A stretch of 64,000 nucleotides of DNA, from NCBI GenBank assembly GCA_973895155.1, contig OZ316898.1, positions 16,351,420 to 16,415,419 of the forward strand, written 5' to 3'. Every line of letters starts with the position of its first letter. The stretch's first letter is position 1. The notes beneath the pieces are model-generated. The model was not told where the DNA came from. It made no database searches and was given only the letters and a program-made list of their open reading frames with translations. Positions 1-64,000 of this stretch are shown here, piece after piece. The DNA comes from Marsupella aquatica. Lineage: Eukaryota; Plantae; Marchantiophyta. Both the position numbers and the translations under genes were made by a program.

Positions 1-737
1 AAGTGGTTTATCACATGTAACAATGAAAATATAGGGTCATTTAAATAGTTTTGACGGAATACTTATTAAGTTGTCATGAAAATATTAGTTTTTTTAATTG
101 CAAAATGCATACATGTTGTTGTGTGATTGGTGTTGTACAATTTATAAAGTGACGTAGGGTGTCATAAATGATCCAAACCTTTGCATGTGATGTACGGCCC
201 TCTACATTAACACTGACCCCCCCCCCCCCCCAAGAGCTGGATGTCTAAACCTAGAAAGTGAATTTTGGAATGTTCTTACCCCAATCATGATAGGAAACTA
301 CTGTAGTTGCTTATCCAACTTCAAATTCTTTGTATGACTATTTCAAACTTAAACCTAAAGAGACTACATTGACAATGATGGAAGCTTGATGTTGATAGAT
401 GCATTGATCACCAGACTGATTTAGGAATCATGGCTCATGAGTGACCCTTGCTCCAAATAGCTAAAGCATCACTTTGTGATCTTTATGCTTTAATTGTGAA
501 TTTGAATGCCCAGAGAGGCATGGCTGCGTGGTAGCTCCAGGGGTAGCTCACGTAGTGACTCATAGGTTCTGGGTTCAAAAGTTGTGATTGACAGATCCCT
601 TTCTGTGGGGTTTCACAGATTTCCCCTTAAATTTACAAATAAAAAATTAAAATACTGTGAATTTAATGTAGTGTTCATTGTGAGAAATTCTAAGCAGTTC
701 TCACCATTAAAGTGGACCAAACTAATTTCCTCAACTC

Positions 738-747
738 GTGTGTGTGT

Positions 748-780
<33 letters not shown>
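738..780. repeat. (GT)n microsatellite
   Basis: About 21 GT units with one interruption, read directly. Confidence 0.95.
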
Positions 781-782
<2 letters not shown>

Positions 783-1959
783 TCGGGGTGTGCATTCTTT
801 GCATACTGACATACACAGAAAATGTCAATAAGTGGGAGGCAATGTGGTGGCACCCGGGCTTAGAGATTAAGCCATATGATGTGCTTATGCGGGCCAGCTA
901 TGAATTCTCACGAGAGTTTGAAAATCTCAACTTGACTCAAGTTGTTGTGGAGATGTATTGGTTGTATGATACACTGCAATATTGGATTTTTGTTGGGAGG
1001 GACGCTTACATGTACACCTCAAATAAGAACTCTTATGATTTGTATGCATACACTGAGCCAATCACACGTTCCCATTTGTCAATCAATTGGCAGCGCATGC
1101 AGGACTCTTTGGCAAGGAAGTACATCAGAACTATTCGTTACCGCCAAAAACCCGGAAAGCAAAAGAGAGTTCTCGATCAACCTTATGATCATCACCTACC
1201 TAGACACTACGATCATCTTGGCTTTGATGATCCATATTAGTTAAATCTGATTGAGTGAATCCTGAATAGTCACTAATTTCACACCTGGTACCAAACTTCC
1301 AACTTACTATAGTTGATTGACTCCAATGATGCCTACAATATTTTAACTTGTTTAAAAATTATTATATTTAAAGGGCATAGTCATTTAGGTTGAATTTTCT
1401 TGGAGCTTCTAGACATTCAAGTAGTCATGACTAACCCTTATGACAAGTCCATTCCAAAATCTTATCTCTAGCCTATGGTTGTATCACATCAGTGGTTTTT
1501 GCCACAAAGTTGACCGGTGATGGTTGTGGCAACAAACAAACACCACAAACTATTTTGTGTCTGTCATAAATGTTGCCATGAAAAATGGTTATATAATTAG
1601 ACGGTCCAGGGATTTGTGGTGACTTAGGAAAATTGACAATTTAAATGCTAAAAACACTAATAAATATGAACAATAGTGGAATGTTTTAATTATTTCCAGG
1701 AATTCCCAAATGCATTTATAAAGATTGTTAGTAATGATGAATTGATGGATATTGATATATAATTATATATCAAAACAAGGATTGACATTCTATACTATAC
1801 TTAAACTTTGAAGTACATGTTTAACATGTTTTGCGGCATAGACAAACTAGATATGGGACTGAGATCATACAACTAGATATGGGACTTGAAATCAATGAAA
1901 GGTACAAATACCATATCATACAACTTAAAATAACACAAATAATGAAAACAAGACAGCCT

Positions 1960-2364
1960 TCAAACTAAAACAAGTTTGAGATCACAACAAAATATTTTTT
2001 CATTTGGCCATGTCCAAAGTATGTCACCGATGCTTTTGGAAGAGGGTTTGGTTCCCATCTGACTGAACAACCTGAGTGGATGGAAACGAGTGACTTCCGC
2101 ATCCGGCTCAACCTTTGACAAAGCAGTTAGTCCAGGTGAGACGCTTATCCCGTGGGTCAGGGATTCTCCACCAAGGAGATTGCGGATAGTTTTACAGTTC
2201 ACTGGCCACCTCTTCCCTATAGTCCGACTCGGGAGGCTGAAATCCGCACTGATTTCCAGAATACCACCATCCCTGGAAAGGCGCCCCAAAGAGGTGTCAA
2301 GCAAAGGCCATCTGCGGCATACATTAGCATCTGTGGGCAGGGTTTCATTTTCAATAGAGTCCAA
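1960..2364 (-). pseudogene. Possible DNA-transposon accessory ORF fragment (Tnp1/En-Spm-like)
   Basis: KVEPDAEVTRFHP...SIGDILWTWP loosely resembles C-terminal domains of CACTA accessory proteins. No termini identified. Confidence 0.2.
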
Positions 2365-2860
2365 TCTGCAGCTGGTATTGATGATGAGTGTGGATCATCT
2401 ACTACTGAGAGGACTAGCGCCCGGCGCTAGTATGCTTGCTTCCACAGTGGAGACCGTTCGATATTACAAACAATGGTCACATGATAGAAGACATTAGTTT
2501 TCAGAATGTGATCATGTGATTCGGTTGGATGAGATATCTATTGAGTGACTACAGACCTATAATTGTTTTTTGTTATCAGGACGTGCCCTTTCAAATATGT
2601 TTACAAATTAGAAAGTGGCATAGGATGCGCTCATCACGTAGATTTGTGGCTTGGTTCATTTTTTAGTACACTTTGTGGACCTCTTAGCCACTTTTGTAGT
2701 TGCCAATTTCTAGGCTCTTCCTGGGGAATTTTCTTTGTTTTAATAAAATCTAGACCGCGAAAACCCCGCGGCGGGGGGGAAGCAAGCAGCATAAGAGCCA
2801 ATAAACCCAGTTAACGGGAGCACCCAGATCACAATAGCCACAGCCGGGCCACTAGAGCCA

Positions 2861-5368
2861 GTTCTACCAAAATCCTAAACACTAAAACGCCATCAGAGCC
2901 AATTAAACCAACAATCTTCAAAGCCAACTTTGAACATCTTCTCCATACCCAAGATGATCATATTGAGCTCTCAGAAGTCATAGCACAAGCAGCAGCCTCT
3001 ACTTTCTCCACCAAACCCCCTAGAAAGCAAAACATGAAGGCTTGGTTTGACGAGGATTGTGCTAGAGCAAGGATGCAAGCAAGATCACATTCAGGGGAAA
3101 AGAGACTTTTGGCATTCACTATGTACAAGAACTTCATCAAACACAAGAAGAGGTGCTTCTTGAAGAGTCATCAACAATCACTATGTGAGGAGTTCATCAA
3201 ACATCCAAAACGTTTTTGGGAGAGAATGCAATCAGGCAAGACTACTCCCCCCTTGGATCACCAGGACCTGGTAACCTATGTCACATCCTTGTATTTCTTT
3301 CCAGATGCTAGTGGCATGCCTTTGCCCCTTGGGGACACCATTCAGTTTACAGAGAGGGAGGTGAAGGTGCATCTTTCCCACATGCAACATGGGAAAGCTA
3401 AAGATCTGTTGGGCCTGAACTTGGAGCTTCTTTTGTGGGGAGGACCCTCTTTACTAACAAACTTGGTGCATGAGCTGAATCAAGCAATGACTTTAGGTTT
3501 ACCTAAAGCTTGGATGACCAGAAGAGTGGTGCCTATCTTCAAAGGCAGGCAACAAGGACGATGTGCACAACTACAGAACCATCATGGTAGGCAATACTTT
3601 TGCTAAAGTTTTGGGAGGACTACTTGAAGCCAGATTAAGCTCTTGGTTGGAGAGTGAGATGAAAAGGGCACCTTCACAAGCAGGTTTTAGGAGAGAATTC
3701 AGCACTATGGATCACATTCTCTGCTTGAGGGTGTTGTGTGAAAAGGCCAAATCTCCACATAAACCATTATTTTGCTTGTTTGTGGACTTCTCCAAGGCCT
3801 TTGACAAAGTTTCCCGATCCAAGCTTTGGGATAGGATGGTGGAGTTGGAAGTGCCTGAAGAGCTCAGGTTGGCTGTTTCTAAATTGTACCAAGAAGTGCG
3901 CATCAAACTTTCAAAGGAAACCTCTGAAGAAATCTGGAGCACTCTTGGGGTGATCCAAGGTTGTCCTCTCTCACCAACTCTCTTTGGCATCTTCATTGAT
4001 CAGCTACACAACATTTTGGAGGAGCATGGTGGAGTTAGCACTCAATTGGGTAGGTTTGTCCTCCAACTTCTTATATTTGCAGATGATGTGGTCCTACTTG
4101 CTCATGCTCAAGAAGCTTTGCAACGACATCTCAATGCCTTGGAGGAGTTTTGTCAAGCAACAGGGATGGTAGTCAACCTCAAGAAGACCAAGTGTTTGGG
4201 CATTGGCACACGACAAAATCCAGAGCTCTACTTCCAAGGGAATCTGGTGGAATTTGTGAGGACCTACAAATACCTTGGGGTGGAGTTCTCTCAAAACTTG
4301 AGTTGGGCCTCATGTGTAAAATCTAGGACTGCCAATAGGTACAGAGCTTTTTATGCATTCATGAACAAATGCAAAAGAGCTGGTCTACACACTTGGAGGT
4401 TAAGGAAACATCTCTTTGGAGCTTTGGTGAAACCAGTCATTCTTTATGGAGCACCAATTTGGGGAGCAGGTGTGTCTAAATCTGGGTGGCAACAGATTGA
4501 GGGGCTGCAAAAGCTATTTCTTGAGATGGAGCTTGGGATCAAGTCACAAACCCCATATGCACTTACACTTGCAGAGGCAGGCTTGTTTCCTTTGGAGGTG
4601 AAGGCACTCTTCCACACACTCAAATACATCATGCGTGTAAGAGAGTTGGAGGAAAACAGATTTCCTTTTCATGCCTTGCGCTCATCTTCAGCTAAAGGGT
4701 GGTATGCAGATGTGTGCAGGTGGGCCCATGCTTGGGATTTTCCTGAACATGAATGGCCAACACACCCAACCAAGCTAAGAGCAAAACTTGAGCAAAAGGC
4801 TTTGCACAAACTTTGGCATGAACCTAGCCCATGGCAGCAATACTACATGAGAGATGTGAACCCCATGAAGAAATATCGAGAACAAGAATACTTATCTAGC
4901 ACTATCTCAGTACAACTTAGACAACTTATTGCTCAGTATAGACTAAGCTCACACCACCTTGAAGTAGAACAAGGGAGATGGAAGGATATTGACAGGAAAA
5001 AGAGGGTTTGTCAACTATGTGATAGCTCTAGTATAGAGAATGAATATCATGTATTCATTGCTTGCAAGTTTTATGAGGGGGTTAGGATGGCATCTCAAAT
5101 CTTGGTGAAAGATTTGTATGCATTGTTTGGTCTACCCCCTCAGCAACTTGGAAGATATATCTTTGCGGTGGATAGGGAAAGGAGAATAGGTTTGGAAAAT
5201 CTTTCAGGGCTCTCTAGGTCCATAGTTTCTTTGAGGACATAGTTGTCCTCTTCTGAGCAATCTCTTTTGGTTGCTCTTTTCTTTGATTGCATTGTACTTT
5301 ACTTTTTGTGGCAGCTCCTTTGACTTTCATGGTCCCGGAGCTTATAATACATTACCATTACCATTACC
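2861..5368 (+). mobile_element. 5'-truncated RTE/RTE-X-like LINE, family B, (CATTAC)n tail
   Basis: RT motifs QAGFR, FVDFSKAFD, QGCPLSP, FADD; C-terminal RLSSHHLEVEQGRW..C..C..ENEYH..C motif; (CATTAC)3 at 5350-5367. The 5' boundary is approximate. Confidence 0.9.
3034..5242 (+). pseudogene. LINE ORF2 reverse transcriptase (one frameshift near 3550, endonuclease missing)
   Basis: ORFs 3034-3606 and 3563-5242 join into a continuous RT plus C-terminal Cys/His domain. Confidence 0.9.
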
Positions 5369-6459
5369 AATCACCACATCGGCCAGGGAGCCATAGAGCC
5401 CAGCCAGCACCAAGGTTATTTCTAGGCTCTTGTATCAGGGATATCCTAAACCCCTGATTTCATCTACATGGGCACAAATTTTCAGCTATAAGTGCTTGGT
5501 GCTACCATACCATTCGGCTGGATCAAGTATTCTATGTATTTCTGATTTGCTTCATTTTAGAGTGCAGATACCCCGGGTCGCTCAAAATATTTTGTCGATC
5601 AGCACCTGGCACTACCATCTGGCTAGATAAATTCCCATCATATGAGTTTATGGATTGTCGAGTGGCACAAGATGCTAATCATATGGATTTGATTCATTTC
5701 AAAGTAGAGATCTATCAAGTCCTTCTGTTGGCACCAGGCTATGCCCTCTTCTTTTTTGGATAACCTAATCCTAGATTTCATGTACAGTTCTGGAATTTTG
5801 TGTTATGAGCACCTAGCGCTACTATCGGGCCAGTATAATTGTTTTATGTTATTGGAACATGCCCTTTCAAATATGTTTACAAATTAGAAAGTGGCATAGG
5901 ATGCACTCATCATGTAGATTTTTGGTTTGGTTCATTTTTGAGTACTTTGTGGATCTCTTAGCCACTTTTGTAATTGCCTGTTTCTAGGCTCTTGTATTGG
6001 GGATATCCTAAAACCTTTATTTCATCATCTTACATGGGCACAAATTTTCAGTTATAAGTGCCTTGTGCTACCATACCGTTTGGATGGATCAAGTATTCTA
6101 TGTATTTCTGACTCACTTTGTTTTAGAGTGCGGATACCCGGATTTCTCAAAAACTTTTCTTGACGCCTAGGGCTACCCTCTGGCTAGATAAATTCCCATC
6201 ATATGAGTTTAAAGCAAAAGCAAAATGTGCAAATTCTCTCTAACTCTGATGAGGAGGAAGCATCTATCGCTCAAGGAGTAGCACAAATGTGCAGGCTGAC
6301 CAAGGATAGTGAGAGACGTTTCTTGGCAAAGAGTAATCTAAACAAAATTTCAAACTCATTTAGCCAGAGGAAAGTCCAACCTCCTTGGATGGGCAATGCA
6401 GATCAATGATTGTCTGCAATGAGCAAATTGAGCAAACGTCCAAACCCGATGGTCATCAA

Positions 6460-7400
6460 CGGCAAACCATACTCTAGAATTGGTGTTCACTTGGGTTTCA
6501 TTTTCATGTCAACGGGTCATAGAACGAGTGTCACAGCCGTGAGGTCCCACAGTGGAACATTTGGAGTGAGCAGTTAACGTATTCTTTCTTTGGGGTCATG
6601 CGTTTGATGCTTGCCAACAATGGTTATGTCATAGTACTTCACAGCTCCGATTATAACCACATGAGACAAAAAAAATTGCAGTCAAGTAGAAGAACAAATT
6701 CAAACATGTTTGACAGTATTCAGTTTTGCTAGCATCTCCTTTGTATCAGGCAGATATGGATATAAAGGTAATACATCCACTTCCATTCCCCCTTTATTAC
6801 GTACAATTTTGGCTAGTGGCCTCACTAACCAAAACTTGCCATTTTTGACAAATTATTATTTTGGATTCAAGTCGTTACCCTCACCATGGCTTTTTGCAAA
6901 GTGGAATGTACAGCAAAAATACCAAAACATATTGGATATGTTTCATTGACTTCATCTGAGGATGCCCATCACAAATCGATGCTGAGTGTTTGCTACCCAA
7001 AAACTGATCCTAGTCCAAGAGTTGCATTTGCACAATAGATTGTTAGTTGGTTTCATGCAAGCCGTAATGGAGATCCTTACTTTGCCTAAGGACATTGTCA
7101 TTGGCTGGACTATTGGAGATGGAAGTGCTTTTGCCGTTGGGGAGTATGCAGCAAGGAGATTTGACTCATTTCTTTGCTTTGTATTTGGCTTTTTTGCCAC
7201 AGCTCCCTTGACTCATTGGGTCGTCGTGGAGCTTAGAATTTGACTTTGACTTTGTTGTAGGGGTAGAAGATAGAAACACAAAGACATCTATGTGCTCAAA
7301 AAAGTTTGGCAAATGTGTTGGAGAGACATGCCCAAAAGTTGAAGGGGCCACAGATCAGAAGGAGGACCCCAAAGATGAAGAATCGGACGATGAGTTCACC
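6460..7400 (+). pseudogene. Decayed beta-class N6-adenine/N4-cytosine DNA methyltransferase-like sequence
   Basis: Hand translation gives PQWNIW..FFGVMRLMLANNGYVIVLHS (~6545-6650) and MEILTLPKDIVIGWTIGDGSAFAVGEYAARR-[LINE fragment]-VVGVEDR (7068-7275), resembling the RvLkpgG and GDiVLDpF.GsG..gR..iG.E motifs. The catalytic DPPY motif is not recognisable. Confidence 0.45.
7159..7254 (+). mobile_element. ~95-bp 3' fragment of LINE family A with (TTTGAC)n tail
   Basis: Matches the family A 3' ends at 16936-17036 and 29866-29950. Confidence 0.9.
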
Positions 7401-7592
7401 ATCCTAGGAGATGATGAAGACAGACCTTCCAACAAGAAGGATGAATTTGACCTGGAGTAAAGTACTTGACCTTTGTCTTTGGTACTTGCACATCCCTCCT
7501 TGCCCAAACCCTCAATACTAACAAAGTTTATGCCAGCCCAAGCCAAAATCCGCGCAAGGACGGATCTTTTGGTGTGACATAGCTTTTGTTTT

Positions 7593-9340
7593 TGGCGCTA
7601 GATGGAGGGGGCAATCTTAGTCTTGTTAGAGTGGAGTCATGTGCATATGTATGGCATAATGGGACCATGTGCCCTAGTGACTTGTTAGCTATTGCATTCA
7701 TAAGAGTAGATGCCCGTCACTTGTTCTCAAGTTGCAATACCTAAGGAGATTGAAGAGTGAACGAGAAAGTGTGTCAACAACAAGCTCTGAATCTTTGGAC
7801 TCGGAAGATCCGCACTCGCCTCGACGGATGAATGCTCCACCGGGACCGTCAAGTTCTGGTTTAGAAGGTCTTGCTCTGGCTCCCGCTGCAATTCCACCAG
7901 TGCCACCTCCTCCACCAACTCCCATGGCAGCAGCTTTGCTCGTTGCTGCACGACTGGCCCCGGCCCCTCAGGTATCACAACAATTGCGATTTCATTATTG
8001 CCCATTCAAGGGATGCCATGGAGATGACCCGGACAAATGGTTGGATGAATTCAAAGCCACGAGTAAAGCAAATGGGGAGGATGCCATTAAACTGACACTT
8101 CTTCCGGGAGTAATGAGGGGTGAAGCTCATCCTTGGTACAACTCACTACAACCTGGCATTACTTGGCCGCAGTTCCAAGCGCCTTACTACAAGAGTTTTG
8201 AGCTATTGGGGCAGACTCGCATTCCTTGTTGAAAATTGGCCACCTTTGAATGGGGAAGGAGTCCTTGCAAAAGTTCATTCAAAAGTTCCAGCTAAAATTC
8301 AGCCCAAGCCAGGCGATGCGCTCCAACTCACATGGTTTCTGCATTGTTTGCCCACGGAAATGCAATTTTGGGTTTGATAGAATAACCCAATCTCAATGCA
8401 GGCTGCCATAGCATGTACCAAAACGTTTAGGGGGTCCACTTATAACTCCCAACGAAGCCAACGGGCATGACGCAAGAAAAGCAAGTACCAAACCTTCAGC
8501 AACACTGATTCCAAATCAGATGACGAGAAGAAGAAGAAGAAGAAGAAGAAGCATCGTTTGACTTTGTCCAGCTCAGAGATAGAGTCTAGTCTGGCCACAA
8601 CATCGTCCAGCAGCTCCTCCACCTCCAGTTCATCAAGTAGTGATTTGGAGAGTGAGTCCCAAAGCAAGAAGAAGAAACGGCACATGAAGGAGGAGAAAAT
8701 CAAGCCCCAAGCCCAAAGAGTAGTACCAGACCTCAAAGCAGCTGAAGCAGATAAGCTCAATGAGATTACCAATCACCTAAAAGCCTTGTCAGTACATCTC
8801 GCAGAGAAGACTATAGAGAAGAAAAAGTCGTGCAAAACCCGGCACATGTGTGGAGAGAAGTGCTTCCAATTAGGGCATGTGGTGCAAGAATGCCCAAAAT
8901 GGAAGAATTGGGTCCATCAAGTCAAGTTGGACAATGTTGACGGGCCCCTGGAGCCCAGATCCGGAGTCAACCGAGTACTTCTTTGAGGACCCCCCTGATT
9001 TTTTGTATCAGATCTCCACGGTGAGTCATAGGAATTTGGCAGGAAGAACCGCGTACCCATACCCTAATGGTGGTCGGGGGGCTACAAGTCATAAGTAACC
9101 GAAGCATTCCTTCAAAGCCAGGGATTTGGCGATCCCTGGTCCGACCACTTTGCAAGGGAGTGCACTGAGCAAAGACGGCAAGGGGATGATAGTGGCTTAG
9201 GGTTTAGGGTTTAGGGTGCCAGGTTTGCAAGATGGGGGCTCATCCACGGCTAATTGCCCATTGGTTATTGCAGCACAAGCAAATGCGGCTCGACCGGCAC
9301 AAGTAGACCCAGCTCCAAGCGATGCGGCGGTACAAATGAT
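7593..9340 (+). mobile_element. Degenerate Ty3/gypsy relic: PBS plus gag, relative of the 30890-46372 element
   Basis: PBS TGGCGCTAGATGGAGGGG at 7593 is identical to that at 35530. Gag FHYCPFKG..DDPDKWLDEF..ANGE aligns with IHYKAFHG..EDPDEWLDDF..ANGE. Ser/Lys-rich linker and decayed CCHC knuckles follow. Confidence 0.85.
9197..9216 (+). repeat. Interstitial plant telomeric repeat (TTTAGGG)~3
   Basis: TTAGGGTTTAGGGTTTAGGG inside the gag relic. Confidence 0.85.
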
Positions 9341-9447
9341 AGACATGAGATGGAGTGGCAAGATGATACCACTAAATGGGTCGATGAAGAATATCCAATG
9401 GAGTCAAAGAGCTTATCAGGGAGATTCTGATAACAAACAAATGCTTT

Positions 9448-9849
9448 GTGAAAATACTGAAAAATATTTGGGATGACCTCGCTTTAAATAAAGATCGGAC
9501 AGGCGCGCTTTATAATGACAGCAACACTATCCTTCTTGATGATTTACCTCATAGAAGTTTCTTTAACACCAAATACTCTACGCTATTTCTTGATTGCTTC
9601 AACGGCAATAATAATGGTTTTTGTCCAGATACATTTATAAGCAACAAACTTCAACCATTATTGCAGGAGTTAGCCTTGGCAAGAGATGTGCGTGTGTTTT
9701 TGTGGAGAAACACTCCAAAATGGCCTAGTTGGAATTTGGTCAAGGACCAAAAACAGTATCAACAGATATATACTCAACTCCAGGGGTTCGGGGAATCTAA
9801 CTCGCTTTTACATCATTGCCAGTGCGCAAAAATGATGTTTTGCAACTGA
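9448..9849 (+). pseudogene. FCP1/NIF-like (HAD) phosphatase domain fragment
   Basis: K.LKNIWD..LYNDSNTILLDDLPHRSFFN resembles the NTLL.DDSP..N motif of FCP1-homology proteins. The N-terminal DxDxT motif is absent. Confidence 0.5.
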
Positions 9850-10012
9850 CAACTTTGACACTTACTCCTCGGTACATAGAGATCATATTGTGGATGTCTC
9901 ATAAGGAAGACTTCACTAAGCACAAAACTAAACAATGTGCAAAAGGCCTAGAAACTGCGCATGGGCTATTCACCACAAATTTTAGGGAATTTGTGAAAGT
10001 GGTCACTCTTGC

Positions 10013-11555
10013 ATGATAAAGCTATTAGAAAACTTTGGAGTGATGGAAAGATCATGCAGATCTAAAACAAGGATTTGATGTGCTACTCAAACCTCCTCAC
10101 ACCGTCTACATGCTATGAATACATGATATTCATTCTCAATGCTACCAAAGTCAAAGTCAAAGTCAAAGTCAAATTCTAAGCTCCACGACGACCCAATGAG
10201 TCAAGGGAGCTATGGCAAAAAAGCCAAATACAAAGCAAAGAAATGAGTCAAATGCTCATATGAGGATCTCTACCACTATCACAAAGTCTACACACCCTAT
10301 CCTGCCTCCTAATTCTCTTCCATCTACCCTCCTCTACCTCCAAGTGATGTGAGCTGAGTCTATATCTAGCACTCACTTGTCTCAACCTCATACAAATGGG
10401 AGCTCTAAGATACTCTTGAACTTCCAAGTGGAAAGGCTTGCTCCCTTGCAATGCCGAACCATGCTATATAAGGCCTTGTAACCATGAGCCACCTGCGTCA
10501 CACATGTAACCCAACTCATGCTTCGGGAAAACTCCACCCCAAGATACTTGTAAGAGGTCACCATCTCCACCTTTTCACCTGCAAACTAGAGAGAGAGCTC
10601 TTGCTTTGTACCAAGTACAAGGCACTTGGTCTTCTTCATGTTGACCTGCATGTCTGATTGTTTGCAAAAATGCTCTAGGGTTAGAATATTTTGTTGCAAA
10701 TCAGATTGGGAGTGAGCTAGAAGCACCACATCATCTGCAAATATAAGAAGTTGGATGGCCAGTATTCCCAACTAAGAGCCTACGCCTCTCATCTCCTCTA
10801 GCAAATCATGTAGCCAGTCAAGAAGACCCCAAAGAGCGTTGGAGATAGTGGACAGCCTTGGATCACACCAAGTGTGCTAGGAACCTCCTCATAGCTACTA
10901 CCAGAGAATCTAATCACTACCTTTTCTTAGAGCTCCCATTTCTATGAGGTTGAGACAAGTGATTGCTAGATATAGACTCAGCTCACATCACTTGGAGGTA
11001 GAGGAGGGTAGATGGAAGGGAATTAGGAGGCAGGATAGGTTGTGTAGACTTTGTGATAGTGATAGCATTGAGAATGAATATCATGTATTCATAGCATTTG
11101 ACTCATTTCTTTGCTTTGTATTTGGCTTTTTTGCCACAGCTCCCTTGACTCATTGGGTCATCGTGGAGCTTAGAATTTGACTTTGACTTTGACTTTAGAC
11201 TCTAACAAGGACCAAATCATTCCCATCAAATTGGACCTAGTTGGAGCTGGCTGCGCCTCTAAATCGGGTTCTATCTCTTCAATAATTTCCCCAAAACCAT
11301 TTCTTTCAATTGCATTGGAAAGTTCTCTTCAAGGCGCCCCAACTAAACAATGTTCAAAATGGTTCAAAATTGAGATAGTTATGGTAGATTGAGTTTTGCA
11401 TTCTAGGGTTTGCTTCGAATCCGCATTTCTGCGAATTTGCGACTTTGATTGCTAGGGCTGTGAGACAACTCTAGGGACGTTCTTGGGCTCATTAGGAGCG
11501 CCTTGAGGTCTACAATCTTCCTATTTGAAAAATAGCTACAAAGCTTGACACTGCT
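10013..11555. mobile_element. Cluster of rearranged LINE family A fragments in both orientations
   Basis: Minus copy 10045-10925 carries a nested 3' fragment 10148-10269 flanked by CTACCA. A plus 3' fragment 10927-11200 is followed directly by a plus 5' end 11204-11555, which matches 50005-50360 reverse-complemented. Confidence 0.85.
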
Positions 11556-14500
11556 ACAAACCAAATACACCAACAATGATATGATCTTCTATTCCAAGGA
11601 GAGAATATATACATATGGTAACTCTGGTTGGAGTTAACCATGGGTTCTAATTATAGTTAGTATACCCAATCATAGTTAGGGTATAATACTCCCCTTTGGG
11701 TGTTATCATTTTAGGAAAAATGTGACAACCAATTTTCTACCAAAGTCAAAGTCAAATTCTAAGCTCCACGACGACCCAATGAGTCAAGGGAGCTGTGGCA
11801 AAAAAGCCAAATATAAAGCAAAGAAATGAGTCAAATGCTAATGTGAGGATCTCTACATCCTCACTAATAACAAACTAAGGACCTTAAGAGTCACTAATGT
11901 GTAATGCTATCACATCGTTTCCTATCCACTGCCATGATATACAATCCAAGTTGCTTTGGTGGCAACCTAAATAGATTATGCAGATCAGAAACAAGGATTT
12001 GATGTGCTATTCGAATCTCCTCATACCGTCTACATGCTATGAATACATGATATTCATTCTCAATGCTGCCACTATCACAGAGGTGAAGTTAGGTGATGGG
12101 GGTGCAACCTCATTAAAACCTTCCCTACTTTCTTTTGTGGAAGGAAAGAGTATTGCCACCCTACATCCCTTTAAATTTTAAAATAAAGTTGTGTCTTTCT
12201 AAAGTAATTTGTATTTGCGTTTGTCTACTCCTTACTATGCTAGAAGTATGGTTGGACTGATTGCATTCAGTGTATATGTTTTTAGGTTTGTATTCTGGGT
12301 TGTGGTGTCGTTCGGCAAGAAGTCCATCGAGTGTAAGTGTTGTTGAAGTCGGTTGTGTGAGAGTGGGATTGCGGGTTCTGTTTCGCGCAAGTACTGTCGA
12401 TGCTGGGGTGAGCCGCAATGGTTGGAGACTCGTTTTCCCTGGGTCTTTGTGATGGTGTCGATCGGAGAGATGTTCGTGCGTCTTCTCGATAATTCATCAA
12501 GTTTTGTCTGTGGCTCTTCAGGAAGTTGAGTGCAAGGAGTTAGTCAATCGACTTATGTTCTATCAAGGTGGTGCTTTTCGTTCTTGCACTGTTCATCAGG
12601 GAAGTCAAATCTCCCCCTCAATCTTTGCATCCTGCAAAAGCTTTGTTATGCTGCGTATTCCTATTGAATAAGTTAGTGATTGATGGAGGGATGGTGGTAG
12701 TGACTTCGTAAGAATATCTGCCAAGTTCTGATTTCCTGGAATCCATTGTACATCAATTTCTTTTCCTTGTTGTTCGTGTGAGAAAAAGAATTTAGGCGCA
12801 ATATGTTTTGTACGTTCACCTTTGATGAATCCGGTTTTGATTTGAGTTATGCAAGGCATGTTATCTTCGAAGAGTATTGTAGGTTTGGTTAATTTCGATT
12901 TACCTGTGTTGATCAGAATATGATCTAAGACTTTACGTAACCATAAACACTCATGACTTGCTTCGTAGAGAGCAATTATTTTGGAGTGATTGGAAGAAGT
13001 AGTAGTAAGTGTCTGTTTGGTGCTGCCCGTGAAATTGGTGTCGGGCCCATCAAGAAAATATATCCAGTTTGAGATTTACCATCTTGTGGATCGGATAGAT
13101 AGCCAGCGTCAGCATATCCTGTTAAACTGTAATCTGCATCATAAGGGAAGTATAAACCAAAGTCTGATGTACCAATAAGATAACGGAATATCCTTTTAAT
13201 ACCGTTCCAGTGTCTGATCGTGGGCTGTGCGCTGTGTCTTGCGAGTAAGTTGACCGCAAATGCAATGTCCGGTCGAGTTTGATTATATAAGAACATAAGA
13301 GCACCGATAGCCAAAAGGTATGGCATATCTGAACCTAGTAAAGGTTTGAAATCTTCTCTCTTCCTGAACATATCTTTCTGTATGTCCAAGGTACGTATAT
13401 CCATGGGGGACTTCACAGGTTTTAACGAGTCCATATGGAAATGTTTTAACACCTTCTTTGTGTAAGTCTCTTGATGCAGGAGAATGCCCGTTTGTAAATG
13501 TTCAAATTGAAGTCCAACGCAGTAAGAAGTTCTCCCTAAATCCCGCATTTTGAATACGCATTTCAGCATTTGTATAGATTCTTGCATCATCTTGTTTGTA
13601 CCAAACAAGTTGAGGTCATCTACATAAATAGCAATTATTATGAATTCAGGTCCTTGATTGTTTATGAATAGACAAGGTGCAATCTCTGAATTTTTGTATC
13701 CCATGGATATCATCTCTGTTTTGAAACGCTGGTACCAGGTACGTCCACTTTTGTCTTAGGCCGTAGAGTGAACGAAGAACCTGAATAGCAAACCGGGTCT
13801 TTCTATTTCCAGGAGTCTCCTGGAATGCAAGTGCTTTAGAGGTATTGTGGAGTACCAGCTTATTTAAGTAGTCAAATTCATTTGCATGTTTGTTACTATG
13901 CATATTTGAATCATGATTTGAATTTGCATGGAAATTGACACGTTCTATAAGCTGTGGTGGAGCTTCCATATAGATCACAGTGTCAAGTTGACCGTAAAGA
14001 TAAGCGGTCACCACATCTAGTTGATGCATTAAGAGTTTGTGTTGGATTGCAAATGCTATCAAGTAGCGGTAAGTAGTTACATCCATGATTGGTGAATAAG
14101 TTAGGTCATAATCTGTGCCATAGATTTGAGTATACCCCTTTGCAACGAGTCGAGCTTTATATCTCACAATTTCTCCTTGGGAATTCCTCTTTTTGGTAAA
14201 TATGATTCTGTACCCTGTAAGGTGTTGGTCTGGGGAAGCAATGGTTATAGGACCAAATACTTTTCTAGAGATCAAAGAGTCTAACTCAGAGTTCATGGCT
14301 ATTTTCCATTTAGGCCAATCTGCTTGGTTTTGTGCTTCTTTGACAGATTTTGGGTCAGGTAAGTTAGTAATATCCTGTGATATATGAAAAGCAAATTGAT
14401 CATCAGGTATTACTCTGGTTCTATCTAAGATGTGGCCAGTGGTATTATAATGTATGGCTATCTCTGGGTGAAATGATTCTGAAATGTGAGTATGGGTTTC

Positions 14501-14677
14501 TGGTCTCATTTCAGATGATATTGGTAGTTTTTTGTCTTTGTCTGAGTTGTTTATCAACAGCCCCTAAAGGGCGTCCTCTCTTGGGTTTTAATTGTTGATC
14601 AGAAGCTAACTGAGCTCCAATTTAGATCCGGGATGGGGTATATATTTGCTGCTGGGATATGGGATTTAGTAACATTC
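11556..14677 (-). mobile_element. Truncated, decayed Ty1/copia (Bianca-like): 3' LTR remnant, RT and RNase H
   Basis: YKARLVAKG, YVDD, YADAGYLSDP and RTKHI motifs in frameshifted ORFs 12605-14557. LTR-like remnant ~11556-11688 and PPT ~11689-11697. Homologous to the 20104-25899 element. Confidence 0.85.
11743..12082 (-). mobile_element. LINE family A 3' fragment inserted in the copia 3' UTR
   Basis: (GTCAAA)n tail plus family A 3' UTR and ORF2 end. Confidence 0.9.
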
Positions 14678-17250
14678 AAAGTCAAAGTCAAAGTCAAAGT
14701 CAAATTCTAAGCTCCACGACAACCCAATGAGTCAAGGGAGCTGTGGCAAAAAAGCCAAATACAAAGCAAAGAAATGAGTCAAATGCTCATGTGAGGATCT
14801 CTACATCCTCACTAATAACAAACTAAGGACCTTAAGAGTCACTAATGTGTAATGCTATCACATCGTTTCCTATCCACTGCCATGATATACAATCCAAGTT
14901 GCTTTGGTGGCAACCTAAATAGATCATGCAGATCAGAAACAAGGATTTGATGAGCTATTCGAATCTCCTCATACCGTCTACATGCTATGAATACATGATA
15001 TTCATTCTCAATGCTGCCACTATCATAGAGTCTACACACCCTATCCTGCCTCCTAATTCCCTTCCATCTACCCTCCTCTACCTCCAAGTGATGTGAGCTG
15101 AGTCTATATCTAGCAATCACTTGTCTCAACCTCATAGAAATGGGAGCTCAAAGATACTCTTGTTCTTCATACAACATCATGGGGTTTACATCCCTCATAA
15201 AATACTGTAATCTAGGGCTAGGATCACTCCAAAGTTTTCTAATAGCTTTATCACGCAAGAGTGACCAAAGCTTCTTTGGTTGAGTATGCCATTCATGCTC
15301 AGATAAGTCCCATGATTGAGCCCAGCTACATACATCAGCATACCAACCAAAAGCTCTAGATATGTGAAAGGCTTGCGTAGGTAGCCTAGAATCATTCAAC
15401 GCCTCCACTCTCCTAGCATATTGAAGAGTGTGATAGAGAGCTTCAACCTCCAATGGTGGTATCAGCACTCACTGCATGTTTGAATCAAGTGGTCCAAGGT
15501 GGCTTACCTCCAGATTGGAGTACAAGGAGATTGGTACCTATTCACAAGGGAGGCTCTAAGAATGAGGTGAGCAACTATAGGACTATCATGATAGCTAGTA
15601 TCTTTGCTAAAGTTTTAGGAGGACTACTAGAAGCTAGACTTAGTTCTTGGGTTGAAAAACACATGAAAAGAGCATCATCACAAGCTGGTTTTAGGGCAGG
15701 TTTTAGTACTCTAGATCACATGCTTTGCCTTAGAGTGTTAGAGGAGAGGGCTAAAAGACTCAAGCTACCTCTATTTTGCTTGTTTGTAGACTTCTCCAAA
15801 GCATTTGATAGGGTTTGTAGACACAAGCTTTGGGAGCGGTTGATTAGTCTCGCAGTTCCTCTTGAGATGAGAATAGCTATTGCACAATTGTATCAAAAGG
15901 TAATGATTAGATTCTCTGGTAGTAGTATGAGGAGGTTCCTAGCACACTTGGTGTGATCCAAGGCTGCCCACTATCTTCAACGCTCTTTGGGGTCTTCATT
16001 GACCAACTACATGATTTGCTAGAGGAGATGGGAGGCGTAGGTTCTCAGTTGGGAACACTGGCCATCCAACTTCTTATATTTTTAGATGATGTGGTGCTTC
16101 TAGCTCACTCCCAATCTGATTTGCAACAACATCTTCTAGCCCTAGAGCATTTTTGCAAACAATCAAACATGCAGGTCAACATGAGGAAGACCAAGTGCCT
16201 TGTACTTGGTACAAAGCAAGAGCTTTCTCTCTATTTTGCAGGTGAAAAGGTGGAGATGGTGACCTCTTACAAGTATCTTGGGGTGGATTTTTCTCGAAGC
16301 ATGAGTTGGGCTACATGTGTGACGCATAGGGTGGCTCATGGTTACAAGGCCTTCTACAGCATGGTTCAGAAGTGCAAGGGAGCAAGCCTTTCCGCTTGGA
16401 AGTTGAAGAAACAACTCTTCAATTCCTTGGTAAGGCTTGTTATTCTTTATGGGGTGCAAGTATGGGGCCCTTCTACTTCTCAATCTTGTTGGAAAAAGGT
16501 CCTAGCCCTAGATTACAGTATTTTATGAGGGATGTAAACCCCATGATGTTGTATGAAGAACAAGAGTATCTTAGAGCTCCCATTTCTATGAGGTTGAGAC
16601 AAGTGATTGCTAGATATAGACTCAGCTCACATCACTTGGAGGTAGAGGGTAGATGGAAGGGAATTAGGAGGCAGGATAGGGTGTGTAGACTCTGTGATAG
16701 TGGCAGCATTGAGAATGAATATCATGTATTCATAGCATGTAGACGGCATGAGGAGATTCGAATAGCACATCAAATCCTTGTTTTTGATCTGCATGATCTA
16801 TTTAGGTTGCCACCAAAGCAACTTGGATTGTATATCATGGCAGTGGATAGGAAACAATGTGATAGCATTACACATTAGTGACTCTTAAGGTCCTTAGTTT
16901 GTTATTAGTGAGGATGTAGAGATCCTCACATGAGCATTTGACTCATTTCTTTGCTTTGTATTTGGCTTTTTTGCCACAGCTCCCTTGACTCATTGGGTCG
17001 TCATGGAGCTTAGAATTTGACTTTGACTTTGACTTTGTAAAGACCTACCTCAGCCAATAACAAGGGGTATGGGGTTTGGGTTTTCACTCCAAGCTCCATC
17101 TCCAAGAAAAGCTTTTGGATGGCCTCTACCTTTTTCCAACAAGATTGAGAAGTAGAAGGGCCCCATACTTGCACCCCATAAAGAATAACAGGCCTTACCA
17201 AGGAATTGAAGAGTTGTTTCTTCAACTTCCAAGCGGAAAGGCTTGCTCCC
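14678..17250 (-). mobile_element. LINE family A 3' portion (14678-15457 and 17037-17250), split by an antisense copy
   Basis: The sequence resumes after the insert where it broke off (reference CCAATGGTAGAAGACC at ~30615-30630). Confidence 0.85.
15458..17036 (+). mobile_element. 5'-truncated LINE family A copy (RT plus 3' end, internal deletion at ~16500)
   Basis: RT motifs in ORFs 15453-16528; (TTTGAC)3 tail ending at 17036. Confidence 0.9.
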
Positions 17251-19125
17251 ACAAGGAGAGGGCGGCCTTATGGAAGGAGTTGGACAAAAACCTGAAGGAG
17301 TTGGAGGAAGCTCACGGGGATTTAGACAAGATCCTGGAGGAGTTGGAGGATGCCACACAGAAATTAGAGAACATGCAGAGGCGGGCGGACAACCAAATAG
17401 AGCGGTTGAGGAAGCAGTTGTCGGCCTCCGGCAACAACTGATGGAGCTGCTCACGGGTCAGCGTAGGACAAGGCTACCCCGTGTATTTACTGCGGATTGT
17501 AATATGATCTGCAAAGACTTGGGAGCCTTGGATATCTCGATCAAAATCAAGGGCTGTACTATCAAGATGGTCCTCGTAGATGGGGGAGCGGGAGTCAATA
17601 TCATGACAAAAAAGACGTCCATAAAGTTGGGATACCTCACGTACCAACCCATGGACCGCGCTATTTGGCTAGCAAATGGAGCAAGAGTGCTACCCCTAGG
17701 CACACTCACCAAGGTCCTCACCTTGGTAGGAGGTGTAGAGATTTACCTAAACTTTTTGGTCATGCGGCCAGTCCAACCGTCTTCCTACCCGATCCTCTTG
17801 GGGAGACCATGGCTGTACCGAGGCCACGTGGTCACGGACTGGGGAAAGAAAGAGTTAAGGTTTGGAACACCTGCGGTACGAGTGTCCTGGGCGGTGGACA
17901 ATTAAGGGGAGACTCCTCAAGGACTTGAGGAGTATGATTCAGAGACCTCGGAGGAGGAAGAACTCAATATGATTGAGCTCATTTCATCCCTTTTGGAGGA
18001 AGATGTTTTTGGAGTAGAGGCAATTTGGGAGACACACTTTTTGAACTACCCAAAGGCAGCGGTAGCTGCAGCCACCACGGGCCCTTACAACGCTCTGACA
18101 TGAAAACATCAACTGGCAGTCATTGATACGGAGGATACGGCTCTGACTAAGTAGGGAGCCAAATTGAGCACAACTATTCTAAAGCTTGCTGATTCACAAC
18201 CCAAAGTCAAAACCTCAAAGCCATAGCATAAGAAGCGGGTCTCCTGGGACCCATCCATCCCACCACTAGAAGAAGAAGAAGTACCAAACATCTAGCTTCC
18301 CGACCGAGGGTTTGATGGGCAACGGCTTCCTGATGAGGACATGCCTCATCCCGGAGATTGCAGAGCGGCTGGAGTTCCAGAGGTACGCCATCCACATGAT
18401 GGAGCTGCAAGGCAAGATATCCACCGCCCAGATGATCCAGGTCGAGAACTACCAGCCTAGGAAGTGGGCTTCTTTCTTCGTCAAGTTCCATGAGGAGATG
18501 GAACAACAAAGGAAGACCTTGTACCTTGGGGGGGGGAAGGCGTACCTTGCAAGCCACATCGAGATCATCATTGAGTGGTACGCTTGTTTTGACCAATGAA
18601 CCCTCCCGAGATGCAACGAGCCCGAACTCACCCCGGCCAGGTGGGTCATCCCGGCTCAGGAGAGGCGGCCACAACCCGAGAGCCGTAGTCCAGCACAAGC
18701 AGCTCTTGAGGCACCTTCCTCTGCGCTAGACTCGGAAATTATTGCAACCCTGGATGCCCGAAACCAGGCTTGTGCAGTCATAGTTGATCGGGTTAAAGTC
18801 GGCCCCAAACCCGAGGCCGTAAGTCTGGAGGAAGCCGTGGTACTTTCCGCACTTGTGCAAGTGGATCCCCTTGATGGATGCCCCTCCCCCTCTACCCTTA
18901 CTGCCCAGGGATGGACGTAACAACCCCCGCCTCTGCCCGGGTAGAGGTCTATCTCTGTGCTAACCCGACTGGGCATAGCCTGGTGAACCCGGAACTCTTT
19001 GCACCGGGCATGTATTTGAATGGGTTGCTGGGCGATTTCTCCCAACAAATTAGTCAGGAAATGGGGGAGTTCATGGGCTCGCAAGGTGGCTTACTTCTTC
19101 AACCAAGAGTTGGTGTAGAGTAGGG
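17250..19125 (+). mobile_element. Rearranged Ty3/gypsy relic: aspartic protease plus fragments homologous to the LTR-encoded protein
   Basis: Protease VLVDGGAGVNIM..ILLGRPWL (~17570-17815). Coiled-coil piece ..MQRRADNQIERLRKQ (17250-17420) and NGFLMRTC..YLASH piece (18312-18599) align to ORF 31005-34604. Confidence 0.75.
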
Positions 19126-20103
19126 TTTAGGGAAAGATGAACTCTTTTTCTCTTAAACAATCAAAGTTCATTCCCGTTAAGAACTTGTGAGATCTAAAAG
19201 ATTGTTCTAACACACTTTGAGATAGTTAAACTAACCTATCTCAGATTTCAAGTCTTTACTGACATGCTTAGGTCTGGTGGAAGGAATTTTTAATACATCC
19301 TCAGGTATTGTGACGTTTGTATTGTCAACAATGCAATAATAAATTCTTAAAATATAACAAAATAACCAAAAGCCGGAGGCGTAAAGATAGGATTAGGCGA
19401 GCCTTACTTGTCTCTTCTCCTATTGCCACTTAGCAATCTATGACTAAGTTAGGCACAATTAAGAGTCAACAGAGAGTTTGACTAAATTACGTTGATGCCT
19501 AAAGCTAATCTTCAAAGCCAACCATCTAATTTTTTTTTTAAATATATGGAAATAAGCCCGTATTAATTTTATGGCCAAGTCATAACAAGGCGGTACTCAT
19601 CACTCTGAACATACTTCCTCTCTTAATCAACTCTCCAGATTGCTCTTCTGGATCTATGGAAATTGTGGATTCTCGTCCGGTACATCTTCCAAAAACACTT
19701 GATAAGTATTCCAAATACTCCAAGTCAATTCAGATCTTTGCATGATCTCAAGCATGCATTTCCAGTCAATCTGAATATCGGCATGACATTGCTAGTCACA
19801 TCAAATAGATTTCCAACAAGTATGGTCACGCACTAAATTCCAAACACAAGTCATAGATTACCAAAGATAGATATGAATCTATTATTTCTCTTCAATTTCT
19901 TCAAAGAAGGAGACTTTCAAAAGTGCAATGTAAGTCTGAGTAATATGGTGGAAAGTTTCCCTCTTATACTTGAGGACAAGTTTCCTCTAAACAAAAGTTG
20001 AAGAGGTATACCTTTTATTTCCTAACCCAAATGTAAAAGTCAAAAATAATGTTAAATTCTGAAACTAGACCATGAGATAAAGTGCTCAGCAAAAATTAAA
20101 AGT

Positions 20104-20250
20104 TGTTATGAATACACAAGATGATAGTAGTCAATAATCCCCACTCACTTCCATTATGCCAAGGACTTATATAGTCCAGAAGGGTTAACATGGTTGGGTT
20201 AATGTTAACCTATCCTATACTAGGGTTAAGTCATATTATGGGTTATAACA
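20104..20250 (-). repeat. 3' LTR of copia element
   Basis: Identical by eye to 25753-25899. Confidence 0.95.
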
Positions 20251-20589
20251 CTTCCCCTTGGTTACTTGGACGGGGTGTCAAGGAACCACACATTTAACCC
20301 TAGTTTAAAAGTGGGAGTCACTTATGATGTAGCCTCATCAAACCTTGCTGCTTTCCTCTCAAGGAAGAGTACTACCATCATTACAATTTGTGGTCCCTAA
20401 TTCAGAAAGTCTCTAATGTGTATGCTCTAAGTCTAAAAGTAGCCTATTACTGTCTAAGCCAGTGGGCTAAGAGTAAGTAAGCGTTTATTTGTTACTCTAG
20501 TCGGGGTAGTATTGTATTCATGACGGGGGAACATGTGTCTCTCTGTAAACTGTTCGTTAGATACTACGATTTAGTAGTTTGTCGAGGTT

Positions 20590-23500
20590 CTACTTCGATG
20601 TTGCGTTGGCTGTGTGTTCGTGTCGGGAGTTGTCGTTAGTCGAGGAGGTTAGGGAGGAGAGACGATGCATTCCAATGGCGCTGACGTGCTTTCGATGTGT
20701 AGTCGCTGGTAGCGGCTTGGTGAAGAGGTCGGCGCAATTGTCTTGTGAGCTTATCCACTTTACTTGTATTTGCTTTCCGCTGTGTTCGTGCGTAAAGAAA
20801 AATTTCGGGTCTATGTGCTTGGTTCGATCGGTCTTCATGTAGCCTGTAACTATCTGGTCGACGCATGCCCTATTGTCCTCGTAGATGGTGGTTGGATTTG
20901 TGAGTAAGGTTTTTCCTGTCTGTTTGAGTATATGTGTGATTATACTACGGAGCCAAATCGCTTCGCGGCATGCCTCATAGAGGGCAATTACTTCGGCGTG
21001 ATTCGATGACGTTGTGGTTAGGCTCTGCTTCGTGCTTCTCCAAGATATGGCGGTTTTACCCTGCAAGAAGACGTATCCTGTCTGTGACTTTGAATCTTGG
21101 GGGTCTGAGAGGTATCCAGCGTCCGCGTATCCTGTAAGTTCATCCTCGCTTTCGTTGGGGAAGAATAGTCCCATGTCAATTGTTCCTTGGAGGTATCGGA
21201 ATACTCGTTTTATGCCGTTCCAGTGGCGTATTGTCGGGTGCGCGCTATGTCGTGCGAGGAGGCTCACTGCAAAGGATATATCCGGTCGGGTGTTGTTGGC
21301 CAGGTAAAGGAGGGCTCCGATAGCCGATAAGTATGGCTTATCTGAATCTAGTATTGGTTCGTTGTCCTGTCTTTGCTTGAACATGTCCTTCGCAGTGTCT
21401 AAGGATCTCAGCTCCATTGGTGTTGATACCGGGTATGCCTTTTGCATATTGAATTGTTGGAGGATTTTGTTTGTATAGGTAGACTGGCTAATGAATGTGC
21501 CTGTCTGTAGGTGATCGAACTGAAGGCCGAGGCAGTAAGTCGGTTCTCCCAGTTCTTTCATCTCGAAAATGCCCTTCATTGTGTTGATTGTTTGTCGTAA
21601 TAGTCGTTGTGTACCGAAGAGATTAATGTCATCGACATATAGCGCTAACACGACGAACTCTGTGTCTACTCTTTTGATGAATATACAGGGCGCTATGTCT
21701 TCTGTAATAAATCCGAGTGCTTGTATTTCGGTTTTAAATTTCTGGTACCATATACGGCCGCTTTGTTTCAGGCCGTTTATGGATTTCAATACTTGCACAG
21801 CAAATGCCTGCTGTCCAGTCCTTTGTTTTCCGGGGTACTGGAGTGGTGCTTTCTGTGTGTTGCCACTGCTCAACACAAGGCCTTTACAATCATCATTAGG
21901 GATAATCTGGTCAATTCCCGACTTCATATCCTTGCTCAGGTTCGGGTATTGCTTCCCCTGAATGTGTTCTGCCACTCTTTCGAGTAATTCCTTTGGTGCT
22001 TTCATATGAATTTCGGAGTCTAAGACTCCATATAGGTATGCCGTTACTACGTCCATAAGGATATTGCATAACTGGTGTTTGCGAGAGAAAGCAATTAAAT
22101 ACCTGAATGTCGTCACGTCCATTACTGGTGAATATGTTAGATCATAGTCCCTGCCTGGGATCTGGGTGTATCCTTTTGCTACTAACCGCGCTCTGTATCT
22201 GATAACATCACCTTTTGCATTTCGCTTTTTAATGAACGTAAATCGGCTGTCTGTATAGTCATTGTTAGGATCAAATTGTTTGACTGGTCCGAAGACTTGT
22301 CGACGGATTAGTGCATCCATTTCTGTGTCAATGGCCTCTTTCCAGTGTGGCCAATCTGACCTTGTTTGTGCTTCTTTGATTGTTAAAGGGTCCGAAGTAT
22401 CATTGGTTATTTCTTGAGCTATATGGTAAGCAAATTGTTCGTCGACAGTAGTGTTTTGTCTCGTGTAAATTTGTCCTGTATGCTTATACTGAATTGACAT
22501 CTCCTCATTACCCGATATGTCTGGTGTCTCGAATTCATTATTAATGAAGTGAAAAGTAGTTTCAGGAATTACCTGATGGGGGCGTCTTTGGCGGGGTCGG
22601 GTATCATGTGATCCTGGTGGCCTACCTCTTTTCGCCTTAGGGGCAGCTACTGTTGCTGGAGGAGTATTCATTTGTACTCTGGCTGGTACATTGGTTGCCT
22701 CGTTGTGGGATTTTGTAACATTTGCTGCATCATTAAATGCATCTGGGATCTTATCCAGCATCTCGTGGAGGTGGAGTAATCGTCTAACTTCTGCATCCGT
22801 TTGTTTCGTCCTCGGGTCCTGGTTGAGTAAGTTTCTGCTGTTCCAGTTGATCTGGTGTGGGTGCAAGTCCCCTGTCATTTGTTTGTCTATGCTTAGGGTG
22901 GGAAAAGTGTCTTCGTAAAAATGACAATCTGTATGTCTGGCCTTAAACACATCGGCTGTTGTCGGTTCCAGGTAGCGAATGATCGAGGATGAGTCATTTC
23001 CGATGTAGATTCCTTCTTGTCTTTGAGGTCCGATTTTTGTACGCTTGGGTCCCAGTATTGGGACCATGACTTTGCATCCAAATACCCGCAGGTGTGACAG
23101 GTCTGGAGGTAGTCCGAACGCTAAGTGGTGTGGAGTCTTTGTGTTGAACGCCGATGGTCTGTATTGAAGCAGTGTGGCAGCATGGAGGACTGCGTGTCCC
23201 CATGTGGATAGGGGTAACTTTGAATTCATTAACAGGGGTCTGGTTATCATCTGTATACGCTTGATAACGGATTCTGCCATTCCGTTTTGGAAATGGACAT
23301 ATGGGACTGAGTATTCAGTGTCAATGCCCGCTGCCCAGCAAAACTCATCGAATGCTTTTGAGGTGAATTCCCCTGCACCATCCACTCTCAGTTTCCGAAT
23401 TGGATGTTCTGGGAATTGTGCTTTAAGCTTTAGAATGTTGGCCAGTATCCTAGCGAAGACCAAGTTGCGTGTAGAGAGTAGAGATACTTGCAGCCATTTG

Positions 23501-25203
23501 GTCGAAGAGTCGATGATGGCCAGGAAATACTTAAACGGTCCACTTGGTGGGTGGATCGGGCCGCATACATCTGCGTTCAGGTGTTCCAGGAAGTTCGGGA
23601 TGGCATAGATTGTCTTCTGTATTTGTGGGCGTGTAATCAGCTTCCCCTGAGAGCACGCCAGGCATTGCCTTTGTTTTGTTGATGGGTTGACTCCTTGGGG
23701 GATTCCACGGGAGTCATGAATAATTCTGCGGTACATATTTACTCCGGGGTGTCCCAGTCGACAGTGCCATAAGTATGTGATATCAGGTAAGTCTGCAGTG
23801 ACATAGTGAGCTTGAATTTGAGTTGCGTAGAGGCCTGGTGGTATAAGGGGTAAGGTTTCTTTAATATGTATACCTTGTTCGGTAACCTCCACGATTTGGA
23901 GGGTATCTTCCTCGTCTGTTTTCACTGTGCGCAGTTGATATTTATTTGCGACTATGTCTCGGAAGCTGATGAGGTTCCTTGTAGCTCGCGGGGCGAATAT
24001 CGCTGCTTCGATGGCGAGTGCAGTGCCTCCTGGGAATATTACCGTGGCTGTGCCTTTACCCTCCTCAATCTGGTTTGTGCCTGAAATGGTGGTCATATGC
24101 CGGGCTGATGGGGTAATTGAGTGGAAATATTTCTTGTCCTTTAGTATTGTATGAGACGTACCGCTGTCAATTATGCCCAGATTGGGGTCTTGTAGTGTGT
24201 AGGGTCCTCTTGCTGGAGTTACTATGTGGGTCTCCACTTCATGAGGTTGTTCGGGGTCTTTGTAGGTGGCTATTGCTTCTTCTAGCTCCATGTAGTTCCC
24301 TGCTGGGTTTTGTTTGAGTCTAGCTCTTGATTCTGTATGTTTCCTGGCTGTTTGGTCCGATGCCCAACAATTTTTCTTCAGGTGTCCTATTTTTCCGCAT
24401 CGGTAGCACATCCTGTCATCTTTGGTGTTGTCCGATGCATTATCACTCATCCTGCCTCTGCCGCCTACTCCCCTGCCTCTTGTGTTGTATGATTGTCGAT
24501 ATCCTCGACCTCTGTAGGATTGGTTTCTACCTCTGCCTTGGTATCCGCCTCTGCCTCTTGGTCGGCCTCGTCCCATGTTATCTCGCTGATAGTAATTTAT
24601 CTCTGGTTTGTGTGGTGGTGGTTCTGTTCCCGCAGGTCTTTTTCGGGCGTTTTGCATGGCGACCACCTGTTGCTTCTCTTCTACAAGTAAATGTGCGATA
24701 AGATCTGAATATGTGGTGAATTGCATATTTCGGTACTGTGTACCGAGTGCAATGTTTGATTCGGGGAATGTACTCAGTGTCTTATCGATCTTATCTGCAT
24801 CTGGGACTGGATGGCCGTAGAGTTCTAGTTGAGAGGTAATTTTAAATAGAGCGCTGTCGTAGTTAGCAATGGAAGTATGATCCATCACTCGTAGGTTGTA
24901 CCAATCGCGGCGAGCCTCAGGAAGCCATATTTCGCGCATATGGTCGAATCGGGCCTTTAACTTGTCCCACAGGAGTCGTGGATTGACTTCGTTCATGTAT
25001 TGGGATTTTAGTGAGGGAACCAAGTGCTGGCGCAAAAGGAACACGGCCTTGGCCTTCTGTTGTAGAGTCAGATTTTGGTCTGTGATTAATGTATCTTCAA
25101 GCTCCAACGATGCGAAGTATGTTTCCGCATCTACGGCCCATGTCAAGTAGTTGCTGCCGTCTACTAGTAGGGCTGGGAAATGTAACTTCTCCAATGTTGC
25201 CAT
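20590..25203 (-). CDS. Copia Gag-Pol polyprotein (Gag, CCHC, protease, integrase, RT, RNase H), 1537 aa
   Basis: CYRCGKIGHLKKNC; IIDSGTSHT; WHCRLGHP..C..C; D..DGAGEF..NGMAE; YVDD; YADAG/RTKHID, in copia domain order. Confidence 0.97.
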   Translation of the reverse strand: MATLEKLHFPALLVDGSNYLTWAVDAETYFASLELEDTLITDQNLTLQQKAKAVFLLRQHLVPSLKSQYMNEVNPRLLWDKLKARFDHMREIWLPEARRDWYNLRVMDHTSIANYDSALFKITSQLELYGHPVPDADKIDKTLSTFPESNIALGTQYRNMQFTTYSDLIAHLLVEEKQQVVAMQNARKRPAGTEPPPHKPEINYYQRDNMGRGRPRGRGGYQGRGRNQSYRGRGYRQSYNTRGRGVGGRGRMSDNASDNTKDDRMCYRCGKIGHLKKNCWASDQTARKHTESRARLKQNPAGNYMELEEAIATYKDPEQPHEVETHIVTPARGPYTLQDPNLGIIDSGTSHTILKDKKYFHSITPSARHMTTISGTNQIEEGKGTATVIFPGGTALAIEAAIFAPRATRNLISFRDIVANKYQLRTVKTDEEDTLQIVEVTEQGIHIKETLPLIPPGLYATQIQAHYVTADLPDITYLWHCRLGHPGVNMYRRIIHDSRGIPQGVNPSTKQRQCLACSQGKLITRPQIQKTIYAIPNFLEHLNADVCGPIHPPSGPFKYFLAIIDSSTKWLQVSLLSTRNLVFARILANILKLKAQFPEHPIRKLRVDGAGEFTSKAFDEFCWAAGIDTEYSVPYVHFQNGMAESVIKRIQMITRPLLMNSKLPLSTWGHAVLHAATLLQYRPSAFNTKTPHHLAFGLPPDLSHLRVFGCKVMVPILGPKRTKIGPQRQEGIYIGNDSSSIIRYLEPTTADVFKARHTDCHFYEDTFPTLSIDKQMTGDLHPHQINWNSRNLLNQDPRTKQTDAEVRRLLHLHEMLDKIPDAFNDAANVTKSHNEATNVPARVQMNTPPATVAAPKAKRGRPPGSHDTRPRQRRPHQVIPETTFHFINNEFETPDISGNEEMSIQYKHTGQIYTRQNTTVDEQFAYHIAQEITNDTSDPLTIKEAQTRSDWPHWKEAIDTEMDALIRRQVFGPVKQFDPNNDYTDSRFTFIKKRNAKGDVIRYRARLVAKGYTQIPGRDYDLTYSPVMDVTTFRYLIAFSRKHQLCNILMDVVTAYLYGVLDSEIHMKAPKELLERVAEHIQGKQYPNLSKDMKSGIDQIIPNDDCKGLVLSSGNTQKAPLQYPGKQRTGQQAFAVQVLKSINGLKQSGRIWYQKFKTEIQALGFITEDIAPCIFIKRVDTEFVVLALYVDDINLFGTQRLLRQTINTMKGIFEMKELGEPTYCLGLQFDHLQTGTFISQSTYTNKILQQFNMQKAYPVSTPMELRSLDTAKDMFKQRQDNEPILDSDKPYLSAIGALLYLANNTRPDISFAVSLLARHSAHPTIRHWNGIKRVFRYLQGTIDMGLFFPNESEDELTGYADAGYLSDPQDSKSQTGYVFLQGKTAISWRSTKQSLTTTSSNHAEVIALYEACREAIWLRSIITHILKQTGKTLLTNPTTIYEDNRACVDQIVTGYMKTDRTKHIDPKFFFTHEHSGKQIQVKWISSQDNCADLFTKPLPATTHRKHVSAIGMHRLSSLTSSTNDNSRHEHTANATSK

Positions 25204-25737
25204 GTCTATTTCGCCTGATTTTGGGCCTTATAAATATATGGTGTTCCTTTGTATCAAATGCCTATGACTTTCGCCTTGTCCCGCCCGATCGATCGGCTGT
25301 TGTGATGGATCAAGTTAACCAAAAGAAAGAGAAACGATAGCGATCCTTTCGCTCAAGGCACGGGACTCATCTGCCCCTTGAATCGCATCCAAATTGTCCC
25401 CGATGGAGTTCGTTCGTATGTCCTTGTGTGCGGTCCTCAAAGTTTTCAGTTTTCGCCAATGTCTTTTATTTTGTTTTTCGCGTCTCGTCGCGTTGTCTCC
25501 TTCGTTCAAGGTTGAGAATCTTCGCTCGTGATTAGGCTCGACGCTCTATGGCCAGTTCTTTGTTCTTCGATCATAAGCTTGTTTTTTCTCTATTCTCGGG
25601 AGGTAGTTAGGCGGTTATTCTCGCCATTAGAGCAAAAAACACACAACATTGTGTTGTTTTCTTTGTGTGGACCTCGATCTATTGAGTTGTCAGATTTTGG
25701 GGAGGGAGCACATGTAAAAAAAAATGTAATTGAGCAA

Positions 25738-25752
25738 GTCGCGCTGATAACG
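25738..25752 (-). other. Primer-binding site CGTTATCAGCGCGAC (half-tRNA-Ile type)
   Basis: Immediately internal to the 5' LTR, with no TGG. Complementary to the anticodon arm of plant tRNA-Ile(AAU) as I recall it. Confidence 0.7.
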
Positions 25753-25899
25753 TGTTATGAATACACAAGATGATAGTAGTCAATAATCCCCACTCACTTC
25801 CATTATGCCAAGGACTTATATAGTCCAGAAGGGTTAACATGGTTGGGTTAATGTTAACCTATCCTATACTAGGGTTAAGTCATATTATGGGTTATAACA
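25753..25899 (-). repeat. 5' LTR of copia element
   Basis: TGTTATG...ATAACA on the plus strand, identical to the other LTR. Confidence 0.95.
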
Positions 25900-26031
25900 A
25901 AAGTCTATTTTTTTTCTATACTAAGTTTTATAATGCCTTAAACATGAAACCGGATCAAAACTTGGATCAGAAACCAGTTCAAATCCTGGATGGAATAACT
26001 CTACACTGATCAAGACTTGAAGTGTCAGGTT

Positions 26032-27658
26032 TCACCAGTGTGGGTTTACTGTTGGGTCAATGGAGTTGAAAGGGTTTGGCATGAAAATGGCACCTCCAGA
26101 GGTAGTAGTAAATGGTGAGGTTGGAATGAAAGGGAAGTTGGGTGTGATTGTAGTAGAGGTGATGTCAAGATCAGGAGAGTCAGCCCATCCTTCCGCTGGT
26201 GTCACTCGGGGAGATGGTAGTGCGACCTTCTCTTCAAATTGGGTTTGCTCCTCATCAGAAAGGTCCCAATATTTCTTCAGATCAGAAAGAATAAGCTTTA
26301 GGGCAAAGAGGCTCTCATCCACCTTGTCATCATAATCATGTGGAATCTGAATGACCAAGGGCATGAGAAGAGGGTTGGGTACATCAATGAAGTACTTCCT
26401 GAATAGTTGGGTCTGTACTAGGTTCTCTCCTTTTCTCTCCACTAGAGTTTCCAGGTGGTCCATAGCTCTGGAAATGTTGTCAAAAAGTAGTTGTTCGCTT
26501 GTGGTTTTCTCCTTTGCCTTCTGTACCAACTTTTCAAGCTGGTAGTTCTTCTTTCTCTCTTCCTCGAATGATTTCTCCAGTTGCTCAATCTTCAATGGCT
26601 TTATTTTCATTCCCTTTCATCAGGTCTTCCACCTTCCCTAGAAGGTCTGCAAGAGCTACACCAATCACCAGGGATAGTTTTGGGAGCATTGGTTCCATGA
26701 TCCCCATCTTGGTCTTGATGGCCAAAAGATCCTTGAATAAACAAGAGAAATGGTGTAAGGTGGAGTGGGAAAGACTGGTTGAAGAAGTAGTAGCGCCACT
26801 CATTGGGTAGGAAGCCGGGTCAGAAACCAGTTCAGATTTGTCAAGCTTTCTCTTCCTGGTTGGTCCTACAAAATCAACCTCTTTTGGCTCTGCGTCATCC
26901 TCAGACTCTGGTAAGTTTTGAACGTCTGGATCCAAGACTCCATATTTCACATAGCTACTCTTGGTGCCAAGTGCACTCTTCTCATGTTTGAACAAGGCTT
27001 GGTCATGAGAATAGAGATGTACTAAGTAACAAGAGAGAGGAGTGGGGGCTCTGTTTGATAGGGCTGAAACCTGCTTCTCCAGAATACTTGAGAAGATAGT
27101 GGCCCATGATACCTCTCTGGTTTTAAAGAAAGAAGCAATGATAGTGTTTCCTACTTTAAGAATCACTCTCCTTGGTTTCTCTAGATAGATGAGGGGACTA
27201 GGAAGGCCATCACATTTTTGAGATCCTGTGGGTGCACTGGTTCGTCCATCCTTCTTTGGCATCCATTTTGCCACCAAAGTATTCCACTGTCAAATTCTCC
27301 CCTTTGGGACAGAAACCATTCCCCTTTATTGGAAACTGTAGAGCTCTCCAATGAATGCCTTAGTCTTGGCTTCTGGTCGAGCTCGGACAATCTTTTGGAA
27401 TTCTGACGGGGGAACTCTTGTTATCACTTCTCTCACCATGTCTTCACTCAGAAAACCCCAAGTAAGGTCCATCAAGAAAGCACATCCCATCAATGTGAGA
27501 TCCTTCCTGAGTTGTTCCTTCTCAGCTAGATCAGTAGGAATGAGAGGTCTCAAGGGTTTCATGGTGATTTGGGTCTCCTTTCTTTTTGAACGTTGCACTG
27601 CAGGCTTCACTGGAGTCCCACTCTGAGTCTTGGAAGAAGGGCTAATTTTAGCACTCAT
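26032..27658 (-). pseudogene. Frameshifted TE-associated accessory ORF (globular domain plus coiled coil)
   Basis: ORFs 27326-27658, 26585-27277 and 26032-26610 are collinear. The GCAFLMDLTW..MVREV and PLIY.EKP.RV..NTI..VSW..PTPLSCYLVHLY motifs resemble uncharacterised TE proteins of non-seed plants (recall, not searched). Confidence 0.55.
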
Positions 27659-30008
27659 ATTGCTCGGTAGTCAATAATAGTAAACAGGTTTGAACCGATG
27701 AGGGAGGAAAGTAGGAGCTAGAAATGCAGAAAGCCTCTATATGTAATTAATCCCTTGGGTATATCGGCCAACCTTCTCCTCCTCAGCAAACTCTTAGCAA
27801 AAACAAAATCTCCCGGGCGAGATATAGCAAAAACCAGTTCGCCAGCGGTTCAGATTCCAGTTCAAGAACCGTCTCAGAACCCAAATAAAACAACCATCAA
27901 AATAGAGGGTCTCAATGCCAGTCTTCACATTAGGACAAGCCGTAATCTGGCAAAAGGACTAGAGGAGGCCAACGCTCGGTCGAAAGGGATACAGCCAAGG
28001 TGGACGCCTTGAAAGTGGAAGTGGCACGGCTTCTACAAGAAGCCGCTAAACAGGACCAACTGGTGGCGTAGTTGATGAGCGACGACCAGTAGTTGCAAGA
28101 GGTGTGCCAGGAGGACGCGGAGGAGACAAACGCGGTGAAATGAGAGAATGAGTCTCTCATGGACCAAGTCCAATTCCTCAAGCAGATCGCCAATTGGCTG
28201 AGGAGGCAACAGGATGGCAACTCCAAGTCCCACTCGGGCGGGTCTGGCAAACGTTGTGCGGACCCCAATCTTTTTGTCATTTTAGTAAAGCACAATTATT
28301 ACCCTAATACAGTTGGGATAGCCATGATGGGTACTTAAGGTACCGCCGCCAGTCGTAACAAGAGGAAGTTGGAACAACTTAAGAAGGTGAGCATGAATTC
28401 ATGGAGAATATTCACAAGATAGAAGATAGCATCCCGGAGTGCTATCGAAGTTGATGAAGCTATGGGTGTAGAAACCCTTTGTATTATTTTAGCTGCAGTA
28501 GAAATTAACAAGAGGGCCATTTGCGCGGATGATTGTGAATGGATATGGTATGACATCCCGATCCGGATCAGGTTTATGCTGCCATTCTTTGAGTGATCAG
28601 GAGCTATAGGGTTCACCCAACCCAAAGACTTATACTTTAGATTAGGAGGGAGGGCCAACAACAGAGTCACGCAAATCTTGCTATCCGAACTGGAGAGAGA
28701 GCACGCTGGCCACCCTCATTACGTAGTGCTAATGGCGGATGCAAACACCACGCATCCCGACTACCCGACATGGAAACTTCATTGGTTCTATAGTTTAGCA
28801 TTACATAGGAAAGTCTTTGATTTAGTGGAGGTAGTTTTGAAGTCCTGGGCGGCAAGGGAGATCCAAACCAACTGTTGGAAGTCTACCCTTCCTCGTCTAG
28901 TTACCTTTCTCCAAACGACAAGATGGCACAATACAAAGCGCAATGGGAGGCGTGTGATCTTCAATCCCTACTTCACCTCCCACCTTATAGTATCCAATGA
29001 GTGGATGAGCTTTGTAGATCTTCCCATCTTACCCCAATTCAGTCAGATTGCCATGACTCATTTTTATTCGCTAGGTAGGGATTCGGCCGCAATGGCCTGT
29101 GCGGGGGATACTATCCAAACTGACAAGTTTCCCTTCGATCCGCTGATTTACATGTGGGTATTTGGGAGAAGACATCCTTTTGGGAAAGGGTAACCCCTAC
29201 GGAGAATGTAATTAGATGGTTTTGCAAGTGTACATAATTATAGATTAGGCAATTACTTTGGACTTGCAACCTTTTGGACTCTGTTGTCAGGATGGATAAT
29301 AGATGAAAGGAAGTGAAGGCCTTATTTTTGAGTTGGAAATATTTGGTGAAGGGATTCAGTTTGGGTGTGAGTTTTGTTTTTTTGGAGAAAGTTCAAAAAG
29401 ACAAAAGAGGAATAAAACAAGTGAAAGTTGAAGCTTAGGCTTAAGGAAATAGAGACAATTATTGTGGTTGAGACACGTGGCATCTTGTGAACACATTTCA
29501 TAAGGATCAGATTCAAAGTGAGACGCAAAGAGGAGGATCGGGAGGAAAATAACTGCCGATCGGAGAAGGAAGTTAGAGAGGGAGTTCGCAAAAGAAGGGC
29601 AACGGAAGAATGAGGCGCTGTGCGGAGCTTGGGGAAAAGGGGGAGATTCAGCCAAAGGGAAATGTTTTTGTAGTGTGGAGGTCTGGGAATTTTTTGAGTG
29701 GCGGAGGCGTCGGTGATCATTATTCATCTGGTCACGACAGCTATGGAAGTATTGTTGAGGTCTTGGGAAAGGGAGGCATGCGATAAAAATTGGAACAAGG
29801 AGAGTGATGCAGCCGATAGTGATTGTGATATAGAAGCTTCTCGGATGATTGAGGTCAAATTCTAAGTCAAATTCTAAGCTCCACGACGACCCAATGAGTC
29901 AAGGGAGCTGTGGCAAAAAAGCCAAATACAAAGCAAAGAAATGAGTCAAATGCTCATGTGAGGATCTCTACATCCTCACTAATAACAAACTAAAGACCTT
30001 AAGAGTCA

Positions 30009-30889
30009 CTAATGTGTAATGCTATCACATCGTTTCCTATCCACTGCCATGATATACAATCCAAGTTGCTTTGGTGGCAACCTAAATAGATCATGCAGAT
30101 CAGAAACAAGGATTTGATGTGCTATTCGAATCTCCTCATACCGTCTACATGCTATGAATACATGATATTCATTCTCAATGCTGCCACTATCACAGAGTCT
30201 ACACACCCTATCCTGCTCCTAATTCCCTTCCATCTACCCTCCTCTACCTCCAAGTGATGTGAGCTGAGTCTATATCTAGCAATCACTTGTCTCAACCTCA
30301 TAGAAATGGGAGCTCTAAGATACTCTTGTTCTTCATACAACATCATGGGGTTTACATCCCTCATAAAATACTGTAATCTAGGGCTAGGATCACTCCAAAG
30401 TTTTCTAATAGCTTTATCACGCAAGAGTGACCAAAGCTTCTTTGGTTGAGTATGTCATTCATGCTCAGATAAGTCCCATGATTGGGCCCAGCTACATACA
30501 TCAGCATACCAACCAAAAGCTCTATATATGTGAAAGGCTTGCGTAGGTAGCCTAGAATCATTCAACGCCTCCACTCTCCTAGCATATTGAAGAGTGTGAT
30601 AGAGAGCTTCAACCTCCAATGGTAGAAGACCTACCTCAGCCAATAACAAGGGGTATGGGGTTTGGGTTTTCACTCCAAGCTCCATCTCCAAGAAAAGCTT
30701 TTGGATGGCCTCTACCTTTTTCCAACAAGATTGAAAAGTAGAAGGGCCCCATACTTGCACCCCATAAAGAATAACAGGCCTTACCAAGGAATTGAAGAGT
30801 TGTTTCTTCAACTTCCAAGCGGAAAGGCTTGCTCCCTTGCACTTCTGAACCATGCTGTAGAAGGCCTTGTAACCATGAGCCACCCTATG
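30009..30889 (-). pseudogene. LINE ORF2 C-terminal part
   Basis: Continues ..ATCVTHR/VAHGYKAF..; RLSSHHLEVEEGRW..CRLC..ENEYH..C; one stop and one frameshift. Confidence 0.9.
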
Positions 30890-31004
30890 TGTGATGCCTA
30901 GACAGGAATCACTCGGCCGGTTAAGTGGGTAAAGCAGGAAGGCACCCTAGGAACACCTTAGTATAGGGACAAAACAAGGAAAATATAAACAATTAGGGGC
31001 AACC

Positions 31005-34000
31005 ATGGAACCCGGGCAGAGGCCGGAGGTAAGGCTGAGGGTGAAAACCCGATTAGGGTTAGGGCGCGTTAAGCGTCGGCGGCTAGGAAGGATCAACGGG
31101 AAGAAGGACCGGCAGAGGAGAGGGGTAAGGAGCGCTTGCAGGAGATGGTGGCTCATTTGCGAGCACGAACTAGGCAGACGACTACGGGAGGCCAACTACT
31201 GTCAGCTGCTTAGGCAAGCACTCGGAGAGAGAATAGATACCGATGATCGACCTAAGGAGGGTATGAGCAACGTCAATCAAGCGGCACATTTCTGGGGATG
31301 CCTGTTCGAACGGGCAACTGAGTACATCAAGACTTACGAGGACGAGGAGTCAGAAAGGGCAGCTCGAGAACGGCAGGAGCTCGCTCGATTGTGGGAGCTG
31401 CAGAAGACGGCTTTCTTAGGAGGCGAACTCATCAAGGACGAGTTCCTGTGGACGCCTACTTCCAATCAACTCGACGATCTTCTGTTTTTCAAAGACAGCG
31501 TCGTCGGCATCCGAGAGGCCATCAAGAACTGCAACGACATACACTGGGAATTAAAGGGTAGCACGGAAAGGTGGACCCAGGCAACGGTGCTAGGAGAAAC
31601 CTCCACGGCAGCAGAGATGAAGAGGAAGGGGGCCGTCAACGATGAAGCCACCCCGGCAAAAAGAATGAGGTCGGCGGCACCAAAGAGGCCAGCCGAGCAG
31701 CTGAGCAGGAGGCAGGGAGAAGCCGAAGAGGAGGAGGTCGATCCCATCAAGGCCATTCCAACCAGGGATGACACCTGGAAGGGCTGGGCGGCAACCCTAC
31801 CGGTGGAGGTGCAACTACATTTTGCACGGGAGGAGGATGCATGCTTTACGGCCATGCAGACCAAGAAGTACCAAGGCTTCATGGCCGGATCCGGCTTGGA
31901 GGCCTTTGTAAGATTACCATGGCTGAAGCCGGAGGTACCGGAGTCAGACCTATTAGAATTCGTGGGGTCATGGGAACCCGAGACCAATTGCACGAGGATA
32001 TATGGGAAGGATTTCTATCTTACTCCCAAGGTAATTGCCGAAGTGTTTGGCTTGCCGATAGGCAATAAGACCAAAGTTGATACCAGGAAGACCTTGCCTG
32101 ACAAGGAGTTCCGGTCGTTCCCCGGGCCATCAACGAAGAATGGCTTCTTCCGGAACACCTGCACCAACCCGCACATAGGAGAGATGATCGACTTCTTGCG
32201 GGTGACCATGCATTGTAACTTGCCGAGGGCAGAGATCGGCAAGGCACAGGTCTATCTGGCAGAAAGGCCAGACCCAAGCCGGGACTACAACGGGTACCTC
32301 CTCAACCAATTGAAGAAGATCTTAAAGGAGGAGCAGCAGGTAATCGGCATGGGGAGCGTGTCGCGGCTTGGCTATCACATGCCGCTGTTGTGCCGGTATG
32401 CCAGAGGTCAGACTTTTGCCCCGGTACTTCCCCTGCAGGTAAGGGCACCCGAGGAAGCTCCAACGCCGAGGCCGTTGGCTGAGAAGCCTCAACCACCTGT
32501 TAGTCCTACGATCGAGCAGGTGTTTAGGCCCAGGAAGGAAGACTTGCCGATGCAGCAACCAGGCATGCAGAGTCTGCTGAAACTACTGGAGAAAGAAAAG
32601 AAATCGGCATCGGCAACAACAACGGCAACGGCAACAATGCAGGACACTACTACAGAGGTAGGCCTACACCGGCTCACAAGAGAAAACCCCTTTGCTGGAG
32701 ACAAGGAGAGAATCAGGCCGGAATCCAAGCCAGGTGTTCGAATGTACGTGGGAACCTCAAGCTCCAAATCTGAGGCAAAATTGCCTGAAGCTCCTACCGA
32801 CGAAGAGGAGAGGGAGAAGCCGGACGTCCAAGAGGTAGAGGAGGCAGTGGAGGACTGCAGCCATGATAATTCCGGCTATGGGTCGGACCATCACGTTCCA
32901 GGAGTAAGGACCTGTGGCCGGTTTGTCCCCACACTTCCAAGGGTAGTGCGAGGGGACCCCAACCAGCAGAGTAGCCCTGAGTCTCCCCCACCAGATGTTG
33001 CTCCCCCGAGCTTCGACGGCATAAAACAGACGGTGCAGGAATTTCAGGAGCGAATCAAGCAGGAGGAGGAGGCCGCCCTGGCTAAGGAAAAGGATTTACC
33101 AGGAGGAGATTGGCCGGAGGACATCAGGCGGCTAGCCGAAAAAGGAAGCAAACCTCTAGCCACGATTGAAGAGATCCGCAGGACGGCTTGGGAGCAGAGG
33201 CCACGATGGGCGATGCCGATCACTTCTACTTACTCCACCTACGCTAAGAATAGAGCCATGGAGTATGGTGAGATGTGTGGGGAACTTGCGCTCGGCCTCT
33301 TTGGAGAGGAGTTGGAGGTAGGACCCTTTTTCCATAGGGAGCAGTTGGAGAAGCACCAATTAGAAGAAGCGGTGGCTTTAGAGAGAAGCAAGAAGGACGA
33401 GGTCATTCGGCGGCTTAGGAGGATGGAAGCCGAGATTGAAGATCTAAGGGCGGCCAAGAAAGCCCAAGATGAACTGCGGATTAAACGACATGAGCTGAAC
33501 ATCATGCAGGGGCAGTTGGACACCGCGCAGGCTGATAATCAGAATATCAAGGATAAACTGACTCAGACGCAGGAAGAGTTGGCCGACACGATCAAAGAGA
33601 GGGAGAAGTGGAAGCAAGAGCTGAAGAATACAGAGGAGGCCCACATAACAGCCAACAGCCGGGCCATGGCGGAGACCCAAAGAAAGGAATGGGCGTTGAA
33701 AGGGGAGCTCGAGAAAATCCGCGGAGCCCTTGAGTAGAAGGAGGTCGAGTTAGGGAAATCCTATCAAGGGATTATGGCGCTGCAGCAGGAGCTTGCGTCC
33801 CTGACGGCCAGCTTCAAGGCCGACCTAAGGGAGAAGGACGAGATGCTCGAACAGACTTACGCCAAGATGAACCAGATGGAGTCTGTCATCATTGCAGAGC
33901 TCGACAAGGAGCTAAGAGCAACCCAGGAGGAGAGGGCTACCTTGAAGAAGGAATTGGAGGAAGCCCATAGGGAGCAGGAGGAGGCCAAAAATGAGCTGGA

Positions 34001-34604
34001 GGGGGCACGTAAGGACCTGGATGAAACCCAAGAGGAGTTGGAGGAAATCACGAGGAAGATGGAGAACCTACAGCGGCGAGCCGACAACCAAACAGAGCGG
34101 CTGAAGAAACAAGCCGCAGTATTTAAATGCTTAGCTGCAGCAGGTCCATCTCCCGTTGGGACAAACCAGTTACCAGGGGTGGTAATTGCCGAAGGACAAG
34201 CCGCGCCACCTGCACCAGTGCCGGAAGTAAGTGGGAAGGGGAAGGGACCAGCTGCCGAGCCACCAACGAAGAAGAAGCGGAAACCTTCAGGGTCAAGGAG
34301 TAATACGACTTCACAGGCCGTGGTGATCAAGGAGGTAGACCCAGCACCGACCCCAGACAGGGTCACGGCTAGGGATCCAACTACCCTAGGGGAAGGGGAG
34401 GCCGAAGCCGAGGGAGTGGCTGAGGCCGAAGCCGTGGGTATTGCCGAGGCCGGTGTCGAGGCTGAAGCCAAAGGTGGACCCAGTCAGGCCGATGGAGAGT
34501 TGACTCAATCAAGGGCAGGTAATCTGTCAGAGAATGAACCTACGGCAGTGGCTGAGGAGGAAGCGTTGGGGGCGTCCATTAAGGATCCACCACCGGTGTC
34601 GTGA
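31005..34604 (+). CDS. LTR-encoded 1199-codon ORF (PMD-like domain plus coiled coil), 5' copy, premature TAG at 33735-33737
   Basis: ORFs 31005-33737 and 33774-34604 are in one frame. The 3' LTR has CAG at the stop position. CAACCATGG start context. Confidence 0.85.
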
Positions 34605-35290
34605 CGGTGCAAGGGCGCCGTTCCTTTTAGGGAGGGCGGACGTGGAGGGAGGAGGCGTGAGTGGGCAGGGCGGGCGCGGATCTCCACGTTTAGGATTAGG
34701 ATCAGAACCAGGAGCGGCCCTGACACTTAGCTTAGTGGGATTGCGGTCCCACTGGTAGGAGCAACACTTGTGCTCCTGCCTTGCTGTACATAGGTAGATT
34801 CGGGCAAGTAGATTACTGTTAAGTAGATTAGGCTTACGATGCAAAGAATGGCGGATCCACTACCAGGATAAGTACCTGGGCAGCGGGGAGCTCAAGGCCT
34901 CTTCTTTAGCAAGTTTTTAGTTTGCACCAGCCGGGCTGGGATCAAGTAGTACGAGAAGCTCTCGGTTAGTCATACAGTGACCCTTGTGTATATTCATGTT
35001 TCCTCATGCCTAAGAGCTGAATAGAGTTGGCCTCACGGCTTAGTTCGCAGAACTTGTGTATGAGATGTACTGTTTGTATGGCAAGTGCATGGTATGACTC
35101 AGTCAGAATGAGTCATTTTGCTATTTGTGTGTCGCATTAACTTGTGTGAAGAGTGCCCACATCAACAGAAGGAAGGAAAGTAAGCAGGGGAGTGAGAGTT
35201 GGATGTGTCGAGCTGAGAGAGGTCTTAGCGGCTTAACCAAGCCTATTGGGGATCATTCCGGCGGCGGAATCCAAACATACCTAACAAGAC

Positions 35291-35335
35291 GGAGGGGAAG
35301 ACAGGGGAAGACAGGGGAAGGCCTATATTAGGCCG
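35291..35335 (+). promoter_or_regulatory. Candidate LTR promoter: three AGGGGAAG repeats followed by a TATA-like TATATTA
   Basis: TATATTA at 35324-35330, about 200 bp before the LTR end. Function is inferred from position only. Confidence 0.45.
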
Positions 35336-35529
35336 GCTACGTATCTCATGACCCGATGAAGGATCTGTCCAGTATATGTGTGTAAAATGTTAATAGTAGT
35401 AGTAGAAGGTTAGCAACGTCCCATGCCGCTAAGCCGCGGAAACGGCCTCGCCAAGCACGAAACCTGCGGGAATCGGCTTGAGCTGGGGGGTTTCTTGGGT
35501 TTAGGGAGCCATGGGACGCACCACATTTT

Positions 35530-35547
35530 TGGCGCTAGATGGAGGGG
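35530..35547 (+). other. Primer-binding site, tRNA-Asn type
   Basis: TGGCGCTAGATGGAGGGG, 4 nt after the LTR. One mismatch to the complement of the plant tRNA-Asn(GUU) 3' end as recalled. Confidence 0.75.
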
Positions 35548-35786
35548 GCATTTCTTAAGCCGTGAGATATGAAGTTAGAACGGAAGCGTAGGTAATGACT
35601 GACCTTACGCCGAGGGAAGAAAGAGTGATTCAATGGGAGAGAGCTCGACTGTAGCAGCTCGCCGGGTGGCATGATACACAGCGACTGAGAGGGGCAGAAA
35701 GAGCTGGTAGCTCCGAAACTGGAAGTGGCGTCGAAGAAGACATACCAGAAGAAGAGTCGGTAAGGAGAAGTGAGTCTCCAACCGAC

Positions 35787-38575
35787 ATGGGGGAACCAGA
35801 GGCACGGCCAGACGAGAGGCCAGGGACCAGATTGAGCCAGCGGTCGCGCATACATTACAAGGCATTTCATGGGAGAGGAGATGAGGATCCGGACGAATGG
35901 TTGGATGATTTCGAGGGAACCGCTGCAGCAAATGGAGAATCGGCCATCAAGATGCAGATTCTTCCCGGCCTGTTCAAGGGTGAGGCTAGGCCTTGGTACA
36001 GAGCATTAGATGTGGAAGATCAAGCCATCTGGGATATCTTCAAAACACTCTTTGTTAAGGAGTTTCGACCCATTGGAACTTCAGAACTAGCAGTGCTGAA
36101 GTTGGGACAACTTCGGTTCAAGGAGAACAAATCCTTCAGGAAGTTCTTGCAACGCTTTCAGAAACTGGTAAGACGTACAAAGACCAATGCATCTGAAGGT
36201 ATGCAACTTCAATGGTTGGTGAATGCTTTGCCACAGAAGATGAGTTTTGCAATTAGGAAGGAGAACCCGGAGACTTTAGCCGAAGCAATTAAGGATATTC
36301 AATTATACATTAATGCAGATATCACAAGCCGGAAGAAACAGCTTAAGTCTGAGAGTTCCTCATCAGAGGAGGGATCACCCCATAAGAAAAAAGATAAGAA
36401 GAAGAAACATCCCAAGAAGTCTAGAAGTGATAAGTCAAGCTCGGATAGTGGGAGTAGCAAGAGTGAGTCATCTTCTAGTTCTGAAGAAGAAAAAACTAGG
36501 AAAAGGAAGGGCAGAAGGAGAGGGAAGACGAAAGTCAAGATGGAGGCTAAGCCACCAGATAACATCGTAGCCCTTACCGAGCAACTTAAGGCTATCATTG
36601 CAGAGGTAAAACCAAAGAAGAAGGTAGTACAGGAGGATAGCTCTGTATGGTGTGCCTTATGTTATAAAACCGGACACCATAAAGATGCGTGTCCTAAGCT
36701 TAATACTAATCATGTTCGGCATGTGGCCGAGATCAGACCATGTCAGGGAGAAGTAGAGTACTTTTTGGGAGATGCCGCTGATAGTGTTTTCGGCATCAGT
36801 GAGACTGGAGCACGAGACCTATCCAACAGACCTGCATCTCTGTGGTCAGGGTTAAGGAACAATCCAGGAGAGATGTATCCTCGGATTATTCAGAACCCGT
36901 CAGTACCTCCTAGGCCGAATGTGCAAAGATTTGCGGCGTGCTATAATTGTGGTCAACCTGGCCATTTTGCTAGAGAATGCCCGAATGCACGCAAACAGGG
37001 TGATGGACAACCAGCTCAGCTATGTATGGGATGCCGACAGGAAGGTCATATGCTAGGGCAATGTCCTACTTGGTTGGCAGGCCTGGCCGCAAATCATAAG
37101 CTTTTGCCGATCAAGATCTTACCGCCAGGTACTACCCCCGGAGGAGTTCAAATCAACCACATCGAACTAGGATGGCAAGAGGATGCCGAGGCAGAGTTCG
37201 TACCATCTGATGATGAGGCCGAAGCCCTATCAACCTTCTCAGAGGAGGATTTAGATCATGATTGCTACCGGGTCTCTACTCGATCTACCAGAAGGAAGGA
37301 AAGGTGGGATGGGCTGGCCAAAAATAAAGGGAAGGTTACGGAGGAAAGGATCGACTCTTCGTCAACATCAACAGAAGGAGAAGGGAGGGCTCCGGCAATA
37401 CAGGTAAGCCATGAGCCCACCAGTGAAACCAATCCTTCACAAGATAGCGACTTCAATCGAGATCATCCTAAGTTGTTCTACCCCTCTGTTACGGCTAGTG
37501 TTAAGGAACAACTAAGAGAATTAGAAACCCTGGAGAATACCGAAGCCATTGCCAAGGATGTAAAACGAGCAAAAGCATTGTTTGCTTCGGAAGACCCAAC
37601 AGCTGTGGAGACTAGCGTGGCAAAACTGGCCGAATCCAAGACGGAAACACCACCAGAAGAGAAGCCGATTGTTCCCTATGACCTGGCTAAAGATGTACTA
37701 GAATCTAGAGTCTCGGCAACAGTAGGTCAACTATTGAAAAATAGCCCGTACTTCCGGAAGCAATTAAGGAAGGCTATTCTCGGCAAGCCGAGATTACCCA
37801 AGGTAGCAACCAGATCCGACGTACTAATGATAGAAGAAGATCAAGGAGCCCCAGCATTACCATTAATGATTCAAGGAGAATTATTACTACGGGTACCCAT
37901 CGGGTATGTATTATGATTGATTCAACAGCAAAAGGGTGGGGTCTAACACCGGAGATGACTGGAAGAGTGTTGAACATGGCCAATGGATATCAGGTCATTC
38001 CGACGGGAGTGTTAACCGGCATCAAGACAGAGATAGGAGGTATCTTCTTTAGCATTAACTATGTAGTAATGAAGCCGGTAAATCCTACGTCATTCCGGCT
38101 ATTGATTGGTAGGCCATGGCTGTACCTAGCCGAGGTAATAGAAGATTGGGGTAAAAAGCAGTTCACTTTCGGGACCCCCTCTATCACGGTATCCTGGGAC
38201 ACTAAGGATGACCGTAGGAAAAGCATAAGGGAAGTAGATGGGTACGACAGTGGACTGGAGTCAGCCGATGAAGTACGTTGGTTAGAATGCCTCACTAACC
38301 TAACCGAAGAAGGTGTCTTTGGACCAGAGGTACCCCCCAGCGGATTATGGCAAGAACCAATGGAAGGTGACTTGGAAGAAGAAGACGAAGAGGTCGAGGA
38401 CTGCTTTACAATAGAATCCACCTTTTTAGCTGCAATTCCGGAGGAAGTAAAGGATGTAGACCAATTGGATGAAACGGCTAAGTGGGGAGCAGTAGCAGGG
38501 ACAGTGGATTTTCTGCAGGCGTTGTGGCAGAGCCGACGGGGTCCACAACGCCATCGATCATCGGCAAGGAATTAA
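35787..38575 (+). pseudogene. Gag-protease ORF (3 CCHC knuckles); a frameshifting deletion at ~37901 removes the protease catalytic motif
   Basis: CALCYKTGHHKDAC, CYNCGQPGHFAREC, CMGCRQEGHMLGQC; RVPI-[gap]-VCIM..LLIGRPWL versus VLVDGGAGVNIM in the relative at 17570. Confidence 0.88.
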
Positions 38576-41500
38576 ATACCAAGGGATCGGCATACAAGCC
38601 GATTACGAGGGCAGAACAAATTGAGGCCCTATTAGAAGCCGAGAGAGCACAGCGGCCTAACTCTCAGGAGCAAGAAGTGGATGAGATGGACAGACACGAT
38701 CCAGAGCCAAGGCAGGAAGGGGAGCCGACCACTAATTCAAAACCGAATAGACCGGTAAGGGGACAATCTATGGACACCAAGGAAGGGACCGACTCGGCTA
38801 GTCCAGCCGAGATCCCAGTTTATGGAGGTATGAGATTAGAGAGACTGGAAGCCGAACTGGACCCGAATTTGAAGAAGCAGATTAATATGATCCAAGCACG
38901 GCAATATCGGAAGCTCGACTTAGGAGAGGGAAGAGAACTGAACTTAGGGAGAAACCTAGCACCTGAGCTCGAGAAAGAGATCAGTGACTTATTGATTGAA
39001 TTTCAGGATGTGTTTGCATGGAGTCACCAAGATCTAAAGGGAGTAGATCCAACACTAGGGGAACATCGAATTGATCTCATGTTAGGAGCCAAATCATTTC
39101 GACAACCAATTCGAAGGATGAACCCGAAGTATTCCCTGCTGGTCAAAACAGAAATCGACAAACTAGTGGAAGCTGGATTCATCACTCCAGTCCTGCATTC
39201 AGACTGGGTGTCTCCAATTGTGATAGTTCCCAAGAAAGCTGGACCCGATGGTAAACCCAAGATCCGGGTTTGTCAGGATTACAGGAAGCTGAATGAAGCA
39301 ACATTAAAAGACCATTTTCCTTTACCGTTTACTGATATGGTACTAGACATGGTAGCCAGTCATGAACTATATTCATTCATGGATGGATACTCTGGTTATA
39401 ACCAAATCAGGATTCGACAGGAAGACCAAATCAAGACGGCCTTCATCACGGAATGGGGGATCTATGTCTTCAATCGTATGCCGTTTGGACTCTGCAACGC
39501 ACCAGCTATGTTCCAACGATTAATGGTGAACATTTTTCATGATTACTTGAGAAAGTTCATGGAAATCTTCATTGATGACTTTGCAGTATTCGGGAAGGCA
39601 TCGAAACATGCTAAATACCTCAGGAAAACCTTCATGAGATGTAGAGAGGTGGGTCTCAAGTTACACCCAGATAAATGTTTTTTTGCAGTAACCGAGGGGG
39701 TGCTACTAGGTCACAAGGTATCAAGGAAGGGCATTGAGATTGACAAAGGTAAGCTAGCAGTATGGCTAGATATCATGCAACCTAAGAACATAAAGGATGT
39801 AAGATCCTTCTTGGGATGCATTGGTTACTATCGCCGGTTCATCAAGGATTTTGCCAAGCTGGCTTTACCATTAACCAATATGCTCAAGGCAGGAGCAGAC
39901 TTCGAACCCACACCCGAACGAGTCACAGCGGTGGTAGAATTGAAGCAGATGTTAGTAGAGGCCCCAATCATGATAGCACCGGACTGGAACAAAGATTTTC
40001 ATGTTTTTGTAGATGTCTCGGGCTTCTGTATTGGCTCAGTACTAAGTCAGTTGGATGAGAAAGGAAGGGACCATCCCATATACTTCGCAAGCCGTCAGCT
40101 TGCCGATGCCGAACGGAACTACTCTACCACGGAAAGAGAAGCATTAGGAGTCATTTATTCTTGTAAAAAGTTTAGGCATTATTTACTAGGGTACAAGGTA
40201 ATCTTTCATACTGATCATGAAAGTTTGAAGTACCTAGTCAATAAGCCGGACCTTACAGGCAGAGTAGCAAGATGGATTTTGCTATTACAGGAGTTTGACT
40301 ATGAGCTGAGGATCAAGCCAGGAAAGTTACATGCCAATGCCGACTTCTTTTCAAGGATCACAGGTAAACCTGCCACGGATTGCATCGATGATCGATTCCC
40401 CGACGAGGAGCTATTCGTTGTGGAAATAGCTGGTACATGGTACCCTGAGATTTTACAATTTCTCAACACTTCCAGATTACAGCCAGGGTTAAGCCGAGAG
40501 CAAGCCGCAGTCTTTGTGCGGAAGGTCAGACAGTATCAGTGCATTAAAGGCATACTGCACAAGCATGGAATCAACGGCACGATTCAAAGATGTTTGGAAA
40601 AGAGAGAGGTAAAACGAGTCCTACGGGCCATGCATGGAGAGGAGGCCGGAGGACATTTTGCCCCAGTAACCACGTCTAAGAAGATATTAAATGCCGGTTA
40701 CTGGTGGCCCACCTTGCACAAAGATGTCTATCAGTTTATCAAACAATGCGATCCTTGTCAACGAGCGGGAGGACCAAGGGCGTCCACCAGGCATCCACTG
40801 CACCCTATTCTACCTCTGGCACCATTCGAGAAGTGGGGTATTGATTACATTGGACCTCTGAAACCACTGACCCACCCTCGACGGAACAAGTACATAATCC
40901 TGGCTACGGATTATGCAACTAAATGGGTAGAGGCCAGACCAACAACGAAGGATGATGCAATTACTACGGCTAGATTCATGTATGAGCAGATCTTCACCAG
41001 GTATGGAGCACCCCTAGAATTAGTTAGTGATAGAGGAACCCATTTTTTGAATGATATAATTAGTCGTTTAAATGAGCAGTATTTAGTTAAACATAGGCCT
41101 ACTACTCCCTACCATCCAAAGGCAAACGGGTTGACAGAACGAGCAAACGGAATCATAGGAAAGATATTGAACAAGACAGTAGCTCAGAACAAACTCGATT
41201 GGGATGATAAATTGTTTGCTGCTGTTTTTGCTTACAATCTTGCCTATAAATCCACTACCGGTCATACACCCTTCTTCTTAACCTTTGGACAAGAAGCCCT
41301 GGTACCCATGCAACTTGAGATACCGACATTTCAAGTTACAATTGAGGAAAGAGCCTCAGCGGAGGAGAGCCTAAAGGAGCGAGAATATAGGTTAGAAGCT
41401 TTAGAGGAAGCGAGAATGATTTCAGCCAAGAGAGTAGAATATAGACAGAATATCATGAAGCAGCAGTATGATAAAAGGTTAAAAGTAGTTAGTATTCATA

Positions 41501-41748
41501 CCGGTGATCTTGTGCTACTTTATGACAGTAGGTATAGTAGGTTTCCAGGAAAGCTTTACACTTGCTGGTTAGGACCCTTTAGAGTAACCATGATGTTCCC
41601 CAATGGCTCCGTACAATTGGCCAACATTACGGGAGAGGTATATCCAGTTCGCATCCATTATGACCGCCTCAAGAAATACTATATGGACGAAGATGAAGTT
41701 GTTCGCGAGGACGCTTCACAATTAAGTGGGGAGCTATGTGATGCCTAG
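38482..41748 (+). CDS. Pol: RT, RNase H, integrase (uninterrupted, -1 frame relative to protease)
   Basis: MDGYSGYNQI, MPFGLCNAP, FIDD, DVSG..EREAL, H..GGH..CDPC, IDY..SDRG..GLTER, WLGPF. The stop codon lies 12 nt inside the 3' LTR. Confidence 0.95.
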   Translation: MGSSSRDSGFSAGVVAEPTGSTTPSIIGKELNTKGSAYKPITRAEQIEALLEAERAQRPNSQEQEVDEMDRHDPEPRQEGEPTTNSKPNRPVRGQSMDTKEGTDSASPAEIPVYGGMRLERLEAELDPNLKKQINMIQARQYRKLDLGEGRELNLGRNLAPELEKEISDLLIEFQDVFAWSHQDLKGVDPTLGEHRIDLMLGAKSFRQPIRRMNPKYSLLVKTEIDKLVEAGFITPVLHSDWVSPIVIVPKKAGPDGKPKIRVCQDYRKLNEATLKDHFPLPFTDMVLDMVASHELYSFMDGYSGYNQIRIRQEDQIKTAFITEWGIYVFNRMPFGLCNAPAMFQRLMVNIFHDYLRKFMEIFIDDFAVFGKASKHAKYLRKTFMRCREVGLKLHPDKCFFAVTEGVLLGHKVSRKGIEIDKGKLAVWLDIMQPKNIKDVRSFLGCIGYYRRFIKDFAKLALPLTNMLKAGADFEPTPERVTAVVELKQMLVEAPIMIAPDWNKDFHVFVDVSGFCIGSVLSQLDEKGRDHPIYFASRQLADAERNYSTTEREALGVIYSCKKFRHYLLGYKVIFHTDHESLKYLVNKPDLTGRVARWILLLQEFDYELRIKPGKLHANADFFSRITGKPATDCIDDRFPDEELFVVEIAGTWYPEILQFLNTSRLQPGLSREQAAVFVRKVRQYQCIKGILHKHGINGTIQRCLEKREVKRVLRAMHGEEAGGHFAPVTTSKKILNAGYWWPTLHKDVYQFIKQCDPCQRAGGPRASTRHPLHPILPLAPFEKWGIDYIGPLKPLTHPRRNKYIILATDYATKWVEARPTTKDDAITTARFMYEQIFTRYGAPLELVSDRGTHFLNDIISRLNEQYLVKHRPTTPYHPKANGLTERANGIIGKILNKTVAQNKLDWDDKLFAAVFAYNLAYKSTTGHTPFFLTFGQEALVPMQLEIPTFQVTIEERASAEESLKEREYRLEALEEARMISAKRVEYRQNIMKQQYDKRLKVVSIHTGDLVLLYDSRYSRFPGKLYTCWLGPFRVTMMFPNGSVQLANITGEVYPVRIHYDRLKKYYMDEDEVVREDASQLSGELCDA
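38506..38565 (+). other. Candidate programmed -1 ribosomal frameshift signal
   Basis: In-phase G_GAT_TTT, 5-nt spacer, perfect 10-bp stem (38518-38527 / 38543-38552), all within the overlap of the PR and RT frames. Confidence 0.7.
41723..41736 (+). other. Polypurine tract
   Basis: TAAGTGGGGAGCTA immediately before the 3' LTR. Confidence 0.8.
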
Positions 41749-44700
41749 ACAGGAATCACTCGGCCGGTTAAGTGGGTAAAGCAGGAAGGCACCCTAGGAA
41801 CACCTTAGTATAGGGACAAAACAAGGAAAATATAAACAATTAGGGGCAACCATGGAACCCGGGCAGAGGCCGGAGGTAAGGCTGAGGGTGAAAACCCGAT
41901 TAGGGTTAGGGCGCGTTAAGCGTCGGCGGCTAGGAAGGATCAACGGGAAGAAGGACCGGCAGAGGAGAGGGGTAAGGAGCGCTTGCAGGAGATGGTGGCT
42001 CATTTGCGAGCACGAACTAGGCAGACGACTACGGGAGGCCAACTACTGTCAGCTGCTTAGGCAAGCACTCGGAGAGAGAATAGATACCGATGATCGACCT
42101 AAGGAGGGTATGAGCAACGTCAATCAAGCGGCACATTTCTAGGGATGCATGTTCGAACGGGCAACTGAGTACATCAAGACTTACGAGGACGAGGAGTCAG
42201 AAAGGGCAGCTCGAGAACGGCAGGAGCTCGCTCGATTGTGGGAGCTGCAGAAGACGGCTTTCTTAGGAGGCAAACTCATCAAGGACGAGTTCCTGTGGAC
42301 GCCTACTTCCAATCAACTCGACGATCTTCTGTTTTGCAAAGACAGCGTCGTCGGCATCCGAGAGGCCATCAAGAACTGCAACGACATACACTGGGAATTA
42401 AAGGGTAGCACGGAAAGGTGGACCCAGGCAACGGTGCTAGGAGAAACCTCCACGGCAGCAGAGATGAAGAGGAAGGGGGCCGTCAACGATGAAGCCACCC
42501 CGGCAAAAAGAATGAGGTCGGCGGCACCAAAGAGGCCAGCCAAGCAGCAGAGCAGGAGGCAAGGAGAAGCCGAAGAGGAGGAGGTCGATCCCATCAAGGC
42601 CATTCCAACCAGGGATGACACCTGGAAGGGCTGGGCGGCAACCCTACCGGTGGAGGTGCAACTACATTTTGCACGGGAGGAGGATGCATGCTTTACGGCC
42701 ATGCAGACCAAGAAGTACCAAGGCTTCATGGCCGGATCCGGCTTGGAGGCCTTTGTAAGATTACCATGGCTGAAGCCGGAGGTACCGGAGTCAGACCTAT
42801 TAGAATTCGTGGGGTCATGGGAACCCGAGACCAATTGCACGAGGATATATGGGAAGGATTTCTATCTTACTCCCAAGGTAATTGCCGAAGTGTTTGGCTT
42901 GCCGATAGGCAATAAGACCAAAGTTGATACCAGGAAGACCTTGCCTGACAAGGAGTTCCGGTCGTTCCCCGGGCCATCAACGAAGAATGGCTTCTTCCGG
43001 AACACCTGCACCAACCCGCACATAGGAGAGATGATCGACTTCTTGCGGGTGACCATGCATTGTAACTTGCCGAGGGCAGAGATCGGCAAGGCACAGGTCT
43101 ATCTGGCAGAAAGGCCAGACCCAAGCCGGGACTACAACGGGTACCTCCTCAACCAATTGAAGAAGATCTTAAAGGAGGAGCAGCAGGTAATCGGCATGGG
43201 GAGCGTGTCGCGGCTTGGCTATCACATGCCGCTGTTGTGCCGGTATGCCAGAGGTCAGACTTTTGCCCCGGTACTTCCCCTGCAGGTAAGGGCACCCGAG
43301 GAAGCTCCAACGCCGAGGCCGTTGGCTGAGAAGCCTCAACCACCTGTTAGTCCTACGATCGAGCAGGTGTTTAGGCCCAGGAAGGAAGACTTGCCGATGC
43401 AGCAACCAGGCATGCAGAGTCTGCTGAAACTACTGGAGAAAGAAAAGAAATCGGCATCGGCAACAACAACGGCAACGGCAACAATGCAGGACACTACTAC
43501 AGAGGTAGGCCTACACCGGCTCACAAGAGAAAACCCCTTTGCTGGAGACAAGGAGAGAATCAGGCCGGAATCCAAGCCAGGTGTTCGAATGTACGTGGGA
43601 ACCTCAAGCTCCAAATCTGAGGCAGAATTGCCTGAAGCTCCTACCGACGAAGAGGAGAGGGAGAAGCCGGACGTCCAAGAGGTAGAGGAGGCAGTGGAGG
43701 ACTGCAGCCATGATAATTCCGGCTATGGGTCGGACCATCACGTTCCAGGAGTAAGGACCTATGGCCGGTTTGTCCCCACACTTCCAAGGGTAGTGCGAGG
43801 GGACCCCAACCAGCAGAGTAGCCCTGAGTCTCCCCCACCAGATGTTGCTCCCCCGAGCTTCGACGGCATAAAACAGACGGTGCAGGAATTTCAGGAGCGA
43901 ATCAAGCAGGAGGAGGAGGCCGCCCTGGCTAAGGAAAAGGATTTACCAGGAGGAGATTGGCCGGAGGACATCAGGCGGCTAGCCGAAAAAGGAAGCAAAC
44001 CTCTAGCCACGATTGAAGAGATCCGCAGGACGGCTTGGGAGCAGAGGCCACGATGGGCGATACCGATCACTTCTACTTACTCCACCTACGCTAAGAATAG
44101 AGCCATGGAGTATGGTGAGATGTGTGGGGAACTTGCGCTCGGCCTCTTTGGAGAGGAGTTGGAGGTAGGACCCTTTTTCCATAGGGAGCAGTTGGAGAAG
44201 CACCAATTAGAAGAAGCGGTGGCTTTAGAGAGAAGCAAGAAGGACGAGGTCATTCGGCGGCTTAGGAGGATGGAAGCCGAGATTGAAGATCTAAGGGCGG
44301 CCAAGAAAGCCCAAGATGAACTGCGGATTAAACGACATGAGCTGAACATCATGCAGGGGCAGTTGGACACCGCGCAGGCTGATAATCAGAATATCAAGGA
44401 TAAACTGACTCAGACGCAGGAAGAGTTGGCCGACACGATCAAAGAGAGGGAGAAGTGGAAGCAAGAGCTGAAGAATACAGAGGAGGCCCACATAACAGCC
44501 AACAGCCGGGCCATGGCGGAGACCCAAAGAAAGGAATGGGCGTTGAAAGGGGAGCTCGAGAAAATCCGCGGAGCCCTTGAGCAGAAGGAGGTCGAGTTAG
44601 GGAAATCCTATCAAGGGATTATGGCGCTGCAGCAGGAGCTTGCGTCCCTGACGGCCAGCTTCAAGGCCGACCTAAGGGAGAAGGACGAGATGCTCGAACA

Positions 44701-46372
44701 GACTTACGCCAAGATGAACCAGATGGAGTCTGTCATCATTGCAGAGCTCGACAAGGAGCTAAGAGCAACCCAGGAGGAGAGGGCTACCTTGAAGAAGGAA
44801 TTGGAGGAAGCCCACAGGGAGCAGGAGGAGGCCAAAAATGAGCTGGAGGGGGCACGTAAGGACCTGGATGAAACCCAAGAGGAGTTGGAGGAAATCACGA
44901 GGAAGATAGAGAACCTACAGCGGCGGGCCGACAACCAAACAGAGCGGCTGAAGAAACAAGCCGCAGTATTTAAATGCTTAGCTGCAGCAGGTCCATCTCC
45001 CGTTGGGACAAACCAGTTACCAGGGGTGGTAATTGCCGAAGGACAAGCCGCGCCACCTGCACCAGTGCCGGAAGTAAGTGGGAAGGGGAAGGGACCAGCT
45101 GCCGAGCCACCAACGAAGAAGAAGCGGAAACCTTCAGGGTCAAGGAGTAATACGACTTCACAGGCCGTGGTGATCAAGGAGGTAGACCCAGCACCGACCC
45201 CATACAGGGTCACGGCTAGGGATCCAACTACCCTAGGGGAAGGGGAGGCCGAAGCCGAGGGAGTGGCTGAGGCCGAAGCCGTGGGTATTGCCGAGGCCGG
45301 TGTCGAGGCTGAAGCCGAAGGTGGACCCAGTCAGGCCGATGGAGAGTTGACTCAGTCAAGGGCAGGTAATCTGTCAGAGAATGAACCTACGGCAGTGGCT
45401 GAGGAGGAAGCGTTGGGGGCGTCCATTAAGGATCCACCACCGGTGTCGTGACGGTGCAAGGGCGCCGTTCCTTTTAGGGAGGGCGGACGTGGAGGGAGGA
45501 GGCGTGAGTGGGCAGGGCGGGCGCGGATCTCCACGTTTAGGATTAGGATCAGAACCAGGAGCGGCCCTGACACTTAGCTTAGTGGGATTGCGGTCCCACT
45601 GGTAGGAGCAACACTTGTGCTCCTGCCTTGCTGTACATAGGTAGATTCGGGCAAGTAGATTACTGTTAAGTAGATTAGGCTTACGATGCAAAGAATGGCG
45701 GATCCACTACCAGGATAAGTACCTGGGCAGCGGGGAGCTCAGGGCCTCTTCTTTAGCAAGTTTTTAGTTTGCACCAGCCGGGCTGGGATCAAGTAGTACG
45801 AGAAGCTCTCGGTTAGTCATACAGTGACCCTTGTGTATATTCATGTTTCCTCATGCCTAAGAGCTGAATAGAGTTGGCCTCACGGCTTAGTTCGCAGAAC
45901 TTGTGTATGAGATGTACTGTTTGTATGGCAAGTGCATGGTATGACTCAGTCAGAATGAGTCATTTTGCTATTTGTGTGTCGCATTAACTTGTGTGAAGAG
46001 TGCCCACATCAACAGAAGGAAGGAAAGTAAGCAGGGGAGTGAGAGTTGGATGTGTCGAGCTGAGAGAGGTCTTAGCGGCTTAACCAAGCCTATTGGGGAT
46101 CATTCCGGCGGCGGAATCCAAACATACCTAACAAGACGGAGGGGAAGACAGGGGAAGACAGGGGAAGGCCTATATTAGGCCGGCTACGTATCTCATGACC
46201 CGATGAAGGATCTGTCCAGTATATGTGTGTAAAATGTTAATAGTAGTAGTAGAAGGTTAGCAGCGTCCCATGCCGCTAAGCCGCGGAAACGGCCTCGCCA
46301 AGCACGAAACCTGCGGGAATCGGCTTGAGCTGGGGGGTTTCTTGGGTTTAGGGAGCCATGGGACGCACCACA
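41737..46372 (+). repeat. 3' LTR (4636 bp)
   Basis: About 19 substitutions versus the 5' LTR counted by eye; no net indel. Confidence 0.96.
41852..45451 (+). CDS. LTR-encoded 1199-codon ORF, 3' copy, premature TAG at 42140-42142 (1100 aa open after it)
   Basis: ORFs 41852-42142 and 42149-45451 are in one frame. The 5' LTR has TGG at the stop position. Confidence 0.85.
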
Positions 46373-46377
46373 CTATG

Positions 46378-48954
46378 CGTCACACATGTAGCCCAACTCA
46401 TGCTTCGAGAAAACTCCACCCCAAGATACTTGTAAGAGGTCACCATCTCCACCTTTTCACCTGCAAAATAGAGAGAAAGCTCTTGCTTTGTACCAAGTAC
46501 AAGGCACTTGGTCTTCCTCATGTTGACCTGCATGTCTGATTGTTTGCAAAAATGCTCTAGGGCTAGAAGATGTTGTTGCAAATCAGATTGGGAGTGAGCT
46601 AGAAGCACCACATCATCTGCAAATATAAGAAGTTGGATGGCCAATGTTCCCAACTGAGAACCTACGCCTCCCATCTCCTCTAGCAAATCATGTAGTTGGT
46701 CAATGAAGACCCCAAAGAGCGTTGGAGGTAGTGGGCAGCCTTGGATCACACCAAGTGTGCTAGGAACCTCCTCATAGCTACTACCAGAGAATCTAATCAT
46801 TACCTTTTGATACAATTGTGCAATAGCTATTCTCATCTCAAGAGGAACTTCGAGACTAATCAACCGCTTCCAAAGCTTGTGTCTACAAACCCTATCAAAT
46901 GCTTTGGAGAAGTCTACAAACAAGCAAAATAGAGGTAGCTTGAGTCTTTTAGCCCTCTCCTCTAACACTCTAAGGCAAAGCATGTGATCTAGAGTACTAA
47001 AACCTGCCCTAAAACCAGCTTGTGATGATGCTCTTTTCATGTGTTTTTCAACCCAAGAACTAAGTCTAGCTTCTAGTAGTCCTCCTAAAACTTTAGCAAA
47101 GATACTAGCTATCATGATAGTCCTATAGTTGCTCACCTCATTCTTAGAGCCTCCCTTGTGAATAGGTACCAATCTCCTTGTACTCCAATCTGGAGGTAAG
47201 CCACCTTGGACCACTTGATTCAAACATGCAGTGAGTGCTAATACCAAAGAAGATCCACCCCATTGCAAATTGTAGGAGCTCCACTGTGAACCCTTGCAAA
47301 TCTGCAGCCTTGCCCTTTTGCATTCTAGATAGTTGAGTTTGCACCTCTATATCTGAGAATTGAATAGCTTCCCCAATCTCCAAAGGCATGGAAGTAGCTT
47401 CGGGATAGAAGTAGAGAGACTTCACATAGCTTACCAATGTTTGTTGCTCCAAGCAAGTATCTTCTTTTTTCACCTGAAATCTCTTCCAAAAGCCTTTAGG
47501 ATTCTCTTGAAGTTATTGGGAAAGCACTTGTTGATGTTGCCTCATGAAGCATCTCTTCTTGTGCTTCACAAAGTTACTATACATTCTCAATGCAAGTAAC
47601 TTTACATCTTCAGGTTGTGCCATGGCCCTCCTTCTAGCTTCTACACACTCTGCATCAAACCATGCTTTCATGGTTTGTTTTGTGGACAATGATCTTTTAG
47701 AGAATACAGTAGTAGTTGCTTTTGCTATCAGTTGTGATAGTTCCAACACATTGGAATGTGTTGGTAGTAGGGCCTCAATCTCCCCTCTAAATCTCGGGGG
47801 GGTCACTTCCACAAATGTTGACATCATGTGCGAACGAAGTAAGGGGCGTTTTATTCATTTTAGGGAAGTACTTAGAAGTAGCGAGGAAGTAAGTAAGGGG
47901 GTAACAATTCAAAAAGTGCCACTTGTCATCACATGATTCATTGCTTGCCATGTGTCGATAAATGATTGATGGGTTTTTTGAGCTTCCTATTCCTTTTTGA
48001 GAGAGTGATTAAATAGGGGCGTTCGCACATGGTATACAACAATTTCATAAGGTGAACCCCCCGAGCTCTAAATACATCAGCCTTATCATGATCCAGAAAG
48101 AGTCTAGAAATATGTCTTTTCCTTGTTATCCCCTCTCTAAAACTTGTGGCCAAATCTAGATGAAATAACAAGGGTAGATGTGAAGACTCTGGTTGTTGAT
48201 CAAGTATTCTAAAATCAATCACTCTACTAGCTGAAGATGGTGATGCTAGGAGATAATCAATGGTGCTACATCCTTGGCTTGATCTAAATGTATAACCTGA
48301 TGAATGAGGAAATCTTTCAAGCCCATTCAATATTCTCAGATTACAAGAAGCTCCTAATTGCAGAAAATGGGGTGTCATATCATTTACCCTAGTATCTATA
48401 GCTTTTCTCAACCAAGATGAGTCTTTATTACATGATATCCAAGGCAATGCCCCCAAATCTCCACTATCAATGAATTGTTGGTGAGACACTCTAGCATTAA
48501 AGTCTCCCACTATCCATGTCTCTCCTAGTACTGATACATCATGTATAACTTGAATCAAGTTATGGAATGGATATTGTGCATTAGCAGTTCCCATCTTGTA
48601 CACATTCATGCTAAGTGGGGCAAAATAGGTGGCAATTAGAAATGATGGAATACCTCTAGTATGTAGTCTCACCACCATGAATTGCTTGCTTGGATTTTCA
48701 TGCTCAATAGATGTCATGTGTTGAAGATGATTCTTGGTGTAGACTGCAATACCTCCGAACCCTCTTCCCCTTGTGGTGTTCTTTTTATTGAAGAGAGATC
48801 CAATGCAAGTAAAATCCTTGATGCTAGGTAGATCATTCTCCTCATATTGCCAAGTCTCCAGGAAGAGCAGGATGTCAGCATTCTCAAACAAGGGTTCTCC
48901 TCCTATTGCTGATTCTATGGAAAGTCCTGAAATATTCCATGCCATGACTCTCAA
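46378..48954 (-). pseudogene. LINE ORF2 N-terminal part: APE endonuclease plus RT, frameshifted
   Basis: MAWNI.GL, FLETW, VGDFNAR, STIDY, SSHLP; QAGFR, QGCPL, FADD. Confidence 0.92.
47793..48065. mobile_element. 273-bp MITE with ~45-bp imperfect TIRs and 8-bp TSD
   Basis: CTCGGGGGG..CATGTGCGAACG / CGTTCGCACATG..CCCCCCGAG; TSD CTCTAAAT at 47785-47792 and 48066-48073. Removal restores LINE ORF2 (ADVFR-GEIEA). Confidence 0.9.
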
Positions 48955-48966
48955 GGTCCCAACCCA

Positions 48967-49683
48967 TCATTTAGAGGCATCTCTCTTCCTTTGGGTCACA
49001 AAAGCTTGCCCATTGCGCAGATATGCTACCAATCCTTGATCCTTGGCTGCCCTCACCTTGTCAAACTCAATCTTCCTTGCTTGCACTTGGGTGGGAGTCA
49101 GATCATCATCCAACCAAATCCTTTGACCCTTGAGCTCTAACTTTCTCAGATTCCATGCCAAACTTGACCAAGATTGGACGTGGAAGATCACCCTTCTTTT
49201 GTCCAATCCTGTATGCCTACAAAATGGTAGGTTCATGCACTTTCAAGTGAGATTGAAAGAAGGAAGTGACTACCTCTTTGGTGTTCTCCTTTTCCACCTC
49301 CACCACCCCTGATATCTTGCAATTATTCACTCTTGCATGTTGGTTCTTCTGTTCCTCCTCCAGTAATATTCTCTCATCTTCCTTGGTTTGGATAAACTCC
49401 ATGTGTGGTTGTTTGGTTGCTTCAACATATGTCTTCAGCTAGACTCCATCAAGTCCACGGTGTTGTTCTCTTTTAACCTCTCACTCATCCCAACTGTATG
49501 TTCAGCAATCACCCTAGTGACCTTGATAGAGTCACCCAACTTAATCCTCAACTCATGAATCTCTTTCCTTTGCTCCTCCACTACTCTCACAAGAGTAGCC
49601 AATTGGGCTTTTTGGTCAGCCATCTCCTTTGTAAGCCCTTTCAACAAGGACATCACATCCTCCAAACCCACTTGGTCCCCCAT
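48967..49683 (-). pseudogene. LINE ORF1 (coiled coil plus RRM-like), frameshifted
   Basis: Heptad region, then R.NNCKISGV.E..IWLDDDLTP, directly upstream of ORF2. Confidence 0.8.
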
Positions 49684-52600
49684 GAGGTCCTCCTTTCCAG
49701 TTCCAAAGCAATCTCCAAAGATGTGTATACTGGTGCAAGCTCTAATTTTTCCAAGCCCTAATTTGTCAAATCCCTAATGTTTTAAATCGGACCAAGAGCA
49801 AAGACAAACTCTAGCTATTTTGTGAAGGATCAACACTTTTCACAACATCTATAATCAAAGTTTCTAGAAGCTTGGGAGCATGAATCTAGCACAACTTAAC
49901 CATAAAGCTCCCAAGAAACTCAAATCCTTAAAATTATGAATTTTTAGTTTCAAATCCCTAAAAATCTGCAATGGTGGCTTCACAAAAACAGTAAATAGCT
50001 CACAAGCAGTGTCAAACTTTGGAGCTATTTTCAAATAGGAAGATAGTAGACCTCAAGGCGCTCCTAATGAGCCCAAGAATGTCCCTAGAGTTGTCTCACA
50101 GCCCGAGCAATCAAAGTCGCAAATTCGCGGAAGTGCGGATTCGAAGCAAACCCTAAAATGCGAAACTCAATCTACCATAACTGTCTCAATTTTGAACCAT
50201 TTTGAACGTTTTTTAGGTCTATTTGGGGCGCCTTGAAGAGCTCTTTCCAATGCAATTGAAAGAAATGGATTTGGGGAAATGGTTGAAGAGATAGAACCCA
50301 ATTTAGAGGCGCAGCTAGCTCCAACTAGGTCCAATTCGATGGGAATGATTTGGTCTTTGTATGTTGTCCCTTGGGGCACCTGCCAAGGGTTTGACCTGCT
50401 GGCTATGGGAAGGTGTTTCAGGTACCCCTGGTTCACAAGAGTTCAGCATCTCAAAGGTTCACTTGAGTACTGAGGCAATTTTCTCATGACTTGCCAAATC
50501 CTGTGAAATAGAGGACAATGTAGTTGCAGGAACATTTGAGCAAGGGAGTATTGCGTTAAGGCATAAGATGGTGTCCAAGTTTGACACATGTGCAAAATGG
50601 ATGAAGACTTGCAAAGGGAAACTAGCACAACGGAAAAGCTTAGTTGTGGCACACATCACACAAAAAAACAGCTTTCTGCAAAGCTTGCATAGTGCTCAAG
50701 AAGAAGGAGTTTTTCAAACAGAGCTGGTTCTTTCAAAGAAACTTGAGAAAAGTGGCAACACTGGTCAAGACACAATTTGTGCCGTCATTTCCTGGACAAG
50801 GCTTTTTCCACATCTTATAATCTTTGTGCTGATGTCAACCAAGCAGTCTACAAAAATTTCAAGAGAAGTAGTTGACCAAATATTGTCCTTGAGAATGTCA
50901 TATTTATCGCACAAGTTAAGCACGAAGAGTATTACACATTTGACAGAGTTAGCTGAGCTCTGGGAATATGGCCCTTATCATCACTGCCACATGTGGAGAA
51001 GAATTTTGATTTCATTACTCTCAAGTATTAATATTAGTTTTTATGTTGTAAGCGAGGGATTGCTTTGAGATCTGTGAATTGCTTTGCTCCTACTTCAAGT
51101 CCCAATCCTTCAATTTCTCAAGTCATAGCAAATGAATAAAATAAGATGGGTGCATGAACCTGCTCTCAATTGAGCTACAGTGCATTGCTCAAATAGTGCT
51201 TCACAGTCATGGTCATATCATGCAAAGTAGCACTTTCATTGAAAATGTTCATTCGACTTCCGAAGTTAAAGCCCGGATGGACTTGCACGTTGTTCATGAA
51301 GCTCTCATGGATAAACCAAACTTGCATGGACTAAATCAAAACATAAAAGTGTGTTTGGACATTGCTATTTACATTTCTGTCCATAAAGTAGAGTGTTAGT
51401 AACCAAATCGTCACTTCTATCCATAAATTTTCTCTGTCACTAACTCTGTCACCACTTTTGTCCTACAAATATGTCAGTGGCCATAGCACTTTTTATTGAG
51501 ATCTTCACTGCTTTTTCCCAATACAAGACCTCCACATAATCACTCTACCTATTTTTTAAGAGTTTAATAAAAAAGATAACATCTAAAGTACATTTAATTT
51601 AGTTCTTATATAAAGACCTTATAAAATTTTATCTATTCAAAGTAGATGAAACTTTGAATAGATTGGGGTAATTGTCATGTGCGAGCAGACAGTAAATTTT
51701 TTCCTCGCACGAGCAAAAACAATTCTTACATGACCCCTATTTTTTTACATGCAATTGAATAGCTATCAACTACCTGGTTGGTAACATCCCTTTTGGGGAC
51801 TCCCTTTTTGCTAGTGAGCTCGCTAATCATCTGGAGTCTTTAAAAAAACCAAAAAATATATATAAAAGGCACCAAAAAGCAACTGAAATTTTGAACCATT
51901 ATTGTCTCGCTATCAAAATCTCCTCGCTATCAAAATCTCCTATTTGCTCGCAACATAGAATACCTCAATAGATTGAGTGCTTCACATATTATTCATACCG
52001 CCTTAAGTAGTTTGCCCAATGGTAAAAACCAAATGAACTTAATTTACTCAAAAATATTTTTTAATATTCATAAGCCCTGCAAAGGAAGGAGGGGGGGGAA
52101 GCAAGTAACACAATGACTCATGAGCCAAGGAGGCAATTCACACCAAGGAGGCCAGGTGGCACCCAGATAAGCTCAATTGTTACAAATATATTATAATTTT
52201 TCTACACATTTTCTTGAGATTCTAGAGCATCGATACTTTGCGGAATGATTAAACAACTTCTAGAAATGTTGTTGGAAAATCTTTTAATAGAGCATTGCTT
52301 GTTATCATAAATGTAGTCATTTTTCCCTCGGGGGCCCATATCATGGCTGGAGGTTACAAGTAATAAAACCCTCAAATTTAAGAAAAAAAGTTGATTTTTA
52401 CTATATTTTCTACCCCTAATTTTATAGAATATTCTCATTTATAATTCTTAAAAACTGGATTAAGACACCAAACACCCCTATATTTATTTAACAAAATTGT
52501 AAAGTATTCCAACGCATTTGAATTAAAAAATCCATAACTCTTCTCACGCAATGTGTCAGGAAGAAAATAAATGAAGACCCGAGATTTTTCCATTGTAAAA

Positions 52601-52844
52601 CTAAAGGAAATTTTAATTTACATGAGTGTTGTTGTGAAAACCTGTTTGTCAAAGACATGCTCTTGCTATATAAAGTGTTTTGACTAATTTTATTGTTATA
52701 GAGCTATTTAAGAGTTTACTTTTGGAAAGAATTATTGATGAATCATATTTTTTAGAGAACAATGATGTCAAAAAGAACATTTTTTTGTTGCATAATTATC
52801 AAAAATCATGTTATTCATATATGGCTGATCTTGTTAGATGGAGC

Positions 52845-53006
52845 GCTTCAAGTACTTTGGCACTACGGAAACTACAGGAAATGTTAAATGCACATCTTCA
52901 CTCTCTATTCCATATACATTCTTAAGCTTCAAGTACTTTGCCACTATGGAAAGTACAGGAAATGTTAACTGCACATCTTCATTCTCTATTCCATATACAT
53001 TCTTAA
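52845..53006. repeat. Tandem duplication, 2 x 81 bp
   Basis: GCTTCAAGTACTTTG.. at 52845 and 52926. Confidence 0.9.
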
Positions 53007-53121
53007 TTTCAATTTTTGGTGTTTTGTTCTTACCGTGACAGAATTTGGTGCACATTATGTTCTTCCGGTGACAAATATGTAGATGGACAATTAATAACAG
53101 AATTGATCATCCATTTGCTAT

Positions 53122-53164
53122 TAAACCCTAAACCCCTGTCACAGTCCATGGGGTTTAGGGTTTA
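53122..53164. repeat. 15-bp perfect inverted repeat built of telomeric motifs
   Basis: TAAACCCTAAACCCC-13 nt-GGGGTTTAGGGTTTA. Confidence 0.85.
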
Positions 53165-53172
53165 GGATGCAG

Positions 53173-53370
53173 ACAACCTAGCAGTCCATCTAGGACTTAG
53201 TTACTCAACTTTCAGCAAAAAGTTAATTGTTATCTTATGTCTCCATTAGTATTATTGTTAGCGTCATTAGAACAACCTAGCAGTCCATCTGGGCTTTAGT
53301 TACTCAACTTCCAGCAAAAAGTTTATTATTTTCTTATGTCTCTATTAGTATTATTGTGAGTGTTATCAGA
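53173..53370. repeat. Tandem duplication, 2 x ~99 bp
   Basis: ACAACCTAGCAGTCCATCT.. at 53173 and 53272. Confidence 0.9.
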
Positions 53371-54640
53371 ACGCCGATTCACTAACTTAGCATCACCTAA
53401 GAAACTAATATGGGGGTCTACTTACACGTACCGGTGAAAGCACATTCACGTGAGGATGACAACGGTATTAATTCTAGCTGAAGAAGAGCACACATCCAAG
53501 CACAAAAGCCCACATGTCTGTGCTTCCCTACGCACTGACCTGTACATCGTGAAAAACTTTGCCGTCGGACCAGTGTGGTACGCTGTCTTTGTCCAAAGCC
53601 ATGACAGTTTAGACCTGCAGTTCACCCCCTTCACCTGCCCGAGTTACACCATGAAATCACCCCATTGTTATGTTTTTCACTTTCACCTTTCAAGGAATTT
53701 GAACTTTTAAACCGCACAATCTCCAGCGCTCTTCACGCGGTACGAAGTCCTGAATTAAACCGCGTGTTTTTTCACCCACTACTGCTTACTTTTGTGTCCT
53801 CACCCGATGGGTGATGGGTGTGCCAGAACAGCCCTTATACTTTTGAGACAGGGTTCATTGAATTTAATTATGAAACTTTAACGCAATCCCGAAGCGACAA
53901 ATGCAAGCCAGAAGCCTGTAAAATTTAAGCCACAGCCACCCTGAAAAACTATTCAACTCGAGATCCAGAGGTTCGCGAAACAAGCTGAAAATGGCAGACA
54001 AAGGCAATTCCACGCTAAACCATCCGCATTGAAGAAGTTATGCCCGGGAAGATATCTAAAACAATCACGCTGCCATAATTTATCTCATAAAAACATTTTA
54101 TCACTGAAAAACAAATGTGACGTTTAGGTAGGTATACTTATAAACCGTACGAAATATATGAAATCAGACCAAAACTCTAAGATTAAATTATATTGGATAG
54201 AGGAAGACCAAAGCACAAACGTCTTTTGAGACAACCAAGAGATGCCCATTTCAGCACGAACAAGAAGTCCTCTTCATCAACCATCATACACCCGGCATAC
54301 TAAGTCCAGGCCGTCAGCCAATAGACGCAGGAATTTATTTGGTTTTCTCAAGCACTACTCGCCGGCTTTCAACGTAAATGGGGGCTTGGCCAGCCATCAT
54401 ACCACCACTAGCATAATAAGCAAGTAAACTCCAGAACTGGTGTGATGCTGAGTATGTGCACACCATATTATGATCACACATGCTGGCCACGTAAATTATA
54501 AAACGATCTCTTCAGGTAAAACCCTCTGAACAAGAAAAGTGGGCGGACCACCCTCATACTAAATACAATCAGGAGTGTGAACAAACGCAAACCCTGACTT
54601 CAAAGAAAGTTGACCTGGTTTGGAGACAACAGGCGTGCCC

Positions 54641-59206
<4,566 letters not shown>

Positions 59207-59549
59207 CGTCGTTCGTTAGTTTGAGTTCTCTTCAAGACAATTAGATCATTGCATTTGTCTGGACCGTAGTATCTTCAACGATTTCAATCAGTGACCTCTC
59301 CAAGTCACCTACTCCTGCGAACGTCCGACCTAACCAGTTCGAAAATTGATGATAACCAACGAGTTCGATCTTCACTCTCCAGTGCCTGGTGCATGTGTGA
59401 TCGAGAACACAAAGAGGAAAAGTGAGAGGAAAAAGGAGGGTACAGTTGGCCCCTCCTACTCCTACAGCAGATGCTGCTATTCATCGCCTGCCCATCTGCG
59501 GCAGATCCGCCATCTGTTCATGCTAGCAGCTACATGCCTCTAGCGTTAA

Positions 59550-59551
<2 letters not shown>

Positions 59552-59627
<76 letters not shown>
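59552..59627. repeat. Compound (CT)~31(CA)~7 microsatellite upstream of CPK
   Basis: Read directly; GA-repeat on the gene's sense strand, about 350 bp upstream of the ATG. Confidence 0.95.
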
Positions 59628-59628
<1 letters not shown>

Positions 59629-60318
59629 GCGCTCGCTCAGCGCACAACACTTTCTTCCTGTCGGCCGCTACGACGCTCCCGTACCGATGAACATAGCTCA
59701 CTATCTGCCAAGAGTCCACGACTTGCTGGCTGGCTTCCCCGCCAGCTCATATCATTCGCGTTCCCTCACTGTATTTCTGGCGCCACATCAAACTGAGGCA
59801 ACACTATATTTTCCTCGTTCAGCTCTACACCGAGACGGCCTTAACGTTACACACATCAACATCGTCCACAAACGAAGAGAAAGCAAACAATACTTCTTCG
59901 TTCCTTCGGTCTCTCTGCAACTTTCGTCTCCCCTCGTCTGCACCTTCGTACACCTTTGAGCAAACCAACCACTTCTGAATACAATTTCCAAATCGCCGAC
60001 CTGGTTACTCCCTACTGCTGCCGAATCGCCTCCACCCGCGAAACACCCGACTTTTTCGTGCTCAGCAGTGACTTCTTCTCCCGTCGTCGCCTTCGTTGTG
60101 CTGCTCCTGCGAGGTGGGTTGGCCTTGCTCTGCCAGCACGTCCTTCTCGAGGTCTCAAGCCGACCGTCGGTGCCTCGGTGATGCTCCTCCTCTCCACACC
60201 CTGTCGCTGTCGCCTCTGATCACTCTGCAATCGCTCTCCGAGAAAGTGATAATTCGAACCATTCCCTGCCCTCCACCGTTTCAGCCGGTTTACCCCATAC
60301 AGTTGTCTGACGCAAACC

Positions 60319-60420
60319 AGCCCTCGCTCCTGCTTTGTTTTTGACCTTGGAAGATGGTTTTCCAATCAAAGCCCTCGCTCCTGCTTTGTTTTTGACCTTG
60401 GAAGATAGTTTTCCAATCAA
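60319..60420. repeat. Tandem duplication, 2 x 51 bp
   Basis: AGCCCTCGCTCCTGCTTTG.. at 60319 and 60370. Confidence 0.9.
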
Positions 60421-60834
60421 AACACAGAGGAACGGCAAACCTCCCCACTCTGCCCTTTGCTCCGTCTGCTCTGGTCGGTCTCTCGTGTCTGACCGACTCT
60501 CTGACCGCCTGAAGACCGGCAGAACAGGGCACGGGCAGAGCTGGCCTCCAGAACGGCTGCGCTGGCAGGCCTTGCCTGGCGGGCTGACTGGCTATATCAG
60601 GGGTGGTTCGGCGATCCCGGTAACCACAGTGCCGATGCTGCGGTGACTTCGGTAAACTACGGTACATCAACCGGGCACTTTATGCAGATTGAACCGGTAA
60701 ACGCGGAACGTAAACGTTACGGTATGCCATATTGATTTTTCAGATTGACTGGTATTCTTGCGCCTTCACGATCGAGTACTACCCTCGGCTGGATCACTAC
60801 ATCCAGGCCGTCGGTCTGATAAAGATTCTGTCAA

Positions 60835-61370
60835 CTTCTTGACATCATTTCGATTTTGTGCATAGTGCCCATTTTTCTCACATTCATATCTTTATTTCAC
60901 CATGACATTTTTCTCATCTTTGACATTTTTTCTCACCTTGCTTGACATCTTTTTCTTGACTCGACATCTTATCTTTTGTTCATCTTGGCATCTTTAGCTC
61001 ACTACAATATCTTTCTGTCACCCTCAACTTCTCTCTATCCTTGACATATTTTCCTCGTCTTTACATCTTTTTCTCACCTTGCCATCTTTTCTCTCCTTGA
61101 CCTCTTTTCCTCACGTCCCCATCTCTTTCTCTCATTGACATTTTTTTTCACCTCAATATCTTTACCTCACCTCCTTATTTTTGCCTCTCCTTGACATCTC
61201 GCCCTTGCCTCAACACCTTTCTCTCACCTCCCTATCTTTTCCTCACTTGGACATCTTGTCCTCCCCTCAACATGTTTGTCTCGCCTCAGAATCTTGCCCT
61301 CTCCTTGACATCTTGCCCTCGCCTCAACATCTCTACCTCTCCTCGACATCTTGCTCTCATCTCCAAATCT
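60835..61370. repeat. Degenerate pyrimidine-rich minisatellite (~20-bp monomers, TTGACATCTT core)
   Basis: Recurrent (C)TTGACAT(C/T)TT and CTCAACA motifs with ~60-bp higher-order periodicity. Confidence 0.75.
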
Positions 61371-63162
61371 TCTGTGCAATGCACGGGCATCAGGCTAGTA
61401 GGATATATTAGACCCATGACAAAAAGGGGTTTGGTTACAATAAGCTAAACTGAAACGAGCAAGTATCTAATACAGTCACTTATGTCACCAATGGGAGTAT
61501 CTTGTTGGTAATGGATGAGAGAGTGCATTTAGACCAAGAAATCAAGGTGTCTTAATCTTGACTTAGGATTTTCTATAAAAAATAAGAAAACAATTTGATA
61601 TCAAAATGGGCTCTAAACTGGATTGCACTTGGCTGCCAACCCCAAGGCCGCCCCCCACCTCCCAGGCAACTTGCCTCTCCAACAAGGAGCGCTAGACTGT
61701 TGGGGACCAAATCCAGCAGTCTCCACCAAGGGCATCACTTCCTGGGGTCTCCTTGAAGTTGAGCAATACCTGCACAGCAACGCATGCAAGAACTCTAAAG
61801 GAAATGCATAATGGACATGCGACAACCAGCCCTATGCTACTTGCCTGAGTAACACACAATCCCTATCATTGGATCATTAGACTGTACAAAAAATCCAGAA
61901 AAGCCAAGGAAATTGAGATGAGGTAAGTCGGACGGCGGCATACCTTGTTGATGGAACGGGATGGAAAGTACGACTAAGTATGAAGTCAATACACGAGCTA
62001 TGAGGCCAATGCGCCTTGCTTCACATAGAACCTATAGTACAACACCCAGGACAATACCAAAGTAAGTGAGAAACCAAACTTGGCAATGTTTCAACAGGCC
62101 TTGAATTTCTGTTCAGGAAATGGAGGATTTCCTCCATTTGCTCAAAATGGAGGAAATATCATCATAGTTCCTCAAAAAGGAACTCAGCCCAGATTTCTGC
62201 TGTTGGCTCACTTCCATAAAACTTGATGCATTCCTAGTACAAAATAGCTCCACAGGAGCAAACCGCAAAAGCCTTCTACCATTTTCAGGCTCGGGTTCAG
62301 GCTACTACACTATGAGGGCTTGGAACACCCCCTCTTTGTGCACATGCCAACACACAACTTAAGGCACAATGTGACATAAACTAGCATGCCATCACAATTG
62401 GGGCCACTCTAAGGCATGGACAGATTCACCCAGGATGTGTGTTAAAAACCTCACAACCAAAATGGGTCATCCGACGAGTGAGATTAAGCTTTGCATTTTG
62501 ATCAAGAGCCGGGTCTAAGGAACACATATTGCACTCTTCATCCAATTCATGGATACATACATTAAGTCGGGCCTTGGATGCGTCAGGCACTCCATCAGTC
62601 TTGAGACAAAATACTTCATTGATGGGAAGACGATTAGGTCTTGGGACGCATTGGAGTGCCCTCGACAGACTACTACATCTAAAGGGGGCAACATCCCAAT
62701 AGTAGCAGAGGACCCCAAGACCTCTAAGGAGAAATTTATCTAGGACCATCAACCTGTACAGCCTGCGGACACGCTTGGTAAGAGTGTCCGCTGTTGGGGT
62801 TAGAGCATCCGCACCGGTTTTGCGGGCCAACCCTGCCAAAGGGAAATTTGTCGCGGCCCTTTGGAGGCCTGCATCCGGGCCTGCATCATGATATGGCCCA
62901 GGTGCGCAATAGGCATTGCACCCGTGCCTTGTAATCGATGCCTGAAAATTGTTAACTCGCGTTCAAACCCCAGCAACCCAGGTTTGAACTCCCTCCCTGA
63001 CGCAAGAGCTCGTCGCGGCTGTCACAACAATGGAAATATCTACGAGCAAGAACTGAGGCTTCCTCGCCAAAACTCCATAGCTGCACCCCTTCTAGCTTTT
63101 TGTGAGGGTAAAGAACTTTGTTTGATTTCATAGGATTTCTACCACATTGTTCCATCTTGAAG

Positions 63163-64000
63163 CATGGAGATTGAATTTGCGCTTGCAGATTGAAGATGAG
63201 CTTAATTCAATGGAGGAGGAGCAAGATTTCTGGAGAGGGCTACATTGGCTGGCCCCTTGTCTCTCCAAGGGCTCGGTACATTTGAGCAGAAACAACGCAA
63301 ACAAGCTGGGGGATCAGTGCCTGGGACGAGGCCCAATAAAGATCGGAAGAGAGAGCGAGGACATCAAGTAATTTGGGATGATTACTTTGCAGAGAATTGT
63401 ACGTATGACAACAAAGATTTTTTACGTAGGTTTAGGATGACGAGAAGATTGTTTCACAAAATTCACGTAGCAGTTTGTGCACATGATAGCTTCTTCCAAC
63501 AGAGGCGAGATGCTACAAACAAAATGGGGTTATCTGGTCTTCAAAAAATCATAGCTGCGCTTCGACAATTGGCTTTTGGCATTGGGGCGGATGCTACAGA
63601 CAAATATTGTAGACTTGGAGAGTCCACAGCTAGGAAGTCATTGTACAGATTTTGCCTAGCAATTCGACAATTGTATGAGGAAATACTTGAGGAAACCAGA
63701 CAAGAGTGACTTCCTGAGATTGTTGGCTGTGAATGAAAGCAGAGGGCTCCCAGGAATGTTTGCTTTGTTAGACTACATGCACTATGAGTGGAAAAATTGC
63801 CCTGTGGCTTGGCAAGGGCAATTCACAGACAAAGATGGGAACAAATCAATAGTCCTTGAGGCAATTGCAGATCAGGAGCTTTGGATTTGGCATGCCTTCT
63901 TTGGCTTGCCTGGCGATAACAATGACTTGAATGTCTTGGACAGATCTCCTCTGGTGAACGACATGTTGCACCAGCACTATGACCAACTGAACTACACCAT
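63163..64000 (+). pseudogene. PIF/Harbinger (Pong-like) DDE transposase, frameshifted, runs off the window
   Basis: DYF..F.RRFRM.R.LF, LS.LQK..AALRQLA.G, then after a frameshift at ~63681 YLRKP..RGLPGM..DYMHYEWKNCP.AWQG..LEAIAD..WIWHAFFG.PG.NNDLNVL..SP. Confidence 0.9.

Follow-up and report, generated by a model that had tools for sequence, protein, structure and literature searches.

A protein-coding gene inside the long terminal repeats of a liverwort Ty3/gypsy retrotransposon, and a candidate target word for its product

Layout and classification of the element

The window analyzed here is a 64,000-nt stretch of contig OZ316898.1 from the liverwort Marsupella aquatica (assembly GCA_973895155.1, forward-strand positions 16,351,420 to 16,415,419), and it holds, within a nest of transposable elements, a retrotransposon with the following parts (window coordinates):

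30885-30889 (+) and 46373-46377: left and right copies of a 5-bp target site duplication (TSD), from insertion into a LINE
30890-35525 (+): 5′ long terminal repeat (LTR), 4,636 bp, TG..CA
34605-35525 (+): non-coding 3′ part of the LTR, carrying 9 of the 12 indels among the variants listed
34885: weak relic resembling a polypurine tract (PPT), in the non-coding LTR part
about 34985-35150: U-rich/TGTA stretch in the non-coding LTR part, with a candidate poly(A) role
35324: TATATT, a TATA-like box, with a GA-rich stretch in the non-coding LTR part, a candidate genomic promoter
35530-35547 (+): primer binding site (PBS), starting after four T; the same 25 bp precede a sister gag relic at 7589
35787-37901 (+): gag, with capsid and zinc knuckle; a frameshift at its end takes out the catalytic motif of the protease
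37904-41748 (+): rest of pol (protease remnant; RT, RNase H, integrase) in two frames, with no aRH and no chromodomain
41701-41736 (+): conserved PPT block, continuous with the integrase end and directly before the 3′ LTR
41737-46372 (+): 3′ LTR, 4,636 bp

Alignment of 30890-35525 with 41737-46372 showed two LTRs of 4,636 bp that differ by 19 substitutions and no gaps (99.59% identity), each with TG..CA ends and with CTATG on either flank of the pair. A second copy of the host LINE, at 16291-16360 on the minus strand, is uninterrupted and contains a single CTATG, which identifies the locus as a true insertion and neither a tandem array nor an assembly duplication. TG..CA LTRs, TSD, PBS, PPT and empty site, the marks of a genuine LTR retrotransposon, were thus all found. 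The initial annotation, made from the sequence alone, had described two 4.6-kb LTRs bounded by TG..CA, PBS, PPT and TSD, with a pol that stops 12 nt inside the 3′ LTR; the LTR alignment and the empty-site control bear out the first statement, and the end of pol at 41748 the second. The PBS may be tRNA-Asn-like. The PPT-like relic at 34885, which was chosen after the fact, was equalled in 164 of 5,000 shuffles.

In this copy gag-pol is spread over three frames, a point that the initial annotation missed, and the catalytic motif of the protease has been lost near 37901; the closest relative, P0096, has a single frame. The copy at this locus is not autonomous. The order PR-RT-RH-INT, the lack of chromodomain and aRH in a Pfam scan of pol, and the 5-bp TSD correspond to a non-chromovirus OTA element without aRH (Athila / Tat Z2 type). 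In trees that were built without Tat Z2 reference elements, pol grouped with two Calypogeia proteins and P0096 at 100/100, inside a clade that contains Riccia and Marchantia. Phygy and Selgy are characterized by a 4-bp TSD (additional file 5 of PMC6317226), one base shorter than the TSD found here. This is a young, high-copy Ty3/gypsy retrotransposon, likely of a liverwort, and its pol falls with liverwort elements that have no aRH.

A gene inside the LTR is under selection

Each LTR is largely occupied by one long reading frame, whose parts are as follows:

30984-30989 (+): TATAAA, 21 nt before the first ATG, a candidate promoter of the LTR gene
31005-34604 (+): LTR gene, copy 1, 1,199 codons, with a private premature stop at codon 911 (33735-33737)
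31263-31604 (+): conserved N-terminal block, residues 87-200, to which P0125, P0127 and P0129 align
31767-32429 (+), second copy 42614-43276: conserved globular domain, residues about 255-475, a candidate VANC/PMD/Transposase_32-like DNA-binding domain
33357-34109 (+): long coiled coil, residues about 785-1035, from a heptad scan; free of Pro and Gly, with Pfam coiled-coil matches below cut-off
34263-34283 (+): NLS-like PTKKKRK, residues 1087-1093, from sequence only
41852-45451 (+): LTR gene, copy 2, with a private premature stop at codon 97 (42140-42142)

The frame begins 115 nt into the LTR and covers 3,600 of its 4,636 bp (78%). These coordinates agree with the initial annotation, which had also noted one differing nonsense change per copy (33735 and 42140); both stops proved to be private, since in X1 and X2, two deep runs, about 98% of the depth at these positions shows another reading. 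Evidence that the frame is a gene came from several directions. The longest stop-free frame spans 928 codons, compared with 349 in 300 shuffles of the LTR, and a codon model trained on gag and pol scored the ORF frame best in 13/13 blocks while the non-coding LTR was negative in 9/9 frames. Although the ORF makes up 78% of the LTR, only 3 of the 12 indels among the variants listed fall within it, and all three keep the frame. Compared with a paralogue in the window, the LTR gene showed a dN/dS of about 0.16 over 56 codons; the coiled-coil region has a paralogue at 17244-17441. Weak evidence was added by single-base variants of the ORF, of which 16/34 were synonymous (p about 0.03) among the 40 of 479 variants listed, and 9/23 among the 40 of 284 listed in a second set.

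A phmmer search at E ≤ 1e-3 returned 21 matches, 20 of them plausible homologues, the best at 41% over 233 aa and two from Calypogeia fissa; P0132, a bacterial adhesin-like protein, was removed as a false match before alignment. Word-indexed protein searches (limited lengths) and a metagenome scan with the globular domain yielded no relative of the protein. The arrangement also recurs elsewhere in the family: one contig of run X8 joins foreign flank exactly at 41737, and in run X2 all 15 LTR bins were deeper than all 14 pol bins, with medians 3.1-fold apart, depth being no copy number. From this, we concluded that the gene inside the LTR is under selection and copied twice per insertion, and that its position in the LTR is family-wide. 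The accessory-gene reading put forward in the initial annotation holds to the extent that the gene is real, selected, family-wide, present in both LTRs and duplicated with every insertion; its assignment to the Plant Mobile Domain (PMD) is not supported in the form given there, as described below.

Translation probably starts at Met87 (31263), because no homologue aligns upstream of residue 91, one begins with Met at that point, and TATAAA lies 21 nt from the first ATG, such that transcription starting 25-35 nt beyond TATAAA would fall past the ATG at 31005. Codons 1-86 had coding scores of 0.05 and -0.07 under two codon models. The N-terminal block (residues 87-200) gave no Pfam match and resembled no known family. 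The coiled coil of some 250 aa and the NLS-like PTKKKRK, both proposed earlier, were found again by heptad scan and in the sequence, respectively. The protein contains no transmembrane segment (highest 19-residue hydropathy 0.8) and is thus not env-like.

Domain affinities, the WWGCCG word and the origin of the LTR position

PF10536, the PMD model, matched neither the LTR protein, at E ≤ 0.1 or ≤ 10, nor any of its 21 phmmer matches, and the same proteins had no Pfam match to DUF1985 (PF09331) or Transposase_32 (PF20167). Among the nearest Atlas clusters were DUF1985 (0.88-0.89) and PMD (0.88, with PMD in 14% of members), which serves as a lead only. By sequence, the protein came closest to extra ORFs that lie internally in related elements, some of them of Transposase_32 type. 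One of these, from L022, was matched by our family profile (iE 8.7e-4) and also recruited by a profile seeded on PF20167-matching ORFs, while the reverse search was not significant; hhalign against Transposase_32-type ORFs gave a probability of only 23-26%, and L001 against the Transposase_32-type profile gave 0.5%. The structure model of the domain was mediocre (pLDDT 60, pTM 0.39; single-sequence model pLDDT 31). In a fold comparison with this pLDDT 60 model, the VANC21-DNA structure 9lnk_A, which had been singled out from the literature before the result was seen, ranked 12 of 48,161 (Z 3.6, rmsd 4.9), within the noise of the tool, with 155 aligned residues compared with 47-98 in the other 49 of the best 50 rows. 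Foldseek found nothing at E ≤ 1e-3 in the PDB, VANC21 being absent from its list, or in BFVD, where the top row was A0A890CAY5 (E 0.013), and a profile search of PDB sequences found none at E ≤ 1. The domain thus has weak links, to VANC21 by fold and to Transposase_32-type extra ORFs by sequence; a PMD fold would be linked to it indirectly, by way of VANC21.

A short word recurs throughout the element:

31080-40970, both strands: 80 WWGCCG sites in one LTR plus the internal region, those of the LTR recurring in the 3′ LTR; sites that the LTR protein may bind

WWGCCG was observed 36 times against 10.9 expected in the LTR ORF, 14 against 4.5 in gag and 16 against 6.4 in pol, a level reached in 0/1,000 synonymous shuffles of each; the enrichment held on both strands and in all phases. 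Four control words and the neighboring copia element showed no enrichment, and the non-coding LTR taken alone had no enriched word, WWGCCG included. The word was not enriched in 11/11 relatives; L001 (the nearest relative), L010 and L028 instead carry other CG words, and no clear CG word was found in 6/9 relatives that bear an extra ORF, which we count against a self-recognition reading. The earlier guess of an anti-silencing function gains support from two findings that the initial annotation lacked, a family-specific word spread over the whole element and the weak fold link to VANC21.

WWGCCG might instead be bound by a host factor, for example of AP2/ERF type, the LTR-borne gene being real but having another nuclear role, such as that of a chromatin tether for the integration complex or of a transcriptional activator. 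AP2/ERF-type proteins have GCCG-core sites, and the GCC box has a fixed base at +1, whereas the base at +1 of WWGCCG is mostly A and not fixed. The word is also specific to the family, given its absence from copia and the 11 relatives and the different words of three of these, and it is scattered through coding sequence on both strands and not confined to a promoter. Set against this are the weakness of the domain-VANC link, the six relatives lacking a clear word, the position of the element in a nest, as a targeting factor would favor, and the nuclear accessory proteins with unknown roles described in other plant elements (PMC7264820). We consider a host factor unlikely, but a serious contender.

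The related extra ORF is internal in 5/5 resolvable relatives, from which we infer that the LTR position is derived. Searching 2,707 ORFs with the family profile placed three internal post-pol ORFs on top (L001, iE 1.5e-4; L022; L013, 0.4), compared with an iE of 0.19 for the best reversed control. With the domain as query, BLASTP gave no significant match to L001 or L005, although Smith-Waterman z was 4-6, and the L001 LTR did not align with either non-coding part of the 4,636-bp LTR. In L001 and L024, a PPT is found both behind pol and before the LTR. When 41701-41736 and the first 8 LTR bases were compared with the LTR-adjacent block of L001, 38/45 columns matched; the junction therefore resembles the downstream block of L001 and not its post-pol PPT, and we count this against capture of the gene by a switch of PPT.

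The same junction fits a layout in which the ORF was inserted behind the normal LTR start, since the matching block is the normal LTR-start block of L001. The gene would then be a 5′ extra ORF in a very long R/U5, with genomic transcription starting just behind TATAAA at 30984 and the ORF leading the RNA as Ogre ORF1 does; the LTR would have grown because its ends or the start site shifted, with no PPT switch. This proposal, which is about layout and not function, also accords with the only TATAAA of the LTR being at its 5′ end. It would, however, call for minus-strand strong-stop DNA of about 4.5 kb and for a leader of 4.7 kb ahead of gag, and it sits poorly with the second TATA-like box 460 nt before gag and with homologues 3′ of pol in every resolvable relative. 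We therefore judge it improbable.

Proposed role and comparison with known systems

In the reading we prefer, to which we give an even chance, the LTR protein binds WWGCCG through its predicted VANC/PMD-like domain and shields its family from host silencing, the gene having been captured into the LTR. As the outgroups suggest, the gene would go back to an extra ORF of the usual kind, situated after pol and before the 3′ LTR. It would have been captured when plus-strand priming shifted to the PPT block that immediately follows integrase, so that what had been the 3′ internal region became U3. Expression would proceed from a start of its own near the 5′ end of the LTR, with translation from Met87, and defective copies like the present one could receive the protein in trans from either of their LTRs or from a solo LTR elsewhere. 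The protein may enter the nucleus by its basic motif, oligomerize through the coiled coil and bind the dispersed sites cooperatively, and by analogy with VANC and MAIL/MAIN such binding may counteract DNA methylation of the family or its Polycomb marks.

There is a slim chance that WWGCCG arose through biased mutation or methylation, with CG lasting best in this context, and that the gene is carried along as a passenger or has its effect on RNA or in the particle. The word does contain CG and CCG, both contexts for methylation, and 15-22% of all CGs in the element genes fall within it. A genome-wide bias should nevertheless show both in copia, where 3% of an equal number of CGs belong to the word, and elsewhere in the window, where its density is 0.7-0.9 per kb compared with 7.4 per kb in the element; related CG words do not exceed expectation, and the protein is not env-like. 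CpG observed/expected was 0.6-0.8 in the element, 0.12-0.15 in LINEs and 0.81 in copia; with its mild CpG loss matched by copia, the element shows no special protection, a point against the reading we prefer. Long LTRs can also be feigned by an assembly artefact or by tandem elements. L005 gives an example: its 6.19-kb end repeat with an ORF, first a candidate second case, lacks TG..CA bounds, has a PPT after the ORF and an LTR of about 1.4 kb, and is a circular overlap. For this locus such an origin is already refuted by the TG..CA ends, TSD, PBS, PPT, 19 LTR differences and empty-site copy, and by the depth step and the foreign flank at 41737 in other runs.

More broadly, and more tentatively, the element may encode in its LTR a VANC-like anti-silencing protein with WWGCCG as its target word, in which case the extra ORFs of Athila, Tat and Ogre might encode proteins by which each family recognizes itself, and their liverwort branch would go back much further than PMD and VANC of angiosperms. 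Factor and binding sites would then travel together as a complete unit in every insertion and every solo LTR. A gene of more than 1,100 codons in a plant LTR runs counter to the convention of annotating LTRs as non-coding; it means that solo LTRs may stay protein-coding, and it shows a route by which LTRs can grow to several kilobases.

HIV nef overlaps the LTR. MMTV sag/naf is likewise a protein gene inside an LTR, present twice per insertion and with a promoter in U3, but it is retroviral and far smaller and its proteins are unrelated, and the U3 position that is shown there would hold here by inference (PMC9412291). In the literature searched we found no LTR-borne gene of a plant, although additional file 1 of PMC6317226 may list such cases, and no report that an LTR retrotransposon has sequence-specific anti-silencing of the sort demonstrated in VANDAL DNA transposons.

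Extra ORFs of plant non-chromovirus Ty3/gypsy elements include Athila ORF1 (PF03078, 3′ sense), the Ogre PMD (PF10536, mostly 3′ antisense), Retand Transposase_28/SMC-like ORFs and Transposase_32 (PF20167) ORFs, and their role is an open question (PMC6317226, PMC7264820, PMC11963269). Our element belongs to the same superclade, and its protein has the same series of globular plant-transposon domain, disordered linker and coiled coil, lies in sense behind pol and is linked by sequence to the internal ORFs of L001, L022 and L013. In the accessible parts of these sources the extra ORFs are described as internal, are matched by Pfam models and come with no target word, whereas here the gene fills 78% of both LTRs, pol adjoins the LTR and no Pfam model matches the protein. 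Liverwort Tat Z2 elements also lack aRH and chromodomain and have a pol near Calypogeia, Riccia and Marchantia proteins, but their description, as far as the available text goes, contains no extra ORF or long LTR (PMC13468544).

VANC proteins of VANDAL Mutator-like transposons are likewise transposon-encoded, with a coiled coil, a fold that is a candidate for being shared, and short family-specific words that accumulate in the encoding element, comparable to the 80 WWGCCG sites (PMC5735166, 9LNK, PMC13547354). They differ in coming from eudicot DNA transposons, not from a liverwort Ty3/gypsy element without a PF09331 match; VANC21 sites cluster in non-coding tandem repeats, whereas WWGCCG is dispersed through genes (PMC5735166), and binding and hypomethylation, which are shown for VANC, are predicted for the LTR protein. 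PMD is reported to be structurally similar to the DUF1985 of VANC, with a Gypsy-encoded clade, PMD-A (bioRxiv 10.1101/2024.09.27.615353). The LTR protein may also be likened to MAIN/MAIL1/MAIL2, which act through DNA motifs against Polycomb silencing, but these are host genes described from angiosperms, and the LTR protein fails the PF10536 model (PMC5418596, bioRxiv 10.1101/2024.09.27.615353). The kind of gene is thus already known from Ogre, Tat and Athila extra ORFs, and what is new is its position in the LTR and the motif; one such protein now comes with a concrete prediction, binding to WWGCCG, for which L001, with its different word, offers a specificity control.

Structure and age of the element

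The two LTRs of the Ty3/gypsy element form a gap-free alignment of 4,636 bp in which 19 positions are substituted. Both start with TG and end with CA, a PBS lies behind the 5′ LTR and a PPT ahead of the 3′ LTR, and CTATG flanks the element on either side, so that the boundaries proposed in the initial annotation were borne out by the alignment and the flanking duplication. Two further readings of that annotation held as well, namely that pol stops 12 nt into the 3′ LTR, and that both LTRs carry the same frame (1,199 codons) with one nonsense change each at different places (copy 1 is interrupted at codon 911, copy 2 at codon 97). A second copy of the target LINE has the insertion site unbroken, with a single CTATG, and we consider an assembly artefact to be practically out of the question. 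The features discussed here are as follows:

30890-35525, 5′ LTR, with the frame at 31005-34604
41737-46372, 3′ LTR
2815-5242, 10049-17250, 29854-30889 and 46373-48966, LINE-family pieces, numerous, nested and inverted, in one of which the Gypsy element sits
7589-9187, plus strand, decayed sister-family gag behind an identical PBS (25 bases)
17244-19100, plus strand, scrambled sister-family relic
20104-25899, minus strand, copia element with identical LTRs of ~147 bp and an intact 1,545-codon ORF, which served as control
26032-27670, minus strand, remnant of another type of extra ORF, disrupted by frameshifts
60838-61390, tandem array with a 19-bp unit

The divergence between the LTRs (0.0041) corresponds to 0.16-0.46 Myr under three assumed rates. 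Within the ORF, the LTRs differ by 13 non-synonymous and 4 synonymous changes, in line with neutral decay since the insertion. The present copy is defective: its gag-pol is split over three frames and the protease catalytic motif is gone, while in its closest relative (P0096) it is in one frame. As for the neighbors, the copia element is very young, since its LTRs are identical and its ORF is unbroken, and the two LINE pieces that were measured are strongly CpG-depleted (o/e 0.12-0.15).

A protein-coding gene in the LTR

Several lines of evidence bear on the coding nature of the LTR frame. The best of 300 shuffles reached 349 stop-free codons, and a codon model built from the gag and pol sequences chose the ORF frame in 13/13 blocks and scored negative in 9/9 non-coding frames. 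We compared the element with seven sequencing runs, out of 13 (from nine studies) that contain the stretch. In X1 and X2, both deeply covered, ~98% of depth did not show the copy-1 stop, and in X2 98.7% did not show the copy-2 stop. Among 12 of the 15 rows of LTR indels, three fell in the ORF, comprising one 3-base change and one +1/-1 pair, and the remaining nine all mapped to the non-coding tail of 920 bp (p 0.002, with indels taken as events). In a second set of 10 indel rows, confined to the ORF and contributed mainly by run X7, the changes summed to whole codons within every depth group, the exception being one single-base loss that was also seen alone (X2, 0.2% depth). We obtained a dN/dS of 0.16 against the paralogous fragment at 17244-17441, a comparison of 56 coiled-coil codons that is short and of low complexity.

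A phmmer search with residues 87-480 returned 21 proteins at E<=1e-3, two of them from Calypogeia, the best being 41% identical across 233 residues; one match was bacterial and was judged false. No homologue alignment reached upstream of residue 91, and TATAAA stands 21 nt ahead of the first ATG, which together make Met87 the likelier start. Ahead of it, GGTAAG occurs twice within 31025-31215 as a donor-like site, together with a pair of short upstream ORFs and TTAGGG words that resemble teloboxes, and from these sequence signals a leader intron before Met87 is possible. No transmembrane segment was found in the LTR protein. Variants along 30890-35525 in four runs showed a strand bias, with A>G (~70 places) and G>A (50-70) outnumbering C>T and T>C (~17-35) on the plus strand. 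The scrambled relic at 17244-19100 holds, in this order, the coiled-coil end of the accessory gene (at 41% identity), part of a protease and part of the globular domain (24% identity, E 1.7e-5).

The globular domain (residues ~255-475) had been likened to the Plant Mobile Domain (PMD). Pfam gave no PMD, DUF1985 or Transposase_32 match for the LTR protein or its phmmer matches, and the protein is not a member of these Pfam families. The Atlas comparison gave streptophyte clusters, with leads to DUF1985 (0.88-0.89) and PMD (0.88; 14% of members). The extra ORFs of three related loci (L010, L014 and L028) passed the Transposase_32 cut-off, with that of L013 below it, and a profile-profile comparison with the Transposase_32-bearing ORF group gave E ~0.0008 at a probability of only 23-26%. 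PMD has itself been likened to the DUF1985 of VANC, the anti-silencing proteins of VANDAL transposons (bioRxiv 2024.09.27.615353). The fold predicted from 21 sequences had a pLDDT of 60. We had named the VANC21-DNA structure, 9LNK (PMC13547354), from papers before the results of the wide fold search were collected, and 9lnk_A came 12th of 48,161 (rmsd 4.9), with 155 residues aligned versus 47-98 in the other 49 of the best 50 rows; because its Z of 3.6 is within noise, we regard this as a named target turning up, not as proof. Taken together, the domain is probably of the PMD/VANC/Transposase_32 kind. A Foldseek search of BFVD gave one near-significant match, the 805-aa viral-library model A0A890CAY5 (E 0.013, probability 0.90).

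Origin of the LTR location

Pfam identified RT, RNase H and integrase in pol, and neither aRH nor a chromodomain. Its nearest named relatives are proteins of Calypogeia fissa (67-68% over RT-RH), Riccia and Marchantia. In both of our trees (100 rows, after 21/120 matches were dropped for short overlap, and 20 rows), pol joined two Calypogeia proteins and P0096 at 100/100, away from angiosperm Athila-like pols. An aRH-less liverwort cluster has been named Tat Z2 (PMC13468544), with which the pol lineage appears consistent. Phygy and Selgy are excluded because the element's TSD is 5 bp (PMC6317226, additional file 5). The host is probably a liverwort.

In X2, each of the 15 LTR bins was deeper than each of the 14 pol bins (medians 599k versus 193k), a step that lends support and is not a count, because depth is no copy number. 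The tail of the LTR was no shallower than the ORF, at tail/ORF ratios of 1.1 and 1.5, and one contig of run X8 has a foreign flank joined exactly at 41737. We scanned the ORFs of 79 loci fetched with pol using a protein-family profile, and the top three among 2,707 ORFs were the internal post-pol ORFs of L001 (iE 1.5e-4), L022 (8.7e-4) and L013 (0.4); reversed controls reached 0.19 at best. The ORF was internal in 5/5 loci where ORF and LTR start could both be placed (these three, L005 and L024), which span the bryophyte and Athila clades, three of the five having been placed in the tree. The element thus carries a selected gene in its LTR that has internal homologues in outgroups, and it is well supported that this position is family-wide and derived, the gene having been captured into the LTR.

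We infer a route of capture in which plus-strand priming would have shifted to a block behind pol, turning the ORF region into U3. L001 (637-8030), of the bryophyte clade, has an internal extra ORF flanked by two PPTs, in the order pol, PPT, ORF, PPT block, 1-kb non-coding LTR and PBS, and L024 has the complete PPT block twice. Against a simple PPT switch, the element's pol/LTR junction resembles the downstream block of L001 (38/45 columns identical), and the signal at 34885, a candidate remnant of a second PPT, is weak (164/5,000 shuffles). That the gene lies in R/U5, which would alter the layout only, seems to us rather unlikely. The ORF-bearing end repeat of L005 was considered as a second LTR-borne case and rejected as a circular overlap. 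Other families were also seen: at 41700-41739, X7 contains a high-depth family that shares the PPT block only, with AT-rich sequence before and a different LTR after; upstream of the decayed gag at 7589-9187 there was no trace of the LTR gene; and the relic at 26032-27670 is akin to the extra ORF of L001 (26%/93 aa, E 2e-7), and its surroundings yielded neither an LTR nor pol.

The word WWGCCG and a proposed role

We compared words along the whole element with synonymous-codon shuffles. TCGGCA, AAGCCG and ATGCCG reached z ~8, where the null peaked at 5.1, and combine as WWGCCG, with 80 sites in 10.85 kb (7.4 per kb) versus 0.7-1.0 per kb elsewhere in the window and in copia. This pattern was picked from the data and then tested separately in the LTR ORF (36 observed versus 10.9 expected), gag (14 versus 4.5) and pol (16 versus 6.4); in each, 0/1,000 shuffles reached the count. 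Enrichment was found on both strands and in every codon phase. Four control words were not enriched, nor was WWGCCG in copia (6 versus 6.9) or in 11/11 relatives, and the non-coding LTR by itself had no enriched word. CpG retention in the element was not above that of copia. The word is element-wide and family-specific. By z without a calibrated null, L001 has a different clustered word, AGCGCT (14 sites), with AGCGCT/GCGCTA clustered in pol, ORF, LTR and leader; the Transposase_32-bearing L028 and L010 have strongly enriched CG words of their own, CAGCGA/CTCGCC (z 7-9); and six other extra-ORF loci have none.

We propose that the LTR gene would be expressed from a start near the 5′ end of the LTR, that its protein would enter the nucleus and oligomerise through its coiled coil, as predicted for VANC and an Athila domain (PMC13547354), and that it would bind WWGCCG and relieve silencing in the manner of VANC (PMC5735166) or of MAIL/MAIN motif modules. 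The chances that this entire chain is right appear to us evenly balanced. A less probable reading is that a host factor binds WWGCCG and the LTR protein has another nuclear role. It is improbable that the word is a mutational by-product.

The kind of protein is already known, as PMD, Athila ORF1, Transposase_28 and SMC-like domains have been reported in extra ORFs (Neumann et al., PMC6317226, additional file 4). In the literature searched, we found neither a plant LTR-borne gene nor a target word for such an ORF. The function of the LTR protein is so far predicted, and the word opens the role of extra ORFs to a direct test. In reviews, extra ORFs are described as internal (PMC7264820, PMC11963269), whereas the accessory gene here lies inside the LTR, an arrangement for which MMTV already provides a known case (PMC9412291).
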